The notes under the pieces: model-generated | Told to the model about the DNA's origin: nothing | Seen by the model: the letters and a program-made list of their open reading frames with translations, nothing else | Database searches by the model: none | Virus record (IMG/VR): IMGVR_UViG_3300037418_002142 | Location: 4,183 to 68,182 of that record | DNA: 64,000 nucleotides | From: a virus | Lineage: Duplodnaviria > Caudoviricetes | Strand: one strand, 5' to 3' | Translations under genes and position numbers: made by a program | In this document: positions 1 through 64,000 of the stretch, piece by piece | Numbering within the stretch: the stretch's first letter is position 1 | Layout: each line of letters starts with the position of its first letter

Positions 1-2
1 GG

Positions 3-1295
3 GAGTACGACACGAATGGCTGGTTCGAAGTGCTGGACAACCCGCTGTCGAAAGTCGGCGTCTATCCGTATTCAGGAAGGGTCATTGACCCTGACGGTTC
101 GTTGGGGCTCGAGCCTGGCAAGATGTACGGGGTGTTCCGTCCGCCGGAGGAACTCGGTTCCGAGGAATGCGTCAAAAGTTTCCGGCTCATGCCGTGGACA
201 GATGTCCACCCTAGCGCGCTTCTGGGGCCGAAAGAGCGCGGGCTCGTTCCTGCTGAAGAAAAGGGAGTGCATGGCGTAATCGGGGAACAGACATACTTCA
301 ACCCCGATGATGATGATGGAACGCTGTACGGCAACATCAAGGTTTTCTCAGAAGCGCTGGCTCGGAAGATAGCCGCCGGCAAGCGCGAATTGTCCTGCGG
401 CTATCGGTGTGACTTTGTCCCACAAGAGGGCGTCTGGAAAGGACAGCCCTATCAGTTCGTGCAGCGCAACATGCGCGGCAATCATCTCTCATCGGTAGAC
501 AAGGGGCGCATGGGCTCTGACGTGCGCGTCTTGGATGCCGCTGAGCGTTTAACATTTGCACTTGACATGAAGGAGCCCACTGTGGCTGATAAAGACGACG
601 AGACGGGTAAGGCGGAAGACGGCAACGAGAGCGCACTGCGCAAGTTCATCGGCGACAACGCCGCCATGTGCAGTGCCGTTCGCAGCATGCCGAAGGACGC
701 TTTCGAGAAAGCGGCCGGCGGTAAGGATGCCGCTGAGGACGAGGATGACGACAAGGGCGGCAAGGATTCCGATGGCGACGTGAAGGATCCTGAAGGCGAG
801 AAGGGCGGCAAAGAAAGCCCCGGCAAGAAGGGTGACCTGAAGGCCGGCAAGGACAAGCAGGCGAAGGATAGCAAGAAGGCCAAGGACGAGGAGTCCGATG
901 AAGAGGAGGAAGAGGCCGAGGACGAGGATGAAGAGGACGACAAGAAGGGTAAGGCGAAGGACAGCAAACGCGGCGGTATGGACGCAGCCGAAATCGCCAA
1001 CCTCGTAGTGCCCGCCATTCGTCGAGAACTGGCTTCCAAGCAGAAGCTATACCAACGCCTGTCGCCGATTGTCGGCGCGTTCGACCATGACGAGATGACG
1101 CTGCGCGACATGGCGGCGTATGGTCTCAAGAAGGTTGGTGCCCCCGAGGCGCGCGACCCCGTCACCGCGTTGGACTTCTATCTGGCCGGACGCGCGCAGT
1201 CCGCATCGCAGCAGCGCGAGGAGTTCTCGCACGGCGGCAGTGCGCATGATTCGCAGGACGAGTCGTTCATGGATTCGTACCTTCAGCAGCAGTAA
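3..1295 (+). CDS. Prohead protease/scaffold (DUF2213-like), 5'-truncated by window edge
   Basis: Frame is open from base 3 ([23 protein letters not shown]); has ELSCGY and NHLSSV..GR motifs; long D/E/K-rich scaffold C-terminus; lies upstream of capsid genes. Confidence 0.85.
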
Positions 1296-1309
1296 GGAGC
1301 AAGATACAA

Positions 1310-2047
1310 ATGTTTCAGTCTTCCGTTAACGTCGCACTCAACATCGGGGTGATCGGCGACATCGTTCTGGATGAGCCACACCGCGAGCAGCCGGTCACGC
1401 TGGATGCGAACGGTGGCACGCTGGGCAACGCTTTCACCAAGGACAGCGTTACCGGCGTTGCCACGCAGGGTGGCGTCGCAGGCACGGGCGCAGCGTCCTT
1501 CACCGCGTCGCTCGCCGGCACCACGCTGACCGTGACCGCTGTCGCGTCGGGCAAGCTGGACAAGGGCCAAACGGTGACGGGCGCGGGCGTCGCCGCCAAC
1601 ACTGTGATCACGGGCTTCGGCACCGGCACCGGTGGCAACGGCACTTACACCGTCAACAATAGCCAGACCGTGGCGAGCGAAGCGATGACCAGCGCCGGCG
1701 ACGGTGCAGTGTTCGCGGGTATCGCGGTCAATCCGAAGATCGAACCGCTGTTCGGCGCTTCGGCCACCAATCCGCTGTCGCCCAGTCTTGCGCTGGGGCC
1801 GAACAGTCAGGCGGTTATGATGACGATGGGCTCGTGCCTCGTCAGCCTCGGTACCACGTACAACATCGGCGATCAGGTCGAGTACAACGTGGGCACTGGT
1901 GCGCTCAGCGCGCATGCGCCGGGCGCCGCCAATAGCGCCGGGTGTGTCGACGTGCCGAACTGCCTCGTGTACGGTATCCCGTCGCAAGGCGGGGTCGTGG
2001 GCGGCGGCGCGGCGAACAGCGTGGCCATCGTTCGCCTGACGAACTAA
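1310..2047 (+). CDS. Head cement/decoration protein with inserted beta-rich domain
   Basis: Between protease and MCP; FAGIAVNPK and MMTMG motifs of Bcep781-type cement proteins; Gly/Thr-rich insert. Confidence 0.65.
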
Positions 2048-2069
2048 CTTCGCAAAGGAACAAACGAAC

Positions 2070-3200
2070 ATGATGACTCCTTCCGTTTCTCATTCGCGTC
2101 TTGCACCCAGCCAGGTCAAGCCGCTGGTCATTCGTCGCGAAGACGTGGCGAAGTTCAAACATCTCGAGCGCATCGGCGTCGGGTTCGAGGCGAGCTACCT
2201 GCGCGCGGCCGTGCGCGCCGCCATGGACAGCGGTGCCATGGATGCAAGCTGGGCGCCCAACCCGGCACAGATCACCAGCCCCAGCATTGTGGCGCCGATC
2301 CAGTTCCTGCAAAACTGGCTGCCCGGTTTCGTCAAGATCATCACCGCGGCTCGCAAGATCGACGAGCTGATTGGGATCGAGACGATCGGCAACTGGCGCG
2401 ATGAGTGGATCATCCAAGGCGTGATCGAGCCAATGGGCAACATCGCGGTGTACAAGGATGGCACCAACGTTCCGCTGGCCGACTGGAACCCGAGCTGGAA
2501 TCAGCGCACCGTCGTGCGTTTCGAGTCCGGCGTGCAGGTCGGTCGACTGGAGCAGGAGCGCGCCGCTGCGGCGATGATCAACTCGGATGCCGAGAAGCGC
2601 GCCGCCAGCATGCTGAACTTGGAGATCTTCCGCAACCTCGTGGGCTTCTACGGGTTCAACGCGGGCGCCAACAACACCTACGGCTTCCTGAACGACCCCG
2701 TTCTGCCGGCGTACATCACGGTCGCCACCGGTGTGGGTGGTCTCACCTGGGCGGTGAAGACATATCTGGAGATCCAGCAGGATCTCATCACGGCGTTCAA
2801 TCAGCTTCAGGTGCAGTCGCAGGACAACATCGACCCGCAGGCGGTCAATACCACGCTGGCCATTCCGTTCAACGTGGCACAGTACCTGTCCAAGCAGAAC
2901 TCGCTTGGAACGCAGTCGGTCATGGAGTGGCTGCGCAAGACGTACCCGAAGTGCCGCGTCGTTACCGCGCCGCAGCTTGCTTCGGCCAACGGTGGCGCCA
3001 ACGTGTTCTATCTCTACGCCGATACTGTCGAGGACGGTGGCACGGACGACAAGCGCACTTGGGCGCAGGTAGTGCCGGCCAAGTTCATGGCGCTCGGCGT
3101 CGAGCAGCGCGCCAAGTCCTACATTGAAGACTTCACCAACGCGACGGCCGGTGTGATGCTGAAGCGCCCTTACGCCGTTTGCCGCTACACGGGAATCTGA
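2070..3200 (+). CDS. Major capsid protein (DUF2184-like, HK97 fold)
   Basis: FLQNWLPGFVKIITAARKIDELIGI, GFYGFN, YGFLNDP and NATAGVMLKRPYA motifs; good RBS; 376 aa. Confidence 0.92.
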   Translation: MMTPSVSHSRLAPSQVKPLVIRREDVAKFKHLERIGVGFEASYLRAAVRAAMDSGAMDASWAPNPAQITSPSIVAPIQFLQNWLPGFVKIITAARKIDELIGIETIGNWRDEWIIQGVIEPMGNIAVYKDGTNVPLADWNPSWNQRTVVRFESGVQVGRLEQERAAAAMINSDAEKRAASMLNLEIFRNLVGFYGFNAGANNTYGFLNDPVLPAYITVATGVGGLTWAVKTYLEIQQDLITAFNQLQVQSQDNIDPQAVNTTLAIPFNVAQYLSKQNSLGTQSVMEWLRKTYPKCRVVTAPQLASANGGANVFYLYADTVEDGGTDDKRTWAQVVPAKFMALGVEQRAKSYIEDFTNATAGVMLKRPYAVCRYTGI

Positions 3201-3205
3201 ACCAA

Positions 3206-3601
3206 ATGTCGAAGCATGTCATTTCCACGCTCGGTGCCGATGTCAAGTACACTCGTTGGGTGAACAGCGCCGGGCTTAACACCGTCGAGAAGGCGGTTCT
3301 CGTTCGCGGTGGCGCGGGCGTCACCAACAAAGCGCTCATTACGCCGGATGGTGTTCGCACCGAGGTGTCTGATGAGGACGCCGAGTTCCTGGCGCAGGAT
3401 CCCATGTTCAAGTTCCATCAGGAACGCGGCCATGTGAAGATCGTGTCCATGGCGCGCGACCCCGACGACGCGGCTCAGTCCATGGAAAAGGACGATGGTA
3501 CCCGCCCCCGTAATGAAAAGGATGTCGAGAAATTCGCCAAGGAGAAGGGGCTCGGCAAGGAGCCGGGTACCGACCTCAAAGCGACCACCAACAAGAAGTA
3601 A
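3206..3601 (+). CDS. Conserved virion-associated protein
   Basis: ATG 5 nt after the MCP stop; syntenic with Bcep781-like head genes. Confidence 0.6.
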   Translation: MSKHVISTLGADVKYTRWVNSAGLNTVEKAVLVRGGAGVTNKALITPDGVRTEVSDEDAEFLAQDPMFKFHQERGHVKIVSMARDPDDAAQSMEKDDGTRPRNEKDVEKFAKEKGLGKEPGTDLKATTNKK

Positions 3602-3607
3602 GGGGCC

Positions 3608-4090
3608 ATGACAGCCCCTGTCTACGACGACACCACATTTCGCCAGCAGTTCCCCGCGTTCGCCAACACGACTTCGTACCCGGAGGCGGCGTTATCGTTC
3701 GCGTGGAATATGGGCGGCAACTGGCTCAGTCAGAACCAGGCGGCATGGTGGGGTGTCGGTGCTGTTAATCCGGCGAAGCTACAGCAAGCCGCCGACTTGA
3801 TGGGGGCGGTCATTGCGTTCAGCCTGTACGGTCCAGGACAGCAGACTGGAACTGGCGTGGACGGGCAGCAGAACCAGAGCCAGCAAGGAGGCATATCGGG
3901 GCCGATTACGAGCGCTAGCGAAGGAAGCGTTAGCGCTTCGTTCTCGATTCCGACCATTGGCTCCTCAGCGTTTCGTTCCTGGCTGCTGTCGTGTCCTCCG
4001 TATGGTCCGATGCTGCTGGCGTTGCTGAGAACGTCAGCCGGCGTTGGGCCTTACAAAGCAAGCTGTAGGCCGTCATGGGTTCCACCCTAA
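3608..4090 (+). CDS. Head-tail adaptor (DUF4054-like)
   Basis: FRQQFPAF N-terminus, ITSASEGSVS and PYG..LALL motifs. Confidence 0.8.
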   Translation: MTAPVYDDTTFRQQFPAFANTTSYPEAALSFAWNMGGNWLSQNQAAWWGVGAVNPAKLQQAADLMGAVIAFSLYGPGQQTGTGVDGQQNQSQQGGISGPITSASEGSVSASFSIPTIGSSAFRSWLLSCPPYGPMLLALLRTSAGVGPYKASCRPSWVPP

Positions 4091-4716
4091 ACCTTAGCAA
4101 GATCAACGAAGAGTTGGCCCGGCGAGCAAGGATGCTCAAGGGCGCAGTAGCTAAGGTGGGCTTTCCCTACGGCAAGACTTACCCGGATGGAACGCCGGTA
4201 GCTTACGTGGCCGCGATACAGGAGTTTGGTGCCGACGTACCTGAGCATGAGGTGCATGCGAAGAACGCGCAAGCACTCGCGATACCAGTGACGGGCGGGG
4301 GCACCGTGTTTCGCAAGAGCGCTAGCATACCGGCCATGACGATACCGTCGCGGTCGTTCATGCGTTCGACGCGCACGGAAAAGCTGAAGGAGTGGGCCGG
4401 GCTGATGGCGGAAGGCGCCAAAGCGGTAATGGAACGACGCATTAGTTTGTACGACATGCTGGACGCCGTTGGGCAGACAGCCGCCATGGATGTTGTGCAG
4501 ACCATTGCCAATCGTGTGTCGCCGCCGTTGGCGCAATCAACCGTGGAGAGCAGAATTCGCCGTGCGCAGCGCGCCAACCCGCGCTTCGGCAAGAAGAGTA
4601 TGCCGGTAACGATTTCGCAGCCGCTGAACGACAGCGGCACGCTGATCGCGCATATTTCTTACGGCATCGGCAAGGTTGGCGAAGACTTTACTGATGGCAA
4701 GGCGGTGAAGCCGTGA
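4075..4716 (+). CDS. Neck/virion morphogenesis protein
   Basis: YPDGTPVAYVAAIQEFGA, IPSRSFMR, PPLAQST and PLNDSG motifs. Confidence 0.75.
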   Translation: MGSTLNLSKINEELARRARMLKGAVAKVGFPYGKTYPDGTPVAYVAAIQEFGADVPEHEVHAKNAQALAIPVTGGGTVFRKSASIPAMTIPSRSFMRSTRTEKLKEWAGLMAEGAKAVMERRISLYDMLDAVGQTAAMDVVQTIANRVSPPLAQSTVESRIRRAQRANPRFGKKSMPVTISQPLNDSGTLIAHISYGIGKVGEDFTDGKAVKP

Positions 4717-5117
4717 ATTTGCACGCCGCGATACGTGGGGCGATAAACTCAATCAACCCAAATCAACAGATTAGCTGGTCCGCGTACCAGTCGTGCCCGA
4801 TCGATACAAACACTGGTATCGCAACACCGCAATACGCGGCGGCGCAACCAATCTGGGCGCAGATTCAGCCGCTTTCTACGGATCAGCTGAAGCAGATGGA
4901 ACAGTTGAACATACAAGGAGTGTTACGCGAAGTGCGAATGAAAGGCGCGGTGGCTAGCGGTGTCAGGCAGGATGGCACCGGCGGCGATCTGTTGCAATTC
5001 CCGGAATTACCGGGCGGCCCCATGCGCACTTGGATGGTGATGGCCGTTCCAGAGCAGTGGCCAACATGGTGCTGTGTGATAGCGCGCATGCAGAACGACC
5101 AGACAGGGAGCGCGTAA
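4713..5117 (+). CDS. Head-closure/completion protein
   Basis: NLHAAIRGAI..INP, AQIQPLS, GGDLL and EQWPTW motifs; synteny. Confidence 0.7.
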   Translation: MNLHAAIRGAINSINPNQQISWSAYQSCPIDTNTGIATPQYAAAQPIWAQIQPLSTDQLKQMEQLNIQGVLREVRMKGAVASGVRQDGTGGDLLQFPELPGGPMRTWMVMAVPEQWPTWCCVIARMQNDQTGSA

Positions 5118-5118
5118 T

Positions 5119-5697
5119 ATGGGGCTAGATATAACTGACAACGATGTCTACAATGCGCTGGTAGCGTTTATCAAGTTAGTGGTGCCAGCGGGTACACCGA
5201 TAGCACGCGGGCAGCAGAATCGAGTGCCGATGCCTACCGTGCCATTCGTGCTGCTGACCACGATGGGTGCTCCGCAGCGCCTCAGTACCAACGTCAATGA
5301 AACGACGTATGGGCCGTGGACAGCAGACAGTACTGACGTAACCGCCGACGCGTCGATTACCACTGACAGTTATGTTATGACGGCATCAGTGGCTGCTGAT
5401 TACGTCTACAGGGTGCAGGCAGATTTCTACAGCCCCATCGCAGAGTCTTGGGCGGTTGCGGCCGAGCTACTGTGGCGAGACAACATCGGCATCAGCGCTA
5501 TGCCGCCCGGCGCCAAGCCACTATACACGGAGGATGGCCCAAGGCAGGCGCCAATCATTACAGCAGAAAACCAGTGGGGCGCGCGCTGGACGATGACGTT
5601 GGTTCTTGACTATCGGCCGACATGGACACAGCAGACCGAAGCGGCGACTACGGTAACGGTGACGCCAGAGCCGGTTGGTGTGTTTTTCCCACCTTGA
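5119..5697 (+). CDS. Tail terminator/neck protein
   Basis: RGQQNRVPMP, QADFY, PLY..GPRQAP and ENQW..RW motifs; immediately upstream of the sheath gene. Confidence 0.75.
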   Translation: MGLDITDNDVYNALVAFIKLVVPAGTPIARGQQNRVPMPTVPFVLLTTMGAPQRLSTNVNETTYGPWTADSTDVTADASITTDSYVMTASVAADYVYRVQADFYSPIAESWAVAAELLWRDNIGISAMPPGAKPLYTEDGPRQAPIITAENQWGARWTMTLVLDYRPTWTQQTEAATTVTVTPEPVGVFFPP

Positions 5698-5714
5698 TAA
5701 TTGGAGAATCCTAG

Positions 5715-7544
5715 ATGACGATTCCTTTTAGCACGGTCGCCAATATCGTTGCGGGGGTTCTCTCCGCGGCTGGCAACGCCGTAGACCTAAATCCGGTGGT
5801 GCTCACACAGAGTATCTACGCACCGCAGAATCAGGTGCTAGACTTCACCGATGCTACCGACGCCGAAAACTGGTTCGGTGCGGATAGTATCGAGGCGCAG
5901 ATCGCCGCAGCGTTCTTCCAGGGTCCGGACAACGCGTCTGCTACCCCTGGCATGCTGAAGTTCTTGGGCTACGCCGAGAACCCGGTGCCTGGCTGGTTGC
6001 TGGGCAAGTCACTTGCCAACATGACGCTTGCGCAGTTGCAAGCGCTGAGCGGCACGCTTTCGGTGACCGTGGCGGGAACCCCGTTCACGAGTGCCAACAT
6101 CAATTTCGGCGGTCTTGGCCCGCCAACGCAGAATGCCCCTTCCACTTCTGCGACTGGCGGCACCCTGCCGGCGACCACGCCGTACTATTTTAAGATAGTC
6201 GCGACCAACGCCAGCGGTTCAACGCTGCCGTCGACGGAACAGACCGTCACCACCGGCGCGGGCTCGACCAACGAGATCACGCTGAATTGGGTGGCCGAAG
6301 CGGGCGCGAGCGGCTACCAAGTTTGGTTTGGCACCACAACCAACGGTGAGAACGAATACTTCACCGTCGCTGGCGGCTCGACCACGAGCTACACGTTCAC
6401 CACCACGACGGGCGCCACCGCTGGCACCATTCCGGCGACGAACACGACGGTAGCTTCTAGCTTCACCGCGGCTGCCGCAGAGATCGAAGCGGCGTTCACC
6501 GCTCCAACCTTTACGGTCACGTTCGACAACGTGCATTCGGCGTTCCTGATAACGACCAACACGACCGGTGCGTCCGAAACGATCGCGTACTGCACGGGCA
6601 CCATCGCAGCCGGGCTGGGCTTAGACAGCGCTTCCGCCGGTACGCTGTCACAAGGTGCAGCGGCTGCTGCGCCCGCCACTCAGTTGAATTGGCTGACGTC
6701 CAACGATCAGAACTGGGTGAGCTTCTTCACCTCGTGGGCGTCGCAGCAGACGGAACAGGAAGCGTTTGCTGCCTGGGCTGACGCGAATAAGCCGCGCTAT
6801 GCCTACATTTCGTGGGATGAGGCGGTTGCGGATCAGACACCGAACAACGCAAGTTGCTTTGGCGGCTATCTGATCGCGAACAAGCTGTCAGGCACGTTGC
6901 CCATCTACGGTACCGCGTTGCATGCAGCGCTTGTTGCGAGCTGGGCGGCGTCGCTCAACTTCAACAAGAAGAACGGCCGCACGACTCTGTGCTTCCAATC
7001 TCAATCGGGGCAGGTGCCGTCGGTTACGGACAACCAGACCTACGCCAACATCAAGACGAACGGCTACAATATGTACGGCGCGTTCGGTTCGAACAACCCG
7101 GCCAACAACCAAAACTGGATGACACCGGGTTCGATCAGTGGTGCGTGGCTGTGGGCCGATACGTTCTTCAACCAGATCAAGCTGAATGCCGACTTGCAGT
7201 TGGGCATCGTCAACGGGCTGCGCTCCGTTGGTCAGATACCGTACAACAGCACCGGCGACGCGATGATCGAAGGATTCTGCGCATCAGCCATCAAGGCCGC
7301 GCTGAACTTCGGCACCATTCGCAAGGGTGTGCCGCTGAGCGCGGCGCAGGTGCAGCAGATCATCAATCTGGTAGGCGCCGATGTATCGCAGACCATCATA
7401 TCGCAGGGATACTACCTGTACACGGATGCGGCCGGTACTTCGGCCGAGGTACAGCAGCAGCGAGGATCGCCGCCGGCTATTCTGATTTACCAGGATGGTA
7501 ACAGCATTCAGAGCATCACACTGTCGTCCATCGTGATCGTGTAA
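5715..7544 (+). CDS. Contractile tail sheath (DUF3383-like) with FN3-like insertion
   Basis: TIPFSTVANIVAGVL, NWVSFF, NGYNMYG, WLWADTFFNQI and IPYN..G motifs. Confidence 0.9.
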   Translation: MTIPFSTVANIVAGVLSAAGNAVDLNPVVLTQSIYAPQNQVLDFTDATDAENWFGADSIEAQIAAAFFQGPDNASATPGMLKFLGYAENPVPGWLLGKSLANMTLAQLQALSGTLSVTVAGTPFTSANINFGGLGPPTQNAPSTSATGGTLPATTPYYFKIVATNASGSTLPSTEQTVTTGAGSTNEITLNWVAEAGASGYQVWFGTTTNGENEYFTVAGGSTTSYTFTTTTGATAGTIPATNTTVASSFTAAAAEIEAAFTAPTFTVTFDNVHSAFLITTNTTGASETIAYCTGTIAAGLGLDSASAGTLSQGAAAAAPATQLNWLTSNDQNWVSFFTSWASQQTEQEAFAAWADANKPRYAYISWDEAVADQTPNNASCFGGYLIANKLSGTLPIYGTALHAALVASWAASLNFNKKNGRTTLCFQSQSGQVPSVTDNQTYANIKTNGYNMYGAFGSNNPANNQNWMTPGSISGAWLWADTFFNQIKLNADLQLGIVNGLRSVGQIPYNSTGDAMIEGFCASAIKAALNFGTIRKGVPLSAAQVQQIINLVGADVSQTIISQGYYLYTDAAGTSAEVQQQRGSPPAILIYQDGNSIQSITLSSIVIV

Positions 7545-7556
7545 AGGAGACACGCA

Positions 7557-7988
7557 ATGTCAATCACCAGTGCAAATGCCAGCTTCATTCTCGTCATCCC
7601 AGGTGTGTTCAGCTCCGGCGTTCAACTGCAGGGATTCGCCGTGGACGACATGTTCTCGATGGACCCAACCACACTTGCCGAGGGGCGACGCGGGGCCGAC
7701 GGTCAGACGGTGTACGGCTACGTGTACGAGCTGTCCAAGATGCGCATTGGACTGCTCGCCAATTCCAACGCGTTCCGTATTTTCCAGGCATGGAAACAGG
7801 CGCAGGACGCGGCTGTCGACGTGATCACGGCGAGCGGCACCATTATCATGCCGTCGCTGGGGCTCAAGACCAGTCTCGTCGATGGCAACTGCACCAATCT
7901 GGCCGCGTTCCCGCCGCATAAGAAGGTGGCGGAAAACGTCGAGCCGGAAGTGACGTGGGGTAGCTGGACCACCACAGCGACCAACTAG
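7557..7988 (+). CDS. Tail tube protein (DUF3277-like)
   Basis: ITSANASFIL, QLQGFAVDDMF and GADG motifs; follows the sheath gene. Confidence 0.85.
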   Translation: MSITSANASFILVIPGVFSSGVQLQGFAVDDMFSMDPTTLAEGRRGADGQTVYGYVYELSKMRIGLLANSNAFRIFQAWKQAQDAAVDVITASGTIIMPSLGLKTSLVDGNCTNLAAFPPHKKVAENVEPEVTWGSWTTTATN

Positions 7989-7989
7989 C

Positions 7990-8445
7990 ATGGCGGCCAA
8001 GGTAGACGTGCCGGGCATCGGCGGTCGCAAGGAAATAAGAATTAGAGCTGAGGATGGCCGCGACCGTGGCAAGATGTTCTTAATAAGGGAATGGGATGCG
8101 GCACGCGCAGAGCGCTGGGCGCTGCGCGTGCTGTTCGGGCTGGGCAAGGGCGGCGTGGAGTTGCCGCCAGAAATACTACAGCTCGGTGCGATGGGTATCT
8201 TCTACGCGGCGGGGTCGCAGGCACTGCGCATCCCGTCGCGCCTCGCGCTGCGACTCGCCGATGAACTTATGGAATGTGTAGAGCGCGTTGAAACAAAGAC
8301 CGTGCGTGCACTCGTGCCGGAAGATATCGAGGAAGTGTCGACGCGCATCAAGCTCAAAAAGGAAGTCCTAAAACTGACGTACGGTTTTTTTGTACCCGCC
8401 GCTCCCCAGACTTCGGCAACGGAGAGCGGCCCAAAAACACCCTAA
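7990..8445 (+). CDS. Tail assembly chaperone
   Basis: GRDRGKMFLIREWDA..AERWALR; between tube and tape measure; T7 run near the 3' end. Confidence 0.8.
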   Translation: MAAKVDVPGIGGRKEIRIRAEDGRDRGKMFLIREWDAARAERWALRVLFGLGKGGVELPPEILQLGAMGIFYAAGSQALRIPSRLALRLADELMECVERVETKTVRALVPEDIEEVSTRIKLKKEVLKLTYGFFVPAAPQTSATESGPKTP

Positions 8446-8618
8446 GGACAGTGAACGTGACGCCGGTTATGTCTGCCGTCATAGAGTCGCAGTATGCCAC
8501 CAAGCACGAGCTGGAAACAGTGTATGGGCTGGAAGGCATGTACGACTTGTTTGAAGTGTGCGCTGTAGCCGGCTATAACGAGTACCAAGCATCTAAGCAC
8601 GCCGCTAAAGGAGTGTGA
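8385..8618 (+). CDS. -1 frameshift extension of tail assembly chaperone (gpGT-like)
   Basis: Slippery T TTT TTT at 8385-8391; the -1 frame is open to TGA at 8616-8618 and encodes ATKHELETVYGLEGMYDLFEV; absent from the ORF track. Confidence 0.75.
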   Translation, partial: FFCTRRSPDFGNGERPKNTLRTVNVTPVMSAVIESQYATKHELETVYGLEGMYDLFEVCAVAGYNEYQASKHAAKGV

Positions 8619-8621
8619 TCC

Positions 8622-10400
8622 GTGCCGAATATCATAGACAGTCTATTTCTCGAACTCGGCATTGATACTTCCAAGTTTAGTGCGGATCAAAAGCGCGCGC
8701 TGACTAAGATCGCCGAGTTCGAGTCGCAAAGCAAGAAAGCTGCGAAAGGTGCCAGGAACGCAATCAAGACAGTTGGTGAAGCATTCCGTGATATCGCCGA
8801 CGACAGCCGCGTAGGAGTAGGGGCGCACCGGCTGGATAATCTTGCGTTGAAACTGCGCAATCTTGGAAAGAGCGCGCAAGTGGCCGGCGGGGTAGGCACT
8901 CCCCTAGGGGCGATGGTGGGCGGGCTTGGCGCGCTGCTGAGCCCTGCCGCGCTTGGAGTGGCGGCCATTGGGTTGCTGGGCAAAGCGACGTGGGATCTGA
9001 ACGAAAAGATGACGGCGACCAACGCTACCATCTATCGCAACGCTAGACTCGCCAACATAAGCGGCAAAGCCATGTGGGCTTGGGGAGAGGCGGCGCGTAC
9101 CGTTGGTGGAAATCCTGCCGCCGTGCAGTCTGGTATCGCTGGGCTGCAAACGTCCATACTGGGAGGCATGATTGGCGCCGGCATGCCTACTTCGCAGCTC
9201 ATTGGGTTGGCTCGTCTCGGTGTGAAGTGGAATGCTCGCACTGGCGTTGACATTAAGAGCCTGTTCGAGCGCGTGCACGATATGGGCAAGGCGCAGGGCT
9301 GGGCGCGCACCTGGGCATTGGTGAGCAGCTATGGTCTAATGAATCAGGACGAGTTCAACCTCGCCATGACTAAGGGGGGCGGAGCTGCGGCAGTAGCTTA
9401 CGCACGGAGAGCGGCGCCGCAGAATTTCAACGATATACTGCGACGCTCATTAGAATCGCAGTCGCTTCTCGGCAAGATGGATATTCAGAAGGCTGCGTTG
9501 GCTGAGCGCGCCTATGGCGGCATACAGAAGCCTATGCAGACGTTGGTTGGTCTAATCACCAATCTGCTGGCGGTTACGAACACACTGCTTGGTTGGACTA
9601 TCAAGATCGCCGGGTGGGTCGGGGGCATTGCTGAACGCTTCGGTATCAAGCCTATAGCGGAGGCCGCCGGCGCCATCGAGAAATGGCTGCTGGGCAAATC
9701 TCCATCCGCCTTGGAAGGTGGCGTCCCGGTTAGCGGTAAGCTACCTACTGATTTCAACACGCGACAGGCGATGGCTATGCAGGTGCTGATGGCGCGCGGC
9801 TTATCGCGTAACGACGCGGCGGCCGTCGTAGGCAACTTATCGCAGGAATCAAGCCTCCGCCCAACCGTCACGAATGATAACGGCGCGCACATGGGTCTCG
9901 GCCAATGGGATAAGACTCGGCAAGCCGTGTTTGCCAAAGTGTTCGGCTACAGGATGGGCTCCGATAAGGTACCGGAACGTAAACAATTCTTGGATGAAGT
10001 GCTGTTCGCCAGAATGGAGCTGGCCACGTCGCATCGCGCCGCTATGGCCAAGATGGCGGCAGCGGCCGATCTGTTGAGCAAGACGCGCGCGTTCCAGGAC
10101 TTCGATGAAATGCCCGGTGCCAACGATACTTCGTTTGGCCGTCGCCTGCTGTATGCTGAACAAGCGTACGAGAACGGGTATGCCTACGCGCAAGCGATGG
10201 CAGCGTACAATCGACGCCACGGTGTCATCAATCGCAATGTGACGAACCACACCAAGATCGGCGACGTGCATGTGCATACGCCGACCACCGACCCGGTGTC
10301 GCACGCGGCAGCGGTACGCAAAGGTATATCGTCGCAGCCGCTGCTTGACCCCACCGCGCAAAACACCGTAGCGCTCGCATCGCGAGGCATGGCAGGCTAG
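8622..10400 (+). CDS. Tape measure protein with tail lysozyme (Phage_lysozyme2-like) domain
   Basis: PNIIDSLFLELGID start; helical Ala/Gly-rich body; AAAVVGNLSQESSL...GLGQW lytic motif. Confidence 0.88.
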   Translation: MPNIIDSLFLELGIDTSKFSADQKRALTKIAEFESQSKKAAKGARNAIKTVGEAFRDIADDSRVGVGAHRLDNLALKLRNLGKSAQVAGGVGTPLGAMVGGLGALLSPAALGVAAIGLLGKATWDLNEKMTATNATIYRNARLANISGKAMWAWGEAARTVGGNPAAVQSGIAGLQTSILGGMIGAGMPTSQLIGLARLGVKWNARTGVDIKSLFERVHDMGKAQGWARTWALVSSYGLMNQDEFNLAMTKGGGAAAVAYARRAAPQNFNDILRRSLESQSLLGKMDIQKAALAERAYGGIQKPMQTLVGLITNLLAVTNTLLGWTIKIAGWVGGIAERFGIKPIAEAAGAIEKWLLGKSPSALEGGVPVSGKLPTDFNTRQAMAMQVLMARGLSRNDAAAVVGNLSQESSLRPTVTNDNGAHMGLGQWDKTRQAVFAKVFGYRMGSDKVPERKQFLDEVLFARMELATSHRAAMAKMAAAADLLSKTRAFQDFDEMPGANDTSFGRRLLYAEQAYENGYAYAQAMAAYNRRHGVINRNVTNHTKIGDVHVHTPTTDPVSHAAAVRKGISSQPLLDPTAQNTVALASRGMAG

Positions 10401-10401
10401 C

Positions 10402-11376
10402 ATGAGCTTCCAGTGGACAACAGATGATCAGAATGTAACAGCCGATTCAGGTAACTACACCGCGTCCGGCTCGTACACACCGCAATTTCCAAACGTTCCC
10501 AACTTGCCTGGGGTGCCGCTGCTGAAGCGGATGCAGGTTACGCCGCCACTGATTCCATTGAGCAGCGCGGGCAGCGGTCACGGTTCTGCTGAGTCGCTTG
10601 CAGCGATCGCTACCGCTTCTTTGCTGCCAGGCGGCTCAATTGGCTCCATTGGTGCCGCAGAGGCGGTTGCCAGCGCGATGGGGTTGAAAGGAATCGTAGC
10701 GTTCGGCAATCGCTTGTACGCGGGCATAGAACTTGACAGTTTGACCGCTGGGCCATTGCCGCAGTATTCTATCGTAAACGCGAATTCCCAAGCTTCAAAA
10801 CTAGTACCGGATTCGGTTATCGAGGTTGATTTCGATGCCGATTCTGACATGATGACGCACCCTATTGAGGAGGGCGGGTTCGCAGCGTACAACAGAATGC
10901 AGAACCCAAAGCGCATACGCCTCTTGCTGGCGTGCCGTGGGCAGAATATGTCGCGCGCAGCGTTTCTATCGACGCTCGAGAGCCTTAAAAACGGTACGGA
11001 TCTGTCGACTATTGCTACCCCAGATGCTGCATACTCTAACATGGGGCTCAAGAATTACGGCTACAGGAAGAGCGCAGAAAGGGGCGCGATAACAATTTGG
11101 GCAGATACCGTGTGGCTAGAAGGATTGTCGAGTACCGTTACAATTACGGATGTTGGGGCCGCGCAGCCGCAAGGCGCTGCTACAAGTAACCTCGGCGCGA
11201 TACAACCTCAGACGCCATCGAGTTCGCAGGTCGCTGCTGTTTCTGCACCGCCTACAGTGCCGTCGCCATTGCCGGGCGGGGTCACAATTACGGCGACTCG
11301 TTTGCCAGGAGCGCCGCCTCCTGGCATACCGGCGCCGTTGATTGAAGTCATGCCTGCTTCGGGGTATGCGTTTTGA
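10402..11376 (+). CDS. Baseplate/tail initiator (Dit-like)
   Basis: HPIEEGGFAAYNRMQNP motif; follows tape measure; Pro-rich C-terminus. Confidence 0.7.
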   Translation: MSFQWTTDDQNVTADSGNYTASGSYTPQFPNVPNLPGVPLLKRMQVTPPLIPLSSAGSGHGSAESLAAIATASLLPGGSIGSIGAAEAVASAMGLKGIVAFGNRLYAGIELDSLTAGPLPQYSIVNANSQASKLVPDSVIEVDFDADSDMMTHPIEEGGFAAYNRMQNPKRIRLLLACRGQNMSRAAFLSTLESLKNGTDLSTIATPDAAYSNMGLKNYGYRKSAERGAITIWADTVWLEGLSSTVTITDVGAAQPQGAATSNLGAIQPQTPSSSQVAAVSAPPTVPSPLPGGVTITATRLPGAPPPGIPAPLIEVMPASGYAF

Positions 11377-11693
11377 GCGCGTCATCGTTTTATTTGCAGA
11401 TATTGCCGGTGCAGCCGAAGCCTTCGCAAGTCTTCGATGTGACACTCGGTACTCAAAATTGCGAAATGACGCTGCAACAAATGTCTACAGGGATGTTCAT
11501 GAGTATTTCTGTAGATGGTGTGTCTGTTATTTCCGGCCGCTACTGCGTCGACCGCGTGAACATGGTGCGCCAGAAATATCTAGGGTTTGGCGGAGCGCTA
11601 TACTTTGTAGACACTACGCAACAGGGCAGTGACCCATACTACAGCGGGCTTGGGTCAAGATATCTGTTAGTGTATGAATGGGACCTGCCGTAA
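11373..11693 (+). CDS. Small baseplate protein
   Basis: PSQVFDVTLG, LYFVDT and GLGSRYLLVY motifs. Confidence 0.75.
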   Translation: MSASSFYLQILPVQPKPSQVFDVTLGTQNCEMTLQQMSTGMFMSISVDGVSVISGRYCVDRVNMVRQKYLGFGGALYFVDTTQQGSDPYYSGLGSRYLLVYEWDLP

Positions 11694-12541
11694 TGGCATT
11701 CGTCGGACGTCAATTGCGATTCACGTTTTCTGGCGAGAACGTAGGTACGCTGGTCGCGTCAGGGTTGCGCGCTATAGCCAACATACAGGCATTTGGAGGG
11801 CCGTTGGGGGTTTCGGCGCAGGTGAAGATATTTGGGCTGACAGAAGCGCAGGTCAACAAGTATTCTTCAAGAATTTCCGCCGGCGTCGGCATAGAGCAGT
11901 TCAATCTCTCTATTGAAGCTGGCGATGTCGGCAGCGAATTATCTCAAGTTGTAAACGGCAACATATGGAGGTCGTTCCCAGACTTCCAGGCTGTGCCTGA
12001 ATCGTCGTTCAACGTGACAGTTGCTGGCATCATATACACGGCAACGAACCCGGTAGCCTCGCAGTCCCAGGCTGGTTCGCAAAACGCTGAAGATCTGATC
12101 GCGGCTACTTGCGCCAAAGCAGGGCTGACTCTGCGAAACAATGGCGCTCACGCCGTGCTGCGTAATCAGGCGACGTATGGTTCCGCCATAGACCAGATAG
12201 CGCGCATCGCACGCGCCGCTAGGTTTCAGTGGTCTATAACCGGCGACACGATTTACCTGTGGCCCGCCAACGGACAGCGCGACACTACGGTAATCACTGT
12301 CGGTCCAGATACTAGCCCTCGCATGGTAGGCTACCCCGCGTGGTGGGAAGCCGGCATAATTGTAACATCGGAGTTCAACCAGGAAGTGCAGGTTGGTCGC
12401 CGTATGAAAGTAATTTCTAGCATACCAAAAGCAGCCGGTATCTGGCAGATTGTGCAGGCGCAGCACGACCTTTCCACGATGCTAAGAAACGGTCCGTGGT
12501 TTACTACGGCTGTGCTGGCGCCGGTGGGGTTCACCGCATGA
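11693..12541 (+). CDS. Baseplate hub protein
   Basis: ATG overlaps the upstream TAA; EAGD, GMVGYP-like and N..VQVG motifs. Confidence 0.75.
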   Translation: MAFVGRQLRFTFSGENVGTLVASGLRAIANIQAFGGPLGVSAQVKIFGLTEAQVNKYSSRISAGVGIEQFNLSIEAGDVGSELSQVVNGNIWRSFPDFQAVPESSFNVTVAGIIYTATNPVASQSQAGSQNAEDLIAATCAKAGLTLRNNGAHAVLRNQATYGSAIDQIARIARAARFQWSITGDTIYLWPANGQRDTTVITVGPDTSPRMVGYPAWWEAGIIVTSEFNQEVQVGRRMKVISSIPKAAGIWQIVQAQHDLSTMLRNGPWFTTAVLAPVGFTA

Positions 12542-13218
12542 GTACCGCAGTTCCGAACTACACGCCAGGGGTGTTGGTAGCAGATGCGCTGCGCCAAGAG
12601 CTTCTGGTGCGCGCACTCTTGTCAGATGCGCGCTTCGCTGTGCCTGTTAAGGTTATCGCCGTGCATCCTGGCGATGGTTCGCCGCCTTCCATTGGCACCG
12701 TAGACGTACAGCCGCTCGTGCAGACAGTAGACGGCAGCGGCAATCTATGGGCGATCGATACGGTGTATGGTGCCCGGTTCACTCGCTGGCAATCCGGAGG
12801 TAGCGCGTTTATCGTAGATCCGACCGACGGTGACATTGGCATCGCGCTAGTATGCGATAGGGACATCACTGCCGTTATCGCTTCTGGTGGTCAGTTGAGT
12901 GGCCCAGGCTCGGCGCGCATGAATGACATCTCCGATCTGGTGTATCTTGGGTCCATCATCAGCGCAAAGGCAATCACACAGTACGTGCTGCAGAACGATA
13001 ACGGTATCACCGTATTATCGCCCGGCACTATAACGATACAGGGGGCACAAATAAATTTAAAGGGACCGATCAACGCCAACGGTGCCGAGATAAGCGAAGC
13101 TGGCGAAGTTACGGACGCGGCTGGCAAGGTGCTAGGCACGCATGATCACTTGCCCGGCACTTACGTCGCGCCGAGCGGCGGCGGCCCGGTCACGGGCAAC
13201 TCCGGAGCACCCGTATGA
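12538..13218 (+). CDS. Baseplate central spike (gp138/gpV-like)
   Basis: VDVQPL, DP..GDIG..LVCDRDI and C-terminal HDH iron-binding motif. Confidence 0.85.
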   Translation: MSTAVPNYTPGVLVADALRQELLVRALLSDARFAVPVKVIAVHPGDGSPPSIGTVDVQPLVQTVDGSGNLWAIDTVYGARFTRWQSGGSAFIVDPTDGDIGIALVCDRDITAVIASGGQLSGPGSARMNDISDLVYLGSIISAKAITQYVLQNDNGITVLSPGTITIQGAQINLKGPINANGAEISEAGEVTDAAGKVLGTHDHLPGTYVAPSGGGPVTGNSGAPV

Positions 13219-13577
13219 TCAATCACACAACTTTGCTGCTCGATCAAGGAACATGGGATCTTTGCCTCGATGCGATGGGCAACATGGCAGTCGCATCAGC
13301 GCCCTACGCCGTGGCACAGGACTTGGCGTCGCAGTTCAAAACCTTCCTCGGAGAGTGCTGGTACGACAACGCGCAAGGTATGCCGTACTGGCAGCAGATT
13401 ATGGGGCAGCTACCACCGGCGTCGCTTATTGTAGCGGCGTTCGAAGCGCAAGCCGTGCTCGTGCCCGACATAGCGTCAGCGGTGGCCTCCATTGGCGGCG
13501 TCGATTCTACTCGAGACATGCTAGGACAGGTAATCGCCACTGACACTGACGGAAATCAGTACGGGTTTGTATTATGA
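13215..13577 (+). CDS. Baseplate wedge initiator (gp25-like)
   Basis: WDL.LD..GN.A, AQD......TFLGECWYD..QGMPY motifs. Confidence 0.8.
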   Translation: MINHTTLLLDQGTWDLCLDAMGNMAVASAPYAVAQDLASQFKTFLGECWYDNAQGMPYWQQIMGQLPPASLIVAAFEAQAVLVPDIASAVASIGGVDSTRDMLGQVIATDTDGNQYGFVL

Positions 13578-15052
13578 GCACTAATGTTCCGCCGATTACA
13601 TGGACCAATGGAATGCCCGTGGTGCCCACAGAGCAGGAAGTGCTCGCCGGGCGAGTAGCTGATTTTGTGCAAGCGTTCGGCGGAGGACTCAACACTTCGC
13701 CGACTACAGCGCAAGGACAGCTCGCGGCTTCTGACACGGCCATCATTGGCGACAAGAATGCCAACATCGCGCTGGTCGCCAGTATGGTTGATCCTGACCA
13801 AGCCGAAGGCGCTTGGCAGGACGCGATAGGCGCTATCTACTTTTTAGAACGCATCGCCGCGGCCGGTTCGGTCAAGACGGTAACATGCATCGGCGGCGTT
13901 GACGTAGAGATACCGGCTGGTTCCATCATAAAGGACCCCAGCGGGTACTCGTGGGCCGCCACTGGACTGATAACCATAGGGTCCAACGGCCAAGCGGTGG
14001 GCACGTTTCAATGCCAGACCACGGGACCAATTTCGTGGCCCGCTAATACGCCATGCACTATCGTTTCTTCGGTCAACGGGTGGGATCAAGCGGTCAGTTC
14101 GTCGGATGCGGTGCTGGGCAACGTAGTAGAGTCTCGCGCGCAGTTCGAGAACCGGCGCCGCAATTCTGTCGCCATTAATTCTCACGGTTCGACCGCATCG
14201 ATACTCGGCAACGTGCTGGCAGTAGCCAACGTGCTATCCGCCTACGTGGTGGACAACCCCAGCGGCACTGCGATCACAGTTGGCCCCACCAACTATTCGG
14301 TGGCGCCGCATTCCGTCGTGGTCAGCGTGTATGGTGGGCTGGCATCCGCGGTTGCAGAAGCTATCTGGGCCGCGAAGGATGCCGGGTGCGGGTACAACGG
14401 TAACACGTCGTACACGGTGTACGACACGTCGTACCCGGTGGGGCAGCAGCCGTCGTACCCCGTAACGTGGCTGACACCTACGCCGGTTCCGGTGTACTTC
14501 GTAGTGACACTCGGGGCCAACTCGCAGTTGCCCGCTGCGATCACAAGCGACGTGCAGACCGCTGTCGTAGACACGTTCACCGGGGAAGATGGCAGCGTCC
14601 CAGCCGGCGTTTACTCCACTATATCGGCTAGCCGCTACTATGCCGGCATCAATGCGATCGACACTTCGGTAGACATCGTTTCAGTGTTCGTTGGCACGAG
14701 TACGACAGCCGTGACCAATGAGAGCATCGCCACTGCCAATGGCACGACGGCGACGTTCACGCATACTGTGGCGCACTTGTACCCGATACCGGGCACGGTC
14801 AGCGTCACGGCGGGCAGCGTCACTGGAACCGATGACGGCAATGGCAACATCATCGGTGCTGGCATAGCGGCCGGCTCTACAATCAATTATGTGACCGGTG
14901 CGCTTAGCGTTACGTTCACGGCAGATCCTGCCAACGGCACAGCCGTTACTACTAGCTACACGTACACTAACCCGAATACGACGGTGCAGGCGATGGGCAT
15001 CGATCAGGTGCCAACGCTGTCTTCAAAGAACGTGGTTGTCGTGGTGCAGTGA
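13574..15052 (+). CDS. Baseplate J-like wedge protein with C-terminal inserted domain
   Basis: TAQGQLA, DPDQAEGAWQDAIG.IYFLER, G..VESRAQFENRRR motifs. Confidence 0.88.
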   Translation: MSTNVPPITWTNGMPVVPTEQEVLAGRVADFVQAFGGGLNTSPTTAQGQLAASDTAIIGDKNANIALVASMVDPDQAEGAWQDAIGAIYFLERIAAAGSVKTVTCIGGVDVEIPAGSIIKDPSGYSWAATGLITIGSNGQAVGTFQCQTTGPISWPANTPCTIVSSVNGWDQAVSSSDAVLGNVVESRAQFENRRRNSVAINSHGSTASILGNVLAVANVLSAYVVDNPSGTAITVGPTNYSVAPHSVVVSVYGGLASAVAEAIWAAKDAGCGYNGNTSYTVYDTSYPVGQQPSYPVTWLTPTPVPVYFVVTLGANSQLPAAITSDVQTAVVDTFTGEDGSVPAGVYSTISASRYYAGINAIDTSVDIVSVFVGTSTTAVTNESIATANGTTATFTHTVAHLYPIPGTVSVTAGSVTGTDDGNGNIIGAGIAAGSTINYVTGALSVTFTADPANGTAVTTSYTYTNPNTTVQAMGIDQVPTLSSKNVVVVVQ

Positions 15053-15582
15053 TGCAGGACTGGGACGAAACGCTGCTGTCACAGTATGCGAACAGCCCAA
15101 TAATAAACGCGCTGATCGAATCATTCAATGACGCCATGGACCCGGCTGCCGACATAGCGGCGTTTCAACGATATGTGTGGAACGTCAACTCCGCGGTTGG
15201 CGACGGGCTGAAGATCTGGGGCAAGATCATAGGAGTATCGCCCAACATTCCGAACTACACGGAAGTTCTGACGGATGAAGACTACCGGCTGCTGATCTTG
15301 GTAAAGGCCGCCGCCAACATTGGCAATGTCACGATACCAACGCTGAACAAGCTGCTGTCACAAATTTTCACCAGCAGTAGTGGCACGGTGTATGTTCAGG
15401 ACAACCTGAACATGACGATAACCTACGTGTTCAGCTTTGGCCTGACGGCTTCGCAGATAGCGATCGTAGAGAACTCCGGGGTGGTGCCGCGCCCCGCCGG
15501 CGTGGAAGTGCTATTGAGCATACCGGGCCAGCTCTTCGAAGTAACGAACAACGTGGCGACAGCGCTATTCACTCCGATATAA
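15049..15582 (+). CDS. Baseplate wedge protein (DUF2612-like)
   Basis: LLSQYANSP, A.GDGLKIWGKIIG, YRLLI..KA..NI and PRPAGV motifs. Confidence 0.85.
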   Translation: MMQDWDETLLSQYANSPIINALIESFNDAMDPAADIAAFQRYVWNVNSAVGDGLKIWGKIIGVSPNIPNYTEVLTDEDYRLLILVKAAANIGNVTIPTLNKLLSQIFTSSSGTVYVQDNLNMTITYVFSFGLTASQIAIVENSGVVPRPAGVEVLLSIPGQLFEVTNNVATALFTPI

Positions 15583-15591
15583 GGTGCCCAA

Positions 15592-16449
15592 ATGGATCGT
15601 ATCTTTGAGCAGAATCCGTCAGTAACTCCGCCGACGCTGCCGTCGCCGCAGTTGCTTGGGTACCCAACGGAAACGGGCACCCCCACCACTCCTGGCGCGT
15701 GGTGGTTTTACATGATCACTGAAGAACTGCGCGCCGCCGTCGTAGCGGGTGGCATCACGCCTGACGCTGGTGCGGTGAACCAGTTGTCGCTTGCGATAAC
15801 CGCGATCGTAGGCAACGGGCTAACCGGCTACGCCACGCAAGCATGGGTGACGTCGCAGAATTACGCGACAGTCACCTATTCTTCAAACGCGTCGAACCTG
15901 AGCAACGGCACGATACCGAACGCGAGGCTGCCGGCCAACATCGCCGTGCCCGGTACTGTCAGCGCCGGGGCCACCTCCTACGCCACGGCGAACGGCGACC
16001 TGTCGGCTTCGCGCGGAAGTAGCGGTGGCAGCGGTGTCGTGTATCTCGGTTCTAACAGCACGTATCTATACTTCAGTGGCACCGCTTACACCATGCCCGG
16101 CTATCCGGTGCAAGCGTCCGGGTTTCAAGTCACTTCTGACGAGCGCTTGAAACAGCGCATAGAAATAATACCGGACGCGTTGGAGAAGATATGCCAGCTA
16201 CGCGGCGTCACTTTCGAGTGGCGTAAAGGCGGGCGCCAGTCCGCCGGGGTCATAGCGCAGGAAGTGCAGCGAGTGTTACCACGGGCCGTGACGAAGCAGG
16301 AACGACTGGATGGTAACAGACAAGGTCATTTGGCAGTGGACCACGCCGCCATGATTGGGCTGTTAGTGGCCGCTTTGAAGGAGGAGCGCGACTTGCGCGT
16401 GGCTCTCGAAAAGCGCGTAGCAAGACTCGAGGCCCGCGGAGTCATCTGA
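15592..16449 (+). CDS. Short tail fibre with C-terminal intramolecular chaperone (peptidase S74-like)
   Basis: T.PGAWWFYMITEELR N-terminal anchor; SDERLK..I...L.G..F.W...GVIAQEV chaperone. Confidence 0.85.
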   Translation: MDRIFEQNPSVTPPTLPSPQLLGYPTETGTPTTPGAWWFYMITEELRAAVVAGGITPDAGAVNQLSLAITAIVGNGLTGYATQAWVTSQNYATVTYSSNASNLSNGTIPNARLPANIAVPGTVSAGATSYATANGDLSASRGSSGGSGVVYLGSNSTYLYFSGTAYTMPGYPVQASGFQVTSDERLKQRIEIIPDALEKICQLRGVTFEWRKGGRQSAGVIAQEVQRVLPRAVTKQERLDGNRQGHLAVDHAAMIGLLVAALKEERDLRVALEKRVARLEARGVI

Positions 16450-17336
16450 TGGCCTCCGGCTTCATAACCTCCAACGGTACGGATCTAGATAGCATATTCG
16501 CGCCGCGCTACTCCGGCTGGCCGCAAGCGGCGGCCACGGAATTTGTGACGGGCGGCAGCGACTTGAACACGCGCTACGCGCCGCTGTCCTCCGGTAGCGC
16601 GTCTTCATTAACTGCATTCCGGCTTGCTAGCGGTGCAGATCTTAACACGGTGTTCGCCGCGTATGGTACAACCGGAGTGCGCGTTGGCACGCAGCCCAGC
16701 GCCGTTTCCGGATCTCAGGCGGCCGGGCATCCTTCCGGTACTGTCACCAGCAACGCGACAACGTGCGCCGGCGCCGGTGGCAGTGGCTCTTACACGTATA
16801 CCTGGATCTGTTCCGGGTGTACCGCCAATAGTCCGCACAGCCAAACCACTACGTTTTCCGCAACTGTGAACGCTGCGAGTACGGTCAACGCCACCGCTTA
16901 CTGTCAAATTTCTGACGGCGTGACTTCTACGAATACCGGTACGATACCGGTTACGCTGCAGAATACGAGCGCCGCATCCTGGAACTTCACGATCACCGCC
17001 GGGACGTGGACCAATATTGTCGGATATCAGCCCACAGAAGGCGCTGGGAGCATCACCGGGGGAACCGACGGGCCGCTCACGATCTTCGCTATATGGGACG
17101 TCGTAAATCTCGGAAACTCATTCATCGAGATTAGCGGGTTCACATCCGACCCCGGCAAGACCTCGCTCACGTCTGTCGTGGCAAACGGAGTCACCAAACT
17201 CGGATCCAGCGCAATTTATAGCTACAACTCCTCTTCAGGCGTTGCTACTTGGGAATGGCAAGGTCCTGGGAATGTCTTTGGATTCGTGAACGGCTCCGTG
17301 TACCCCGTCGTCGTGACGGCCAGCTTCACAGGCTAA
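16449..17336 (+). CDS. Putative fibre-tip adhesin/receptor-binding protein
   Basis: Three G.DL...(F/Y)A repeats at the N-terminus, then Thr/Ser/Gly-rich beta domains; coupled to the fibre gene. Confidence 0.6.
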   Translation: MASGFITSNGTDLDSIFAPRYSGWPQAAATEFVTGGSDLNTRYAPLSSGSASSLTAFRLASGADLNTVFAAYGTTGVRVGTQPSAVSGSQAAGHPSGTVTSNATTCAGAGGSGSYTYTWICSGCTANSPHSQTTTFSATVNAASTVNATAYCQISDGVTSTNTGTIPVTLQNTSAASWNFTITAGTWTNIVGYQPTEGAGSITGGTDGPLTIFAIWDVVNLGNSFIEISGFTSDPGKTSLTSVVANGVTKLGSSAIYSYNSSSGVATWEWQGPGNVFGFVNGSVYPVVVTASFTG

Positions 17337-17349
17337 AGGTGGCGCTGTA

Positions 17350-17577
17350 ATGACCGATATATCTCGCTCGCTTGGAAATCTGGAAGCCAGAATGGGAGAA
17401 CACGAAAAACGCCTCGACAGGCTGGACGAGAAGGTGGACGCCGGGTTTGCAGGCATAAACCGCAAGTTGGATGCGCTCGGCGCAGCCGAAAATCAACGCA
17501 AGGGGGCCATGTGGCTGTTGCGGTTCTTTATCGGCGGTGCCGGGCTAGCTGGTCTCTATAGGTGGTGGCACGGATGA
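17350..17577 (+). CDS. Holin-like/XhlA-like protein
   Basis: N-terminal coiled coil plus one C-terminal hydrophobic helix; overlaps the endolysin start. Confidence 0.55.
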   Translation: MTDISRSLGNLEARMGEHEKRLDRLDEKVDAGFAGINRKLDALGAAENQRKGAMWLLRFFIGGAGLAGLYRWWHG

Positions 17578-18017
17578 GCAACGCATCCGACATCTGCGCG
17601 GCGCGCATTATACGCTACAACGAAGAAGGCTTTCGCGCCGACGTGTACGACGACGCGACTGGCGAACTCATCGTATGCAAAGGACAGCCGACCGTGGGCT
17701 ACGGCTGCCGTGTGCGGCAGTGGAGCCGTAAGTTGGCGCGCGGAGTTCTATCTTTGCAGCTCGAAGAGTTTGAGGAGCCGCTGCTTGACGAGCCGTGGTA
17801 CGTGGGCTGTAACGACGTGCGGCGCTCAGCGCTGCTCGAGATCGCAATGAACCAGGGTGACGACGGGCTGGAGGACGGCTACCCGGAGTTAGTAGCCGCT
17901 GTAAAGTCGGGAAATTGGGCGAGGGCGCAGGCGCAGTGTACGGTTAAGGAGGACGCGGTGAAGCCGCGTTACGCGCGCATTGGTCGTATATTAGCGAGCG
18001 GGGTAGACGCACCGTGA
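17574..18017 (+). CDS. Endolysin, T4-lysozyme-like (GH24)
   Basis: EEGFRADVYDDATG...PTVGYG catalytic E/D/T pattern; R.SAL..IA.NQG. Confidence 0.8.
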   Translation: MSNASDICAARIIRYNEEGFRADVYDDATGELIVCKGQPTVGYGCRVRQWSRKLARGVLSLQLEEFEEPLLDEPWYVGCNDVRRSALLEIAMNQGDDGLEDGYPELVAAVKSGNWARAQAQCTVKEDAVKPRYARIGRILASGVDAP

Positions 18018-18322
18018 ACAACGAATCGGCTGTCATGCGACGCGTACCGGCACCGCCGGACGGGGTGTGGGGCGCGTATTCGCTAAACGTTGGAGACTAC
18101 TTTTTCAGCACTGACGAGAAGGGCCAGCGCTTCTTCACGTGTATGCTGCCGGGCGGCACGTCTTGCAGCATACCGCTACGGCCGGTTGTAACACCGGGCC
18201 TGAACGGTGGGCATTACTGGGACTGGGACGGCAACGAGGAAAAGCCCACGCTGATGCCGAGCATCAACGCTGTCGGCCGCTGGCACGGCTGGGTGAAAGC
18301 CGGGCGCATGGTGAGCTGTTGA
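18014..18322 (+). CDS. DUF6527-like protein
   Basis: W.WDGN.EKPTL.PSI...WHGWV..G motif. Confidence 0.75.
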   Translation: MNNESAVMRRVPAPPDGVWGAYSLNVGDYFFSTDEKGQRFFTCMLPGGTSCSIPLRPVVTPGLNGGHYWDWDGNEEKPTLMPSINAVGRWHGWVKAGRMVSC

Positions 18323-18615
18323 TGCAGATGGAGCCGCTCGCCAATGCCGTGGATATCGGAAGCGGCCACAAGATTTCGTTTGCCGAGTATCAAGGCGAAG
18401 TAGCTGGTATAACCGATTGGCATCGCAAGCCTGATGGCGCGTGGTGCTGCGGGTGGGTAGCGTTCAAAGGATCGAAATGGGAAAAAAGTTTTCCACAAGG
18501 GATCGCAGCGTGGAATGTTACGCAGCGCGAACCACTCACGCTGTCACCATCGCTGCTTTGTCGCGCGTGCGGTGACCACGGGTTCATAACCAACGGTAGG
18601 TGGATAAAGGCATGA
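18322..18615 (+). CDS. Second DUF6527-like protein
   Basis: PLTLSPSLLC..CGDHGFITNGRW motif; ATG overlaps the upstream TGA. Confidence 0.7.
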   Translation: MQMEPLANAVDIGSGHKISFAEYQGEVAGITDWHRKPDGAWCCGWVAFKGSKWEKSFPQGIAAWNVTQREPLTLSPSLLCRACGDHGFITNGRWIKA

Positions 18616-18854
18616 ATGACTCTGACAAGCAAGCCGTAAACAACCGGCTGCTCGTTACGCTGGCCGGGGCTATCGTATCGCCGTGGCTCGACCGACGATT
18701 TGGAATTACGTTGAGTCCGCTGGATACGGCAGTGCTGATATTGCTGGCGTACCACTATGCGGCAGCAGCGGCAAAGAAAGCCGTTGCGGCGTTCGTGTTG
18801 TACTACCCGCCCAAAGTCCCAAACCAACCGGGGCCGACCGCCCCAAAGGCATGA
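18612..18854 (+). CDS. Small membrane protein (alternative holin candidate)
   Basis: Two hydrophobic segments; ATGA-coupled to neighbours. Confidence 0.5.
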   Translation: MNDSDKQAVNNRLLVTLAGAIVSPWLDRRFGITLSPLDTAVLILLAYHYAAAAAKKAVAAFVLYYPPKVPNQPGPTAPKA

Positions 18855-19258
18855 AGATGACAATCGCAAATCTCGTACCGATCGAGCAGTATACCGCGCA
18901 GCTCGCCGCCGCGCTGATCATTTCGCAAGGTCAGGATGGCGATGCGCAGAAAATTCTGCCACGCGCGCAAGCGGCGCTTACTTGGGGCAACGCACTGGCC
19001 GAGGTGGCCGCTGGCGACGTGACCGCTGCGCTGGCCGCCGCGACCGCCGCGCTGCAGAAGCCGGGTATGGACCCAGCCGTGGCCGCGTCGCTTCAGCAGC
19101 TTCTGTCTGTTGGCTTTGCGCAGCTCCAGCTCGCCGAGAACGTGAAGGCGTTGGTGCCGCTGTTCGGCGTGACCGCCGCTGCGGTGATCGACAATATCTC
19201 GAAGGGGGTGATTACCGCCGCGAATATCGAGATCGCCAACTACGCACCGAAGGCGTGA
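18851..19258 (+). CDS. Hypothetical Ala-rich helical protein
   Basis: ATGA overlap with the upstream gene; typical codon usage. Confidence 0.55.
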   Translation: MKMTIANLVPIEQYTAQLAAALIISQGQDGDAQKILPRAQAALTWGNALAEVAAGDVTAALAAATAALQKPGMDPAVAASLQQLLSVGFAQLQLAENVKALVPLFGVTAAAVIDNISKGVITAANIEIANYAPKA

Positions 19259-19262
19259 ACCA

Positions 19263-19556
19263 ATGAGCTACTCGTTCAATGTGAAGGGTGCGACGCCAGC
19301 AGTCGCACTCGAGCTGGCCGCTGCGGAAATGGCGAAGGTAGTGGCGTCGCAGCCGTGCCACGCGCAGGATCAAGCGCAGGCGCTCGCCGCCGCCAAGGCC
19401 GTCATGGAACCGCTGATAACCGACGACTCGAAAGACGTTTCGCTTTCAGTCACCGGCTCAGTTACGTGGGGTCCGCCCTACACTATCGAACCGGGCAAGG
19501 AAAAGATCGTGGCTTGCACGATCAGCGTGGCCGCATCGTTGGTCCCGCGCGCATGA
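19263..19556 (+). CDS. Hypothetical protein
   Basis: Compact ORF in the operon (MSYSFNVKG). Confidence 0.55.
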   Translation: MSYSFNVKGATPAVALELAAAEMAKVVASQPCHAQDQAQALAAAKAVMEPLITDDSKDVSLSVTGSVTWGPPYTIEPGKEKIVACTISVAASLVPRA

Positions 19557-19717
19557 AGCTCTGGACCATCGTAGGCGCAGTGCTGCTTTTGGCAGGCTGC
19601 GCCGCGCCGAGTCAGCAACTGGCGCACGATAAGTGCCAGGGGCATTGGCAGGTGATCACGGCTCAGGTCAACGGCAAGACAATCTACAGCGCGGCGTGCG
19701 CACCATCCAGTAAGTAA
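19553..19717 (+). CDS. Small lipoprotein (o-spanin-like or exclusion lipoprotein)
   Basis: MKLWTIVGAVLLLAGC lipobox; two further Cys residues. Confidence 0.65.
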   Translation: MKLWTIVGAVLLLAGCAAPSQQLAHDKCQGHWQVITAQVNGKTIYSAACAPSSK

Positions 19718-19807
19718 TCGTACGGAGGACATCATGATTCGCAAGTTATTCTTTACGACGATGTCACAACCTGCGGTCGTGATGTCCTACCCGTCGGAGG
19801 CAGCACG

Positions 19808-20572
19808 ATGAAGTGGGGTTGTCTACGGCGTGCGGTAAACCCAAGCGTCCCGCACTGGTCTGCGCTCAAGATGCTTGCGGACCCGATAGTCGTACCAACT
19901 TCGTGCGACTACACCGCCAAGCTACCCAGCGACCTGGGCATGATGCTCAACAACCGTCTCGGCGATTGCGCCGAAGCCGGGTACGCGCATGCGTTGCAGG
20001 TGTGGTCAGTAGCGTCGGGCAAGCCTATCTTGACGATGCCGGATTCGTCAGTGGAAGCGCTGTATGGTACACAAGGCTACGTGCCTGGCAACCCCAGCAC
20101 GGATCAAGGCACCGTTCTGCAGTCACTGTTATCGTACCTTGTGCAGACTGCGGCTCCAGCAGGCGGCATGCCGAAGCTGGCGGCGTTCGTCGAAATCGAC
20201 CCTACCAACGATGCGGACTTGGATCGCGCGACGTACGAAAGCGGTCTGATCTACATTGGCATGAACGTTCCGGCTTACGCCGAGGGCGTTCTCGACACGC
20301 TGGGGTCGACGCTCGATGTCAACCCGAGTGGAAATCAAGCATCGGTGGGCGGGCACTGCGTCATTTCGGCAGGGTACACCCCCGGATTACGCAAGTTCAT
20401 TTCGTATGGGTGCGCCACCTACGCGATGACGAAGGCTTATTGGCTCCAGAACGTGTACGAGTGCTACGCGCTCGTTAGTGAAGAGTTCTGTGACGCCACC
20501 GGTAAAACGCCGCTGAACATTGATATCGCAGATTGGGATTCGCAGATGAACGCAATACGAGGTGTCGCGTGA
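19808..20572 (+). CDS. Papain-like cysteine peptidase
   Basis: N..LGDCAEAG nucleophile region, TDQG, GGHCV...GY His motif. Confidence 0.7.
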   Translation: MKWGCLRRAVNPSVPHWSALKMLADPIVVPTSCDYTAKLPSDLGMMLNNRLGDCAEAGYAHALQVWSVASGKPILTMPDSSVEALYGTQGYVPGNPSTDQGTVLQSLLSYLVQTAAPAGGMPKLAAFVEIDPTNDADLDRATYESGLIYIGMNVPAYAEGVLDTLGSTLDVNPSGNQASVGGHCVISAGYTPGLRKFISYGCATYAMTKAYWLQNVYECYALVSEEFCDATGKTPLNIDIADWDSQMNAIRGVA

Positions 20573-21369
20573 TCGCAAGAAAAACAGCAGCCGACTGGGC
20601 GCTGGCGCTGCTGACGCTCTACGCCGAGGACGCGTTCCAGAACGCCAACGGCGGTCCGGTGCTGCCGGACCCACGGCTATCTCCTCGGTGGTCTGTGGAA
20701 GGAGTGTTGACCGGTGTGGATGCGCTCTGCCGTTTCGGCAAGCGTAAGCTGTGGGCCAACCGAGTATTCTACGGATGGAAGTTGCGTTCGAAGACTGGTC
20801 AGTGCGTACTCGTGATACGAGGAACGCAGCGCCCCATCGAGTGGGTTATTGACGGGCTGTTTGCGCCTCGCACGGCGCACCCAGTAAAGGGTCGAGTGGA
20901 ATCGGGGTTTTGGAGTGTTGCCGAATCGTTATTGTTAGACGGCACGCCGCTCGATAGCGCGGCGAAGGATGTAGACATTGTCGTGGGGCATTCGCTAGGG
21001 GCGGCGGTGGCCACCTACGTTAGCCTTGCGCTTACACAAGCCGGCGCCAAGGTGCGCGGCGTGTTCGTGGCGTCGCCACACCCTGGCGATGTCGAATTCA
21101 GCAAGGCGTTCGGCGCCGCCGTGCCGCACGTCATGTACCGTAACGCCGGTGACATAGTGCCGCGAGTGCCGTTCTGGTTCGGCTATTCGCATGTTCCGAA
21201 TGTCATGACACTGTCACCATCTGTAACTGGGGTTATTATTACCGGCGGACTGGGCGCGCAGCATCACGCGCTTACATACGCGACGCTCATGAGTCGCATG
21301 GCTTACAAGACTTTCAAGCCGTTACCGTGCGACAAGCGATTCGTAGATTGCATCCAATTCGACAAGTGA
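20569..21369 (+). CDS. Class 3 lipase (alpha/beta hydrolase)
   Basis: VIRGT...EW, VGHSLGAA nucleophile elbow, SPHPGD, N..DIVPRVP, C-terminal His. Confidence 0.88.
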   Translation: MIARKTAADWALALLTLYAEDAFQNANGGPVLPDPRLSPRWSVEGVLTGVDALCRFGKRKLWANRVFYGWKLRSKTGQCVLVIRGTQRPIEWVIDGLFAPRTAHPVKGRVESGFWSVAESLLLDGTPLDSAAKDVDIVVGHSLGAAVATYVSLALTQAGAKVRGVFVASPHPGDVEFSKAFGAAVPHVMYRNAGDIVPRVPFWFGYSHVPNVMTLSPSVTGVIITGGLGAQHHALTYATLMSRMAYKTFKPLPCDKRFVDCIQFDK

Positions 21370-21379
21370 GGAATTAGAA

Positions 21380-21628
21380 ATGAGCGAGCGAGTCAATCTT
21401 ACTGGCGATGGCGCGTGGCACAACGTTGGCACCGGCCCAGCTACTGTGGAAAACCTTACTGACGGCGTGTCAGTCATGGTCGTGTGCAATACCACGCAGC
21501 CCACGGGCAGCGATGGTCTCGTGCTCACGGGGCAGGGCGCCAATCACACGTTTCAGCTTACGCAGACCATATGGGCGCAAGTGATTCAGAGCGGCGCGGC
21601 TGCGGTCGTGGCGGTTCAGCCTGAGTAA
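21380..21628 (+). CDS. Hypothetical small beta-rich protein
   Basis: GAGG RBS; compact ORF. Confidence 0.55.
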   Translation: MSERVNLTGDGAWHNVGTGPATVENLTDGVSVMVVCNTTQPTGSDGLVLTGQGANHTFQLTQTIWAQVIQSGAAAVVAVQPE

Positions 21629-21634
21629 CATCAC

Positions 21635-23392
21635 ATGATGAAGAAACTTCTATCAATCGCGCTACTGGCGACACTCGTTTCTGGGTGCGCCGTGCTGCGC
21701 CCCAGCGGCGGGTTTACCGCCGACAGCGGCCCCGGCGCAGTGGTTTCGCATGCCAAATTTCTTTCGGCCGTTCGGCGCTATGGCATCAGCCCGCCGGCCG
21801 CGCAGCAAGTCATTTACTGCAACGTCAGCACGCTGGCCGCGTGTAACGCACTGGTGAACCCTGGCAACGGTACGCAGGGTGACGCGGCTTACGTATGGGC
21901 CGGCAAGGACAATGCCAACTTCACGCAGTTGTATGACATGTTCGGCACGAGCAGCCATCTTGCTACGAATGGCAGTGTCGTGGCCACTGACATCATCGGG
22001 CTGTGGACGGGGTGCTCAGGCAGCGCGCCGGCGCTTGGCTATCAAGGCACCTGCGTTGCCGGGGGCGGCTCTGGGATCACGCAACTCACTGGAGATATCA
22101 CTGCCGGCCCTGGCAGCGGCAGCCAAGCCGCGACGCTCGCTGCGTCGGGCGTGACTGCTGGTAGTTACACGCTCGCGAACATAACTGTAGACGCGAAGGG
22201 GCGCGTAATTGCTGCGAGCAACGGTTCAAACGGTATTCCTAGCTGCACAGTCAACCAGCTTATATATTATGCGGCCACCGGTAGCACCGTTAGTTGCTTG
22301 TCACTCGGCACTAACTTGTCAATCAGCGCCGGCACGCTCAACGCGACTGCTGGAGGTGGCGGCGTTTCTTCATTCAGCGGCGATGGCGCACTGCTCAGCA
22401 ATTCGTTGTCTACGGGTGCCGTAACGGCGACGCTAGCTGCGACCGGTGTAGGCTATGGGGTGTGGGGCAATACTGGGGCGGCCAGCGGCGCCCCCGGCTA
22501 TCACGCGCTTTCGGCCTACCCGGCCGCAGCGTTTCCAGTATTCGGAGCTGCGAACGGTGGAACCGGCTCCGCGACAGTGCCAACTTCTGGGCAATTCCCA
22601 GTAGGTAACTCTGGCGGTACAGCTTACGCGCCGCAAAACATGAGCGGCGATTGTTTATTGGCTAGCACGGGTGCAATCACCTGCACGAAGACGAGCGGGA
22701 CAGCCTTTGGCACGTTCGCAACCGCGAACGCAGCTACCCCTCCAACTATAGGTGGCACCACGCCGGCCGCGGGATCCTTTACCACGCTTTCCTCGAGCGG
22801 CGGTACGACGACCACCAAGTCCGGTGCTGCTTCGACCTCGGCGGCGCTCTATACCGGTACACCTTACACGGCGGGCACGGGTACGACGGACTACCCGCTC
22901 ATCTACATCAACGCCGGCACTGCACCGACCACGTGGAGCACGAGCGGTACTGAAGAAGGTATAAATACCGCGACAGGGTTCGTTGGCAACTTCGTAGACT
23001 ACCACGTTAACGGGGGGGCTAGCGTCTACTCCGTAAATTATCAAGGTAAAGTCACCGGTGGAACTTACAACGGTACGACTATACCGAGTTCCGCTACTCT
23101 TACTCAAACTATCGCTTCCGGCACGGCGTCGCTCGGTACTACTGCTATCTCGAGCGGCGCTTGCGCGACCGTCGTTACCGTAGCCGGAACCGGCGTAGCA
23201 ACTACGGATGTTCTTGGGTGGGGGTTCAACGCTGACCCTACGGCAACGGTTGGCTACCAGGCTAGTTCTGCAGGCATGCTGACGATCATAGCTTACCCGA
23301 CCGCCGGCAACGTGAACTTCAAGGTCTGCAACAATACTTCCGCCAGCATTACGCCAGGGGCGGTAACTTTGAATTGGCGAGTGACTCGATGA
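21635..23392 (+). CDS. Lipoprotein-signal, Gly/Thr/Ala-rich fibre-like protein
   Basis: MMKKLLSIALLATLVSGC lipobox; SGVTAGSY..ITVDAKGRV fibre-type repeat. Confidence 0.6.
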   Translation: MMKKLLSIALLATLVSGCAVLRPSGGFTADSGPGAVVSHAKFLSAVRRYGISPPAAQQVIYCNVSTLAACNALVNPGNGTQGDAAYVWAGKDNANFTQLYDMFGTSSHLATNGSVVATDIIGLWTGCSGSAPALGYQGTCVAGGGSGITQLTGDITAGPGSGSQAATLAASGVTAGSYTLANITVDAKGRVIAASNGSNGIPSCTVNQLIYYAATGSTVSCLSLGTNLSISAGTLNATAGGGGVSSFSGDGALLSNSLSTGAVTATLAATGVGYGVWGNTGAASGAPGYHALSAYPAAAFPVFGAANGGTGSATVPTSGQFPVGNSGGTAYAPQNMSGDCLLASTGAITCTKTSGTAFGTFATANAATPPTIGGTTPAAGSFTTLSSSGGTTTTKSGAASTSAALYTGTPYTAGTGTTDYPLIYINAGTAPTTWSTSGTEEGINTATGFVGNFVDYHVNGGASVYSVNYQGKVTGGTYNGTTIPSSATLTQTIASGTASLGTTAISSGACATVVTVAGTGVATTDVLGWGFNADPTATVGYQASSAGMLTIIAYPTAGNVNFKVCNNTSASITPGAVTLNWRVTR

Positions 23393-25614
23393 AGCGAATA
23401 CTTTCTGCGCTGCTGCTTTGCGTGATTTCTGGCACGGCCCTAGCCCAAATGGGCATGGGGCCGGGGCCGGGCATAGGGGCGTTCAGTGCTGGGGGCGGTG
23501 GGCCGACTCTAGTATTCAACTACTCTTCTGGGTTTACTACTGGAGGACAGTCAAGCTTCGTAGGAACGACTGACGCTTGCAGCCCGTTGTTCTCCGGCAC
23601 GCAGATGCGGGTGAATAATGGTCTTGTCGGTCAACATCAGGCTTGCGGCGCGTGGTACACGACAAAGGTTAGCGACACTTCATTCACCAGCGACTTTACG
23701 ATCCAACTTGGCGCGGAATCTATCAGCGGCGAGCAGGCGTACACTGGTGATGGTACTACGAAGACATTTAGTTCCTACTCGTTGCAGCAAGGTATCCGTC
23801 CTGGAACTTTGACGGTAACAGCCGGCAGCGTTACTGGAACGGATAACGGCGTCGGTACAACCGGAACTATCAGCGGTACCGGCATTTCCGGGACTATCGA
23901 CTACAGAAGTCTCGAGCTTGATCTTACGTTTACAACCGCGCCCGCCAACGGGACGGCGATCACGGTAGCGTATCAAGCGCCGAATTACGGTATGGGGTTC
24001 GTAGTTCAGAACGACCCGCTGGGCACCGGGGCATCTGCAGACGCCAACGGCATCGGTATTTCTTCGTACACGTTCAACAACCCTGACCCATCGATCCATG
24101 ACAGCGTAGCGCTGATGTTCAACGCTACGCCAAATAGCGTTAGCGGCGCTTACGTCGTTGGCAGAACCCCAAGTATGATTGGGTTATACGTCAACGGCGG
24201 CCCTTATGTCAACGGGGGCATCAACCCTGTACAGGACATGCTGCCGCAAGGTATCAATCTGTACAGCGGCGACCCCATAGCCGTTCACGTGGTCTACGAT
24301 GGCACTACACTAACGGCTGATCTGAACGACACTACGAGCGGCGCGCGTGCTACATTCGCGTGGCCGATAAACATACCGGCCATAACGGGCGGAAGCACGG
24401 CGTACTTCGGGTTCGGAGCTGGCTCCATTCCTGCTGGAGTAGCCGCAGTAAATGGATGGGAATTGTGGACTGGGTACAATTCCAGACTTTCTCAAGTATC
24501 TTTCAGCCCAGCTCCTGGCCATTATACGACTTCCCAGTCTGTAACTCTAAGCGGCCCTGCTGGCTCTACAATTTACTATTCCACGAATGGAAATCCGCCG
24601 ACCACAAGTTCCAGTGTTTATAGCTCTGCAATCAGTGTCACTGCAAACGAGGCCATTCAAGCAATGGCCGTCAAGTCTGGTTCAACTAACAGCTTGACCT
24701 CAATCGGAAATTACCAAATTCAGGCAAGCGCAACGCCAGTCATCAATTTTGCCAGCGGGTTTTCCGGTGCCGCCAGTTTACTTCAGACTGCTGGCATCGC
24801 CAATATTAGTGGTTCAACTTTGATCCTTACAGATGGTGGAGATTACGCGGAAATTGGATCTGCATACTACGTAACTCCGGTTACAGTATCTACATTTTCT
24901 ACTACGTTTGTGATTAACTACAACGGAGGTAGCACCGGAGCACAGGAGGGGGCTGACTTTGTGATAATGAACCCTGGAGCCAGTCAGAATTTCAACACCA
25001 GGGATTTCCAATTGATCGCAGGGCTGTCTCCCGGTGCTTTGTCTAGCTCTACTTGTCAGAATAATTGTCCGAGTCCTGATAACTGGGGCGGCGCTTCTGG
25101 AACTTACGGACTGATGTTTGATGATAGTGAGGTACGAAATAACGTCACTTTCACCAACGGTTCGCCAACAGCTTCCTGGACCCCAGGGCTTACAGGATCA
25201 GTTGGAGTTCCGCTTGCGCTTGGCCGTCCGCTAGCCAGCGCAATAGTTTCAAACGCGTATACCCTCGGGCAAGGCGGGTATAGGGTCTTCGGTTACGGTG
25301 GCATTGGCAGCAGTATTGCTGTAGAAATTGATGACTGGGATGATTCCATATGCCTGGGGTTGAATGGCAAGTATTCAAATGATTGCGTGCAGGCGTCATT
25401 CAACTTCGGCTCTAACCCGCTACAAGTAACAATCACTTACGACGGCACAACCCTCACTGCGCAAATTGAAGATACCGTTACTTTGGACACCTACAGCCGT
25501 TCGTGGGCAGAAAATATACCCTCTATCGTTGGGGCGAGCACGGCATACGTTGGCTTGACTGGATCAACTTACGGCGGGTTAGCTCCACAAAAGATCACTA
25601 GCTGGACATTCTAA
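23389..25614 (+). CDS. Secreted-type protein with L-type lectin-like and chitobiase/FN3-like domains
   Basis: MKRILSALLLCVISGTALA signal peptide; two lectin-like modules (GMGFVVQN/GADFVI, SVAL.F/SIAVE.D, VHVVYDGTTL/VTITYDGTTL, AYFGFGAG/AYVGLTGSTY); FSPAPGHYTTSQSVTL..IYYSTNG..PT chitobiase-type module. Confidence 0.75.
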   Translation: MKRILSALLLCVISGTALAQMGMGPGPGIGAFSAGGGGPTLVFNYSSGFTTGGQSSFVGTTDACSPLFSGTQMRVNNGLVGQHQACGAWYTTKVSDTSFTSDFTIQLGAESISGEQAYTGDGTTKTFSSYSLQQGIRPGTLTVTAGSVTGTDNGVGTTGTISGTGISGTIDYRSLELDLTFTTAPANGTAITVAYQAPNYGMGFVVQNDPLGTGASADANGIGISSYTFNNPDPSIHDSVALMFNATPNSVSGAYVVGRTPSMIGLYVNGGPYVNGGINPVQDMLPQGINLYSGDPIAVHVVYDGTTLTADLNDTTSGARATFAWPINIPAITGGSTAYFGFGAGSIPAGVAAVNGWELWTGYNSRLSQVSFSPAPGHYTTSQSVTLSGPAGSTIYYSTNGNPPTTSSSVYSSAISVTANEAIQAMAVKSGSTNSLTSIGNYQIQASATPVINFASGFSGAASLLQTAGIANISGSTLILTDGGDYAEIGSAYYVTPVTVSTFSTTFVINYNGGSTGAQEGADFVIMNPGASQNFNTRDFQLIAGLSPGALSSSTCQNNCPSPDNWGGASGTYGLMFDDSEVRNNVTFTNGSPTASWTPGLTGSVGVPLALGRPLASAIVSNAYTLGQGGYRVFGYGGIGSSIAVEIDDWDDSICLGLNGKYSNDCVQASFNFGSNPLQVTITYDGTTLTAQIEDTVTLDTYSRSWAENIPSIVGASTAYVGLTGSTYGGLAPQKITSWTF

Positions 25615-25675
25615 TGGGGGGTAGGCGGGCCACCGCTCTTGCCGGCGGTTTCACTGGCCCAATAAGGAGGCGGGA

Positions 25676-25703
25676 GGCTACGGCTCTTCTGTGAGCCGTA
25701 GCC
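25676..25703. terminator. Hairpin at the convergence of late and early transcription units
   Basis: 11-bp stem GGCTACGGCTC/GAGCCGTAGCC with a 6-nt loop; no clear U-tract. Confidence 0.35.
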
Positions 25704-25902
25704 CTGAACGTTCGAGGTCTCGACGAATCTTCTTGATGGCGAACACGTCACTTGGCGTGCTGCTAGTGTGCACTATGGCGCCGCCGTTGGGCGGTACCCA
25801 CTGCAAATGCCCGTGGCGTGTTTTCTTAACGACCCAGCCCTGTTCTTCAGCAAGCCGGATCAAGGGCGCCAATTCCTTTTTGGCGCCCTGCGCCGCAGAC
25901 AC
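25678..25902 (-). CDS. hicA: HicA-like mRNA interferase, no HicB partner seen
   Basis: GWVVKKTRHGH...P.G..V..S.TPSD....K.I..DL.R.G dsRBD-like pattern. Confidence 0.7.
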   Translation of the reverse strand: MSAAQGAKKELAPLIRLAEEQGWVVKKTRHGHLQWVPPNGGAIVHTSSTPSDVFAIKKIRRDLERSGLRLTEEP

Positions 25903-25904
25903 CG

Positions 25905-26423
25905 CTAGAAGCTACGACGCGCCAGTATTACGGCGCGGGCTTGACAAACGGCGTCCGACAAGGGGTCGTGCGCCATCAGGTCGTGCCATGCCGACTGTAG
26001 ATCCACATTACGCCGGCGCGCTTCGGCGTAGATCGTGCGGCAACTTCTACTTGCCTTGTAGCTGACAGGGAATGCGTCAGTCCGCATGCGCTGCCACCAA
26101 CTCCGCGTAATAACAACGTCAAAGTCGGGGTCGTTGGCCCAAAGCTCCCCATCGCAATAGTCGACCAGAAAGCCACCCAGCGTTTCAGCCGCGGCGGCTG
26201 CCGTGCAAACGCCGCTCGTCATCGTCTTGCGTGCTTCCTCCGACTGGCCCAGCCACCATGCCACGGTACCAGGGTCAATGTGGCCATGCCAGTCCGATGA
26301 TTTGATAACACATTTCGTTGAAGCGGTAATTCCTTCCTCATTGAAAGCTACGAGCCCGAACGCGGTAACGCACGCATCAGGCCGCGTGCTCAAAGTCTCG
26401 ATATCCAACATCACAGATTTCAC
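25905..26423 (-). CDS. 3'-5' exonuclease (DEDD, Rv2179c/DUF5051-like)
   Basis: MLDIETLST, TV.WW..Q, W.N...FD, R..RT and H..L.DA..QA motifs. Confidence 0.85.
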   Translation of the reverse strand: MKSVMLDIETLSTRPDACVTAFGLVAFNEEGITASTKCVIKSSDWHGHIDPGTVAWWLGQSEEARKTMTSGVCTAAAAAETLGGFLVDYCDGELWANDPDFDVVITRSWWQRMRTDAFPVSYKASRSCRTIYAEARRRNVDLQSAWHDLMAHDPLSDAVCQARAVILARRSF

Positions 26424-26688
26424 AGTGCGAAACCCCTTTGGTCAGTTTGTGAGCAGCCGGGCGCCTTAGCACATAATGCTAAGGTACCGCAAGCTGTTTA
26501 TGTATACAGTAGCGGCCCCTGGCCGCCCGGCCCGGCGCCGCTGCACCCCTGGCCTACCCTTGGCACGGCCCCGCCAGCCCATGCGGGGCGCCAGCGCTGG
26601 GCTGGGCACCGCGTAAGCCGCTGGGTACCAGAGGGGGGCGGGCGCCGGGGCGTAGCGGGCCGCTACAGCCACGGGCCGCCAAGCCGGC

Positions 26689-26919
26689 TTAGGCGGGGGC
26701 TAGGCCATGCCACGGGGCGGCCCGGCTAGGGGTGCGCCAATGGCCACGGGCGCCACGGCGCCAGCCCCGTGCCTCCATCTCAGCCACCGTTAGGCAATGC
26801 CGATCATCGGTGCCGGGTCGTCCGGTGCGGTGTTTGTCGAACGCGTATGTCGAGTTGAAGTACTCCTTGCATGTTGGGCACTGGCAGCGATCGCCGGACA
26901 ACTTAAGAGTGGCCGTCAC
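26689..26919 (-). CDS. FDxHR zinc-binding protein
   Basis: CQCPTC...F....AFDKHR....HC motif. Confidence 0.75.
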   Translation of the reverse strand: MTATLKLSGDRCQCPTCKEYFNSTYAFDKHRTGRPGTDDRHCLTVAEMEARGWRRGARGHWRTPSRAAPWHGLAPA

Positions 26920-27509
26920 TTCGCGGCCTCCGACATGCCGTCCAGCCGCAACGGCGCTTGGTTACCCCCTTCGCTGATGAACGACACCATGCCAACGCCT
27001 ATCTCGCCATCGTCGTAGCGCTTTACGCGCACTACTAGTCGATGCCATTCACCGTCCTGGTACGGCAAGCGTTTCAGCGTCGGCAGCAGGGATGGCCCCA
27101 CTTCGGCCATCGTGGTCATGGGCGGCATTGTCGCGTCGCTGTCCGACGCCTCGGCACCCGTTGGATCAAACTCCTTCTTGTTGAACTTCTCTACGGCATC
27201 CATCAGTAACGCGCGCACCATGGCCGGCTTGCCGTCCTTCAGCAGCTTCTGTAGTTCGACGTACTTCTGAAGTACATGTACCGCCTTCTCCAGATCCTGG
27301 ATGCCTGCCTTGTCCTTCCAGCGCATAACATAGCGCAGCACTTGCGCCTGAAAATAATCCAAATCTAGCAGCGCTACAATATCCCAATGCTCGATTGCCA
27401 TTCCTTTGTAGTGTTTCCCACCGACCTGCCGGCTATTCGCGCTCGTGCTCACTGAAGCTACCATGTGTGACCTCTGCCCCGTATTCGCCATCGTACTGTT
27501 TCTGTTCAA
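26916..27509 (-). CDS. DUF3310/SaV-like protein (predicted nucleotide kinase family)
   Basis: QVGGKHYK..IEHWD...RY..R...K.GIQDLEKA...L motif; start codon uncertain. Confidence 0.8.
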   Translation of the reverse strand: MNRNSTMANTGQRSHMVASVSTSANSRQVGGKHYKGMAIEHWDIVALLDLDYFQAQVLRYVMRWKDKAGIQDLEKAVHVLQKYVELQKLLKDGKPAMVRALLMDAVEKFNKKEFDPTGAEASDSDATMPPMTTMAEVGPSLLPTLKRLPYQDGEWHRLVVRVKRYDDGEIGVGMVSFISEGGNQAPLRLDGMSEAAK

Positions 27510-28002
27510 GTGTCGTCTTGACCAAGTCGTATAATTCCAATGCCGCAGGCGTCACGTCCGTAAGCCCACGGCTCGCTATTCCCTTCAGCGCATTTCGCGC
27601 CATGCTGGCCATATGCCGATTGCCGCTATCGCACTCTTCGATGGCGAACAGCGCCAGTTCCATGTAATCGCAGTATTTCAGTACTCCCTTTTCGATCGCC
27701 GTAATGTGCACCTCCAACTCGTACTCGTCGCGCACGCTGGCCTCCACCCCGCGCAGCGCTTCCTCCAACAGTTTGAACCGATGCTTGGTTGGCGCCGGCA
27801 CGTCGCCAGTCACGGCCTCCGGCACGTCGTGAAACAGCGCTGCCTCCCACAAGCGGGCCGAGGCCTCGGGGTATACGGTGCGCAGCACGGCCAGCACGCC
27901 AAACGTATGTTCCCCAACAGTTTGCGGATGCTGCGACCGTGCGTTGTGGCAGCGCAGCACGCGAGCCGCGTTGCGCAACAACTTAAGGCGTTTGTAGTTC
28001 AC
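27433..28002 (-). CDS. HD-domain 5'-deoxynucleotidase (YfbR-like)
   Basis: R.H......QTVGEHTFGV, AALFHDVPEAVTGDVPAP.K, K.CD.MEL motifs; probable GTG start at 28002. Confidence 0.85.
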   Translation of the reverse strand: MNYKRLKLLRNAARVLRCHNARSQHPQTVGEHTFGVLAVLRTVYPEASARLWEAALFHDVPEAVTGDVPAPTKHRFKLLEEALRGVEASVRDEYELEVHITAIEKGVLKYCDYMELALFAIEECDSGNRHMASMARNALKGIASRGLTDVTPAALELYDLVKTTLEQKQYDGEYGAEVTHGSFSEHERE

Positions 28003-29044
28003 GCCGTCGCTCCAGCCATTGCATCGCAGCCAACTTCCAGTCCGATGCCTCGCACGCCAGCAGCTCTTCCTGCGCCGCATTGATGCGCTCGTTGCGGGTG
28101 TTCCATACAGTGCCTACGTTCTTCCAGTGCCGCCACGCTTTCCACAGCGGCAGCGCCACGTCGCGCAGGTACGGCACGTTAAGGCGCAGAGTTATTGGCT
28201 TGCTCTCGCTCGTCATGTCGATGCGCGCGCACGACATGAAGCACGTCAGCTCGTTCAGCCATGCTTGCGGCGAGCTGTCCCACCCTGTCCACAATGGGTA
28301 CGGCCTTACACAGTGCGTGCGATACGGGTCGAAATCGACGTTCGCTTCTTGCAGCCGCTTCCATACCTTGCCGCTCTCGTCGTCCAGATACAAGTGCAGG
28401 CTGTCGCTGAACTGGCGGTACACGCCGACCTCCGCCCCCACCGCGCCGGCCACCCATTCCTGCAGAGTGCTGAACTGTACGGCGTTGGCGCCATACGCAC
28501 CCCACACGGCGTCGTTACTCCGGCACAGCACGCTCATGTTCAGCTTGCCGTCGCGCATCTTCAGGAAGATCAGATCGTTGCACGGCATGTCCCTGGTCTT
28601 GGTGCCAAGATCGCTCAAGCAGTCCCATATCTGCAGGACTACCTGCCGCGTGGCGGGCTCGTGCCGCAGCATGCTGACCGATTTCAGCAACTGATCCATT
28701 GCGAAGAATTTGCGCAGTCGGTACCCATACGGAGCATGAAATCGTTCGCCGTCATCGCTGTATTTCGCGATGTTGCCGTTGAAGAATTTTAGGAACGCCA
28801 CGTCGTCATCGCCGTTCAGAATCCACAACGCTTCGAAGAAGTGGAAGAACGGGTTGGCGTCGCGCGTCGAATCGAACAGCACGCGCTGTACCGGCTTGCG
28901 GTAGTCCGTTATCAGCGGCCCATCGTGTTCCAGCGTGGGCATGCCGCGCGGGCTTACGTTGGGCCAGTATTGCCAGCCGCTGTGGCGTATCAGCCACCAC
29001 AACGCTTCGTTAACATCCTCGACCTGAATAACTCTTGCCGTCAT
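27983..29044 (-). CDS. Thymidylate synthase-fold enzyme, probable dUMP hydroxymethylase
   Basis: RDANPFFHF.EALW.L.G, PYGYRLR, TRQVVLQIWD, DMPCN (catalytic Cys), RSNDAVWGAYGANAVQFS (Asn at the dU-specificity position), SLHLY. Confidence 0.88.
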   Translation of the reverse strand: MTARVIQVEDVNEALWWLIRHSGWQYWPNVSPRGMPTLEHDGPLITDYRKPVQRVLFDSTRDANPFFHFFEALWILNGDDDVAFLKFFNGNIAKYSDDGERFHAPYGYRLRKFFAMDQLLKSVSMLRHEPATRQVVLQIWDCLSDLGTKTRDMPCNDLIFLKMRDGKLNMSVLCRSNDAVWGAYGANAVQFSTLQEWVAGAVGAEVGVYRQFSDSLHLYLDDESGKVWKRLQEANVDFDPYRTHCVRPYPLWTGWDSSPQAWLNELTCFMSCARIDMTSESKPITLRLNVPYLRDVALPLWKAWRHWKNVGTVWNTRNERINAAQEELLACEASDWKLAAMQWLERRRELQTP

Positions 29045-29985
29045 ATGACACCCTCGTTTCGTAACATTTTTTTCACCTTTCGCCGTAGCTCGTCTTTGTA
29101 GTCGCAGCCTCCGAATTCTTCGTGCTGCTCCACGCGTATCTCGTCGCGGTGGCGCAAGCAATAGCGTATGTCAGTGACGTCGCGCACGGCCCATGGGCCG
29201 ACTTCTAGATTGGCGCGGCGTAGCTGTACGCTCGTCGGCTTGTCGAACACCATGGGCAGATGCGCGCTCAGCATCTCGTAGAACCTATTGGCCGGGCTGC
29301 AGAATTCTTTATGAGAACGCCGGTCTTCGATGTACAGCCCGAGACCGTGACGCGCGCACTCTTCTCGCAAATCTATATTGGTGTCAGCTTCTTCGATGGT
29401 GCAGCCACGTCGATAGTAGTTTTCCCACGGGCCGGTGCGCGGCACGTTCAGTGTCACTGCGTACCCGCGCGGGGACCACAGATAACGGTCAAATGCATCT
29501 TTACGATCCTTGCGATAACTGCCATAGTAGAACAGGTCGCCATTGTGCGGCGCGCGCTTCTTCCACGGCAGCGGGGCGTAGGTCAGCGCGTTCCAGTTCA
29601 CGTAGCGGCGACGACCCCATCCTTCGCTGAACTTTGGCGCTTCGCACGTCGACCAGATTTCAATGGGTGGCAACCCGCGCCGATGACGCTTGCGAAACGC
29701 GGCGCGGAATGGGCTGCCGCCTTCACTTGTGAACCGCGGCGGAATAATGGTGTAGTCGTTTTGTACCCAGACGATGCGTTCCGCGCGCACAACCATACGA
29801 GCCAGCAGCGGTAGATGCTTGCAGAACGCGTAGGCGCCGTTGACGATGAACAGCGTGTCAACTACTGGCGCCGCGTCGTACACTATGGGCATGCGGCCCC
29901 ACTTGGCCAGCGCGTGCGCAATGCGATGGCTGGCTATGACGCTATCGTGCGACGGCTTGGCAAAGGTCCAGATGGCGGCGCGCAT
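29041..29985 (-). CDS. T4 beta-glucosyltransferase-like DNA glycosyltransferase (GT-B)
   Basis: Collinear matches to T4 BGT as recalled: DTLFIVNG~DRLIVVNS, WVQNDY~YLFTDI (catalytic Asp), YYGSYRKDR~YGGSFRSGQR, GLYIED~ALIIGD, NRFYEMLS..PMVFD~LRVWETMA..VMLID; ATGA-coupled to the hydroxymethylase. Confidence 0.72.
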   Translation of the reverse strand: MRAAIWTFAKPSHDSVIASHRIAHALAKWGRMPIVYDAAPVVDTLFIVNGAYAFCKHLPLLARMVVRAERIVWVQNDYTIIPPRFTSEGGSPFRAAFRKRHRRGLPPIEIWSTCEAPKFSEGWGRRRYVNWNALTYAPLPWKKRAPHNGDLFYYGSYRKDRKDAFDRYLWSPRGYAVTLNVPRTGPWENYYRRGCTIEEADTNIDLREECARHGLGLYIEDRRSHKEFCSPANRFYEMLSAHLPMVFDKPTSVQLRRANLEVGPWAVRDVTDIRYCLRHRDEIRVEQHEEFGGCDYKDELRRKVKKMLRNEGVI

Positions 29986-29988
29986 TGA

Positions 29989-30351
29989 CTAAACCTTTCC
30001 ATCAGCGCGGCGGCCGGTGTTTGGTACGACTTGCACTGCACGGTCGTCCCACAGCTCGATCATGCCGTAATCCTTCTCGCACACGACCTCAAGCCGGGCT
30101 CCAAGATGCTGCTCGGTCCAGTCCTGTATCGTGTTGCGGATGACTGCTATTTCTGAAGTCGTAGCTCTTCCACTATTCTTAGACACGCGCGCGGTGAACA
30201 CCTTCACCGTTTTGCCTTCAGCAATCCAGGCGCGCACTCGCAACGCCATCGGCAGTATAGGAGCGCCAATATGTAACGCGCTCACCCACCCGCTATACTG
30301 CGCCAGCGTACCGTCCAGGTCTACGCCGATCCAACCATTAGTAGCGTTCAT
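29989..30351 (-). CDS. HAD-superfamily phosphatase-like protein
   Basis: IGVDLDGTLA motif I, FTAR motif II, K...ELWDDRA motif IV. Confidence 0.8.
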   Translation of the reverse strand: MNATNGWIGVDLDGTLAQYSGWVSALHIGAPILPMALRVRAWIAEGKTVKVFTARVSKNSGRATTSEIAVIRNTIQDWTEQHLGARLEVVCEKDYGMIELWDDRAVQVVPNTGRRADGKV

Positions 30352-30355
30352 AAAC

Positions 30356-31096
30356 CTACCCCGTAGCCATGCCGTAGCCGTAGCGCGCCGCCATGCCGTA
30401 CACGTTCGCACAGAGCGCTGGATTCACGTCTGCCAGTTTGTGCATGTCGAGCGGTTCGTAACGGCGATATCCGGTATGCTTGTTTCGCGCCACGATGCCG
30501 GGCCACGGCGTACCAGTTGATAGCCCCAGCAGCGCGCGCAGCCTTTTCTGTACACCCGGCGTTGCCACGTCCTCAATGCGAAACGTGTAGTCCGCCTGTT
30601 CCTCCGCATACTTGTTCAGATAGTACCACGCAAACGCGCAGCGCTCTAGCTGCGAAAACTTCGGCTTGCTGCGCAGCGGTATAACGTAGGTATCCTCGAA
30701 CCACTCCCAGATAATGCCAGGAAACACCTTGCCCATGGCCGGTATGACGTGGCGCGGGTCGCGCACGACGTGCAGAATCACATCGAACGTGAAGTCGCTG
30801 CGCCGACAGCCGGGGTAACAGCGCGTCGGGTCCCACGGCCACCACGGATACCACGCGGCATCCTTCGGTATGAACCACAGTCCGGCCGTGCCGTCGGCGC
30901 CCATGCGTTCGTCCTGTACGTCGAGGCCCAACTCCTGCAAGTTGAGCGCTAGGCTGCTCGTGCCGCAACGGCCGCTCCCCATAATCAGCACTTTCTTGCG
31001 TTGCCGTTGCTTCGGGCGCAGTACGGGCACCCCGCGCTTTTCCGCTTTGCTACGCAAGCCCCAGCGCTGCTTCGGCAGCGTGTATTGTTCTCTCAT
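30356..31096 (-). CDS. PAPS-dependent sulfotransferase-fold protein
   Basis: 5'-PSB loop IMGSGRCGTSSL, 3'-PB motif LHVVRDPRHVI, AW..LN, FRIED, C-terminal RYGY. Confidence 0.75.
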   Translation of the reverse strand: MREQYTLPKQRWGLRSKAEKRGVPVLRPKQRQRKKVLIMGSGRCGTSSLALNLQELGLDVQDERMGADGTAGLWFIPKDAAWYPWWPWDPTRCYPGCRRSDFTFDVILHVVRDPRHVIPAMGKVFPGIIWEWFEDTYVIPLRSKPKFSQLERCAFAWYYLNKYAEEQADYTFRIEDVATPGVQKRLRALLGLSTGTPWPGIVARNKHTGYRRYEPLDMHKLADVNPALCANVYGMAARYGYGMATG

Positions 31097-31293
31097 GGCA
31101 ATTTCTGCACCCGTAACGTCTTGCGGCACACGCTCCGCGGTATCTTTATGAGCGCGACGCCAAACTTAGGCTGATACGCTTCGCGGCCGCAAAGCAGGCA
31201 TCGGTATACCGGCACGTCCGTTGCCCAGCCGGTGCCCACCTCTACCGCTGCGTGGATGTCGATTCTGCAAAGCGCGTGCAGAAACTTGCTCAT
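31093..31293 (-). CDS. Small Cys/His protein
   Basis: LCRIDIH...YRCLLCG; ATGA-coupled on both sides. Confidence 0.55.
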   Translation of the reverse strand: MSKFLHALCRIDIHAAVEVGTGWATDVPVYRCLLCGREAYQPKFGVALIKIPRSVCRKTLRVQKLP

Positions 31294-31598
31294 GCCGCTG
31301 TCCTTCGGTTGCCGAACAGTATGTTTGGCACGTTGCCATCCTTGAACCCGCTGCCACGGCACGCGCTGCACTCGCGCTGCGGTTGCACGTCGGGCGGCGG
31401 CCAACTGCTATCCCATTCCGGGTCCTTCGGGCTGACAAAGCCGGTGCAGGCGCCGCACTCGCCGCGAATAACACCGTGTGAGCATTCGTCGTTCCACCAG
31501 TTGGCCACACCGTCGCCCGCGCCTTTGCAGTGCGGACAGCAGGCGGCTTGCAGGGTTATCAGAGCGCGCCCGTAAGCGCTTTTGTGTTCTATAGCCAC
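31290..31598 (-). CDS. DnaJ-type zinc-finger protein
   Basis: CPHCKGAG, CGACTG and CSACRGSG repeats. Confidence 0.65.
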   Translation of the reverse strand: MAIEHKSAYGRALITLQAACCPHCKGAGDGVANWWNDECSHGVIRGECGACTGFVSPKDPEWDSSWPPPDVQPQRECSACRGSGFKDGNVPNILFGNRRTAA

Positions 31599-31759
31599 GG
31601 CAAATCAGCCTCCTCGCATCGAAAGCCGCAGTTGCGGCACTCATACCAAGAACATTCACCAGTCCATGCTTCCTCTTCCCTACGCTCCATGTCGTGGTCG
31701 CACCATAGTCGCTGCCACCACAGTCGGAGCGCGCGCAGCGCAAGCTTCAGTCGTTCCAC
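31589..31759 (-). CDS. Small Cys/His protein (56 aa, below ORF-track cutoff)
   Basis: GTG start; MERLKLALRALRLWWQRLWCDHD...YECRNCG; fills the gap with overlaps at both ends. Confidence 0.5.
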   Translation of the reverse strand: MERLKLALRALRLWWQRLWCDHDMERREEEAWTGECSWYECRNCGFRCEEADLPWL

Positions 31760-32679
31760 GGCAATTCCTCCTGCAACACGGGCCGGTAGATGGAACGTGG
31801 GCGTCCCTCGCCGTTCTTGACGCGCATGTACTTGTCGAACTCACAGAGCGAGTGTTCGATCTCGCGCATCTCGAACGGCCAATCGCACAGAAAGACGTGC
31901 TTGCCCAGCGCGCTTTCGGACGCGATGGCGGGGCGCGCTTCTACGAGCAACTGTCGCATCGCAGCAATGTAATCAGGTTTCTTACCGCTATAGTGACGAT
32001 CACCGGTAAGCAAACGATGTATGCCACGGCGAGCCCCAGGACCAGGATTAGCCCAGCTATTAACATCACGAGCGTGGCTAAGCACGCGAGTATGCCTGAG
32101 ATCACAAGCGATTTCATAGCCAATGAATCCTCCAATGGTGGGGTACGCTTGCAACAGCTCCACGGCCCGCTCCATGCTGGCGTACTTCTTTATCTTGCGG
32201 GTGAGCTTGCGTCGTTCCTTGTGCATGGCCTCCAACGCTTCGCAGATAACCTGTATCTTTGGGTCCGTCCGGCCGGCGTTTGGTATGATATACGCACCCG
32301 TGAATATTTGCTTGCCTTCCTCTTGTCGCTTGGTCAGCAAGTCGATAGCCTTGGCCATGTCCCAGCGGCGCAGCCCGTAGAACAGCGCGTCGTAGGTTTC
32401 AGGCCAGTTGAACAGCCGGAACTGCGCGCACTGGAACAGAATGTCCTCATCTTCGAGATTCCGGCCTTTGTCGAGTAGCGTCACGTAGCGTTTGGTCCAC
32501 TCCTGCGTCACACGATCGAGCTGCCGGTACACGTTGGTGAACTTAAACTCCCGCAGTATCTTGTCCTTGGTCCACGGCCACTTGTCACCGGCCTTGCGAT
32601 TTAAGTAGATGCGATGGCGTTCGTTGATCCACCCCCAGAACGCTTTGATCTGATTCTTCTGCCACTTGAATGATTTCAC
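31747..32679 (-). CDS. aGPT-Pplase1 / 5-hmdU DNA kinase-family helical protein
   Basis: F..WINERH.IY..R....PWT.D.IL..FKFTNVYRQLDRVT, FRLFNW..T, FTGAYI, IGGFIGYEIACDL, NPGPGA.RG, EIEHSLCEFDKY.R motifs. Confidence 0.85.
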   Translation of the reverse strand: MKSFKWQKNQIKAFWGWINERHRIYLNRKAGDKWPWTKDKILREFKFTNVYRQLDRVTQEWTKRYVTLLDKGRNLEDEDILFQCAQFRLFNWPETYDALFYGLRRWDMAKAIDLLTKRQEEGKQIFTGAYIIPNAGRTDPKIQVICEALEAMHKERRKLTRKIKKYASMERAVELLQAYPTIGGFIGYEIACDLRHTRVLSHARDVNSWANPGPGARRGIHRLLTGDRHYSGKKPDYIAAMRQLLVEARPAIASESALGKHVFLCDWPFEMREIEHSLCEFDKYMRVKNGEGRPRSIYRPVLQEELPWND

Positions 32680-32758
32680 TTACGGACCCTCCGACTTTGT
32701 TCATTTTCGTGCCACCCGAGGGCAGCCGCACCTACGTTATGTTTGATTTGTGCACGAT

Positions 32759-33007
32759 TCATTCGCCCTCCACGTTTTCTACGTTGATGTCGTCGTACAG
32801 CGCAGTACAATGCGCGATAGCGCTGAAGTTCTGTTCAATCCACAAAGCTGCCTTGTACGCTTCCTGTGCGCTGCCAATGTACGCAGTCAACGCACGGCGT
32901 ATTTCTGTCATCGCGTCGTCGTAGCGCCTGCGCGCGTGTTGCTTTGCAGTGTTTTCGCAGGCGTGCAATTTTCCATCAGCCGTTAGTATGGCCTGCACGT
33001 ATTTCAT
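32759..33007 (-). CDS. Hypothetical phage protein
   Basis: T.DG.LH...A.RH pattern; ATGA coupling. Confidence 0.55.
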   Translation of the reverse strand: MKYVQAILTADGKLHACENTAKQHARRRYDDAMTEIRRALTAYIGSAQEAYKAALWIEQNFSAIAHCTALYDDINVENVEGE

Positions 33008-33333
33008 TTCGCCACCCCCGGATGGTTCGACGCGACCACGCGCTCCAAGCGTTGCCGCAACTTTTCATTATCGGCGCGCAGCCTGTCGTTCTCCTTATTG
33101 AGTGTTGCTACGGTGCGCGTCAGCACCTCCTTTTCTACGCGCAGCTTCTCCAGTTCCTGTGTTCGTGGCGCGGGCCGACCGTTGAAGAACGTGTCAATAT
33201 CTTCTGTTGTGAATACCACTCGTACCCCTCCGTATTTCGCGTTCGCGCTTGTAAATGGCTTTGCGAATGTTTGAAACGAACGACCCCGGCGCGTAGTTGT
33301 ACTCGTTACCCAGCAGCGCTGCCAGCCGTGCAC
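33004..33333 (-). CDS. Hypothetical coiled-coil protein (start uncertain)
   Basis: C-terminal heptad repeats; stop coupled to the next gene. Confidence 0.45.
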   Translation of the reverse strand: MHGWQRCWVTSTTTRRGRSFQTFAKPFTSANAKYGGVRVVFTTEDIDTFFNGRPAPRTQELEKLRVEKEVLTRTVATLNKENDRLRADNEKLRQRLERVVASNHPGVAK

Positions 33334-33474
33334 CTAACTGGCGCTGATGCGCTATGGAACGCGCGTCCCACGGCGAGAATACGAACGCGCGCACTTCTTG
33401 AAATAGCTCCGGGCTTTGCTCGAGCAACCTCGCCGACTGCGCAAGCCAGTACGCCTGCGGGTCTGGAGCTTTCT

Positions 33475-33930
33475 TCACGGCGGTCCGCAGCTCGGCGTCT
33501 CGTCGTCTCCGGACCATTCTTCGCCCCGCCCGTTCAGGTACGGGTCGTCAGCCTCGTCGACGCGCTCGTGCAGCTCGACTACACGATGTCGCAGCCATTT
33601 CAGCGGCCCTGGGTACGACGTGTCAGGCTTGGCGTCGATGCGCACAATGAATGCCAATTGCATACCGCCAGCAGCGTCGGCCACCACCGGGTCGCCCAGC
33701 TTGAACGGATGCGGGCAGCGCACTCGATACGTGAACACGCGGTTGAGCGCCGGCCCTTGCGCGTAGCGCACGCCGATAGTCGTGTCCTTCTGAGCAATCA
33801 CGCTCCAGCGTGGCGTAACGACGACTACTCGCTTGCGGCGCGACTTTTTTAACTGGTGCCGCTTGCCCTTGATCCGACTGATTGATCCGGACTTCTTCAT
33901 AGTAACCTCTTCAGGTGTGAGTGTATTCAA
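33475..33930 (-). CDS. Hypothetical phage protein
   Basis: FTY....FKLGDPVV....A.IVRID pattern. Confidence 0.55.
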   Translation of the reverse strand: MNTLTPEEVTMKKSGSISRIKGKRHQLKKSRRKRVVVVTPRWSVIAQKDTTIGVRYAQGPALNRVFTYRVRCPHPFKLGDPVVADAAGGMQLAFIVRIDAKPDTSYPGPLKWLRHRVVELHERVDEADDPYLNGRGEEWSGDDETPSCGPP

Positions 33931-34029
33931 TTTACGGATGCTTCGTTGAGTCGTTAGGAGCAGCGCCCAGCGCTGGCTTTCTCCTGAGTTAGATACGCGC
34001 CATCGGCCATCCGTTGGATCGCGAATTTA

Positions 34030-34464
34030 TCAGTGACCATCGGTGGCTTCCACAGCGGCTCGCGCCTTATCGATCGCGGCGTCTAGCTGCTCCGGGGTGC
34101 TGCACCTCACGTGTCCGGAATGCCCTTCGCCCCAGGCGTCCCGGTCCTTCGCATACACGATCGCGTTGCCTGGCTGGCGCATGAATCGGTAGCGAGCCGC
34201 GTCGAGAGCATCGCTCGTCTCGTCCGGTGTGCGTCGTATCGCGCCATGCTTTTCCAACCGGAGGGCGGCGAGACTTCCTTGCGCCGCGTACAAATCCTTT
34301 TGCAGCCGCTCGATCTCTGCGCGGACCGCCTTCCATTCGCCTCCCCGGACTTCCAATGACTCAGTGTCGGCAGTGAACATCCTATCGAGATAGGCGACCA
34401 CCTCATTTGAGGACAGTTGCTCATTCATCGTCATCACCCTCTGTTGCTCATTCATCGTCATCAC
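34030..34464 (-). CDS. Hypothetical phage protein
   Basis: DAARYRFMR...LDAAID.A motif common in small phage ORFs. Confidence 0.6.
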   Translation of the reverse strand: MMTMNEQQRVMTMNEQLSSNEVVAYLDRMFTADTESLEVRGGEWKAVRAEIERLQKDLYAAQGSLAALRLEKHGAIRRTPDETSDALDAARYRFMRQPGNAIVYAKDRDAWGEGHSGHVRCSTPEQLDAAIDKARAAVEATDGH

Positions 34465-34469
34465 CCTCT
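34416..34469. repeat. 27-bp perfect tandem duplication
   Basis: GTTGCTCATTCATCGTCATCACCCTCT x2, spanning a stop/start junction. Confidence 0.95.
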
Positions 34470-34840
34470 GTGCGACCGAGCGACACGCTCCACGCTGCGG
34501 CCGGGATTAATTCGATCTCATCGCCCTCACGGAACTCGATGGCCTTGGAATCGTCGTCGTCGTACCATGTCTGCGTGCCATCCTTGTGATAGACCACCGC
34601 TCGGCGTCCGGGCTCGGTCCCTGCGATCGCGATGCATTGCGACAAATAGAACTGTGGCAGTTCTCGTAACCGAGCCAATTCTTCATCCGAGATCTTCACA
34701 GCTTTAATCCCCTTGGCGCCTTTCCTGCCAACTGTAGAGATCGCTAGGATTACGCGAGCTCGTAATCCGAATCGGGAGATTGTCGAATCGCGCGCGGCTC
34801 TACTGCGTACGATCGGTTCCTTGGTCCGGTGCTCGGTCAT
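34448..34840 (-). CDS. Hypothetical protein (starts MTEHRT)
   Basis: ATGA-coupled start. Confidence 0.5.
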   Translation of the reverse strand: MTEHRTKEPIVRSRAARDSTISRFGLRARVILAISTVGRKGAKGIKAVKISDEELARLRELPQFYLSQCIAIAGTEPGRRAVVYHKDGTQTWYDDDDSKAIEFREGDEIELIPAAAWSVSLGRTEGDDDE

Positions 34841-35055
34841 ACGCCCAACCTCTCGCATCGTTTACGCGCTTCCGTCAGTCGCGTCAGGGACGACTGGTAC
34901 TGGATTCTCGCCACGCTCAGTGCATCAGCGGCTTTCTCATAAGCGCGCTTCGCCAAGCGCAACTCGTAACGAGCGTCTCGACCTTCGTCACCAATGCCGC
35001 GCTTCTTCTCGGTCCGGTGCTCGGTCATGCGCCCAACCTCTCGCATCGTTTACGC
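34823..35055. repeat. 45-bp direct repeat pair (34823-34867 and 35011-35055; 1 mismatch)
   Basis: GGTCCGGTGCTCGGTCAT(A/G)CGCCCAACCTCTCGCATCGTTTACGC. Confidence 0.95.
34837..35028 (-). CDS. Hypothetical helical protein (starts MTEHRT)
   Basis: Lies between the 45-bp repeats. Confidence 0.5.
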   Translation of the reverse strand: MTEHRTEKKRGIGDEGRDARYELRLAKRAYEKAADALSVARIQYQSSLTRLTEARKRCERLGV

Positions 35056-35135
35056 ATGCTCACTCACTCCAATAAAAGGCAGCGCCTCGAGGTCGCCCTC
35101 GAAGCCGCCGTAGAATATATTCGGATCCAGCGGTG

Positions 35136-35429
35136 TCAGTAATCCGACTTCACTTCCTGTGATTCCGGGTATTCCGCCACACCCTCCTCTATGATGCGCA
35201 CCGCGACGGCGATCACTTGATAGGCTTCGCGCTTGATCTTGTCGCGGCGTTGCTGTACTGGGGCCGGCGGGTCCTTGCGTTCGATAGCGAATCGCAGCTC
35301 GATAATCGCGGTGGCCAGCTCGCCCACTTCCTCCATCAGGGCCGGCAGCAGGTTGTCGTTACGCGGAAACTTTTCGCGAGCGTTGCGAAGTTCCACTCCT
35401 ATCTGATAAAGCGTGTCGGAATCTAGCAT
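35136..35429 (-). CDS. MazG-like NTP pyrophosphohydrolase
   Basis: ALMEEVGELA....E..QV.AVA.R all-alpha NTP-PPase motif. Confidence 0.75.
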   Translation of the reverse strand: MLDSDTLYQIGVELRNAREKFPRNDNLLPALMEEVGELATAIIELRFAIERKDPPAPVQQRRDKIKREAYQVIAVAVRIIEEGVAEYPESQEVKSDY

Positions 35430-35663
35430 TCAGTAATCCTCGTCTAGTTGTGCGTGCATCGAAAGCAGCTCGGCGGCGCCGGCCGCTGCGGAATGTTGTA
35501 TTACCTCCATACGGTTAGCGGCATGTGTCCGCATCGGATACTGCGCCTGGCAGTCCCGCAGTATTAGTGCGGCTTGCTGCATATGCATTGCGGCCTCGCG
35601 CAAGCAAGCGGCTAGACTACCCATACCCCGCTTCGGTCGCGGGTGGCCCGAAGTCCTCCGCAT
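35430..35663 (-). CDS. Hypothetical protein
   Basis: Fills the gap directly upstream of the MazG-like gene. Confidence 0.4.
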   Translation of the reverse strand: MRRTSGHPRPKRGMGSLAACLREAAMHMQQAALILRDCQAQYPMRTHAANRMEVIQHSAAAGAAELLSMHAQLDEDY

Positions 35664-35736
35664 GCGCAGCCTTGCGGGTTAGTGCAGTCGTGGGCATAGA
35701 AACGTACAGCATGGTCGGCACCTTTCACTATGTCAA

Positions 35737-35781
35737 AATAAAAATCGAAGAACCGCCGCCGTCCGTGGCAGCGCGTTCCTT
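35737..35781 (-). terminator. Rho-independent terminator
   Basis: GC-rich hairpin with G-U pairs followed by TTTTTATTTT on the - strand, just downstream of the 35799 stop. Confidence 0.6.
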
Positions 35782-35798
35782 ATTTGCGAATGGTTGAC

Positions 35799-36998
35799 TT
35801 ACTCGGCTTCGAGGTACTTGCCGACCCAGCCAGCAATCCACTTCTTCACCTTGCCGGCCGGCAACTCCTCGTCTTCCGCCTTTGCCAGAATGTCCTTGTA
35901 CTTGGCGCCCTTCTTGGTCAGCAGGGCGAACAGCTTGCCCTTGGCCCCGCCACCATCACGCGTCTTTACCACGCGAATGACGGTGCTGGGCTCCAGCTTG
36001 ACGGCGCCTGCGCTGCGCTTCTTGCGCGCCGGCTTCTCGTCCTCGTCATCGCCCTCATCGTCGCCCTTGTTGCGTGAGGACTTCTTCGCGGGCTTTGAGG
36101 ATTTCTTCGCGGCGGCTGCTTTCTTCTTGCGTGCCGGGCGCTCGTCCTCATCGTCCTCGTCCTCATCGTTCTCATCACGGCTGCGCGCTTTCGAGTCTTC
36201 CTCGTCCTCATCGTCCTCATCATCCTCGTCGTCGCGGGCACGGGCGCGCATGGAGGCATTGCGTTGCTCGAGAGTCATATCAGTTTCCTCTTCTCTGTTT
36301 CGTTTACGTTTGTGAGCGGTAACTGGCCACTCGTCCAGGGCTTCCATGTCTTCAATTCGGTCCATAACATGATCCTTGTGCTTGTCCAAGAAGTTGGACC
36401 GCACCCCGAATGCTGAGTGCATCATCCACAGCACGCAATGGAATGCTTCGGCCCAGTCCCTGGTCGGAATGGGCTTGCCGCACCCTAACGCCAGCAGCTC
36501 GCTAAGGCGTTGCCACGGCACGCGGGCACAGCATGCTTGGATGTCGTACAGAAAATTGGCGTCGGCTTTCTTGCGCGGCTCGTATTCGTGGTACGCCGGC
36601 GGCGGCATCTCGCGTTCCTTGCACAGCTCCACGAAACGGGCGAACAGTTGCGGCCGGAACACTCGTATGGGCTGGTTGCTCAGCAGCGCATTCTTGATGC
36701 CGAGAGTGTCGCGGGGCACACCGCGTTCCTTGTCGCGCCGGCTGCTTTCGTGCTTCACGCGCTTGCCCAGCGTGCGCTCTTCGTCGCGCGCAGCAGCCCG
36801 CTTGCGTATCTCCTTCAACTCCTTATCGGTGGTGGGCACGAAACCGTCTTTGCGCTGGGCAGCTTGCGCCGCTATCTTGTTGAAGCCCACGCTATTCCCC
36901 TTTGCCGGCGCTGCCTGACTGCGCTGCCGGCGGCTTACCTGTACCATGGCACTTCGGGCAAGTATGTTGGCGCGGTCCGTCCATTTCGCAGCCTTCAA
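35799..36998 (-). CDS. Protein with D/E/K/R low-complexity region and small C-terminal domain; probable internal start at 36278
   Basis: Open frame; GAGGA RBS before the in-frame ATG at 36278; C-terminus similar to the 51987-52232 protein. Confidence 0.6.
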   Translation of the reverse strand: MKAAKWTDRANILARSAMVQVSRRQRSQAAPAKGNSVGFNKIAAQAAQRKDGFVPTTDKELKEIRKRAAARDEERTLGKRVKHESSRRDKERGVPRDTLGIKNALLSNQPIRVFRPQLFARFVELCKEREMPPPAYHEYEPRKKADANFLYDIQACCARVPWQRLSELLALGCGKPIPTRDWAEAFHCVLWMMHSAFGVRSNFLDKHKDHVMDRIEDMEALDEWPVTAHKRKRNREEETDMTLEQRNASMRARARDDEDDEDDEDEEDSKARSRDENDEDEDDEDERPARKKKAAAAKKSSKPAKKSSRNKGDDEGDDEDEKPARKKRSAGAVKLEPSTVIRVVKTRDGGGAKGKLFALLTKKGAKYKDILAKAEDEELPAGKVKKWIAGWVGKYLEAE

Positions 36999-37188
36999 TA
37001 CAAAGCATTACGATGCCTTCGCCCTGACAACGCGCGCACACCAACGGCGTGAATTGCGCTACGATTGCGTTGATCAGCTTTTCTTCCGCAATCAGCTCAT
37101 CGCGCGCTGTCTGGATTTCGCGCCGGCGCTGTTCGCACCAATTCAACACCATGTCGTTCGGCTTTTTGTAATCGTACACCTTAGCCAT
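36892..37188 (-). CDS. DnaJ-type zinc-finger protein
   Basis: CARCQGEG...CPKCHGTG. Confidence 0.6.
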   Translation of the reverse strand: MAKVYDYKKPNDMVLNWCEQRRREIQTARDELIAEEKLINAIVAQFTPLVCARCQGEGIVMLCIEGCEMDGPRQHTCPKCHGTGKPPAAQSGSAGKGE

Positions 37189-38650
37189 AATAACTCTCCA
37201 TCGCGCGAAGCAAGCGCTTCTGTCCGCGATCTTTTCGTTTGAGGGCGCGTAACACTACCACGTCCACAGTGTCGCGAGCAAGAATACGGTATACCAGTAC
37301 GCGGCGCTTCTGCCCCTGCCGCCACACGCGCTGGTAGAACTGCTCGTAGTTCTCTAAGTCCCACGTGAGGCTGAAGTAGACAACGATTCCTCCTTTACCT
37401 TGGAGGTTGAGACCGTGAGCAATAGATTGTGGGTTTCCCCACAGTAGGGGCAGGTCACCTCGGTCCCATAACTTCTGCGCTCGTTCAGCGTCTCGATCGG
37501 AAGTGTCACCGTCAATGACAGGCGCTTTGGAAAATTGCTTGGCGTGGTGCGCAGCGAAACTATCAAAACGTGCCTTGTCGTGCTTGTACTCGCATGCGAC
37601 GAGCGCCGGTTCCCCTTCAAGCTCTTCGAGAAGTTCGACGAGCGCTTCGCACTTGGCGTCGTGGAGTGTTTCCCATCTACGCCCTGTCTCGCCTCCGCCG
37701 ACGAAGAGGCCGCCGTTCGCGATCTGACGGCACTTGCCACTTGCGACCGCCGCATTGGCCGCGGTGATTTCTTCGTTCTTCCATTCCGTGATGAACTCTT
37801 CTTCGATTTCTTCATACGCGCGTCTCGCTTTCTTGGGCAGGTCTACCCATATGTTGTGGAATGAAAGAGGCGGCAGGTCCAATTGGTCATGACCGTAGCG
37901 TAACACCAACGGCCGCAACTTTTTGAATATGCGCTTCTCGGCGTCAGGCTGCGGCTTCCAGTCGTAGCCCATGTACCCCATGGGCACGAAGTACTCATTG
38001 CGAAACTGCGTTATGAACGTGCCGAGCGCTTCGCCCAGGTCTAAGATATAAACTTGCCCGAACAGATTCATGAGTCCCTTCGGAGTAGGACTACCGGTTA
38101 GAATGTATCGACGACAGAAGCGACCGATGATCTTCTTCAGCGCTTTAAAGCGTTCTGTCCGCGTGTTGCGCCACTTGCTGCTCTCGTCCAGTACGAGCAT
38201 CACCTTGCGATGGCGCTTGAAGAACTCCTTGGTCCATGGCATGGTTTTCCATGCCCGGCCATGGCGCTGCACTAACCACAGCATTCCTTCTAGGTTTATC
38301 AAGTATACGTCAGCGTCCGCTTCGAGCTGCTGCTGCTTCGAAGAGCCGTGTACGATTCTTGTTCGAAACCCTAATTTCCACTTCTTGATCTCTCGCGGCC
38401 ATACGCCGTACACGATCCTTCGTGACGCGAACACCATCAGCGTGTCGACGATGCCGAGTGCGCGCAGTATCTTGAAGATGAACAGAATGATCGCGGTCTT
38501 TCCTAGACCGGGCGCCAGAAAGAAGCCTGCGGCGGCGTTCCTTACGCCGAACTTGATGCACTGCGCCTGATAAGGCTTTGGAACGAACTCGCTCTGCGAG
38601 GAGCGCTGCTTTGCAATACTCGATGGCTTCCTTAGCCGTGAAAACGACAT
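37181..38650 (-). CDS. SNF2-type superfamily 2 helicase
   Basis: LAPGLGKT (motif I), LDESS (II), ILTGSP (III), AHGLNLQ and QRVWRQGQ (V/VI). Confidence 0.92.
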   Translation of the reverse strand: MSFSRLRKPSSIAKQRSSQSEFVPKPYQAQCIKFGVRNAAAGFFLAPGLGKTAIILFIFKILRALGIVDTLMVFASRRIVYGVWPREIKKWKLGFRTRIVHGSSKQQQLEADADVYLINLEGMLWLVQRHGRAWKTMPWTKEFFKRHRKVMLVLDESSKWRNTRTERFKALKKIIGRFCRRYILTGSPTPKGLMNLFGQVYILDLGEALGTFITQFRNEYFVPMGYMGYDWKPQPDAEKRIFKKLRPLVLRYGHDQLDLPPLSFHNIWVDLPKKARRAYEEIEEEFITEWKNEEITAANAAVASGKCRQIANGGLFVGGGETGRRWETLHDAKCEALVELLEELEGEPALVACEYKHDKARFDSFAAHHAKQFSKAPVIDGDTSDRDAERAQKLWDRGDLPLLWGNPQSIAHGLNLQGKGGIVVYFSLTWDLENYEQFYQRVWRQGQKRRVLVYRILARDTVDVVVLRALKRKDRGQKRLLRAMESYYG

Positions 38651-38888
38651 AGCAGGCGAAACCTAGCCGGCGCAACCGTTTGTGACAGCGTGCTTGCAGC
38701 TTGGTAGGCTTGCCGCCCTTACGTTTGAACTCGAAAAAGATAATGAGACCATTCGGGCCAAGCCACTCCCTGTCAGGCCAACTCGTCGTGCCATACGGAC
38801 CCACCGTGTTCAACTTGATTGCTTCGTAATCATTGTTCTTGCACCAGCGAGCGAACTTGCGCTCCTGGTGCTTCTCAAGGCGACTCAT
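38310..38888 (-). CDS. VRR-NUC domain nuclease
   Basis: WPDR.......FFEFKR.GGKPTKLQ...H..L...GF...V motif; the last ~80 codons overlap the helicase. Confidence 0.85.
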   Translation of the reverse strand: MSRLEKHQERKFARWCKNNDYEAIKLNTVGPYGTTSWPDREWLGPNGLIIFFEFKRKGGKPTKLQARCHKRLRRLGFACYVVFTAKEAIEYCKAALLAERVRSKALSGAVHQVRRKERRRRLLSGARSRKDRDHSVHLQDTARTRHRRHADGVRVTKDRVRRMAARDQEVEIRVSNKNRTRLFEAAAARSGR

Positions 38889-39082
38889 TTACGCCTAGCG
38901 CACGGCGGCGCGTAGGTGCGTTGCCCGATAACGCTACAGTTGTTCCACTGCGCCACGCCCACCGCTAGAATAGCGGCACCGACCACCGCTGTAGCGGCAA
39001 TAGCGCAGCCGTCGGGGTGGCGTTGGCATACGGCGCAGCCGGTAAGCAGCACGGCCAGCGCAAGCACGATAACTCGCTTCAT
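38885..39082 (-). CDS. Small lipoprotein
   Basis: MKRVIVLALAVLLTGC lipobox plus a second hydrophobic helix. Confidence 0.7.
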   Translation of the reverse strand: MKRVIVLALAVLLTGCAVCQRHPDGCAIAATAVVGAAILAVGVAQWNNCSVIGQRTYAPPCARRK

Positions 39083-39177
39083 TGTCGGTTCTCCCTCAAC
39101 GCTTTTACTTCTCGCAGGATGGCGAGCAACACGAGCGATATCGCTGCGCCGACGCCAATGATCACAAGCTCAAGCAT
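39079..39177 (-). CDS. 32-aa single-TM peptide
   Basis: MLELVIIGVGAAISLVLLAILREVKALRENRQ; GGAG RBS; ATGA-coupled to the lipoprotein. Confidence 0.55.
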   Translation of the reverse strand: MLELVIIGVGAAISLVLLAILREVKALRENRQ

Positions 39178-39343
39178 GTCTATCTCCTAACGATTTCACC
39201 TAGCAACCCATGCGGCACCCGCATCGGCAAGCGCGTACCCGGCAAACATTAGAGCCAGCGCCGGACTGTGCTTATACATTCCTGCCGCGATAAACGCGTC
39301 CATGGCGGCCTTAACGACGCAAAGCCAGAAGGGCCAATTCATG

Positions 39344-40045
39344 TTAGTGCCTCAGCGCTTTCCACGCCTTACACGGGCCGCCCTTGTTCGAGCGCAAATC
39401 GCAATAGCGACACGCTTCGGTTGATGGAGTCGGCAGGAAGTCTGTTTCAGCCATCATCATCTCGCCCTGCGCGATCCATACTTTGGTGTCGCGCGCGATG
39501 CGACGCGGCGTGTAGTGGTACGGCTGGCTGTACCCCTGGTCAACGTACCAGAACTCTACGTCCACGCCCACGGCGTAAGGCACTACCACCGCGCCGATGC
39601 ACGCGTACAGCGACCCCTGCTTTTCGTGCGAGTCGGCGTATTCCTTACCGGTCTTGTGGTCGCCGATCCACAGCGCATCCGGCCGCCGCCGGCTGGGCAG
39701 CACGGCCGCGTCCATTTTCATCACGCACCAACTGTGCTCCTTGTCTGTGGGGCGCCAATCGCGGTCCACATTCCAGTACTGCTCGACTACCGGTCGAATG
39801 TCTTTCAGCTCGCGAAAGTGAGGCGCTAGCTTCCACAGTTCGCGCGGCGGTGGCCCTTTCAACAGCCCTTTAAGGTATGCCTCGGCCTTGGCGTGCACCG
39901 CTATGCCGCGCGCTAGCGCTGGCCCCGGTGGCGGCCGTTCACCCAGTATGTGATGCTTCAGGTACCGATACGCGCATTGCGACCAGCTAGACCACGACGA
40001 ATAGGACCAACGCTTGGGGCGTGGGTACTTGGTGCGCTTCTTCAC
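39344..40045 (-). CDS. PD-(D/E)XK Cas4/RecB-like exonuclease
   Basis: WSYSSWS...QC, RG..VH...E, K.D......GDHKTGK, Q..LY, C-terminal C.YC......C. Confidence 0.85.
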   Translation of the reverse strand: MKKRTKYPRPKRWSYSSWSSWSQCAYRYLKHHILGERPPPGPALARGIAVHAKAEAYLKGLLKGPPPRELWKLAPHFRELKDIRPVVEQYWNVDRDWRPTDKEHSWCVMKMDAAVLPSRRRPDALWIGDHKTGKEYADSHEKQGSLYACIGAVVVPYAVGVDVEFWYVDQGYSQPYHYTPRRIARDTKVWIAQGEMMMAETDFLPTPSTEACRYCDLRSNKGGPCKAWKALRH

Positions 40046-40305
40046 CCTTCGACTTCCTCGCCATCGTAGATGCCGTCTAGCGTGTCGATCGCTTCCTGCT
40101 GTAGAATCGCTTCCTGCTGAGTGGCGGTCACCTTGCCATTGGCCGTTTCTTTTTCCCACCGCCACACGCAGCGCGGGTTGTTAGAGCTAGTATAGGTCCA
40201 GCCGTTGTTGCGCAAGTACGCGCGCTCTGCCTCAAGCGCTAGTTTACTCGCATTCTCCATGCGCTCGTGCAAATCGCGGCGTTCCTGTGGCGATAACGTC
40301 TTCAT
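40042..40305 (-). CDS. Hypothetical protein
   Basis: Coupled ORF. Confidence 0.5.
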   Translation of the reverse strand: MKTLSPQERRDLHERMENASKLALEAERAYLRNNGWTYTSSNNPRCVWRWEKETANGKVTATQQEAILQQEAIDTLDGIYDGEEVEG

Positions 40306-40655
40306 ACTGCGAACTCGTGCTTGTCGCCATGGCCGGCGGCGAGCAGGCAGCGCTTACTGCCGACTTCCGGGTTGTACGGGTCAATCGGTTGCGCATGCTC
40401 GCATCGTTGCACATGCTCGCATCGTAGCCAATGCGGCGCGGCACCTTTTTCACGCGTGCGCTGCGTGTGCGGCGTGCCGTACATGGCGCCCAGCTCCGCT
40501 ACTTTGCGGGCTTGGTAACCAACGCGGAACCAGTTCCACGCCTTCTGCTGTTCTTCTTCGTTGTCTAGGTGAGCGTTGGCATACTCGGTTACAAACAAGC
40601 GCCACGCTTTACTATCGCGCACAGCGACGCCGGGGTCGAACTTCATTTCTTGCAT
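40302..40655 (-). CDS. Hypothetical Cys/His protein with an 18-bp tandem duplication
   Basis: RCEHVQRCEHAQ; C.L..GH...H motif. Confidence 0.5.
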   Translation of the reverse strand: MQEMKFDPGVAVRDSKAWRLFVTEYANAHLDNEEEQQKAWNWFRVGYQARKVAELGAMYGTPHTQRTREKGAAPHWLRCEHVQRCEHAQPIDPYNPEVGSKRCLLAAGHGDKHEFAV

Positions 40656-40660
40656 TCCGC

Positions 40661-41500
40661 TTACTCCTTCGTGGCACTTAGTGGTGGCGGCTCGATACCT
40701 ACGAGCTTGCATGCCTCGCGGTATCGTATGTTGTTTGTAACCTTGTGTCCGTGTTTGTCAACAGCCTTGCTCTTTGTGATCTGATCACAGAGTAAGTGCA
40801 AAGCCGCATACAGCGTGCCTACTGCGCGCCGGTGTTCCTCGTACTGCACGACGTGCGGGTAGTGCGAGGGGTACTGATGCATTGCATCAAGCGGTAACAA
40901 GCAACCGTTATCGCTGACCACGTAGACAGCGGCGCTTAAGCTAACCGCGTTCTCTAGCTTTTGCAGCCGCTCAACGATGGCGTTTAACTCCTCGGCTGTA
41001 GCAAACTCTTGCAGTTCGTGAGTGGGCATGCCTTGCGCGTAGCTTGGGTATTGTTCCGCGTAGAAGCCGCTGATGACCTTACCTCGTAGTTCTATGCTTT
41101 CCTTAGCTAGCGGCGCTATCAGTTCTTTCTCGATTCGTTCGGCGTAGCGTTCCGCAGTGTTTGCCTTTATGTCTTCTGCAAGTCCTGAACAGGTTACGCC
41201 GCTTTCCATAGCCAGGCGCACAATGTTTACCAGACGACGGCGCAACGATTGCTTCACGCCGCCAGCTTCTTTATTCTCGCCCGTAATTCCTTCGTCCTTT
41301 TGTGGCGCAGCCCAGTCCTTAAGCTGTAACCGTAGCGCCCACTGTCCGTCGTGTCCGCGACGTAGCCATTCGCCAACGCGTATGGAGTTGCCTCGCGCGT
41401 CCTCTATTCCTACAATGCTGGCGTCTGGCCCCTTGTCAACCACAATGTCGATGTACTCGCTGTCGAACTTCACGCCGCCAGCTTCTTTATTCTCGCCCAT
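40661..41500 (-). CDS. Mosaic hypothetical protein
   Basis: GGAGGA RBS and ATG at 41500; GENKEAGGVK occurs twice. Confidence 0.55.
   Translation of the reverse strand: MGENKEAGGVKFDSEYIDIVVDKGPDASIVGIEDARGNSIRVGEWLRRGHDGQWALRLQLKDWAAPQKDEGITGENKEAGGVKQSLRRRLVNIVRLAMESGVTCSGLAEDIKANTAERYAERIEKELIAPLAKESIELRGKVISGFYAEQYPSYAQGMPTHELQEFATAEELNAIVERLQKLENAVSLSAAVYVVSDNGCLLPLDAMHQYPSHYPHVVQYEEHRRAVGTLYAALHLLCDQITKSKAVDKHGHKVTNNIRYREACKLVGIEPPPLSATKE
41252..41498. repeat. 31-bp perfect direct repeat pair (41252-41282 and 41468-41498)
   Basis: CTTCACGCCGCCAGCTTCTTTATTCTCGCCC, copies 216 bp apart. Confidence 0.95.
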
Positions 41501-43395
41501 GACTCCTCCGAATATTTTGGTTCTGCCAGCATTGGAACTTTCAATTTTATATCGCACATGGCGCGGGCAATGCGCGGCCCGTACTTGCGGCTCGGCGCCA
41601 TCACCATCAGTTCGTCGTGCACCTGCACCGCGATACGGCACTTGTCACCAACGTCCTCATGCACGTTGATCATGCCTTGCTTGGTGCAGTCCGCCGCGCT
41701 GGGCTGAATGAGATAGTTGAGCATCTTGTAAGCGAAGTCGATCGACTTGTACACCGGCTCGCCAAACTCGTCGTATATGGGTTTGCCAGTATGCTTGTTG
41801 ATCAACTTCACCATGCGCGGCGGCTCGCAGTAGTATTGCCGGCCGCCCCATGTAATAAGCGGCTTGTCGTCCTCAGCCAGCCGTTTCAGGTATTTCATCA
41901 GGCCGCGTATGCCGGGTATCGCCTGTAGCACGGCATCACGCAGTTTCTTGGCCGTGCCCACGTCGATTTCAAGTCGGGCCGCCAGCTTTTCCACGCCCAT
42001 GCCGTACACGATGCCGAACACCGTTATCTTGACGTGCTTGCGCGGGAAGTCGATACCAATTTCCTTGAGGATCAACAGTCGCACGAAATCGTGTACGTCC
42101 ATGTTGGGATCTTTGTTGTACGCCTCCGCCAGAATGCCGTCTTCGAAGTGCGCCAGGAAGCGCAGCTCCTGCTGCGAATAGTCGCAGCAGATCATCACCA
42201 TGCCTTCATCCGGTACGATGAAGTCGCGTAGCCCTAGGAACTGATAGTTAAACTCGTCGGCGAGCCACTTCTGCAGAAGTAGGAGGGTATCTCGATTCTG
42301 ACTTTCTTCGACGTCAGTCGGCACATTTTGCAGGTTAGGGTCACTACTGCTGAATCGACCGCTCCTCGCACCACCACCACCGTCGTTTGGAACTTGGTTA
42401 AAGCGCGGATTAATGCGCCCACCCGTTACCTCGCTTTGCTCGAGCCATGGTTTGATAAAGCTACTGATGTACTTGCGGCACACGCTATGCACGGCCAGCA
42501 GATCCAGCAGTTTCTTGTCCGTACAGGTCTTACGCAGTATGTCGATCTTGGTGCTCTGCTGACCCTTCGGGGTCTTGACCACTGCGCTGAGCTTGCCGGC
42601 CCGTAGCAACGCGGCGCCTAGTTGCTTGCCGCTGTCCACGTTGAACTCTTTGGCTAACGGTTGACCGTACTTGGACACGCCAAGCCGCCGGTGTATGCGC
42701 TGCACCAACAGCGCATCCAGCTTCTCGAACACGCGCAACGCTTCCTTCAGTCGCTTGCGGCTAACACGTACCCCGCTCTGCTCCATGCCCAACACAATAG
42801 GAGCTACGGCCAGCTCGCGTTCGTACGCGGCGCGCATGCCGCGCTCTACTATCTTGGGGTACAGATGTTCGTACAGCCCTTTTGTGCGGCGCGTGTCGCC
42901 GTTGGCGTACTTGCCCACCAGCTCGCCGGGGGCGCGACAAATATATTCGCCCCACTTGCCGTGCTGGTTCTTACTGCGCAGCGCTGGCTCGTTTTCAAGC
43001 AGCCAGTCACGCAGTCTAGACTGCTCCTCCGGGGGCATGTTCAGGTGCTTGTGCGCCAGCGGCTTCAGTTTCAGTTCGCGTTCGTAAGGGTCGTTGAGGA
43101 ACGCCAGAAATATGGTGTCGTCGAATTGGCGCGGCCGGAGCCCGAAATAACAGCGAGCCACATCCAAATCAAATCCATTGTTGTGAAATACGGTGCGGTA
43201 CTCGAACGCTTCACGTAGCCGAGCACGCGCTGTGCCAACGCTACAGTTGTTCCCACTCGGGTGCCCCCATGCCAAGTATTCCGCCCGCTGCCCAGGTAAC
43301 TTAATGCTGACCCCGACTGGGCGCGGCGGGTAGTTGGGTCGCGATTCGATCTTCTCGGTCTCGAAGTCTACAACGGAGCGGTCACTTGTCGCCAC
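41470..43395 (-). CDS. polA: DNA polymerase, family A
   Basis: DFET exo I, HN..FD exo II, GRFSSSDPNLQN, DYSQQELR (motif A), K...FGIVYGMG (B), NYLIQ..AAD, QVHDEL (C). Confidence 0.95.
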   Translation of the reverse strand: MATSDRSVVDFETEKIESRPNYPPRPVGVSIKLPGQRAEYLAWGHPSGNNCSVGTARARLREAFEYRTVFHNNGFDLDVARCYFGLRPRQFDDTIFLAFLNDPYERELKLKPLAHKHLNMPPEEQSRLRDWLLENEPALRSKNQHGKWGEYICRAPGELVGKYANGDTRRTKGLYEHLYPKIVERGMRAAYERELAVAPIVLGMEQSGVRVSRKRLKEALRVFEKLDALLVQRIHRRLGVSKYGQPLAKEFNVDSGKQLGAALLRAGKLSAVVKTPKGQQSTKIDILRKTCTDKKLLDLLAVHSVCRKYISSFIKPWLEQSEVTGGRINPRFNQVPNDGGGGARSGRFSSSDPNLQNVPTDVEESQNRDTLLLLQKWLADEFNYQFLGLRDFIVPDEGMVMICCDYSQQELRFLAHFEDGILAEAYNKDPNMDVHDFVRLLILKEIGIDFPRKHVKITVFGIVYGMGVEKLAARLEIDVGTAKKLRDAVLQAIPGIRGLMKYLKRLAEDDKPLITWGGRQYYCEPPRMVKLINKHTGKPIYDEFGEPVYKSIDFAYKMLNYLIQPSAADCTKQGMINVHEDVGDKCRIAVQVHDELMVMAPSRKYGPRIARAMCDIKLKVPMLAEPKYSEESWARIKKLAA

Positions 43396-43615
43396 GGTCT
43401 TCTATCTCAAAAGCGTACAGCCACTCGTGCTTTCGCTCTCCGTTGTTCCACCATACGACGCGGTATTGGTGCCCTGTGTCGTCGGCCAAGCACCCTGTGA
43501 CCTGTCCTGGGTGCCCGGTTTCACGTATCTCTACCTTGTCGCCGACGTTGTAGATAAAGGTAACACGGTTCATTGTATTGTCCAGTGTAGGCGCCGGTGC
43601 ATTCCTTGTGCCCAA
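43382..43615 (-). CDS. Small SH3/KOW-like hypothetical protein
   Basis: YNVGDKVEI...G.V.......YRVVWW......WL..FEIE. Confidence 0.6.
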   Translation of the reverse strand: MGTRNAPAPTLDNTMNRVTFIYNVGDKVEIRETGHPGQVTGCLADDTGHQYRVVWWNNGERKHEWLYAFEIEDRGDK

Positions 43616-43617
43616 GG

Positions 43618-44010
43618 CTACCCAAGCACGTCAATTTGCAGCACTCCGGCGCAGTACACCCGCACCGCGTCGTGCACCCTAGCCTGGAATTCACGATGCA
43701 CGCGGCGCACGTCGTCTACGCTGGCGTGGCCGTCACCGTAACGCGCGGCCACGGCGCGTTCTATGCCCATAACTAAATCAACGCACGCTCTGATCTGATT
43801 GTCCCGAAAACGTGCATCGCGAGCTTGTTCCGAAGACAGGTTAAACCCGCATGCCCACACCTCCAGCCAACTTGCGATCTGATCGCCAGTAAGCGTGCGC
43901 AAGTCGCACACGTCGCGCGCATCTAATTCTATGTGTGTAAAACGCAGCCCGGTCTTGGGGTCGGATACACGACACTCCGCTACAAGCGTATTATCTTCGA
44001 ATAGTCTCAT
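43618..44010 (-). CDS. Hypothetical protein (start uncertain)
   Basis: Open frame filling the operon. Confidence 0.4.
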   Translation of the reverse strand: MRLFEDNTLVAECRVSDPKTGLRFTHIELDARDVCDLRTLTGDQIASWLEVWACGFNLSSEQARDARFRDNQIRACVDLVMGIERAVAARYGDGHASVDDVRRVHREFQARVHDAVRVYCAGVLQIDVLG

Positions 44011-44183
44011 GATTTCACCTTGTGAAGCAACCTGCGCTCGCGAAGCCAGCGCCGCGCCCACGACTTGTGGCCATTGGCTAGCGCCAGTCTGTAGCGCATC
44101 TTTGCTAACTAGCGTGTCACACACTTCTTGGTCTACGTTGCACGGCAGCGTGCGCTCGACGCGCTTCGGTTGACTGGCTTGAA

Positions 44184-44399
44184 TCACGTCACCAACTCCT
44201 CTCGCTCGCGCTTCATGCGTAGATGACTGGCGCGCTTGTGCATGCGCTCCAGATATGACTTGCGCCTGGCGCCGCGCTGCTCCTCCTTGATGGCTTCCCA
44301 CAGCTCCGTCTCGTTCATGCGCTGCACGAGCACAATGAACGCGCGCCACGCCTTTTCTAAAATCAAGTGCGGTTCGTACCGCGCACGAATTCTCTCCAC
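44184..44399 (-). CDS. Hypothetical protein
   Basis: L..M.E.EL.....E...R..Y..R.H.R..R.R phage motif; GGAG RBS. Confidence 0.6.
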   Translation of the reverse strand: MERIRARYEPHLILEKAWRAFIVLVQRMNETELWEAIKEEQRGARRKSYLERMHKRASHLRMKREREELVT

Positions 44400-44427
44400 A
44401 AGTGCTTATCTCCAAAAAGGGAAAGGA

Positions 44428-44531
44428 GAACCCGCGCACCGTGCATCCTTCGCCCGAAGGGCCGGTGTAACTACCGTGGCGCCGAGCGCCGCAGCGGAAC
44501 ACGCTGCCGTCAGCTCACGATGCGCAGGTTC
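44428..44531 (-). ncRNA. Putative multibranch structured RNA
   Basis: 16-bp closing stem with 2 G-U pairs enclosing four small hairpins, followed by a pyrimidine/U tract. Confidence 0.55.
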
Positions 44532-44543
44532 ATCAGCTAATGC

Positions 44544-45767
44544 TTACTTGCCGAAGCGGCTGCCGCGCTTGCGGCGGGGCTCGTCCTCTTCGTCGTCATC
44601 CTCGTCCTTGGAGCCGCGCTTTTTGCGCGCCGGCTTGTCGTCTTCGTCCTCATCGTCGTCATCGCGCTTTCCAGCTTTGCCACGCGACTTTCGAGATTTG
44701 CGATCCTCTTTTTCGTCTTCCTCTTCATCGGCATCATCCTCGTCTTCGTCATCGTCGTCCTCATCGTCGTCTTCGTCCTCGTCCTTCTTGCCGCGGCGAC
44801 GCTTCGGCTTCTCATCCTCCTCATCGTCGTCTTCGTCATCATCACGACTGCGACGGCGCGACTTCTTGTCGCCATCATCTTCATCCTCATCATCGTCATC
44901 CTCGTCCTTGGAGCGGCGCTTCTTGCGCGTCGGCTTGTCGTCTTCGTCCTCATCGTCGTCAGCGTCATCCTTGGAACGGCGCTTCTTGTCATCCTCATCG
45001 CCGTCGTTGTCATCGTCCTCGTCATCCTTGGATTTGCGCTTCTTCTTACCCCCGCTGGCGGCTGCCTGCTCGTAGGGCGTCATGAGCATTTCGCGCACTG
45101 CCTCGCGGCGTTCCTGCAACGCCTTGACCACGTCCTCGTCGTCGATCTCCTCATCCGGCTCGAACGTGACGACCGGGTAATCCGCATCGCCATCGAACCC
45201 GAACTTGCAGACCACGGCGTAGAACGGCCGTGCGTGGTCGCTCTTGCACGCCTTCACGAACTTCGACCAGTTACGGATGCTCATCACCGGGATTTCCATC
45301 ACGGCAACGGTGGCCTCCGCTACTGCATCGGCGTCCTCCATGTCATCGATGTGAATGATGCCGAGCCTACGGCGTGCGGCGCACGCTTGGCGCTTGCCGC
45401 CACCGCTACCGGGCTCGCTCATCGGACACTTCTCGCATGCGCGTGCCTGCGCCTCGCCGCTGTTCTTGTGCGGCTTCATGTCCTCGCCATCCTCGCTCAA
45501 CGCGAAGCAAGTCGGTGGCCCCGGATTCTCCTCATCGTACTTGGTATCGTAGTAGGTGCGCAGGTAGGCAAAGTCCACGATCACGCCGCGGAACGACTTG
45601 CCCTTCGTTTCCTTGTCTACCAGCTCGCCTCCGAGTGAGAACTTGCGGTTGCGAATGCTGATGCGGTTTTCCATGCCGCCGCCGGCGCGTGCCTTTTCAC
45701 GCGCCGCTTCGTCGTTGGCTTCCTTCGCCAGTTCCTCTTCCCAATCCGGGTTACGCTTCTTCTTCAC
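44544..45767 (-). CDS. Putative ssDNA-binding/recombination protein with long acidic-basic repeat tail
   Basis: P.CFA.....P.....Q...C.KCP...GS....AC...RRL motif between helicase/polymerase genes; AGGAG RBS before GTG 45767. Confidence 0.6.
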   Translation of the reverse strand: MKKKRNPDWEEELAKEANDEAAREKARAGGGMENRISIRNRKFSLGGELVDKETKGKSFRGVIVDFAYLRTYYDTKYDEENPGPPTCFALSEDGEDMKPHKNSGEAQARACEKCPMSEPGSGGGKRQACAARRRLGIIHIDDMEDADAVAEATVAVMEIPVMSIRNWSKFVKACKSDHARPFYAVVCKFGFDGDADYPVVTFEPDEEIDDEDVVKALQERREAVREMLMTPYEQAAASGGKKKRKSKDDEDDDNDGDEDDKKRRSKDDADDDEDEDDKPTRKKRRSKDEDDDDEDEDDGDKKSRRRSRDDDEDDDEEDEKPKRRRGKKDEDEDDDEDDDDEDEDDADEEEDEKEDRKSRKSRGKAGKRDDDDEDEDDKPARKKRGSKDEDDDEEDEPRRKRGSRFGK

Positions 45768-45768
45768 T

Positions 45769-45984
45769 TTACATCGTCTCCTGTGGTCTACCGAATGATT
45801 CATGCAGGTGCCCTTCCGACCGGGCACGCTGCTTCGCCGCTGCTACTTGCGCCGCACTCACGGTGTGAGCGCAACAACCGGGGCCATACATCATGTCGCC
45901 CTGCTCCTTCTTGGCAGCGTAGCGACTTTTGCCTTGGCGGTTTTTCTTGGCGCTGCCACCGCCGAGCCGTTGCGAACGTTTCAT
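45769..45984 (-). CDS. Hypothetical basic protein
   Basis: Coupled ORF. Confidence 0.5.
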   Translation of the reverse strand: MKRSQRLGGGSAKKNRQGKSRYAAKKEQGDMMYGPGCCAHTVSAAQVAAAKQRARSEGHLHESFGRPQETM

Positions 45985-46009
45985 AGTGTCGTCCCCACCA
46001 TCTTCTGTT

Positions 46010-46384
46010 TCATCTACTTCTCCGCCTGATTGAAACTCTGATCTTGTCGAACACCTTCACGCCTGGGATTGCTTCGCCCTCCTCAATTCTGTCGAAGTAC
46101 GCGCGGCTCGCCACACGGTTCTGCAGCAAGTCGAACGCGCGGTTCTTGATAACGTAGTGCATGAATTTGCGTCGGTCCTTGATCGACGCGAACGGCGTCT
46201 TCAGCACGGTGGCCACGCCGCGCCGGCCTTTACAGCCGTCGATGTCCTCGGTGCCGAAGGAGCGCAGCAGTCGCGCCTGCAACTTTTCGCGATCCTGCTT
46301 CAGCTTGCGCAGTTGCGCCTCGACCTCGTCGATCTTCTGTTCCTTGTCATACAGCCGGTCGATCTGCTCGCCGATGGTCCTCAT
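46010..46384 (-). CDS. Gam/gp157-like coiled-coil protein
   Basis: N-terminal coiled coil; DW-like KDRRKF.YV....FDLLQ.RV...IPGV motif. Confidence 0.6.
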   Translation of the reverse strand: MRTIGEQIDRLYDKEQKIDEVEAQLRKLKQDREKLQARLLRSFGTEDIDGCKGRRGVATVLKTPFASIKDRRKFMHYVIKNRAFDLLQNRVASRAYFDRIEEGEAIPGVKVFDKIRVSIRRRSR

Positions 46385-46929
46385 ATTCCAAGCGCTTTGC
46401 AGTGCGCCGCCATCTCATCCATAGTGGGCTCGCGCAAGGAGCGTGCTATCAGCGGCTCGACCATGCCGCGTATGCGATCGACGTGTATGTCGGCCGTGTT
46501 ACTGCGCGTTTCGCCTTGGCACACGAGTTGGAAATGGCACGTCAAGATCCACGATGCGATCTTGACACCCATCTCATGCTCGATCATTTCCATGGAACGC
46601 CGCACACTCGCCAGCGTTGCCTCCGACGAATCCGGCTCGGACTCTTCGAAACGACTTTGCGCGAACAGCGTCAGCAACGCCGGCACGCCGCTGGTTAGCA
46701 CGTTGGCCACCACGCGCATCAAGTTGTCGATGGCGAACCAATCGTTTGGCCCCTCCGGCTTGAGCCGATGTTCGCGGTGCCCACAACTGGGGTTTTCCGT
46801 TCGCAACAACGCGTTCAGCAGCGCGCGCGAATTGCGTAATGCCACCTCGTTCGTCTGCTTCATCACGCGCGTGATGCGCTCCGTTTGCTCAGGCGTGAGG
46901 CTGGCAATCTTTTCCTGCAACATGCTCAT
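46381..46929 (-). CDS. Hypothetical protein
   Basis: ATGA-coupled helical ORF. Confidence 0.55.
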   Translation of the reverse strand: MSMLQEKIASLTPEQTERITRVMKQTNEVALRNSRALLNALLRTENPSCGHREHRLKPEGPNDWFAIDNLMRVVANVLTSGVPALLTLFAQSRFEESEPDSSEATLASVRRSMEMIEHEMGVKIASWILTCHFQLVCQGETRSNTADIHVDRIRGMVEPLIARSLREPTMDEMAAHCKALGI

Positions 46930-47476
46930 CGTTCAGACCCTCCGACTGTGAAAGTTCGTTATACCAAGCGGGTGCCGCTGCGGGTGTCGACCAGTGCGCT
47001 AGCGCACGCTTTGTATGCACAAAGTAAAGCCGATACGCGGCTACGGCGTTGCTGCGCCGGTACGCTACCGGCATGCACTGCGGCGCGGGCAACATTACTG
47101 GGCCGCCCATGGGTAGGTTGAGCGGGAACAGCTCGTGCTGCGACGCCACAAGTTCGAACGGATGTGTGCGGTGCCAGCGCCGATAAAACTCTTGCGTCAG
47201 GCGATACAGCAACCGGTGTAGCCAGCGATAGTTGGCGTGCTGCCGCTGTGCCCAGCGTGCCCACGGGCTACCGGTAACGGCGCGCGCCGTGTATACGGGC
47301 GCGTAATAGGTGGGTAGCAGTAGCCCGATGCGGGCTTTGGCGGTGGCAACGCCGTCCAGCGCTACGTGGGCGGCGCTAAGCAGGCACGCGGCGTCGCGTG
47401 TGGCGGCGGCTACAAGGCGGTCCGGGTAACTGCGAGCGCATTCGCGCGGGTCCTCATCGAGCATCAGAATATTCAC
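46889..47476 (-). CDS. Pyrimidine-dimer DNA glycosylase (DenV)-like protein, divergent
   Basis: MNI..LD.DP..CA....D...., LLSAAH, PW..W......NY.WL......L..E...R....H, PQCMP..Y......AYR.Y....K...A.W. Confidence 0.7.
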   Translation of the reverse strand: MNILMLDEDPRECARSYPDRLVAAATRDAACLLSAAHVALDGVATAKARIGLLLPTYYAPVYTARAVTGSPWARWAQRQHANYRWLHRLLYRLTQEFYRRWHRTHPFELVASQHELFPLNLPMGGPVMLPAPQCMPVAYRRSNAVAAYRLYFVHTKRALAHWSTPAAAPAWYNELSQSEGLNDEHVAGKDCQPHA

Positions 47477-47916
47477 GGTATGAACCTCCACCGGTGCGCC
47501 GGTAGTGCGAACCAGCCGCGCATCGCACGGCGCCATTGCGGCATCGGCCGCTTGAGCTTCAGTTTCATAGTTTTCGCTTCACCCATTGACGAGTTAATTC
47601 TGCCATTGCACGATCTAGCATTTCAGGATCTAGCAGCGTGTCGAAAGCACTTTTCATCTGCGCAGGCATCGTATCGCGCGGGTTTATCTGCAACCCGCCC
47701 CGCCGCACCGCTACCGTTGGGAACCCCCATGCGGTCTTTCCGTAACTAACTTCGAACCTAAGCGGCATACCGTACTCCAGTGTTCTATGTCGCGCTTCTT
47801 CCAAGTGCGCGCTGCCGGATGCGGCAACTTCAACACTCGCGCCGCCGCACTCACCATGTCGCGCTGGAACGTAGGGTAGCCCCACTGTACCGCCAGCACT
47901 ACGACGATCTTAGCCC

Positions 47917-48843
47917 TCATGCCACGTGCTCCTGGTGCGCTATCGCAGCGTGCGCTTCCACTTCCTTCCAGGCGCGCTCATACTCAGCCAGCATCTGCTC
48001 CTTGCTCAAGCAATTGCGCGTGTGCAGCACCAACTCTCCACCAGCGCGGCGCTCCTCCAGCGTGGCGGGGAGCTGTTCGTGGCCACCGGGGTAGTAGCCA
48101 TAGTGTTCCAACGTCCTGCCATCCAACAGCGTGTGAAACGACCAGAAGCCGCACGCTCGCCAAAAGCCGGCTGTTACCATGCTGCACAAGCGATCCAGCA
48201 CCAACGGGTCCTGCGTGCGTTTTATGCACCATGCGCTCGTACTCTTGTTGTTGCTACCGATCGGCGCATTGCGCCATACGCTCATTGCACTGCCGCACAC
48301 CCACACCTCAATCACCTTACCGGCACGGGCCAAGCGGTCGCACAGCGCAACGGCCAGCGCAGCACGCCACAAGGCGGCTTCCTGCGTCATGTGCCACGGG
48401 GTGCCAAGATCCAGTGCCATCGTCACGCGCTTCGTGCTCACCGTATGTACGTCTTCACGCACGGGGCGCTCCCACGCCCGACCGATATCGCCGTTCCACA
48501 CTCTGGTCATATCCAGTGTGTCGCCGTGATCATCCCGGTGACGCTTGCGGCGACGCAGCGCAGCGCGACTTGGAAAGTTAGGAATCTCGAGTTCCAGATC
48601 GGCAGTTAGTCTTTCCAGCTTCCCGCGCATCTCCGGCCAGCCGTACTCCACCTTGTTGAATACTTCGGGCACGCCGCCAGCGCACCCGTACCAATCTATA
48701 TTACCGCGCCAGCCGCCAGCGCTCATGCGCTCCCCAGCCTTGCGCGCTTCCGCTATGTCGGCGACAAACTGCTCGAAGGTTTCCCATTCCATACTGAGCT
48801 GCCCGTGCGCCACCGTGGCGCGCATGTTGCGTGTAGTTTTCAT
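47917..48843 (-). CDS. VWA/CobT-like partner of the AAA ATPase
   Basis: Coupled downstream of a MoxR AAA gene; G..LD..R...G; WRAALA..L.D.L...G..IEVW. Confidence 0.6.
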   Translation of the reverse strand: MKTTRNMRATVAHGQLSMEWETFEQFVADIAEARKAGERMSAGGWRGNIDWYGCAGGVPEVFNKVEYGWPEMRGKLERLTADLELEIPNFPSRAALRRRKRHRDDHGDTLDMTRVWNGDIGRAWERPVREDVHTVSTKRVTMALDLGTPWHMTQEAALWRAALAVALCDRLARAGKVIEVWVCGSAMSVWRNAPIGSNNKSTSAWCIKRTQDPLVLDRLCSMVTAGFWRACGFWSFHTLLDGRTLEHYGYYPGGHEQLPATLEERRAGGELVLHTRNCLSKEQMLAEYERAWKEVEAHAAIAHQEHVA

Positions 48844-50585
48844 GCTACTAACCTGCGCTCTGCATCGGTCCAACCGGTGAAGTACGATCGCTCCCATTCA
48901 GGCTGCGCCCAGTTGTAGCGCTCCGTCATGATGCCCAGGTCCTTGATCACGCGGGTCGACATGATGCGGCGCAGCTTGTTCTCGCGAATCTTGTCGCGAA
49001 TACCCCACGCCCACTCGCACAGTTCGCCGGTACCCAGTTCCTCTTCGACCTCCTTGCAATAATCCATGGTGATCATGCCGACCTTGAACCGGTCCAGCGT
49101 CGCGGCGTCCAGTTGGTTGCGACCAACGTACATTGCGTCAGCGCCGTTGCCGTAAGTGTTAGCCGCGGCGATCAGCACAAAATCCTTGTGCTTCTTTACC
49201 ACCGGGTTATCGTAACGTTGGTCCACTGTGTACGACGAGTTAGCGATTGCCTTGTTGATATAGGTGAACAGATTAGGGTCGCCAGCGTCGACCTCGTCTA
49301 GCAGCATGCCGCCGCCTTTTTCGTACCGAATCATGAATGGCGACGGCACATGAACGAATGCGCCGTTCTTGCCGATGGGCAGCAGCCGGCCGTTGAACAC
49401 GCTCTCGGACATGCCCTCACTGCAAGACTGGTCGCTGTAGTCCAAGCCCAGCGCTTCGGCTACCTTTTCGGCGAGGAATGTCTTGCCGCAACCGGCGGGG
49501 CCGACCAGCAGAATAGGAATGCGCGCACTGGCCAACTCTACCATCCGCTGAAACTCCGGTGGTAGCACGCCCTTGATCTTCCTAACCTTGGCGCCATCCT
49601 TGATCACGATGGGAGCGCGCTTATCAGCCGCTTCCGCGATCGCCCGCTTGGCGAAGTCCACCATCTTCGGCATGTGCTTCTCGACACCCTTGTCGAGCGC
49701 CTCAATCGCCTTGGTCACGGCTTCATCGCCGGCTTTGTCCAGGTCGCCGCTGTATTGGTTGAGTATGTTGCTCAGCAACTCGACGTAGCGCTTTTCCTGG
49801 TCGGTCTCGGCCGGCTTGCTGCCGTCCTTCTGCAGGCAAATCAACTCATACCAGCGTTGGGCCGCGCCAAGGTCGCGCAGTGCCGCTTCCTTTAGCAGGT
49901 TGGCGCGGTCAGCCGGTGCGGCGGCCTTAATGGCACCAAAGCAGCCCAGCGCATCCGCCAGCATGTACTGATGATACTTGTGGATCTGACTAAAGTCAGC
50001 GTCCTGCACCTTAGGTGGCAGGAAGCGGTTGCGTGGGATTGCCGCGCCAGAGCGGCGCGTTCTCGTAAAGCCCATGTTAGTCTCCTCCTCAGAGAGTGAA
50101 TGGGTTGCAGTTAAAATGTCTCGAGCAGTTTCTTCATTGGTTTTGGTGGGAAAGGTTTGTGCTTCCTCTTCTAAATCGTCGAGTATGATCGCGTCTAACT
50201 TCTTGCCGTCTAGCTTAGCCGGTAGGGAACTGTCGAATGTTTGCATGTACATACGCGCCATCACTTCGGCTGACGGCATGTACTTCTTCGCTAGCTCCCA
50301 TAAATCCATTATCTGTGGCGGATCCTTGTAGTCAGTATCTTCGACCGTGAAGTCCAAAATTACTGTTTCCATGCCCTGACTGGCAATGCTCACGCTGGCA
50401 ATGCTCACGTCCTTTACAGTCAGGCCGCCAAGGTAGCCCTTGCACGCAGTGGCCAACTCAGACTTTATGGCCTCCAACTTCAGCATGGCGGTCAGATGCG
50501 GCGATTGCGAAATGTGCCTTATATTCTGCGCGACATGCGCGTTTTCCGCTATCGGCAGCGCGATCTGTACGTTGCGCGTCGTCAT
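48840..50585 (-). CDS. MoxR/CobS-like AAA+ ATPase; probable main start at 50075
   Basis: LLVGPAGCGKT Walker A, LLDEVDA Walker B, AANTYG.G...YVGRNQLDAATLDRF, STR. Confidence 0.9.
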   Translation of the reverse strand: MTTRNVQIALPIAENAHVAQNIRHISQSPHLTAMLKLEAIKSELATACKGYLGGLTVKDVSIASVSIASQGMETVILDFTVEDTDYKDPPQIMDLWELAKKYMPSAEVMARMYMQTFDSSLPAKLDGKKLDAIILDDLEEEAQTFPTKTNEETARDILTATHSLSEEETNMGFTRTRRSGAAIPRNRFLPPKVQDADFSQIHKYHQYMLADALGCFGAIKAAAPADRANLLKEAALRDLGAAQRWYELICLQKDGSKPAETDQEKRYVELLSNILNQYSGDLDKAGDEAVTKAIEALDKGVEKHMPKMVDFAKRAIAEAADKRAPIVIKDGAKVRKIKGVLPPEFQRMVELASARIPILLVGPAGCGKTFLAEKVAEALGLDYSDQSCSEGMSESVFNGRLLPIGKNGAFVHVPSPFMIRYEKGGGMLLDEVDAGDPNLFTYINKAIANSSYTVDQRYDNPVVKKHKDFVLIAAANTYGNGADAMYVGRNQLDAATLDRFKVGMITMDYCKEVEEELGTGELCEWAWGIRDKIRENKLRRIMSTRVIKDLGIMTERYNWAQPEWERSYFTGWTDAERRLVA

Positions 50586-50941
50586 TCCTGCAAGAGCTTC
50601 GACAGCTCGCCGTCGAAGAACGCGTTCAGCACCTGATCGAGTTCTCCGCTGTTGGTGTGCATGACCAGCAGGTTCTTAACGCTTTCCTCACCGTCCACCA
50701 TCGTTTCCAGGCAGTCGTCCTGCGGGTCGGCGTTGTCCGTATTGATTTCTTCATGCGGGATGTACGTGTCCAGCGACAGCCCGCTCAGGTCGCCCACTTG
50801 GTCGTCTGCCAGGCAGCAGCGCACCCGCCACTCGTCTGGAATGTCGATGGCGTCGAGCGCCTGATCGCAGCACGGCATGTTATTTGCGGCGGCGAGCGCT
50901 TGCACGGCGCTCTTGAGTTGCGGTAAATCTCGTAGCTTCAC
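50582..50941 (-). CDS. Hypothetical acidic protein
   Basis: AGGAG RBS with GTG start. Confidence 0.55.
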   Translation of the reverse strand: MKLRDLPQLKSAVQALAAANNMPCCDQALDAIDIPDEWRVRCCLADDQVGDLSGLSLDTYIPHEEINTDNADPQDDCLETMVDGEESVKNLLVMHTNSGELDQVLNAFFDGELSKLLQE

Positions 50942-51250
50942 GAACGGGTCTCCTGTTCTTTGGGATAAGGGCCAATGACCAGCAGCACAGCAAGTGCCGC
51001 GAACACCGCTGCTAGCAGTAGCAGCGCTTTTAGTATGCGCAGCATGTCTCGGTGCCCCGCGGCGAATCGTAGTCGAGCAGCGCAATACCGCCGTCGGCGT
51101 AGCATACGATAGGAATGCCCCAGAACGCACGGGTCATGTTGCGTTGCTTGCGCGAACGGCTGTTCCGTCGGTCGCCAGTGTGACAGCGCATGATTTCGGC
51201 GTCTGCCTTGTCGTGCAACCGGGTGTTTTCTGATATCTTGGCAGGCATCA

Positions 51251-51466
51251 CTAGCCCTCCCCTGATTCTAGCTTGCTCGCCAACTCATACACCTGCTCAG
51301 CAACGGCGCGTTCCGCCGCGGTGAGCGTCTTGTTGTCCAGCACGTCGAGCGCGGCCAGCGTCAGAGCGGCAAACGCCTTGCCAGCGCGACGGCGCGCGGT
51401 GCGCTTTTGCATGCGGGAGATAGGTCCGCTTTTATTGAATGGCGATGGCGCGTTGTGTCTAAGCAT
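51251..51466 (-). CDS. Hypothetical protein
   Basis: Compact ORF in the early operon. Confidence 0.45.
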   Translation of the reverse strand: MLRHNAPSPFNKSGPISRMQKRTARRRAGKAFAALTLAALDVLDNKTLTAAERAVAEQVYELASKLESGEG

Positions 51467-51467
51467 G

Positions 51468-51884
51468 TTAGCGCTCCTCCAGCTTGCGAGCTAGTATGCC
51501 GAGTACGTGGTACGCGTCGCTTATCTGCCCAAGCGTCGTGTCTTCCAGTTCGTGCTTGTGCTTCTCGAGCAGTATGCGCACGGCGTACACCATGCTGCGG
51601 TCGGACCGCGACGACGTGTGCGCGGCGGCATTTTTAGCTTGGCCGCACGACAGACACTTGCCGTAGTTGCCCATATCGGGCAAGAATTCGTGCTGCGCGG
51701 CGTGCTGATTGCATTTCGCCATCGCCAGCGCGGTCTGGTACGCGTCCTGCCGGTCACTGGTGTAGTTGGCGGTTCCTTCATCGCCGCCCTTCAAGTTGAC
51801 GCGGTATTCGCCGTCGTACTTTCTGATCGTGAGGCCGAGCTTGCGGACTTCGTCGAATAGCTGCTTGTCAGTCGTAACTTGCAT
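51468..51884 (-). CDS. Hypothetical early protein
   Basis: Strong GAGGAG RBS; RK.DGEYRVN...G.E...YT.D..DA..TA motif. Confidence 0.65.
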   Translation of the reverse strand: MQVTTDKQLFDEVRKLGLTIRKYDGEYRVNLKGGDEGTANYTSDRQDAYQTALAMAKCNQHAAQHEFLPDMGNYGKCLSCGQAKNAAAHTSSRSDRSMVYAVRILLEKHKHELEDTTLGQISDAYHVLGILARKLEER

Positions 51885-51911
51885 GTTAGTCTCCTCAGAG
51901 AGTGAATGCCG

Positions 51912-51945
51912 AAAAATAAAAAGGCCGGGCCACGGGCGCCCGGCC
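51912..51945 (-). terminator. Rho-independent terminator
   Basis: GGCCGGGC/GCCCGGCC 8-bp stem followed by TTTTTATTTTT on the - strand. Confidence 0.8.
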
Positions 51946-51986
51946 GAAGTAACGCCACTCCTCGGAATGGCGGCGTGCGCTAGGGG

Positions 51987-52232
51987 TCAGCGCAACTCGA
52001 TATAATGCTTACCCGCCCAAGCCGGAATCCACTTGCGAACCCGTGCCGGGTTCAGCCCCTCGGCCTCGGCCTTCTCGATGAGCGCGGACTGCTTGATGCT
52101 GCCCCGCTTGGGCAACAGCGCGTACAGCTTGTCCTTGGCGCCGTGGCGCTTGCTAGCCCGCTTCTTGTCGCCGAGCACGATGGTGGGGTTGGTCTTGGTG
52201 GTCTTGGTGGTCTTGGTGGTCTTGGTAGCCAT
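51987..52232 (-). CDS. Small basic protein, paralog of the 35799 C-terminal domain
   Basis: TKT x4 arm; GAKDKLYALL...KWIPAWAGK. Confidence 0.7.
   Translation of the reverse strand: MATKTTKTTKTTKTNPTIVLGDKKRASKRHGAKDKLYALLPKRGSIKQSALIEKAEAEGLNPARVRKWIPAWAGKHYIELR
52191..52226. repeat. 9-bp tandem repeat x4 (GGTCTTGGT)
   Basis: Encodes TKT repeats on the - strand. Confidence 0.9.
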
Positions 52233-52294
52233 GTTAGTTCTCCAGTGAGAAGTGAATGTGCGAAGGAACCCGAATGTGCGAACGTTTTTGTTGT

Positions 52295-52615
52295 TTAGTG
52301 GAACACGCGCATCCAGCCGCGCGCTCCGCCCTCGTCTATCACGCGCCCGTACAGAGTGATCTTGGGCACGACCGTCATGAACGCGCCGAGTATGTAATGG
52401 TCTGTAGGGGTGCGGTGCGCAGTGTACTCGCGACGCGTGCGATCGAATTGCACGTAGTATCGATGCGCGTCAGCATGCTTGCGCCAGTCTGCGAGCGTTT
52501 TGAACGTCGCCTGCGTTTGCTTTTGCATTGCCGTGCGAATGGCACGCGCGCTGTCGCCGGGCTTGCGTGGCGACCTGCTGCGAATGGCGGCCACTGTGGT
52601 TTTGCGTATTTGCAT
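52295..52615 (-). CDS. Hypothetical basic early protein
   Basis: GGAG RBS; MQIRKTT start. Confidence 0.55.
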   Translation of the reverse strand: MQIRKTTVAAIRSRSPRKPGDSARAIRTAMQKQTQATFKTLADWRKHADAHRYYVQFDRTRREYTAHRTPTDHYILGAFMTVVPKITLYGRVIDEGGARGWMRVFH

Positions 52616-52654
52616 GTTGGTTCTCCAAATTGAAGAAGTGAATGCTGGAACGGA

Positions 52655-52747
52655 TGTTCCGCAGTGCGGTCGGCGCGTCCGGGAGTCGAACCCGGCTTGA
52701 CGCGTCATCTGCGAGCCTACTCGCTACGCCGACCGCACTGCGGAACA
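52655..52747 (-). ncRNA. tRNA-like structured element
   Basis: 21-bp perfect closing stem; UA then GCGAG/CUCGC hairpin; canonical T-arm CCGGG-UUCGACU-CCCGG; no true anticodon arm or CCA. Confidence 0.65.
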
Positions 52748-52877
52748 CCCGAGTTTCTGCTGATTCTCGGATGCCCCGCTTGCACTAAGCTCCGTGTGCC
52801 ACTGCTGTCCGTACCGGTGCCCGCTTGGGTGTCCCCGCCGCGCTGCACCGTTGTAGCTACTACACCCCGCTACCCGC

Positions 52878-52893
52878 CACCTTATATAAGGTG
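52878..52893. promoter_or_regulatory. 16-bp perfect palindrome CACCTTATATAAGGTG
   Basis: Intergenic; its half-site CACCTTAT recurs at 53249-53256. Confidence 0.5.
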
Positions 52894-53254
52894 TAGCGCT
52901 CGCGGTTGCGCCGGTTTATGGCCGGCCCGGTGGTTTGCATTGTTTGGGCATGTAGGTGCCCGCTACCGGCTGCTTTTGCCGGTACCCGCCACTAGCAGCG
53001 GTATAGGCTGCTAGGGCTCCACGCGCTTTGCCCCGGTGCGGGCTGCGGCCGCTTTGTCGTGCGGTCCCCGGTAGTGATCGAGCGTTTGGGGTTTTGGCAG
53101 CGGGGGCCGCGTACCAGCGTACACGCACCCTTAATTCCCGTCCTTGCAGCCGCACTGGCCCTTTGCGCCACGGTGGGGTTAGCCGTGCTACCTGGGCTCC
53201 GTTTTGCCCGACCCCTCTGGCCGCCGGCCGGCGGCACGTGTCCATGCACACCTT

Positions 53255-53282
53255 ATTCTATATGCACTGCTTTGCGGTGCAA
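53255..53282 (-). promoter_or_regulatory. Sigma70-like early promoter
   Basis: TTGCAC-N16-TAGAAT with an upstream A-tract, facing the early genes. Confidence 0.55.
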
Positions 53283-53376
53283 GCGTTTTTTACGCTTTGG
53301 CGCACCTATTTAGTGTGCAAAAACAATAGCTTAGGCACGGGCCGGGCCATGGGCACCCGGCCGGGTGCCAAATTGG

Positions 53377-53676
53377 TCAATTTCTGCGCAACTGTGCCCG
53401 GTACGGGCCACGGCGGCGCCGCTGTTGCCAGTCGGCGTAGTAGCGGGTCCATTTGCTTTCCAGCGCGCCAGCGGCATGCACGGGTATGCCGTCCGGTGCT
53501 ACCACGTACACGCGCGCCGGGTCGCAGTCCTGGTCGATCTCGGCTTGCAATTCCTCGGCCTTCGTTACCGTGGCCATCATGTCGCCCACGCCGAAGTCGG
53601 CGGTGGTGGTGAACGTACCGCCTCGGTTGGCGCGCACGATACGGACGTTGAAAACAGGTTGACGTTCGACGTTCAT
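53377..53676 (-). CDS. Hypothetical protein
   Basis: ATGA-coupled small ORF. Confidence 0.55.
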   Translation of the reverse strand: MNVERQPVFNVRIVRANRGGTFTTTADFGVGDMMATVTKAEELQAEIDQDCDPARVYVVAPDGIPVHAAGALESKWTRYYADWQQRRRRGPYRAQLRRN

Positions 53677-53894
53677 TTGGTTCGCAGCCTCACGATTCTA
53701 TTGTGATACCGATTGTCGAGCTGCGGCTTGTGGGCTCCGCACACTACGATCACTGGGCGGTCGAGGTTGACGTCCGTTTCGCCAGCGCCCCACGCGTACA
53801 CACCGTGTGTCGCGGCGTTAACGCACCGGCCGTGCTCGCGGCCGTGCAAGCGCTTCTGACACTGCGCATTGATGGGCTTAGTCTGTTTGCTCAT
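53673..53894 (-). CDS. Hypothetical Cys/His protein
   Basis: CQK....C.N......VCGAH. Confidence 0.55.
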   Translation of the reverse strand: MSKQTKPINAQCQKRLHGREHGRCVNAATHGVYAWGAGETDVNLDRPVIVVCGAHKPQLDNRYHNRIVRLRTK

Positions 53895-54145
53895 ACTGCT
53901 TGCACCTTTTCGAGTTCTCGCTGCTCGATGTTATTCAACAGTTTTATCAATGGCTCGCTTTTAATGCGCGTGCCATCCTTGGTGTACCAGTTGCCGTCGT
54001 CCGCATGCCAGAACGTGTTTTTGAACGGACCGGCAGCAGCGTAGTTGTCAGACTCCCAGATCAGGTTCATCTCAGTGTGCGCGGCGCCGTTTACACCTTT
54101 GAGCGTGCGCAGCCCCGCGCTTATTTCCCGCATCATGGCACGCAT
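53891..54145 (-). CDS. Hypothetical protein
   Basis: Coupled ORF. Confidence 0.5.
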   Translation of the reverse strand: MRAMMREISAGLRTLKGVNGAAHTEMNLIWESDNYAAAGPFKNTFWHADDGNWYTKDGTRIKSEPLIKLLNNIEQRELEKVQAV

Positions 54146-54612
54146 CCTTGCTCGTAGTTGGGGCCGTCCGTGTCTGCGCGATTGATCGTGTCTTCAGCCT
54201 TACCCAGCGCTTGACACTCACTTGGATGTGACGCTCCGCTAATGGCTCGGATTAACCTGTCGCTCGCTTCCTTGTTGTAGGGCGCAAACCCGCCACTCGT
54301 GCCCGGTGCAGATGCAGAACCTGCAAGCTCCTTCGCCGCCGTCAACCGCTCCTCCACCAGCTTGGCGTAGCCGGCAATGTCGTGCCAGTTGTCGATGTAC
54401 GACGGGTCGCCGGTTACGATATGCGACAGCTTGGTAGCTATCAGGTCGAGAGCTTCGATCGCGTAATCCTCGATCTTCTTCTCTGTTGCGGCCTGCCGCT
54501 TGTTCCAGGCGATGCGCAGCGTTTCTTTCAGTGTGACGGATACTTCGGCATTATCACTAAAGTCACCATACACGCTGTTACGCTGTTTCAGTGTTTCTGC
54601 TAGCTCAGTCAT
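54133..54612 (-). CDS. DUF6378-like protein
   Basis: L..R...YGDF, EALD.IA.KL..I..GDP...D.W.DIAGYAKL. Confidence 0.8.
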   Translation of the reverse strand: MTELAETLKQRNSVYGDFSDNAEVSVTLKETLRIAWNKRQAATEKKIEDYAIEALDLIATKLSHIVTGDPSYIDNWHDIAGYAKLVEERLTAAKELAGSASAPGTSGGFAPYNKEASDRLIRAISGASHPSECQALGKAEDTINRADTDGPNYEQGCVP

Positions 54613-54856
54613 CTTCTGCAACCTCCGCCGTCAGCGCCACGCGCTGCCCAATCTTGAACATATGCCCCGCCTCGCGCGGCACGTTGATGTCGACCTCGAA
54701 CTGCGGGGACTCCGGGCAGCTCATGACGAACCTTAGACGAGATACCTCGGCGCTAATGCGCGAAATGCCACTAACAAACCCCGTGATAGTTACGAACTGT
54801 GCGCAGTCTTCGTCGACTAGCCTGCCTTCGTCAACGATATCACCCAGGTCTGTCAT
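54605..54856 (-). CDS. Hypothetical OB-like small protein
   Basis: Coupled ORF. Confidence 0.5.
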   Translation of the reverse strand: MTDLGDIVDEGRLVDEDCAQFVTITGFVSGISRISAEVSRLRFVMSCPESPQFEVDINVPREAGHMFKIGQRVALTAEVAEDD

Positions 54857-55386
54857 AGCGGCTGCACCGGGCCAAAGTCGTCTTGAATGCACGACGGCAA
54901 GCCGGGATCGCCCTTTAGCAAACTTTTCACCTTAGCAGACTGTGCGACTATTGCGGTGGCTCGCGCCTTCACACATGGATCTGTCTTTTTATGCTGCTCT
55001 TCTACATTTGGATCGCCAGCGCCGCACTCGGTGCAGTACGTTACCTCGTACGGCACGCCCAACACTCGGTCGCCAGTGGTTGATAGGAAATCGCTACGTA
55101 AGTCCTGTCGCACGCAGGTTTCCACCTTGTGCGTGGGGTGCCACTCGGCATCTGGCTTCGGGTGGCCCAGCACCTCGCGCTTTTCAGCCGCCTTGAGCGC
55201 TGTGATAGCCGCGTTGATTTCGGTTTCCTGGGCGTTGCACATTTCCAACTTCATGTTGGCCCCCTCGATCATGTGCGCGGCCTCGTTTAGTTTCGACTGC
55301 GCCTCTTTGCGTCGATCAGCTACGCCTTCCAGGTGTTGCCGTAGCAGCTCTATCGCCCACTCGTACTTACTGCGTTGGATGGTCAT
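54853..55386 (-). CDS. Hypothetical protein
   Basis: Coiled coil plus C..CG motif. Confidence 0.5.
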   Translation of the reverse strand: MTIQRSKYEWAIELLRQHLEGVADRRKEAQSKLNEAAHMIEGANMKLEMCNAQETEINAAITALKAAEKREVLGHPKPDAEWHPTHKVETCVRQDLRSDFLSTTGDRVLGVPYEVTYCTECGAGDPNVEEQHKKTDPCVKARATAIVAQSAKVKSLLKGDPGLPSCIQDDFGPVQPL

Positions 55387-55754
55387 CGCGTCAGCTCCTC
55401 GAATTTGGTGCCACGGTAGCGAATGGTTACTTTGTCGTTGATCATTTGCCCCGGTTCAGAGCCGGTGCCACATTGCGTGCCGCCCACTTCCACCTGAAAC
55501 AATGAATCCCCTACCCATACGGCGATCTTTTCGCCCGGCTCGGGCTTGATGCACTCGGGCTTCAGCCAGTTGGCCAGCGCTTCTTCGGCCTTGCGCTCCT
55601 CTTCATTGGCAGCGTAGAACCGGGCGCGCTGCGCCTCGGCTTGGCGCTTGGCCAACAGCCAATGGCGCACCAGCTCCAAGCCTTGCTGGGTAACACCAGC
55701 CGCGCGCGCCGTAGTAGGTGCCACCGTCAACCGCTCCATACGCAGCTCGCTCAT
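55383..55754 (-). CDS. Hypothetical protein
   Basis: ATGA-coupled. Confidence 0.55.
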   Translation of the reverse strand: MSELRMERLTVAPTTARAAGVTQQGLELVRHWLLAKRQAEAQRARFYAANEEERKAEEALANWLKPECIKPEPGEKIAVWVGDSLFQVEVGGTQCGTGSEPGQMINDKVTIRYRGTKFEELTR

Positions 55755-56032
55755 CGGTGAGACTCCGATTCGATGCCATAGAGAAACTTGTACTGGTTGA
55801 CGATGTTCTTGTCGCGCTCGCCGCGGCTCTCGAGGCTGAGTGACTCGGAAGTGCCGTGCATGGCCACCGCCTCTACATCGCAGAATCCGGCGGACACCGG
55901 CTTGACCCCGCGCATCTCACCCAGTACAAACGCGCGCTCCAAGCTGCGTGCTACGTCGGCATGCACGAGACGGTCGGGAAACATGACGGGCATGTGCTGC
56001 CCATCTTCGGTCTGGAACATGATGTATTTCAT
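55751..56032 (-). CDS. Conserved small phage protein
   Basis: MKYIMF....PV.FP..L.H..VA......PVSAGF......G.SESL...SR..D..I motif. Confidence 0.7.
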   Translation of the reverse strand: MKYIMFQTEDGQHMPVMFPDRLVHADVARSLERAFVLGEMRGVKPVSAGFCDVEAVAMHGTSESLSLESRGERDKNIVNQYKFLYGIESESHR

Positions 56033-56376
56033 GCCTCACCCCGCTTGGCGCGCTGCGTCGCCAGCCCACCGTTGCGGCCTACCTGTTGTGCAGTCTCCGG
56101 ATCCCTGGCGAACCCGCGCGGTGCGCTCTGCACGGTTTGCCCACCTTTGCGCCCGGCTTGGCTCGCCAGCGCACGGTCCTGGCTGAAACTGCGCTTGGCG
56201 CCCGGTACGGCAAGGCCACCCTTGCGGCCAGCGGCTTTCGCCAACTCACGGTTGGCAGCAAAACTGCGGCGCTCGCTGGGCACGGCGCGGCCGCCCATGG
56301 CGGCAATTTCACGCTGACGCTCGGGAGTCATGGTGGAAAAGCCACGCTTGGGCTTATTGTTGATTGCATCAGTCAT
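56029..56376 (-). CDS. KGG-repeat general stress protein (YciG/GsiB/Con-10-like)
   Basis: RGFSTM.PERQREIAAMGG followed by three RSF...ELA..AGRKGG repeats. Confidence 0.85.
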   Translation of the reverse strand: MTDAINNKPKRGFSTMTPERQREIAAMGGRAVPSERRSFAANRELAKAAGRKGGLAVPGAKRSFSQDRALASQAGRKGGQTVQSAPRGFARDPETAQQVGRNGGLATQRAKRGEA

Positions 56377-56378
56377 AG

Positions 56379-57182
56379 CTATTCTCCCTCGGGAGCCGGC
56401 TGACTACCGACCCACCGGGTTTTGCAGATAGAACAAACGAAGGCAACATCACAGCAAGAAATGGTTCGGCCGCAACCGTACTCAGCGCGCTCCTCGGCAG
56501 TAGTCTGCACACGTTCGGCGTAGCCCCCGCACTCGCACTTAATGGCGCGGGCGCCGCGCTCAAGCACGAAGCCTTTTTCGAGCGCTTCGCGAAGCTCGCG
56601 AGTAACGGGCGGCGTTGGCGCCGGGTATTCTTCGAGCAATTCCTCCAGCGCATCGGCTATGGAATAATGCCTATCGGCGCTGGCGTCGCGCTCGTCAGAA
56701 TACGGGTGCGACATAACTTCTTTGGCGGTGTCACGCTCCGCTTTGATACGGTCTCGCAGGCGCCGCTCGAGACTGACGAGCGGCTCGATGTTCTCGAGCA
56801 CGCCACGGCCCAAGTCAGCCCGTATGGGGCCGGTTACTCCCAGCTCACGCAACTTCGCTATGGCGGCGGGGATGTCGGAGCTGCCCACGCCGAACGCGAG
56901 TGTGCCGGGCCGGTGGCCGCGCGCTAATAGTAGCTCGTCACGTCGCGCCTCGAGCTGCCGGCGCCGCTGCTCCATGGTGTTTAAGATGGCGCTCAGCTCG
57001 TCGCCACCAATGGCGCCGGCCTCGGCTTCTTGCGTGTGGTAGTGGTCGACCACTAGTTGCACAGCCCAGGGGCTTTCTTTCAGCGCGGCGATTTCCGTTG
57101 TGCTGAACGGCAGCGACGCGTTGGGTTCAAGTTGTTCGATCGCTTTCATCATTGCAATTGCTCTTTGATGTGATTTCGCCAT
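56379..57182 (-). CDS. Hypothetical multidomain protein
   Basis: C-terminal CECGG...CC...F.C..C zinc-like cluster. Confidence 0.55.
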   Translation of the reverse strand: MAKSHQRAIAMMKAIEQLEPNASLPFSTTEIAALKESPWAVQLVVDHYHTQEAEAGAIGGDELSAILNTMEQRRRQLEARRDELLLARGHRPGTLAFGVGSSDIPAAIAKLRELGVTGPIRADLGRGVLENIEPLVSLERRLRDRIKAERDTAKEVMSHPYSDERDASADRHYSIADALEELLEEYPAPTPPVTRELREALEKGFVLERGARAIKCECGGYAERVQTTAEERAEYGCGRTISCCDVAFVCSICKTRWVGSQPAPEGE

Positions 57183-59317
57183 TCGTCATTCGTACGATCT
57201 TTCCACTTGTCACCGTCGAAAAGAGCGTACACCGTAAAGTTCACCCCCTTTATCTCGAGCTTACGGCGCGCGAACTTGTGCTTGTGCATCACGGCGCCGA
57301 GTGATTTGGTGGTTAGGTTGAACAGGCGCAGATGCTTCTCCTGCGCGTAAGTGTTCAGACATTCGACCAGCCGGTTAGGCGTGTACAGGTCCCAGGTGGC
57401 GCGGCGATTCATGGTGCCGTCGCGGTGGCGGGTGCCCAGAATTTGGTTGGGACTGCGGTAAAGCAGCTCTACGAGATCACCGAGCACGTTATCGCTGACC
57501 CTTACCATCTTGGACCGAGCATGCGTATGCGGCGCCGCCCCGTATGGGTTGAAGTTGGTGCACGGGCGCGCAAGCAAGTAGCCGAACACTTTTTCGTAGC
57601 CGCCGTTGTCTAGCCAGCCGTGGAACTCTTTGAACTGCTCGTCCGTCCACTTGTCAGCGGCACTCGGGCCCTTGATGACGAACAGCCGGCGGTCCTCCTG
57701 CTCGAGACGCAGCGCGTCCTCGCAGTTGCTGGCCATGATAATGTTGACCACGTTGTCCACGGTCTGACGGTCCATGTACTTGCGACTGTAGTCAATCGTG
57801 TCCTCGGTAATGAGGGTCTTGAGGCGCTCCATCACCGCTTTCTGCTCGCCGTAACTGGGCATGTGCACTTCGTTAATCACCACGTACTGGCGCAGCGCCC
57901 ACTCGTTGTAGCTGTCCATCAGCGTGCTGCCGGAGATACTGCCCCAATTCAGATTCTTCGCCCCGTACATGGGAAACAACGTTTCCGCCAGGGTGTTTTT
58001 GCCCACGCCTTGCGCCTTGGACCAGACCAGGACGGCTTGGCGCAGCTTGGCGCCAAGATGTATGAGCGGGTACGCCATCCAGTCTATGAACCACTCGCGG
58101 TGCTCGTCGGATAACTCGGGGGTCATGTACTCGACAAAGTCAAGCCACGGGCGAACTGTTGACGGCTTGCCGTTGTAAGGCACGGGCACCAACGGCGTAG
58201 GGCGCCACTCGTTCAGGGTCTCGAACTCGTCGCCCGGTTCAGCGCGGAAGCGTGCCGGCTTGCCGGGGGCGAACACGACATCTGTCACCGTCGTGCGCTT
58301 CGGATCACGTTCGCTGGGCCATAGGGTGATTGGGAGCACGCGTTTTTTGCCGTCGGCGCTCAGCACGGTGTTGCCCACGCCGTATTCGTCCTGTAGCTTT
58401 TCGCGGCTGCTGTAGTAAACGCGCGTTACGGTGTTATAAAAGCGCACCTTACGACGCGCGTACACTACCTCGGCGTCGAACTTGGCGAACGCTTCCTCGA
58501 TCTCGTCGAGGCTGCGCGGTACGTCGTAATAGGCGGCGCGCGCTTGTTTCTTGGGATAGCTGACGAGGAAATCGTCGAGCGCGGTTTTTGCGTGCCCCTC
58601 CGTACGGAACCGCACGTAAGCGATGGACTTGGGGCGCTTCTCGCGTCGCAGCGTATAGCCAATGGCGTACATGGCGGCGCTGCCGGCCTTGGCGCCGTAC
58701 ACGTCGCTGTCGTAGCAGATTTCAGCGTCGACGCTGGGCCAGTCGAACCAGTCGAATTCATCCAACAGTACGACACCGTGCCGTTGGCTACCTTCGCTGT
58801 TGATGCCGCCGATGCTGATACACGGAATGTTATACATGGCTGCGGCGATCGCCTTCTTCTCGCCTTCGGTGATGGCGAGCGGTCCTGGAACGGCGAAGTG
58901 GTGCGGCGGCTTTTTACCGCGCTGCCAGTCGAGAATTGGAACCGGTAGATATACGTGCGGCAGCGTGTTAACCGGGTTACGGTAGCGATTGCGCTTGCCG
59001 TTGTCTGTCTTGCTCCATTGGCCGCGCAGTATGCGGGCACGCCCGTAATTCATCATCGTGCCATCGGCGTTCCAGTACGGGAACCACGCCGTTTCAGCCG
59101 TGAAGTCTTTGGGCACGGACTTCGGGTTCTTCGGGTGCAGCTTAGCCCATGTCTCGTCGGCGTCGAGCGCTTCTATTTTCAGGGCGCGGGCTACCTCAGG
59201 CGTGATGCCGCTGCGCGCTAGGTCTGCGTTGAGTAACTCCTCCAGTGATGAATCGTTCTTGGATCGTTTGCGTGCCTCGCCGATCGAGACAACTTTGTCT
59301 TTAAATCCCACGCGCAA
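57149..59317 (-). CDS. Primase-helicase (DUF3854-like TOPRIM plus SF3/DUF5906-like helicase)
   Basis: ITEGEKKA, ICYDSD, LDDFL TOPRIM motifs; QGVGKN Walker A, VINE Walker B, K..IT......RK, SN..DAL..E..DRR. Confidence 0.9.
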   Translation of the reverse strand: MRVGFKDKVVSIGEARKRSKNDSSLEELLNADLARSGITPEVARALKIEALDADETWAKLHPKNPKSVPKDFTAETAWFPYWNADGTMMNYGRARILRGQWSKTDNGKRNRYRNPVNTLPHVYLPVPILDWQRGKKPPHHFAVPGPLAITEGEKKAIAAAMYNIPCISIGGINSEGSQRHGVVLLDEFDWFDWPSVDAEICYDSDVYGAKAGSAAMYAIGYTLRREKRPKSIAYVRFRTEGHAKTALDDFLVSYPKKQARAAYYDVPRSLDEIEEAFAKFDAEVVYARRKVRFYNTVTRVYYSSREKLQDEYGVGNTVLSADGKKRVLPITLWPSERDPKRTTVTDVVFAPGKPARFRAEPGDEFETLNEWRPTPLVPVPYNGKPSTVRPWLDFVEYMTPELSDEHREWFIDWMAYPLIHLGAKLRQAVLVWSKAQGVGKNTLAETLFPMYGAKNLNWGSISGSTLMDSYNEWALRQYVVINEVHMPSYGEQKAVMERLKTLITEDTIDYSRKYMDRQTVDNVVNIIMASNCEDALRLEQEDRRLFVIKGPSAADKWTDEQFKEFHGWLDNGGYEKVFGYLLARPCTNFNPYGAAPHTHARSKMVRVSDNVLGDLVELLYRSPNQILGTRHRDGTMNRRATWDLYTPNRLVECLNTYAQEKHLRLFNLTTKSLGAVMHKHKFARRKLEIKGVNFTVYALFDGDKWKDRTNDEWRNHIKEQLQ

Positions 59318-59390
59318 CTCCCGCAGAAAGAGATGACGAGCCTGTCGGCCCCTTGGCCAGCGGCTTAAGTGTTAGTGCGGGTTTGTGGCG

Positions 59391-59633
59391 CTAGGCTGCG
59401 GCCGTTGCCGCGTCGCGGTTCTTTAAGTAGCGCTTGACAACGTCGATCGCTTCGGTGCTAAACAGGCGCCGGTTGTTGCTGTCGCGAATCACGCGTATGG
59501 CGCCACGATTCGCAAGGTTGCGCACCAGCGTTTCGTTAGTGCCGGCAGCCTGGGCCACGGCGCTTACCGTTAAAGTGAACCCCGCGCTGTCGGAATTGGA
59601 CTGCCCCGCAGCCCGCGCATTCGAATTCTTCAT
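59391..59633 (-). CDS. MerR-like helix-turn-helix DNA-binding protein
   Basis: LTVSAVAQAAG....LVRN.ANRG.I...RDSNNRRLF pattern. Confidence 0.75.
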   Translation of the reverse strand: MKNSNARAAGQSNSDSAGFTLTVSAVAQAAGTNETLVRNLANRGAIRVIRDSNNRRLFSTEAIDVVKRYLKNRDAATAAA

Positions 59634-59869
59634 TGGCTTCGACCCGTCCCGAAAATGCTTGTTAGTTTGCACCGTGGCCGGCTTTGCAGCCTGTATTGCT
59701 ACGGTGGCGGCGCAGCATACCACCGGCTGCTTAGTAGCGGCGCAACCCGGAGCTAAGTTGGCCTAAGTTATTGTTTTGCTTGGCAAAATAGGTACCCACC
59801 GACCCCCGTTTGTGGAAACGGCGAGTAAAAGTGAGCAAATTACTCGGCTTGGCGCAACCTAACATCGCA

Positions 59870-60115
59870 ACTGGGGTGGTAGGTGGGTCACTTGCTTTTT
59901 GTATTTCGGCCAAAACGCTCTATTACGGCCCTACCCACCAACCCACCTAGTTGTACCCCATAGAAGGTAGGTAGAGATAGAAATATATAGTAAGGGCGGT
60001 ATATAGGCACCCCTATATTGGTAAAAGGGTAAGGGTGGTACTAGGTGGGTGGGTGGGTACACTAAATTTGCAGCAAAAACAACGGCTTAGTTGCCGCCAC
60101 CCGCCCCACCTAGCC
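59870..60115. other. Putative replication origin
   Basis: 20-bp inverted repeat (19/20) around an AT-rich core; CCCACCTA/TAGGTGGG iterons; C-to-G skew switch; next to the primase. Confidence 0.55.
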
Positions 60116-60235
60116 TGCCAGCCCATCTCAACGGACCGTTTTGGGACATGTTAGGTACGCGAAGGCCGAGGAAAATGCTCCACCCACCGAGCACTTTCGT
60201 GCCTTTACGGGCGCGTGCGGTTACGCTGCCGCCCC

Positions 60236-60838
60236 ATGAACCCTGATACGCTGTTGGCCTTAGCGAGTGCGAAAGCAATACCGCTGGAGCCGCGAGAAGT
60301 CAACACTCCTCCCAACAACCGCAGAGCCATCAACGCCACCGGCCGGCACACCAGCGTGTACGCGCCGCGCGAGTGGACCCACCAAGAGTTGGCGATGGCC
60401 GCCCAAGGCTTAAAGCAGACCCCGTGGCGGGCAGCGCTGTACGCCGTGGCCGGTGTGCGCGGCAAGGACAACTGGGATTATCTGCATCGTTGTTTGGTGG
60501 ATTGTGCGAGAGCCGAGGCTACGCGCAACCTTTGGCCGCTGGGCGTAGCGCGCATAGACGGCACTGAGCAGCCGTACCTCGACGAGTTGGCGACGCTGGT
60601 GCTGCATGCGCAAGGCAACCTGCGCCCGCTGGCGTTGGCCACGCAGCGCTTTGGTGCGATCTGTCTGAATGTTAGCGACGATGTTTGGGATATAGAGCTG
60701 TTGCCGAAGTACGAGTTGCTCACTGATCGTTTCGAGTGTTGGTTGCGCCGAGCACGCGTTGTTTTGAGCGGCCGGCTGCACGGTGACGCCGAAATTGCCG
60801 CCCTACAGGCGCAATTGGCCCGGCGCCTAGCGGCGTAA
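60236..60838 (+). CDS. Putative late-gene regulator (antiterminator Q-like)
   Basis: First gene of the + strand unit, upstream of terS; C-terminal VS...W.....PKYE.L....E.W resembles lambda Q-type C-termini. Confidence 0.45.
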   Translation: MNPDTLLALASAKAIPLEPREVNTPPNNRRAINATGRHTSVYAPREWTHQELAMAAQGLKQTPWRAALYAVAGVRGKDNWDYLHRCLVDCARAEATRNLWPLGVARIDGTEQPYLDELATLVLHAQGNLRPLALATQRFGAICLNVSDDVWDIELLPKYELLTDRFECWLRRARVVLSGRLHGDAEIAALQAQLARRLAA

Positions 60839-61043
60839 GCCCTTGTTTTAGTTGGCGTTTTGCGCCCCGCGCTTGCGTGCTTGAGCGCGAGCGCGGTAGT
60901 ATACCCGCCCATTGCGGCCAGGGTGTGGCCGCGTTGCTACCGCCGGCGCCCTTGGAGTGTTAGACCAACGACCGCTGGCTGCTGCCGAGTGAGGCAGCGT
61001 GTCGCCAAGAACACTTACAACATGGCGACCAACCCAACCAAAC

Positions 61044-61670
61044 ATGCGAGAAATACCGATGAAGAAGCGGCGTAAGTCTACGTCGAAGAAGCGGCAGGAT
61101 CCTGCGCAGCGACGAGAAGAAGCGCGCTTGGTCAAGACCTTGGATGCCGCTGCCGAAGAAGCGATGAATCCGGTGGGCAGACCGGAAGATTACACGCTGG
61201 AGTTGGCTGATAAGGTCTGCGCGTTGATCGCGTCGGGCAAGTCATTGATGAGGATCTGCAGAGATCCAGCGATGCCGTGCCTGACCACGATCTATCGCTG
61301 GCAGCGCGTGCATCCTGAGTTTGCGGCCGCCTATGCGCGTGCGAGAGAAGATCAGGCCGACACGCTCGCTGACGAAACCCTAGAGATCGCCGACACCCCG
61401 CAGGAAGGTGAGGAGACGGTGGTGAAGGATGGATATACCGAAATTCGGCGTGGCGACATGCTGGGGCACCGCAAGCTCCAGGTAGAAACGCGCAAGTGGT
61501 TCGCTGCGAAGATGCAGCCGAAGAAGTACGGCGACCGGCAGAACCTCGCGCTCAGCAACCCCGATGGTGGCCCCGTTGAAGTCAAGAATCCTGATGAGCT
61601 GAGCGATGACCAGCTTGCAGATATCGTCCGCAGAGGCGGCGCAGCATCTTCTGAATCGTCGGAGAGCTAG
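61044..61670 (+). CDS. terS: Terminase small subunit (Sf6 gp1-like)
   Basis: Y..ELADKVC..IASG.SL..IC....MP...TIYRW.....EF...YARARE.QAD..ADE..EIAD; R.LQVETRKW.A.K..PKKYGD. Confidence 0.92.
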   Translation: MREIPMKKRRKSTSKKRQDPAQRREEARLVKTLDAAAEEAMNPVGRPEDYTLELADKVCALIASGKSLMRICRDPAMPCLTTIYRWQRVHPEFAAAYARAREDQADTLADETLEIADTPQEGEETVVKDGYTEIRRGDMLGHRKLQVETRKWFAAKMQPKKYGDRQNLALSNPDGGPVEVKNPDELSDDQLADIVRRGGAASSESSES

Positions 61671-63117
61671 AACCGACGTCGTAACATACGCCGGTATCAT
61701 CGATGTACCGGGCCGCCCACTGGGCGATGCGCGCAGAGCGGTCAGCAAGGAAGTCGAGGATGACGATAATAACGACGAAGACTACGCGCTCTTCGCTCCT
61801 GTCGAGTCTCGACTCGCGGTACACCACAAGCTGATCCTAAACGCGATGGCGCGCACGGCCGCGCGCCGCTACGGGCGACTGATGATCTTTGCGCCGCCCG
61901 GTAGCGCGAAAACCTCGTACGCTTCCGTCGTGTACCCGAGTCACTACCTCGGCAGCAACCCAGGCAGCCGATTGCTCCTGGCGAGTTACGGTGACAGCCC
62001 CGCCAAGCGCATGGGGCGCCGCACGCGCGCGGTACTACAACAACCGCGTTATCGCCGCATATTCAACACCGGGTTGAACCGCCGCTCCACTGCGGCTGAC
62101 AACTTCACGCTAGAGAACGGTAGTGAGTATCTGGCCAGCAGCATCAGCGGCGCTGTAACGAGTTATCGTGCCGACGGCGTGATCATCGACGACCCGGTGA
62201 AGGGCCGCGCCGAGGCGAAGAGCGAAAAGGAGCAGGAGAAAACCTGGGAGTCGTATACGGATGACGTGTCAAGCCGTCTGGTGCCTGGCGGCTGGCTCGT
62301 GCTCATTCAAACTCGTTGGGATGAGCGCGACCTCGCCGGCCAGATTTTGCCAGAAGGCTGGAAAGGCGAAAGCGGCATGTTCAAGTGCCGCGATGGTCGC
62401 GATTGGGAGATACTCTGTCTTCAGGCGAAGTGTGCGACGACTACTGACCCGCTGGGGCGGCAGATCGGCGAGTACATCTGGCCCGAGTGGTTCGACGCTG
62501 CGCACTGGGTTCAGTACGAGTGTTTGCCGCAAACGTGGGCGTCGTTGTTTCAGCAGATCCCGTCGCCGTTGGAAGGCGCGCTGTTCAAACCTGACATGTT
62601 GCAAACGTTGGACGCCGTGCCTTCGGATGTCACGAAATGGGTTCGAGCGTACGATCTCGCCGCCACCGCGGATGACGGCGCGTACACTGCCGGCGTGCTG
62701 ATGGGAATGCGCGAGGGCAAGAAGCCGGTTGTTGCCGACGTGCGGCGCATGCAGGGTTCACCTGATCAGGTGGAAAAGCTGATCGTCAACACCGCGCAGG
62801 CTGATGGCAAGGACGTGGAGATACATCTACCGCAAGATCCGGGGCAAGCCGGCAAGTCGCAGATCGCGTATCTAACGTCGAAGCTGCTCGGATACAAAGT
62901 CAAGTCGTCGCCTGAGACCGGCGATAAGGTAACGCGCGCTTCGCCGTTCGCGTCGCAGGTCAACGTTGGCAATGGTGCTATCGTACGCGGTACGTGGAAC
63001 CGCGCGTTCACTGAAGAACTCCGCGTGTTCCCCAACGGAACGTACAAGGATCAAGTAGACGCTGCGTCGCGAGCGTTCGCCGCGATAGTCGTAGCTCGTC
63101 GTAGTTATTTCGGGTGA
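61606..63117 (+). CDS. terL: Terminase large subunit
   Basis: APPGSAKT Walker A, IIDDPVK, IQTRW.E.DL.G, R.YDLAAT, PQDPGQAGK, FPNG.YKDQVDA.S. Confidence 0.95.
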   Translation: MTSLQISSAEAAQHLLNRRRARTDVVTYAGIIDVPGRPLGDARRAVSKEVEDDDNNDEDYALFAPVESRLAVHHKLILNAMARTAARRYGRLMIFAPPGSAKTSYASVVYPSHYLGSNPGSRLLLASYGDSPAKRMGRRTRAVLQQPRYRRIFNTGLNRRSTAADNFTLENGSEYLASSISGAVTSYRADGVIIDDPVKGRAEAKSEKEQEKTWESYTDDVSSRLVPGGWLVLIQTRWDERDLAGQILPEGWKGESGMFKCRDGRDWEILCLQAKCATTTDPLGRQIGEYIWPEWFDAAHWVQYECLPQTWASLFQQIPSPLEGALFKPDMLQTLDAVPSDVTKWVRAYDLAATADDGAYTAGVLMGMREGKKPVVADVRRMQGSPDQVEKLIVNTAQADGKDVEIHLPQDPGQAGKSQIAYLTSKLLGYKVKSSPETGDKVTRASPFASQVNVGNGAIVRGTWNRAFTEELRVFPNGTYKDQVDAASRAFAAIVVARRSYFG

Positions 63118-63122
63118 GGTGA

Positions 63123-63326
63123 TTGATGTCGTACGCACGCGTAGCTGGATACACCAAGCCTCGCCCGGCGCATACATGCGGGCTGACGCCGGTTGAAACA
63201 GTGCCGAATCCCTTTCCTCGTCCTCGCACAGAAAGTCAAATACGCCGCGATCTGGCGATGCAGTTGGGCACGATGCTGGAGCGATGGGACGAACGGCTGA
63301 AGAAAGATAAGGAGGGGAAGCGATGA
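63123..63326 (+). CDS. Hypothetical protein
   Basis: GAGG RBS after the terL stop. Confidence 0.45.
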   Translation: MMSYARVAGYTKPRPAHTCGLTPVETVPNPFPRPRTESQIRRDLAMQLGTMLERWDERLKKDKEGKR

Positions 63327-63559
63327 GTAAGAGGGCCGCGAATGACAATATTGACGAAGTATGGCGCCAGCTCCAAGCGCAGGGATACGCGGTGTACTCG
63401 AAAGCGGCGGTGGATGAAGAGCAGAAGAATCAACGCTGCGCGCCGTCTCTTGTGCTCGTGCTCGCGTTGCCGAAAGAACTTGGTATCTCGCCGATGGAAA
63501 GTAGCTTCGCTTATGAGTCGTTTGAATTGGAGATTGGCCATGACGAAGCGCGAACGTGA
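63323..63559 (+). CDS. Hypothetical protein
   Basis: GGAGG RBS; ATGA coupling. Confidence 0.55.
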   Translation: MSKRAANDNIDEVWRQLQAQGYAVYSKAAVDEEQKNQRCAPSLVLVLALPKELGISPMESSFAYESFELEIGHDEART

Positions 63560-63707
63560 GTTGTTCGAGCGTATCGAGAGTCTCGAGCGTCGTGTGCTAG
63601 ATCTCGAAGCTCGCCCGCCCGCCATTCTGCCGTCGGTGTTCGTGCCGGTCGCGGTTCCGCACGATCCGCAGTACTCCCCATGGCACTGGCCGCAAACCGT
63701 ATGCTAA
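63540..63707 (+). CDS. Hypothetical protein (MTKRERELFE)
   Basis: GGAG RBS; short coiled coil. Confidence 0.5.
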   Translation: MTKRERELFERIESLERRVLDLEARPPAILPSVFVPVAVPHDPQYSPWHWPQTVC

Positions 63708-63817
63708 CTCGACTTTGGGTGCGGGTGCTGTGGTGGCTCGCGTATCGTACTGACGATGTTGGCTACGAAAGCGCGAAGCTTGAACACAGTCGTAAGAACG
63801 ACACAGGCTATCTGTGA
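63701..63817 (+). CDS. 38-aa hypothetical peptide (MLTRLWVRVLWW)
   Basis: Lies between two ATGCTAACTCG copies; coupled to both neighbours. Confidence 0.4.
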   Translation: MLTRLWVRVLWWLAYRTDDVGYESAKLEHSRKNDTGYL

Positions 63818-64000
63818 TGCTAACTCGCATTCGCAACTTCTTCAAGCACAAGTCGCAGAAAACTCCGATCGTCACCGAAAAGCCCAAGTCGCGAGCTGAC
63901 AAGTATCGGTTCATGCAGGAGCGACTCGACCAGCAACGAGAACTCGCGCAGCAGCAAGCTCAGGAGTTCATCGACGCCATCAACCGCGCTTGCAAGAACG
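63817..64000 (+). CDS. N-terminus of probable portal protein (truncated by window end)
   Basis: Open frame to the window end; sits after terL and before the protease, where the portal is expected; no diagnostic motif visible. Confidence 0.45.
   Translation, partial: MLTRIRNFFKHKSQKTPIVTEKPKSRADKYRFMQERLDQQRELAQQQAQEFIDAINRACKN

Follow-up and report, generated by a model that had tools for sequence, protein, structure and literature searches.

A phage gene run joining hmU synthesis to a BGT-like glycosyltransferase and a sulfotransferase: a candidate pathway of thymidine hypermodification

Introduction

Which base does a phage put into its DNA when genes for hmU synthesis stand in one run with a glycosyltransferase and a sulfotransferase? 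The question is raised by the - strand genes at 26689-32679 of a 64,000-nucleotide stretch (the window) from the complete 68 kb genome of an uncultured phage of a soil/rhizosphere metagenome, whose backbone is related to Mesyanzhinovviridae and whose genome has direct terminal repeats and its own PolA. Bases derived from hmU have been reported in phages of the M6 type (PMC5889632). An earlier sequence-only reading of the window had proposed that such a pathway here ends in a base of a chemistry undescribed in phages (glycosyl-hmU, sulfo-glycosyl-hmU or phospho/sulfo-hmU), and in the literature searched we likewise found no account of this chemistry, nor any description of sulfated DNA. The product to which the present analysis points first, with about an even chance of being right, is O-sulfated glycosyl-hmU, made by a two-stage thymidine hypermodification pathway.

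Gene run and hmU synthesis

Adjacent genes of the run, all on the - strand, mostly overlap by 4-20 bases or lie 3-4 bases apart, and the modification genes sit in the replication module, outside the structural genes. All eight gene classes named in the sequence-only reading were found in the order it gave on the - strand of 26689-32679, which confirms it as an observation on genes; the same gene order is seen in L004, a relative with ~79% protein identity.

The gene at 27983..29044 encodes a thymidylate-synthase-fold (TS) enzyme of 353 aa (PF00303; phrog_5131, 3e-98), which probably is a dUMP hydroxymethylase. It carries a catalytic Cys in a PCND motif and a uracil-type Asn in RSNDAVWGAYGAN, which aligns with the substrate Asn of TS (dUMP-type). 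Its best PDB relative is the CMP hydroxymethylase MilA (3.7e-21), and it is orthologous to M6/CN1-type genes; at the DNA level it resembles the 'dUMP hydroxymethyltransferase' gene of Bordetella CN1. The dUMP-type Asn, a hydroxymethylase as best solved relative and the M6/CN1-type orthology all speak for hmU synthesis, as had been proposed. After TS in most related loci comes the HD-domain YfbR-like 5'-deoxynucleotidase, here of 189 aa (27433..28002; PF12917, 3.6e-13; phrog_6047, 8e-34), which may deplete the dTMP pool. The DUF3310 protein (26916..27464, the start possibly lying as far upstream as 27509; phrog_5839, 2e-19; phrog_236 'nucleotide kinase', 1e-14; PF11753 score under the cut-off) stands after TS-HD in at least 30 loci, including the M6-type L002 and L003, and is a candidate hmdUMP kinase; PHROGs labels its families nucleotide kinases.

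This use of a TS homologue to make hmU before replication is what the phage has in common with the thymidine hypermodification phages M6/YuA, PaMx11, ViI, PhiW-14 and SP10 (Lee et al. 2018 PMC5889632; Lee et al. 2021 PMC8989533). It also shares with M6-type loci the TS-HD-DUF3310 neighbourhood and with their pathways a clade-1 aGPT-Pplase/HMUDK_hel protein, together with predicted post-replicative tailoring of DNA. Unlike M6-type phages, it is devoid of a P-loop 5-HMUDK, the amino-acid:DNA transferase (ADDT, PF18724), Nmad5 and PLP, radical SAM or flavin tailoring enzymes. A profile search of the complete genome for PF18748, PF18724, PF18757 and PF04055 gave no match; the claimed absence of ADDT, Nmad5, radical SAM and P-loop 5-HMUDK hence extends to the complete genome. 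The place of the missing enzymes is occupied by the BGT-like glycosyltransferase and the sulfotransferase, and what they are predicted to make is a sulfate-bearing O-glycoside, unlike the amine adduct of the M6 type.

The HMUDK_hel protein (31747..32679; 310 aa, pI 9.6; formerly aGPT-Pplase clade 1) is a stand-alone PF18723 protein (E 5.5e-62), in which Cys279-Glu280, within the motif LCEFDKY, are invariant in the family (30 sequences compared). It had been described as an hmU-kinase-family gene: the PF18723 helical domain is indeed present, but the protein is not a kinase and the complete genome holds no P-loop kinase domain, and the phospho-hmU that had been offered as one possible product accordingly finds no support.

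Glycosyltransferase and sulfotransferase

The 314-aa protein encoded at 29041..29985 (pI 9.6) is predicted to be a T4 BGT-like DNA glycosyltransferase of GT-B fold. Its AF2 model (pLDDT 94) has T4 BGT as top PDB match in Foldseek (E 6e-11, TM 0.68), followed by T4 AGT; the family-invariant R158, R161, R234 and E237, lying in the C-terminal motifs YYGSxRxxR and RxxE, align to BGT residues 191, 195, 269 and 272 and by this alignment are UDP-binding. Fold and UDP-binding residues both agree with the earlier description as BGT-like. The GT-B fold is shared with T4 BGT (GT63) and AGT, which act on 5-hmC DNA, and just as b-gt adjoins gene 42 in T4, the phage gene adjoins a pyrimidine hydroxymethylase gene. 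In contrast to these likenesses, identity is ~14%, the hhalign probability is 22% and the phage protein belongs to no Pfam family (10/70 of its relatives match PF13524); it is also paired with HMUDK_hel, which T4 lacks. Since the phage hydroxymethylase is of the dUMP type, the expected acceptor is hmU, in place of the hmC of T4. Base J in DNA is likewise a glycosylated hmU, as is predicted for the core product here; its hmU comes from T already in the DNA, oxidised by JBP/TET, whereas that of the phage would be made before replication by the TS homologue; the phage glycosyltransferase belongs to another family and a sulfotransferase is added.

The sulfotransferase (30356..31096; 246 aa, pI 9.6) is assigned to the PAPS type by fold and motifs. 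All 50 VIA-align matches listed for its AF2 model (pLDDT 95), as well as most Foldseek matches, are sulfotransferases, and it has a 5'-PSB loop GSGRCGT (R43), the invariant Glu63 and a 3'-PB motif VRDPxxxIPA (R112), so that fold and both cofactor motifs uphold the sulfotransferase claim; the protein alone has a weak Pfam score, and 22/72 relatives match PF13469. The best structural matches listed are the CurM ST (Z 11.9) and OLS ST (Z 11.7), and with these and the tyrosylprotein sulfotransferases, matched together at Z 10-12 over ~175 residues, it shares the PSB-loop Arg, an acidic residue ~20 positions on and the RxP...S 3'-PB motif. The CurM and OLS sulfotransferases place sulfate on a hydroxyl, turning it into a leaving group. 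In comparison to these enzymes, the phage protein has 14-17% identity, is smaller, carries a conserved basic N-terminal segment and has its close relatives in phage hmU clusters only; among its distant relatives is a GT2-TPR-sulfotransferase fusion. Ser120 is replaced by Ala and the His at position 62, before Glu63, by Asp, likewise in the three nearest relatives. With Ala for the 3'-phosphate-binding Ser and Asp for the usual His, the protein could thus differ from other sulfotransferases in its activity or in how it uses the cofactor.

Recurrence in other phages

A core of glycosyltransferase, HMUDK_hel and TS recurs in ~50 uncultured phage loci and in cultured E. coli phage IME392. Within 10 kb of the glycosyltransferase, HMUDK_hel was found in 49/58 loci and TS in 47/58, the remainder being mostly cut by contig ends. 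Escherichia phages vB_EcoM_IME392 and EP_H11, both cultured and with myovirus-size genomes, hold the core GT-HMUDK_hel-TS-HD block, the GT matching the family HMM at 1.5e-41 and having 24% identity to the phage glycosyltransferase. For neither did the literature searched hold a report on DNA chemistry, and tblastn with the phage sulfotransferase gave no match in these two or in the other deposited phage genomes searched. Some loci (e.g. L043-L049) consist of a bare GT-HMUDK_hel-TS-HD operon, from which it follows that an activating enzyme is not required by the glycosyltransferase.

The sulfotransferase is an infrequent extra, found in 10 loci, all of them hmU clusters: TS accompanies it in 10/10 and HMUDK_hel in 9/10 (the remaining locus is truncated at its beginning). 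A glycosyltransferase is present in all ten, from at least three families (GTX, other GT-B, TAGT), adjoining or ~1 kb away in nine and ~7 kb away in L065. One of these loci (L005) also encodes a full-length APS kinase (PF01583, 1.9e-53). The sequence-only reading had named the co-occurrence of sulfotransferase, glycosyltransferase and hydroxymethylase in related genomes as a check on itself, and the three do occur together there.

Proposed pathway and alternative explanations

From family knowledge, the TS homologue would convert dUMP to 5-hmdUMP before replication, the DUF3310 protein and host kinases would take this to the triphosphate, the HD nucleotidase would drain dTMP, and the phage family-A polymerase would build hmU-DNA. 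On the DNA, the BGT-like glycosyltransferase would use a UDP-sugar as donor to glycosylate hmU at its hydroxymethyl group, giving a base-J-like glycosyl-hmU; HMUDK_hel, its steady partner, probably recognises or flips hmU, and the sulfotransferase would O-sulfate the attached sugar with host PAPS to yield sulfo-glycosyl-hmU. Fold, motifs and gene neighbourhood suggest both the glycosylation and the sulfation step, and sulfate is placed on the sugar rather than on hmU tentatively. No sugar-nucleotide genes occur within the cluster. Gene content, folds and co-occurrence thus support in part the interpretation put forward earlier, though not its phospho-hmU option.

Sulfate might instead be a leaving group, a reading which we regard as unlikely. 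The sulfotransferase would then O-sulfate the hydroxymethyl group of hmU, standing in for phosphorylation by 5-HMUDK, the invariant Cys of HMUDK_hel would attack C6, expel sulfate and install a nucleophile, and the glycosyltransferase would act on leftover hmU or on the new group. This would fit the 5-HMUDK-like P-loop kinase (27 glycosyltransferase loci) and the sulfotransferase (10 loci) never occurring together, and the nearest solved folds, CurM and OLS, being 'activating' sulfotransferases; sulfation of hmU itself is suited equally well by both. The Cys-Glu of LCEFDKY resembles the ADDT motif LCKWKSH, whose Cys is catalytic (Cys247 of PaMx11 gp46; PMC11472151), and in the ESM Atlas the closest non-PF18723 clusters to HMUDK_hel are ADDT (PF18724, score 0.92); hhalign of the two families, however, gave a probability of 1.4% with an alignment that stopped short of the Cys motif. 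Genes for a donor nucleophile and its tailoring are absent, and every sulfotransferase locus has a glycosyltransferase, usually adjoining, whatever the GT family. Moreover, HMUDK_hel and the glycosyltransferase occur in many loci with neither kinase nor sulfotransferase, and HMUDK_hel is therefore independent of an activated substrate.

It is improbable that the sulfotransferase has lost its activity or taken on a different role, leaving glycosyl-hmU or plain hmU in the DNA: the Ser and His substitutions shared with the three nearest relatives, as well as the 54/58 glycosyltransferase-family loci doing without the gene, would agree with this, but the gene is intact and translationally coupled, keeps 79% identity in L004, retains the PSB-loop Arg43, Glu63, Arg112 and Pro114, and gives a confident AF2 model. 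Slightly less credence still is due to a target other than DNA, such as a protein of the virion, a glycan of the host envelope or some small molecule, with the hmU neighbours as operon history. The GT2-TPR fusions among distant sulfotransferase relatives are typical of cellular glycan synthesis; against this stand both T4 DNA glucosyltransferases as top glycosyltransferase fold matches, the linkage to HMUDK_hel and TS surviving even where loci are highly divergent and the genes differently ordered, the strongly basic character of glycosyltransferase, sulfotransferase and HMUDK_hel (pI ~9.6, the nucleotide enzymes having ~6) and the location in the replication module instead of the structural block. 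Hardly credible, finally, is an ordinary thymidylate synthase, with thymine in the DNA and unrelated targets for the other genes. Methylase and hydroxymethylase chemistry are inseparable by sequence alone and no dCMP deaminase is encoded, yet MilA is nearer than any TS (1e-9 or weaker), the protein groups with M6/CN1-type genes, and it is always accompanied by HMUDK_hel, a family tied to hmU clusters in the searches made here.

Other genes of the run

A small, capless HAD-type phosphatase of ~120 aa (29989..30351, its start possibly as far upstream as 30411) shows DLDGT and WDD motifs and matches phrog_415 (4e-7), a PNK phosphatase part; PDB and Pfam searches gave no match for it, and homologues were found in L004 and four kinase-type loci. 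Kept in L004 only are a 56-aa ORF (31589..31759; 54% identity, tblastn), a 66-aa ORF (31093..31293) and a zinc-ribbon-like protein of 102 aa (31290..31598; 72% identity) with three CxxCxGxG-type motifs and a weak DnaJ_CXXCXGXG match. The run is closed by a phage FDXHR zinc-binding protein of 76 aa (26689..26919; PF24071, 6e-7), which has 71% identity in L004.

Gene run and phage genome

All genes that the sequence-only reading had listed for the minus-strand run at 26916-32679 were recovered by domain and PHROG searches and by ORF coordinates, on that strand and in the order it gave: HMUDK_hel (31747-32679; PF18723, formerly aGPT-Pplase clade 1, E 5.5e-62), three small ORFs, one of them encoding a CxxCxGxG zinc protein, a PAPS-type sulfotransferase (ST; 246 aa, 30356-31096), a HAD phosphatase (120 aa), a BGT-like glycosyltransferase (GT; 314 aa, 29041-29985), a thymidylate synthase (TS) homologue of 353 aa, an HD-type, YfbR-like 5'-deoxynucleotidase and a DUF3310 protein together with a small zinc-binding protein. 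Most adjacent genes either share 4-20 bases or stand 3-4 bases apart; gene starts were refined against the nearest relative, the uncultured-phage locus L004, which shares the gene order at ~79% protein identity. None of the three small ORFs that separate HMUDK_hel from ST is conserved beyond this relative, and they are therefore not counted as part of the general module. The HAD protein, whose single sequence gave no match in the PDB, was also considered as a PAP 3'-phosphatase; this link is unsupported, the HAD gene being present in kinase-type loci without ST as well.

The IMG/VR record of 68,182 bp, of which the window covers bases 4183-68182, carries direct terminal repeats, and the phage genome is for this reason regarded as complete. 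It has a GC content of ~59% and encodes a family-A DNA polymerase, a primase-helicase-like protein, a SNF2 helicase and a PD-(D/E)XK nuclease; neither a dCMP deaminase nor an APS kinase was found in it. Two rhizosphere metagenome runs contain the window stretch, one of them perhaps the sample it came from, and no RNA run was listed among the sequencing runs containing it. The closest deposited relatives at the DNA level belong to the Mesyanzhinovviridae (for example, Bordetella phage CN1 and Stenotrophomonas phage Sonora), the similarity being confined to the TS and HMUDK_hel genes.

The TS homologue retains the catalytic Cys (in PCND) and carries an Asn, the uracil type, in alignment with the substrate Asn of TS, a position occupied by Asp in the cytosine-specific MilA. 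Among solved structures the TS homologue is closest to the CMP hydroxymethylase MilA (3.7e-21), all thymidylate synthases scoring 1e-9 or weaker, and it is similar to a gene of Bordetella phage CN1 annotated as thymidylate synthase/dUMP hydroxymethyltransferase. Its closeness to MilA and to the CN1 gene indirectly suggests that it would transfer a hydroxymethyl rather than a methyl group. The trio of TS, HD and DUF3310 genes is common to the window and to M6-type loci.

Glycosyltransferase and sulfotransferase

Taken alone, GT matched no Pfam or PHROG family, and neither its single sequence nor its profile found a match in the PDB. More than 370 relatives were collected, on contigs of up to ~120 kb (several of 55-80 kb), and 10 of 70 match PF13524. 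The AF2 model built from 70 sequences (pLDDT 94) has a two-Rossmann GT-B fold closest to T4 BGT: T4 BGT entries occupy the first six Foldseek ranks (E 6e-11 to 2e-8, TM 0.64-0.68), ahead of the T4 alpha-glucosyltransferase, so that the structure search proposed as a check bears out the BGT-like assignment. Two motifs are invariant in the family, YYGSxRxxR and NRFYE, and their residues R158, R161, R234 and E237 align with positions 191, 195, 269 and 272 of T4 BGT (hhalign against the b-gt product, probability 22%). In BGT, we take Arg191, Arg195, Arg269 and Glu272 to be the residues binding the UDP phosphates and ribose. The alignment thus provides moderate evidence, limited to this grade by the low hhalign probability, that GT may possess UDP-binding residues of the BGT type. 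The invariant Asp77 (QNDY) is a candidate counterpart of BGT Asp100, the catalytic base in the N-terminal domain of that enzyme.

For ST, the single sequence gave only a weak match of the PSB loop to PF17784 and none in the PDB, and the profile found only weak sulfotransferase matches there. An exhaustive HMMER search yielded 612 relatives; among 72 that were aligned, PF13469 is matched by 22, PF17784 by 8 and PF00685 by 3. The sulfotransferase fold, to be checked by structure search likewise, was confirmed with the AF2 model (pLDDT 95): most Foldseek matches and 50/50 listed VIA-align rows (Z 8.9-11.9) are sulfotransferases, the best among the matches listed being CurM ST (Z 11.9), OLS ST (Z 11.7) and tyrosylprotein sulfotransferases (Z ~10.5). 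The family consensus comprises GxGRSGT (the 5'-PSB loop), an invariant Glu ~20 residues further on and VRxPxxxIxS (the 3'-PB motif). The 5'-phosphosulfate-binding loop reads GSGRCGT in the window ST, with G40, R43, G45 and T46 at least 90% conserved; within the 3'-phosphate-binding motif (R-x-P ... S, with a spacing of eight residues) R112 and P114 do not vary in the family, and the Ser is kept in at least 90% of relatives but is Ala in the window ST and its three closest relatives. These same four proteins have Asp instead of the His preceding the invariant Glu. The possibility that ST is a diverged P-loop kinase of 5-hmU DNA (5-HMUDK) was rejected: no BLASTP similarity to the kinases of Sonora and CN1 was detected, the loop is without the Walker Lys, and every VIA match listed is a sulfotransferase. 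A tblastn search with ST against deposited phage genomes gave no match. Two distant ST relatives, P0209 and P0247, are fusions, one with a Prim-Pol domain, the other with GT2 and TPR repeats.

Missing enzymes and the HMUDK_hel protein

In CN1 and Sonora the genes follow the canonical order TS - Nmad5 - HMUDK_hel - P-loop kinase - ... - ADDT, the latter being the amino-acid:DNA transferase, whereas the window phage is without Nmad5, kinase and ADDT. The complete genome indeed lacks ADDT (PF18724), radical SAM (PF04055) and Nmad5 (PF18757) domains, in agreement with the earlier claim that no amino-acid:DNA transferase or radical SAM enzyme is encoded. The gene described from the sequence as belonging to the hmU-kinase family requires a correction: its helical domain PF18723 is present (210 bits at a gathering cut-off of 25, profile positions 4-277 of 281), but the P-loop kinase catalytic domain PF18748 (HMUDK_HMUD1) has no match at E <= 1 in the complete genome, and an iterated HMM of 5-HMUDK-like kinases found none in the window. 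As the genome has no P-loop kinase, the PF18723 gene is read as the accessory helical domain only. Judging from gene order, M6 gp55 is presumably the M6 copy of this domain. M6 gp55 is dispensable for in vitro modification (PMC8989533), and SP10 encodes the helical domain as a fusion with the kinase (PMC5889632, Table 3). The HMUDK_hel profile gave no match in the PDB, and a predicted complex of HMUDK_hel with GT scored 0.28 against a mark of 0.32.

Recurrence of the core and its additions

Scanning IMG/VR with the GT family returned 54 loci, which together with three assembly loci and the window make up 58 loci scanned with purpose-built HMMs. Within 10 kb of GT, HMUDK_hel was found in 49/58 and TS in 47/58 (most loci without one of them are cut by contig ends), and neither ADDT nor Nmad5 occurs in any of the 58. 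The proposed search of viral metagenomes for the same neighbourhood therefore shows GT, HMUDK_hel and TS to recur together, with ST joining them in 4/58 loci. Some loci (e.g. L043-L049) contain a bare GT-HMUDK_hel-TS-HD operon. The cultured E. coli phage IME392 (vB_EcoM_IME392, MH719082.1) encodes a BGT-like GT, HMUDK_hel, a 240-aa ORF, TS and HD at 7001-11616, and EP_H11 carries the same distant GT homologue; no publication on the chemistry of IME392 DNA was found, and this phage is readily accessible to experiments on the core module.

The four GT loci with ST are the window, L004, L005 and L022, and their STs are mutually 26-41% identical, the window-L004 pair excepted. A narrow ST alignment used as IMG/VR query returned 3 loci only. 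Beyond the four GT loci, six loci (L061-L066) have an ST of this family, more closely or more distantly related. All six contain TS and five contain HMUDK_hel, the sixth being cut at its start. A GT is likewise present in all six, beside ST in five and in L065 ~7 kb away, adjoining HMUDK_hel; these GTs are PF13524-like or PF00534-like GT-B enzymes or belong to the TET-associated glycosyltransferases (PF20691). Between GT and HMUDK_hel, L005 encodes a full-length APS kinase (8948-9562; PF01583, 1.9e-53), a gene that would make no sense unless PAPS is consumed. A radical SAM/SPASM enzyme, absent from the window genome, is encoded in the ST loci L005, L061, L063, L065 and L066, directly beside ST in three and no more than ~7 kb away in the rest; in L005 this gene and ST lie just upstream of GT.

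A family of 5-HMUDK-like kinases, identified by the iterated HMM and with one member above the PF18748 cut-off, occurs in 27/58 GT loci (L006-L041), where its gene often is translationally coupled to that of GT; it was found in 0/10 ST loci. This distribution of kinase and ST defines three flavours of the GT family: bare, with kinase and with ST. The kinase-GT loci suggest a phospho-glycosyl or glycosyl-phospho variant of thymine. In a quick ML tree of GT, the ST-linked members fall into a single deep clade with weak support (SH-aLRT 82), which also includes L027, whose contig stops right after GT; the kinase-linked members are placed in other clades.

Proposed order of glycosylation and sulfation

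Since the bare core exists, GT needs no activated substrate, and in the simplest reading it would O-glycosylate hmU in DNA directly, as in base J; ST would then act on the DNA-bound sugar. As the main rival, a different order of events was weighed, in which sulfate instead of phosphate would activate 5-hmU in DNA as a leaving group, ST would stand in place of the 5-hmU DNA kinase, and HMUDK_hel would act as a Cys-dependent transferase on the sulfated base. The mutual exclusion of kinase and ST among the loci is in line with such a scheme, as are the CurM/OLS-type sulfotransferases as closest folds of ST, and an invariant Cys-Glu of HMUDK_hel, located in LCEFDKY, which resembles the ADDT motif holding the catalytic Cys (PMC11472151). 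HMUDK_hel also adjoins ADDT clusters in the ESM Atlas, and hhalign between the two gave a low-probability partial alignment that stops short of the Cys motif. If this scheme is true, DNA hypermodification would have a second chemistry of activation, and HMUDK_hel would gain a catalytic role; we consider the scheme rather improbable. Sulfation of the DNA-bound sugar is favoured, because a GT, of whichever family, is present in every ST locus and usually adjoins ST, and because GT, ST and HMUDK_hel are strongly basic (pI ~9.6, whereas the nucleotide enzymes have ~6). If the hydroxymethyl carbon of uracil bore a sulfate ester, the result would be a reactive, hydrolysis-prone electrophile, and hmU with a sulfated hydroxymethyl group is unlikely to be the final virion base; the rival scheme would exploit just this reactivity.

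Novelty and implications

Full-text literature searches retrieved glycosylated 5hmC and 5-hydroxycytosine, clusters of T-dioxygenase with glycosyltransferase, and thymidine hypermodifications of the amine type. In the searchable literature nothing was found on a sulfotransferase in DNA modification, on sulfated DNA or on a sulfate ester on natural DNA, nor any description of the GT and HMUDK_hel class with its three flavours; the earlier statement that its author knew of no described phage base with such chemistry agrees with these searches. Thymidine hypermodification of phages via hmU is already known; the glycosylation-sulfation chemistry would be new and is as yet unproven. If it is confirmed, sulfation would become part of the known chemistry of phage DNA, in the form of a bulky and strongly anionic thymine derivative that would probably block restriction as well as other defences directed at DNA. 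The core of BGT-like GT and HMUDK_hel constitutes a widespread, large unstudied class, which bears on the role of the clade-1 aGPT-Pplase, and the DNA glycosyltransferases together with a DNA-directed sulfotransferase could possibly serve as tools for hmU labelling.

Genes outside the run

Just downstream of the cluster, a gene for an Rv2179c-like 3'-5' exoribonuclease was found (25905-26423, minus strand), a family that L004, L006 and another contig likewise encode in the vicinity of the cluster. Where plus-strand genes give way to minus-strand genes, a stretch of lower GC (0.53) harbours a gene (23374-25614, plus strand) whose 746-aa product is rich in Gly, Thr and Ser, has a signal-like N-terminus and is probably a receptor-binding protein or tail fibre. 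A gene pair at 47917-50585 (minus strand) encodes a DUF7192 protein and an AAA_5 (MoxR-like) ATPase; DUF7192 is also present at the edge of L005.

Follow-up and report, generated by a model that had tools for sequence, protein, structure and literature searches.

The window (the whole 64,000-nucleotide stretch that was analysed) belongs to the complete 68-kb genome of an uncultured soil phage. A search for sequencing runs yielded two rhizosphere metagenome runs, stored as contigs, and no RNA data set. It contains a block of minus-strand genes in which a glycosyltransferase-like gene lies next to a gene for a predicted pyrimidine hydroxymethylase:

27433..28002, minus strand: HD-domain, YfbR-like 5'-deoxynucleotidase of 189 aa (public gene call), homologue of M6 gp59
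27983..29044, minus strand: predicted dUMP hydroxymethylase of the thymidylate synthase (TS) superfamily, 353 aa, assigned by its ThyA-numbered signature and its likeness to M6 gp58
29041..29985, minus strand: predicted BGT-like GT-B glycosyltransferase P0001, 314 aa, assigned by fold, profile alignment and gene context
29989..30351, minus strand: small HAD-like phosphatase of 120 aa with a DLDGT motif, directly upstream of the glycosyltransferase gene
30356..31096, minus strand: sulfotransferase-like protein P0267, 246 aa, with the motifs GSGRCGTSS and VRDPRHV
31290..31598, minus strand: small Cys-rich protein of 102 aa with three CxxCxGxG-type motifs, within the cassette
31747..32679, minus strand: stand-alone HMUDK_hel protein, 310 aa, matching PF18723 and homologous to M6 gp55

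The open reading frames at 31166-31510 and 31408-31743 on the same strand are likely spurious GC-rich frames, and the public gene calls were preferred.

The P0001 reading frame is intact, starts with ATG and is identical in sequence to the public gene call. It could be assigned to no family in Pfam, PHROGs or NCBIfam, and phmmer found no match to it among PDB sequences, BGT chains included. A CBM6 match with an E-value of 0.49 was dismissed as chance. At the nucleotide level, megablast returned zero matches to the region in 50,697 phage records. The protein has numerous relatives nevertheless, as its family comprises at least 440 clusters at 50% identity, nearly all of them from uncultured phages. 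An alignment of 38 members has a mean column identity of 48% and 30 invariant columns out of 314, among them the family's own N-domain motifs SPFR and NWN. Judged by sequence, P0001 represents a family separate from T4 BGT (CAZy family GT63).

The relationship to T4 BGT becomes apparent in the predicted structure. The AlphaFold model of P0001 (pLDDT of 92.7) displays along its entire length the two-Rossmann GT-B fold of T4 BGT (PDB 1J39, 1QKJ, 1BGT), a fold whose absence would have spoken against the sequence-only reading, and both Foldseek and VIA identify T4 BGT as its closest match. T4 BGT entries occupy ranks 1-6 in Foldseek (E-values of 1e-10 to 9e-8, TM-scores of 0.63-0.70). In VIA, they have Z-scores of 21.3-22.1, the best superposition (Z of 22.1) having an rmsd of 3.3 Å over 291 residues. 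The next entry has a Z-score of 17.4, so that BGT leads AGT, SenB and the other GT-B enzymes by about 5 units. Second place is shared by T4 AGT, which is also a DNA glycosyltransferase, and SenB, which together with Gtf3 and BshA represents enzymes with small-molecule or protein acceptors among the next-best matches.

Local and global hhalign alignments of the P0001 family with T4 BGT pair D77 with D100, G155 with G188, S156 with S189, R158 with R191, R161 with R195, R234 with R269 and E237 with E272, the D77–D100 pair being read from the alignment. This comparison is weak by itself (E-value of about 1e-3, probability of 12-22%), but the equivalences are backed by the independent structure match (Foldseek E of 1e-10, VIA Z of 22.1). 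Furthermore, all of these positions except S156 are invariant in the family, and by rough arithmetic the chance that six positions would all fall on invariant columns is about 0.096^6, or about 1e-6. The motifs from which the relationship had originally been proposed, VQNDY (D77), GSYRKDR (R158, R161) and NRFYEM (R234, E237), are thus present, and their proposed correspondence to Asp100, Arg191/Arg195 and Arg269/Glu272 of T4 BGT is borne out by both the alignment and the invariance. Hence, P0001 retains, in the same order, a putative catalytic base (D77) and putative nucleotide-sugar binding residues (G155, S156, R158, R161, R234, E237) in the Gly-Ser-x-Arg...Arg and Arg-x-x-Glu arrangement of T4 BGT. 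As the similarity is below the detection level of Pfam, phmmer and PHROGs, the homology is argued from structure prediction combined with a weak profile alignment. On the evidence of the model, we regard P0001 as a distant structural relative of T4 BGT that belongs to the same structural lineage.

The TGA stop codon of P0001 (29043-29041) overlaps the ATG start codon of the TS homologue (29044-29042) within the sequence ...ATATGA..., exactly as had been noted from the sequence, and the two genes are translationally coupled. The TS homologue matches PF00303 with an E-value of 4e-16 and phrog_5131 with an E-value of 2e-98. Its signature, obtained by alignment with E. coli ThyA and given in ThyA numbering, is L143D, C146, D169 and N177. 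The preference for dUMP or dCMP and the hydroxymethylating type were read from such positions by the criteria of PMC13326640. The asparagine of the GAYGAN motif, which had been equated with Asn177 and taken as a sign of a dUMP enzyme, does align with this residue of ThyA. The protein is thereby classified as the dUMP type and, with N177, L143D and D169 all kept, also as the hydroxymethylating type. With gp58 of phage M6 it shares 39% identity along the whole protein as well as the motif WGAYGANAV, and M6 DNA contains bases derived from 5-hydroxymethyluracil (hmU) (PMC5889632, PMC8989533). Asn177 is found in 44 of the 46 TS homologues linked to P0001 relatives. The two loci with the dCMP-type Asp177 (L040 and L059) carry no HMUDK_hel gene.

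The neighborhood is conserved beyond this gene pair. Among the 30 related viral loci in which the P0001 homologue is flanked by 4 kb or more on each side, a TS homologue is present in 27 and a stand-alone HMUDK_hel gene in 28, and 27 loci carry the complete trio. The HMUDK_hel protein of the window matches the full PF18723 profile with an E-value of 5.5e-62 and is 34% identical to M6 gp55. Its Pfam name would suggest an hmU kinase. This assignment was rejected, as the protein is of the M6 gp55 type and lacks a P-loop kinase domain, and as no member of the kinase family is present in the genome; M6 gp54 shows no similarity to P0262. The HMUDK_hel profile has no significant match among PDB sequences. 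The model has a helix-hairpin-helix glycosylase-like fold, its nearest structural match being the 5-PmdU glycinyltransferase gp46 (Z of 11.5). The Cys279-Glu280 pair of the protein is invariant, and in an alignment with M6 gp51, Cys279 falls in the region of the catalytic Cys (PMC11472151). The protein would thus be a relative of amino-acid:DNA transferases with an apparently intact catalytic cysteine. A binding prediction for the glycosyltransferase and HMUDK_hel gave a score of 0.00, which is below the mark and speaks neither for nor against binding.

In this phage, the cassette is extended by the sulfotransferase-like and HAD-like genes. The two motifs of P0267 resemble the two PAPS-binding loops of sulfotransferases, but the assignment is weak (Pfam E-value of 0.014), and the profile of its family gives only chance, P-loop-type matches to PDB sequences. 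The gene occurs in 3 of 61 related loci (L022, L055 and L067), which are the closest relatives. A radical-SAM/SPASM gene follows the glycosyltransferase gene in about half of the related loci, and methyltransferase or TAGT genes adjoin P0001 homologues at some others, TAGT in L006. With HMUDK_hel and the sulfotransferase-like and HAD-like genes in this cassette, and the radical-SAM/SPASM gene at other loci, a more elaborate end product is quite possible. HMUDK_hel, the sulfotransferase-like gene and the radical-SAM/SPASM, methyltransferase or TAGT genes at other loci hint at a further reaction on this base, so that the acceptor may be something other than plain hmU, or the end product other than base J. 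The HD-domain 5'-deoxynucleotidase probably shapes the dNTP pool.

Several enzymes of known DNA modification pathways were searched for in the complete 68-kb genome. Neither the 5-hmdU DNA kinase (PF18748, with M6 gp54 as an additional query) nor ADDT (PF18724, formerly aGPT-Pplase2) had a match at E<=1, and ADDT was found in 0 of 60 related loci. Likewise, the genome yielded no TAGT/JGT (PF20691), no pair of a cytosine methyltransferase and a TET enzyme, and no Tet_JBP domain (PF12851), the last result being in agreement with the originally proposed route that dispenses with a JBP/TET oxidase. A dCMP hydroxymethylase was searched for in the related loci with T4 gp42 as the query, and none was evident there.

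What the locus itself shows is the fold, the conservation of the catalytic and donor-binding residues, the coupling of the two genes in an operon, the signature of a dUMP hydroxymethylase and a conserved neighborhood. In our opinion, these features make it rather probable that P0001 belongs to the T4 BGT lineage and is an inverting GT-B DNA glycosyltransferase that acts on hmU, and not on 5-hydroxymethylcytosine, in phage DNA. The phage thus probably attaches a sugar to the hmU of its own DNA. That the acceptor is DNA, which sugar is transferred, in which anomeric form, and whether tailoring follows are matters of inference from these features. The co-translated TS homologue would convert dUMP to 5-hmdUMP, cellular or phage kinases would produce hmdUTP, and the phage family-A polymerase would incorporate it in place of T, while competing nucleotides would be depleted by the HD nucleotidase, perhaps together with the HAD-like and MazG-like proteins. 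P0001 would then flip hmU out of the replicated DNA. Asp77 would deprotonate the 5-CH2OH group for an attack on C1 of an NDP-hexose held by Arg158, Arg161, Arg234 and Glu237, and UDP would be displaced with inversion, host UDP-glucose being the simplest donor. The product would be a beta-glycosyloxymethyluracil, and it would be base J provided that glucose is transferred and stays without further additions. Glycosyl-hmU is the best-supported product, and base J in the exact sense, with glucose and without additions, is a guess. The likely benefit would be the shielding of phage DNA from restriction enzymes and hmU-DNA glycosylases.

A more far-reaching proposal can be put forward tentatively. 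P0001 may represent a dedicated family of hmU:A-specific beta-glucosyltransferases that make true base J in place of most thymine by a pre-replicative and oxidase-free route, independent of the kinetoplastid JBP/JGT enzymes, with the linked HMUDK_hel as a second enzyme for this base. Sulfate might be added as well in this phage. To our knowledge, sulfate is not yet known on DNA bases.

The most serious alternative, which we nonetheless consider somewhat unlikely, is that glycosylation forms part of a longer series of thymidine hypermodification steps and the virion base is not base J. HMUDK_hel could possibly install or exchange a group on the 5-methylene carbon, with P0001 glycosylating the appended group and the sulfotransferase-like protein possibly providing activation in place of the missing kinase. 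Alternatively, glycosyl-hmU could be tailored further, for example by O-sulfation. HMUDK_hel is linked to the glycosyltransferase as tightly as the TS homologue is, and its resemblance to gp46 and the position of its cysteine are in agreement with such a role. However, its homologue M6 gp55 is dispensable for base transfer in vitro (PMC8989533), and the genome has neither the kinase nor the ADDT that would make a leaving group. The sulfotransferase-like gene lies within the cassette and has both PAPS-loop-like motifs, but its assignment is weak, and with so few loci that carry it, it cannot explain the general trio. The radical-SAM/SPASM, methyltransferase and TAGT genes at homologous loci point in the direction of hypermodification, as do the thymidines of SP-15, YerA41 and Carin-5, which bear an oligosaccharide and phosphate (PMC12686479). 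Furthermore, the E. coli phage IME392, a member of the SP-15-type polymerase group, has a 24%-identical P0001 homologue, and its genes are likewise arranged as glycosyltransferase, HMUDK_hel, TS and HD.

The remaining explanations concern the acceptor and the chemistry of P0001. The GT-B fold could serve a non-DNA acceptor, such as a host envelope glycan, a protein or a small molecule, and the gene linkage would then reflect nothing but shared early expression. The presence of SenB, Gtf3 and BshA among the structural matches is compatible with this, and about 65% of virome glycosyltransferase contigs have no base-modification neighbor (Pyle et al., bioRxiv 10.1101/2023.12.21.572611). We find it improbable, as a DNA glycosyltransferase clearly leads the structural matches, with another one tied for second place, and as 27 of 30 loci have the gene within a conserved block of translationally coupled genes for DNA precursors and DNA modification. 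It is very improbable that the scaffold performs a non-glycosyl transfer onto hmU, for instance of a polyol or sugar phosphate in a TagF-like manner, resulting in a phosphodiester link. TagF-type polymerases are GT-B-like, and the diphosphate-binding arginines would be retained in such an enzyme. Phosphate is also found in thymidine modifications of the SP-15 type (PMC12686479). However, the equivalents of Asp100 and Glu272 do not vary within the family, which is the pattern of a classical inverting glycosyltransferase, and TagF-type structures are not among the top matches in Foldseek or VIA. Activity on 5-hydroxymethylcytosine, as in T4 BGT, could be argued from the two distant family members that adjoin Asp177 TS homologues (L040 and L059), but the partner in this phage carries Asn177 and falls in with M6 gp58, and neither the T4 gp42 search of related loci nor the search of the genome for a methyltransferase–TET pair revealed a source of this base. 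We therefore regard this substrate as extremely improbable.

If hmU is indeed the acceptor, a phage route to a base J-like nucleobase may have come to light here for the first time. Up to 2019, no phage was reported to contain glucosylated hmU (PMC6449724), and our full-text literature searches found no later report. If P0001 glycosylates hmU:A, viruses evolved base J-type DNA independently, along a different route, and a sugar branch would join the amino-acid and polyamine branches of thymidine hypermodification. T4 BGT can glucosylate hmU in oligonucleotides, and in duplexes it does so only opposite G (PMC4111573). Recognition of hmU:A would therefore be a new specificity, and such an enzyme would be useful for 5hmU mapping because T4 BGT labels hmU in mismatches only. 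The tight linkage of the glycosyltransferase to HMUDK_hel in genomes without the kinase also bears on the role of M6 gp55.

Among known systems, SP-15, YerA41 and Carin-5 resemble this phage in the predicted presence of glycosylated thymidine derivatives in DNA. Their bases are built with a C5 alkyl linker, phosphate and several sugars, and the phages encode sugar-nucleotide enzymes, whereas none of these features was seen in the 68-kb genome. That GT-B enzymes and ThyS homologues occur together in viromes is already known in bulk, as about 28% of the GT-B contigs of Pyle et al. lie near a ThyS homologue (bioRxiv 10.1101/2023.12.21.572611). Their virome GT-B enzymes (GT53, GT66, GT94; Pyle et al. 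2024) share with P0001 a BGT-like predicted fold and a D100-equivalent Asp. However, those that were characterized, compared here by description, act on 5hmC made by a methyltransferase and TET, and the ThyS-linked set was counted without being split into dU and dC types or tied to HMUDK_hel.

The backbone gene order is that of the thymidine hypermodification clusters of M6, PaMx11, ViI and PhiW-14 (Lee et al. 2018, 2021), where HMUDK_hel (gp55), a variable cassette, dUMP hydroxymethylase (gp58), HD hydrolase (gp59) and a gp61 homologue follow each other in the same order. The backbone proteins are 30-40% identical to their M6 counterparts. The difference lies in the variable cassette, which contains the glycosyltransferase here, whereas the P-loop kinase (PF18748) and ADDT (PF18724) of the M6-type clusters are absent. 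In T4, gene 42 adjoins b-gt just as P0001 adjoins a pyrimidine hydroxymethylase, but the T4 partner makes hmdCMP and that of P0001 would make hmdUMP, and T4 BGT, with 351 aa against 314, is only about 14-15% identical to P0001. Finally, the predicted product class, a beta-glycosylated 5-hydroxymethyluracil in DNA, is that of the kinetoplastid JBP1/2 and JGT pathway. However, kinetoplastids oxidize T within DNA, whereas hmU would here be made from dUMP prior to replication, and their JGT/TAGT is a GT-A enzyme, whereas P0001 is predicted to be a BGT-like GT-B enzyme. Furthermore, base J accounts for about 1% of T in kinetoplastids, whereas in this phage the substitution would be expected to be genome-wide.

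The glycosyltransferase P0001 is encoded in a virus record of 68,182 bp that has direct terminal repeats and is rated 100% complete in IMG/VR; the window spans its positions 4183-68182. The sequence of this record was found in rhizosphere metagenome runs only, and no cultured phage is closely related to it: a Megablast search of the region against 50,697 phage records returned no match. The phage polymerase shares no more than 37% identity with polymerases of Stenotrophomonas and Pseudoxanthomonas siphophages; for the terminase, identity to those of Brucella phages is about 40%. The backbone genes follow the order seen in M6-type phages: HMUDK_hel, a variable cassette, the hydroxymethylase, an HD 5'-deoxynucleotidase and a gp61 homologue. 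Four genes separate HMUDK_hel from P0001 in this phage and in its 79%-identical relative.

Genes from HMUDK_hel to the predicted hydroxymethylase (window coordinates, strand)
31747-32679 (-): HMUDK_hel protein, 310 aa; Pfam HMUDK_hel, E 5.5e-62
31290-31598 (-): small Cys-rich protein, 102 aa; three CxxCxGxG motifs, similar to DnaJ zinc-finger repeats; kept in the closest relative
HMUDK_hel-P0001 interval: 66-aa ORF, a cassette member
30356-31096 (-): sulfotransferase-like protein; motifs GSGRCGTSS and VRDPRHV; Pfam Sulfotransfer_4, E 0.014
29989-30351 (-): HAD-like protein, 120 aa; DLDGT motif; polynucleotide kinase/phosphatase PHROG, E 4e-7
29041-29985 (-): P0001 glycosyltransferase, intact ORF, 314 aa
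27983-29044 (-): thymidylate synthase (TS)-superfamily protein, 353 aa; PF00303, E 4e-16; phrog_5131, E 2e-98

P0001, the gene preceding it, which ends 3 bases upstream of its start, and the TS-superfamily gene belong to the same tightly packed minus-strand block. The P0001 TGA and the ATG of the TS-superfamily gene share bases in ATATGA, as the sequence-only reading had claimed. Elsewhere in the window, an AAA_5 (MoxR/dynein-type) ATPase followed by a DUF7192 protein lies in the replication block (47917-50585, minus strand), a weak match to MazG-like pyrophosphohydrolases (E 0.006) is found at 35136-35429 (minus strand), and an Rv2179c-like 3'-5' exonuclease (25905-26423, minus strand) recurs close to the modification block in related contigs.

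P0001 had no family assignment in Pfam, PHROGs or NCBIfam and matched no PDB chain by sequence. Its relatives, 371 in a 90%-clustered collection and at least 440 clusters at 50% identity, are metagenomic almost throughout; only three cultured phage records matched, at about 24% identity. By sequence it is thus a family of its own, apart from T4 β-glucosyltransferase (BGT). The alignment of 38 family members contains the conserved blocks VWVQNDYTIIPP, SPFRxAFR, YVNWN, YYGSYRxxR and GLGLYIEDxxSHxEFHSPANRFYEML, and the AlphaFold2 model built from it has a pLDDT of 92.7 and a pTM of 0.89. In a Foldseek search of the PDB with this model, T4 BGT entries occupied ranks 1-6 (E 1.2e-10 to 9e-8, TM 0.63-0.70), and Gtf3, SenB and T4 AGT came below them. 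The sequence-only reading had proposed a comparison of such a model with T4 BGT; VIA-align returned a GT-B fold with T4 BGT as the best match (Z 22.1, rmsd 3.3 Å over 291 residues), whereas the next group (AGT, SenB) reached a Z of 17.4. We also aligned the T4 b-gt gene to the family profile by hhalign. The local alignment covered the C-domain with an E of 1e-3 and the global one spanned 275 columns. The residue pairs returned were D77=D100, G155/S156=G188/S189, R158=R191, R161=R195, R234=R269 and E237=E272 (P0001=T4 BGT); those of D100, R191, R195, R269 and E272 are exactly the ones proposed earlier. Six of the seven residues, all but S156, sit on invariant columns of the family alignment, which has 30 in all. 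Hence, given the fold match and these equivalences, P0001 is predicted to retain the BGT fold, the catalytic base of the inverting mechanism and the UDP-binding set.

The TS-superfamily protein scored far below the NCBIfam thymidylate synthase cut-offs. In E. coli ThyA numbering it carries Cys146, Arg166, Ser167, Asp169 and Asn177, and Leu143 is replaced by Asp. In TS homologues, Asn177 confers specificity for dUMP and Asp at this position for dCMP, Leu143 to Asp/Glu accompanies hydroxymethylation rather than methylation, and Asp169 to Asn marks 5-hydroxylases (PMC13326640). By these positions the protein reads as a dUMP hydroxymethylase, and the Asn at site 177 put forward in the sequence-only reading held in the ThyA alignment. 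Along its whole length it shares 39% identity with gp58 of M6, and the motif RSNDxxWGAYGANAV is common to both; M6 DNA contains thymidine hypermodifications derived from 5-hydroxymethyluracil (hmU) (PMC5889632, PMC8989533).

The name of the HMUDK_hel family would make its member an hmU kinase. We rejected this assignment, as the protein is a homologue of M6 gp55 (34% identity), and gp54 (PF18748) is the M6 kinase. The complete genome was searched for both PF18748 and the amino-acid:DNA transferase PF18724 and had no match to either at E≤1. Tet_JBP and TAGT were likewise not found in the complete genome, in line with the earlier proposal of a route without a JBP/TET oxidase. HMUDK_hel is modelled with helices only (pLDDT 87), and the structure closest to it was the PaMx11 5-PmdU glycinyltransferase gp46, at a Z of 11.5 that is suggestive rather than decisive in an all-helical protein, followed by helix-hairpin-helix DNA glycosylases. 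The invariant Cys279-Glu280 aligned weakly with the region of the M6 gp51 catalytic Cys, Cys247 (PMC11472151). Stand-alone HMUDK_hel persists in genomes that lack the hmU kinase and the transferase.

Glycosyltransferase homologues were collected in 58 loci from IMG/VR and 3 further contigs, and linkage was counted in the 30 loci with flanks of 4 kb or more on either side. A TS homologue was present in 27/30, HMUDK_hel in 28/30 and both in 27/30, whereas a recognisable hmU kinase occurred in only 3/30; the amino-acid:DNA transferase was found in none of 60 related loci. Asn177 is present in 44 of the 46 linked TS homologues. The two with Asp177 (dCMP type), in L040 and L059, adjoin distant glycosyltransferase homologues, and both loci are without HMUDK_hel. 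This split is consistent with the glycosyltransferase's acceptor being the hydroxymethylpyrimidine that the neighbouring enzyme produces, be it of the uracil or the cytosine type; members for both pyrimidines apparently exist in the family, with HMUDK_hel tracking the uracil type.

Cassette content differs between loci. Directly downstream of the glycosyltransferase, about 29 loci (within L005-L064) have a radical-SAM/SPASM gene, often with a second, shorter paralogue; immediately upstream of the glycosyltransferase, a SAM methyltransferase is encoded in 11 loci. These genes point to a more elaborate chemistry of the sugar or base in the phages concerned. At one locus of a dUMP-hydroxymethylase phage, L006, two unlike DNA-glycosyltransferase types adjoin, the second belonging to TAGT, the GT-A family of which the base J glucosyltransferase of kinetoplastids is a member.

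Examples from related loci
L043:10833-11822: radical-SAM/SPASM gene
L006:10128-11141: radical-SAM/SPASM gene
L006:8981-9733: TAGT (PF20691) glycosyltransferase, immediately after the BGT-like gene

The cultured myophage Escherichia phage vB_EcoM_IME392 (L001, 8001-12616) has the order glycosyltransferase (24% identical to P0001), HMUDK_hel, AAA_28, TS (Asn type), HD. Its polymerase group is known for T-modified genomes (PMC12686479), and it could be an experimentally tractable model of the module.

On the simplest reading of all the evidence, P0001 probably attaches a sugar to the hmU of phage DNA after replication, with the mechanism of T4 BGT, yielding β-glycosyloxymethyluracil. That the sugar is glucose with nothing further added, i.e. 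true base J, is a more doubtful proposition, because the sequence does not reveal the donor and there are further enzymes in the cassette. Among these, the HAD-like protein may act as a dNMP nucleotidase or as a 3'-phosphatase. The GxGRxGT(T/S) and R(D/N/H)PxxV motifs of the sulfotransferase-like protein resemble the two PAPS-binding loops. Its assignment is weakly supported, by the Pfam match at E 0.014 and by ESM Atlas viral sulfotransferase clusters that match it at 0.98. Its homologues occur in L022, L055 and L067 only, each directly adjoining the glycosyltransferase gene. Sulfation of a DNA base or base-sugar would be unprecedented, if true. The main rival, to which we give a small share of the probability, concerns these neighbours: the glycosyltransferase would be one step of a longer pathway with HMUDK_hel and, here, the sulfotransferase-like protein. 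An hmC acceptor is the type suggested by the Asp177 loci and is unlikely for P0001, whose partner carries Asn177. It is also unlikely that an enzyme so regularly linked to a TS homologue acts on an acceptor other than DNA, or that one with invariant equivalents of T4 Asp100 and Glu272 performs a non-glycosyl transfer.

Up to 2019, glucosylated hmU was unreported in phages (PMC6449724), and our literature search brought up no report since then. SP-15-type glycosylated thymidine derivatives are already on record (PMC12686479). In the work of Pyle et al., BGT-like GT-B DNA glycosyltransferases act on TET-derived 5hmC, whereas we propose an hmU branch; the many GT-B contigs with a ThyS link in that study were tallied but not resolved further. 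Given these precedents, the system predicted here from sequence and models is not categorically new and represents a variant on the hmU branch. What is new is the predicted recruitment of a BGT-lineage enzyme to that branch, in genomes free of the kinase and amino-acid transferase machinery, as part of a conserved trio with HMUDK_hel.

Follow-up and report, generated by a model that had tools for sequence, protein, structure and literature searches.

A phage sulfotransferase (ST), encoded within an operon for thymidine hypermodification, is proposed here to act as a tailoring enzyme of that pathway by sulfating the sugar carried by glycosylated hmU in DNA, a reading that we consider to have about an even chance of being right. 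The phage probably replaces thymine with hydroxymethyluracil (hmU) and probably hangs a sugar on it; sulfate may be present on the sugars of its DNA, which would be a chemistry not yet described for DNA. Known DNA decorations include sugars, amino acids, polyamines, and acetyl or carbamoyl groups. The first-pass annotation of this DNA stated that no characterized DNA base sulfation was known, and the literature search agrees with this, having returned no paper describing DNA sulfation and no paper linking sulfotransferases to phage DNA modification. The system falls within thymidine hypermodification as a variant and is not a system of a new kind; what is new here is a distinct and well-modelled ST family, the statistics of its gene neighbourhoods, and a clade with altered donor-side residues. 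The analysis shows the fold and family of the enzyme, its conserved donor-loop residues, the structure of its operon, and the conservation of its gene neighbourhood; its acceptor, donor, and product are inferred. A broader proposal is that an hmU-linked sugar bears a sulfate ester in the virion DNA not only of this phage but also of its metagenomic relatives and, as a parallel case, of the cultured Ralstonia phage phiRSL1. It would be the first sulfated modification of natural DNA, made by a new ST family repeatedly recruited to phage DNA-glycosylation operons, and we place this wider claim slightly below an even chance.

The window (the whole stretch of 64,000 nucleotides that was analyzed) belongs to a phage genome of 68,182 bp, which is complete and has terminal repeats. 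The ST gene occupies positions 30356-31096 on the minus strand, from an ATG at 31096 to a TAG at 30358-30356, and encodes 246 amino acids. A longer, 257-aa reading with a GTG start is unlikely; the methionine of the 246-aa form is the start in the database gene call and in a 79%-identical orthologue (L001). This ATG overlaps the TGA (ATGA) of a 66-aa ORF located just upstream (31093-31293, minus strand), which has a 66-aa counterpart at the same place in L001, and the ATG of which in turn overlaps the stop codon of a Cys-rich ORF of 102 aa. On the other side, 4 nt lie between the ST stop and the ATG of a 120-aa HAD gene. Comparison with the L001 orthologue gives a dN/dS of 0.13, indicating purifying selection and, thus, a working protein-coding gene. 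The run reads small ORFs, ST, small HAD phosphatase, GT-B glycosyltransferase, ThyS-like protein, and HD nucleotidase, with overlapping genes and with HMUDK_hel upstream. The gene order and overlaps bear out the earlier placement of the ST two genes upstream of the glycosyltransferase (GT), in a translationally coupled run that belongs to an hmU-type DNA-modification operon.

When the protein was searched alone against Pfam, it gave a Sulfotransfer_4 match of 15.6 bits (cut-off 22.8; E 0.014), restricted to residues 46-70, and nothing significant was found in PHROGs, in NCBIfam, or, by sequence, in the PDB. A word-index protein search returned only five close homologues. The profile of these five, searched against 1.8 billion representative proteins (E up to 0.001), yielded about 1,055 relatives, all metagenome representatives. 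Among 104 aligned relatives, 39 match Sulfotransfer_3 and 13 match Sulfotransfer_4 (E up to 0.01). The family profile matches CurM ST with an E of 0.011; the regions that it aligns to the CurM and olefin-synthase ST domains are the 3'-phosphate motif and the strand with R(I/Y)ED. Structure prediction with AF2 gave a pLDDT of 38 from the shallow five-homologue alignment; the 104-sequence alignment was required for a good model (pLDDT 95, pTM 0.92). The best Foldseek matches of this model are NDST1, 3-OST, TPST, and CurM ST, with probabilities of 0.97-1.0. In an exhaustive VIA-align comparison, places 1 to 22 are all taken by sulfotransferases (Z 11.7-7.4), and P-loop kinases score a Z of 7.2 or below. 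The highest-ranking structures, aligned over about 175 residues, are those of the olefin synthase/CurM ST class (4gox, 4gbm; Z 11.7 for 4gox) and of TPST (5wri, 3ap3; Z 10.5 for TPST1 and 10.0 for TPST2), the lead of about 1 Z unit amounting to a tie. The predicted structure and the Pfam matches of the relatives uphold the first assignment of the protein to the sulfotransferases, and its membership in this fold and superfamily is accepted. As it falls below the Pfam gathering thresholds, it represents a new family inside the PAPS-dependent sulfotransferase superfamily, outside every curated Pfam family. The family was not found by tblastn with three of its members in 50,697 GenBank phage records. 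A diverged 5-HMUDK kinase was considered as another identity and rejected: the loop has no Walker A Lys, the structural matches are sulfotransferases, PF18748 gives no match, and hhalign aligns only 22 loop columns with an M6-like kinase (probability 1.4%).

The two PAPS-binding motifs named in the first annotation are found at residues 40-47 (GSGRCGTS) and 110-116 (VVRDPRH) in the 246-aa numbering; the RIED motif is located at 173-176, and the terminal YGY is part of RYGYG at 238-242. They are not due to chance: the 104-sequence alignment shows little or no variation at R43, G45, T46, E63, R112, P114, E175, and G240-Y241. For example, R43, G45, and T46, in the 5'-phosphosulfate loop, are each retained in 99 of the 104 relatives, and the loop aligns to the PRSGST of the CurM and olefin-synthase STs. 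In the 3'-phosphate motif, R112 and P114 are invariant, and the position eight residues after the Arg is Ser in 97 of 104 sequences and Ala120 in the window clade. The S120 of the relatives aligns with the Ser of the CurM ST 3'-phosphate motif (VIES). E63 (102/104) lies 20 residues past R43; the catalytic Glu of CurM/TPST-type enzymes presumably occupies this same position, about 20 residues past the loop, and this spacing suggests that E63 is the counterpart of the catalytic Glu of TPST and CurM.

The ST family has in common with the CurM/olefin-synthase STs and TPST a 5'-phosphosulfate loop of the RSGT type, a 3'-phosphate motif of the RxPxxxxS type, and, after the latter, an R(I/Y)ED strand; the window clade lacks the Ser of the motif. 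The window ST shares only 15-17% identity with these enzymes, is smaller (246 aa), and possesses a structured basic N-terminal arm. Its acceptor is taken to be neither an ACP-bound polyketide, as for CurM, nor a peptide tyrosine, as for TPST. The arm had been described earlier as suited to nucleic-acid binding. It is indeed present, residues 1-35 containing 13 K/R and only 2 D/E, but it is dispensable for a role in DNA clusters, as many of the relatives found there (forms of 200-220 aa) lack it.

The neighbouring genes all lie on the minus strand. The gene that follows the ST (29989-30351) encodes a 120-aa small HAD phosphatase (DLDGTL), which is PNKP-phosphatase-like (phrog_415 polynucleotide kinase, E 4e-7) and weakly alike ORF228 of phiRSL1 (HAD_PNKP); among the loci compared, this insertion is found only in the window's own ST clade. 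Next comes a 314-aa protein (29041-29985), which alone gives no Pfam match, and whose family profile finds nothing in the PDB by sequence. Its predicted structure in the ESM Atlas has a TM of 0.79 to the T4-Gluco-transf cluster and of 0.73-0.75 to Glyco_trans_1_2 clusters, and 6 of 38 homologues match Glyco_trans_1_2. Language-model and predicted-structure similarity, together with these weak Pfam matches of relatives, point with moderate confidence to a GT-B glycosyltransferase resembling T4 beta-glucosyltransferase. This GT family counts more than 370 homologues in metagenomes, at about 40-45% identity; kinship with the GT-B-like genes located beside other ST members was not detectable. The following gene, the ATG of which overlaps the GT stop (ATGA), encodes a ThyS-like protein (27983-29044; PF00303 E 5e-16, phrog_5131 E 3e-98), a probable dUMP hydroxymethylase with 39% identity to a homologue of the M6-like phage PAC9. 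A YfbR-like HD 5'-deoxynucleotidase (27433-28080; PF12917 E 4e-13) comes after it, an order kept at almost every related locus. A DUF3310 protein (26916-27509; phrog_5839 E 2e-19, weak PF11753) marks where the syntenic module ends, and its gene occupies the same position in M6-like phages.

Upstream of the ST and of the 66-aa ORF, the 102-aa Cys-rich protein (31290-31598) contains repeated CxxCxGxG-like motifs with a weak DnaJ_CXXCXGXG match, and is conserved in the closest relative, L001 (72% identity). Further upstream, HMUDK_hel (31747-32679, 310 aa; PF18723 E 5.5e-62), formerly known as aGPT-Pplase clade 1, has neither a kinase domain nor a Walker A motif and is 34% identical to the aGPT-Pplase1 of an M6-like phage. 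In M6-like phages, it adjoins a P-loop kinase. The reconstituted M6 reaction did not need HMUDK_hel (aGPT-Pplase1) (PMC8989533).

In phages M6, PaMx11, ViI, PhiW-14, and SP10, the 5-hmdU present in DNA is modified after replication: a P-loop kinase (PF18748) phosphorylates hmU, and aGPT-Pplase2/ADDT then displaces the phosphate with an amino acid or an amine (PMC5889632, PMC8989533). Post-replicative modification is likewise assumed for the window phage, which shares with them the ThyS-like protein, the HD nucleotidase, DUF3310, HMUDK_hel/aGPT-Pplase1, and synteny. Unlike in the M6-type pathways, the kinase and ADDT are absent here, and the GT, the sulfotransferase, and the HAD phosphatase are found in their place. 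In the complete 68,182-bp genome, no match at E up to 1 was obtained for the 5-HMUDK kinase (PF18748), for which the positive control worked, or for ADDT/aGPT-Pplase2 (PF18724), and neither a TAGT nor any other Walker-A kinase was found. An APS kinase, an ATP sulfurylase, and a CysD/H-type gene were also searched for in the complete genome, and none was found; the lack of a PAPS-synthesis gene, noted earlier for the window, thus extends to the whole genome and counts against sulfation of the sugar. The phage belongs to an uncultured lineage, and its host could possibly be a xanthomonad-like proteobacterium. Its family A DNA polymerase (41470-43395, minus strand) is only about 36-37% identical to those of the nearest GenBank phages, Stenotrophomonas AXL3 and Pseudoxanthomonas PW916.

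The T4 hmC glucosylation and TAGT systems offer another comparison, as a hydroxymethyl pyrimidine in DNA is glycosylated there by a phage GT, as proposed for the window. The window GT resembles T4 beta-glucosyltransferase in its predicted structure, and relatives of the ST use TAGT. Nevertheless, the modified base of the window phage is probably hmU, whereas that of T4 is hmC, and we know of no sulfation step in the T4 hmC or TAGT systems.

The neighbourhood of the ST family was scored with reference proteins at 16 distinct loci with usable flanks. A ThyS-like gene is present near the ST at 12 of the 16, and 11 of these 12 also contain HMUDK_hel. Within these hmU-type loci, a TAGT and/or a GT-B is found within two genes of the ST in all but one (11/12), in orders such as HEL-TAGT-ST-ThyS-HD, HEL-GT-ST-rSAM/SPASM-ThyS-HD, or TAGT-GT-ST-ThyS. 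The identity of the ST to the window protein ranges there from 79% down to about 30%, and both the gene order and the GT type vary. This neighbourhood analysis had been suggested as a check on the first-pass annotation, which would have lost ground with homologues unlinked to base-modification genes; homologues as distant as about 30% identity are in fact linked to ThyS-like, HMUDK_hel, TAGT/GT-B, and HD genes, at 12 distinct loci. These loci are not fully independent, because many of the phages share a PolA/SNF2 replication module. In most of them, HMUDK_hel adjoins the GT rather than the ST, and the constant partner of the ST family is the glycosyltransferase, not HMUDK_hel. A search for related loci using narrower alignments returned three viral and four metagenome loci, and none in GTDB genomes.

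The four loci outside these 12 are diverse. In a bacterial GT2/GT4 glycan cluster, the ST domain ends a 938-aa protein; in a marine phage, the ST belongs to a sugar-tailoring run of GT2, pyruvyl transferase, and DegT; and in a phage structural module, an ST relative is located between the portal and adaptor genes. In the fourth, an ST fusion protein lies beside ADDT and a P-loop kinase. This 460-aa fusion (L008:2913-4295, and also L009) joins an N-terminal domain, for which no identification was obtained, to the ST domain, next to ADDT, GATase_6, and a faint Ploopntkinase3 match. This places the ST family alongside the canonical amino-acid branch of the thymidine hypermodification pathways. 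Conversely, the window GT family occurs with HMUDK_hel, ThyS, and HD at L025:7694-13223, with neither an ST nor a kinase in 19 kb. The ST, therefore, looks like a tailoring step that an hmU-glycosylation core can take on or do without, and HMUDK_hel-GT-ThyS-HD arrangements of this type constitute a widespread, uncharacterized, kinase-less hmU glycosylation module.

A cultured phage provides an independent parallel to the window operon. In Ralstonia phage phiRSL1 (NC_010811), the uncharacterized ORF228-238 group in one operon, as in the window, a ThyS-like protein, HMUDK_hel, GTs, a sulfotransferase, and a PNKP-type HAD. The HMUDK_hel match has an E of 2.5e-39, with 31% identity to that of the window; the sulfotransferase is a Sulfotransfer_2 (carbohydrate-type) enzyme (E 4e-21); and the operon also contains an APS kinase (57 bits), three TAGT-like GTs, and two NDP-sugar pyrophosphorylase-type genes. 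No 5-HMUDK was found in this phage. Several features differ from the window. The phiRSL1 sulfotransferase is of a different family and only distantly similar (a weak match, E 1.7e-4, with the family profile; hhalign probability 37%), its GTs are TAGT whereas that of the window is a BGT-like GT-B, and the phage encodes an APS kinase and NDP-sugar pyrophosphorylases of its own, both of which the window genome lacks. The recruitment of a different ST family and of a PAPS-making enzyme to the same kind of operon supports PAPS-using sulfation in DNA pathways, and phiRSL1 would thereby offer the best, albeit indirect, evidence that sulfation belongs to these pathways and uses PAPS. A literature search for phiRSL1 together with sulfotransferase returned nothing relevant.

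In the proposed pathway, the ThyS-like enzyme would make hmdUMP, the HD nucleotidase would help to deplete dTMP, and 5-hmdU would enter DNA. The GT-B, probably with the help of HMUDK_hel, would place a sugar on the hmU hydroxyl, and the ST, taken to be an active enzyme of a family not described before, would transfer sulfate from host PAPS to a hydroxyl of the hmU-linked sugar. The acceptor could be the DNA-linked sugar or the sugar donor prior to transfer, and the product would be an anionic sulfo-glycosyl-hmU. Speculatively, the PNKP-type HAD may strip the 3'-phosphate of the by-product PAP, the only grounds for this idea being that it is of the PNKP-phosphatase type and recurs in phiRSL1. 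The first-pass annotation had raised two chemistries, sulfation of the sugar of glycosyl-hmU or direct sulfation of hmU. The genomic context favours the sugar, since the constant neighbour of the ST is a GT, and since members of the family outside hmU clusters are also found in sugar contexts.

Direct sulfation of the 5-hydroxymethyl group of hmU in DNA would give the ST another function, the sulfate serving as a leaving group in place of the phosphate added by the kinase, and HMUDK_hel catalyzing its displacement by a nucleophile. The olefin-synthase/CurM 'activating' sulfotransferases sulfate a hydroxyl to create a leaving group, and it is this class that provides the best structural match, but its lead over TPST is a tie. 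The complete genome contains HMUDK_hel without a PF18748 kinase, another Walker-A kinase, or ADDT, and the kinase is also missing from phiRSL1 and from two further phage records with an ST, of which one is complete. However, HMUDK_hel seems not to need an activating enzyme, because L025 combines it with a GT and ThyS while lacking both ST and kinase; it usually adjoins the GT, not the ST; the ST members of bacterial glycan clusters have no hmU substrate; and the glycosyltransferase would be left without a role. We, therefore, regard activation by sulfate as unlikely. It is a quite improbable alternative that the acceptor is not DNA at all, the ST acting on a virion-protein glycan, a host surface polysaccharide, or a small molecule, and owing its place in the operon to co-expression only. 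The relatives located in the portal/adaptor module, in the bacterial polysaccharide cluster, and in the marine phage sugar-tailoring run are consistent with such acceptors. Nevertheless, the window ST overlaps, or lies 4 nt from, nucleotide- and DNA-modification genes, the linkage is kept over 30-79% identity despite shifts in gene order and GT type, and the adjacent GT resembles the T4 DNA glucosyltransferase.

The residues particular to the window clade bear on the donor. Five changes, H62D, S72G, H94Y, E97C, and S120A, distinguish this clade from the rest of the family. Residue 62, which precedes the invariant Glu, is His in 98 of 104 relatives and Asp in the window clade; like S120, it is kept in all genomic contexts except this clade. 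The H94-x-G-E-R loop, which may belong to the acceptor site, is conserved only among ST members in hmU clusters, and is changed in the window clade. Because two near-invariant residues are replaced (H62D, S120A), the use of the donor by this clade is uncertain, and, with the altered H94xGER loop, the donor or the acceptor may differ or the activity may be reduced. Pushed further, these changes could mean that the chemistry was altered or lost, the enzyme using another donor (APS, which lacks the 3'-phosphate, or even ATP, as a kinase) or being a non-catalytic binding subunit. The alignment of S120 with the 3'-phosphate Ser of CurM ST and the insertion of the HAD phosphatase in this clade only would fit this view, to which we give a slim chance. 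Against it, R43-G45-T46, E63, R112, and P114 are retained, the loop has no Walker A Lys, and there is no likeness to 5-HMUDK past the loop. Moreover, the substituted residues are fixed among the members of the clade, which, with the low dN/dS, points to a working, specialized enzyme. The five substitutions are, thus, tentatively read from the alignment as a specialization, perhaps of donor handling, rather than as decay.

Through hypermodification of their DNA, phages defeat restriction enzymes and CRISPR nucleases, and these hypermodifications have been a source of DNA-labelling enzymes. If the proposed sulfation takes place, each modified base would gain a fixed negative charge from the sulfated sugar in the major groove, with effects on packaging, protein recognition, and nuclease resistance, and phage replication would be tied to host sulfur activation. 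The ST family would then constitute a DNA-glycan sulfotransferase of practical interest. Being cultured, phiRSL1 is a system in which the general idea can be directly tested.

Several other genes were observed in or around the ST family. A complete 48-kb phage record, which carries an ST family member (L005), encodes a 291-aa ORF (L014:973-1848, minus strand) combining an APS-kinase-like P-loop (PF01583 27 bits, AAA_33 31 bits) with an HxGH cytidylyltransferase/NMNAT-like domain. It could be a PAPS- or nucleotide-sugar-related enzyme, with matches too weak to call it a PAPS synthase, and no counterpart was found in the window phage genome. At three loci (L002, L007, and L012), the gene right after the ST encodes a radical SAM/SPASM enzyme of about 320-335 aa, which might oxidize or rearrange a sugar; such an enzyme is also present at a fourth locus (L006:17046-18008). 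Finally, one 467-aa member of the ST family (P0150) has a Prim-Pol domain (PF09250, E 1e-8) fused ahead of its sulfotransferase domain.
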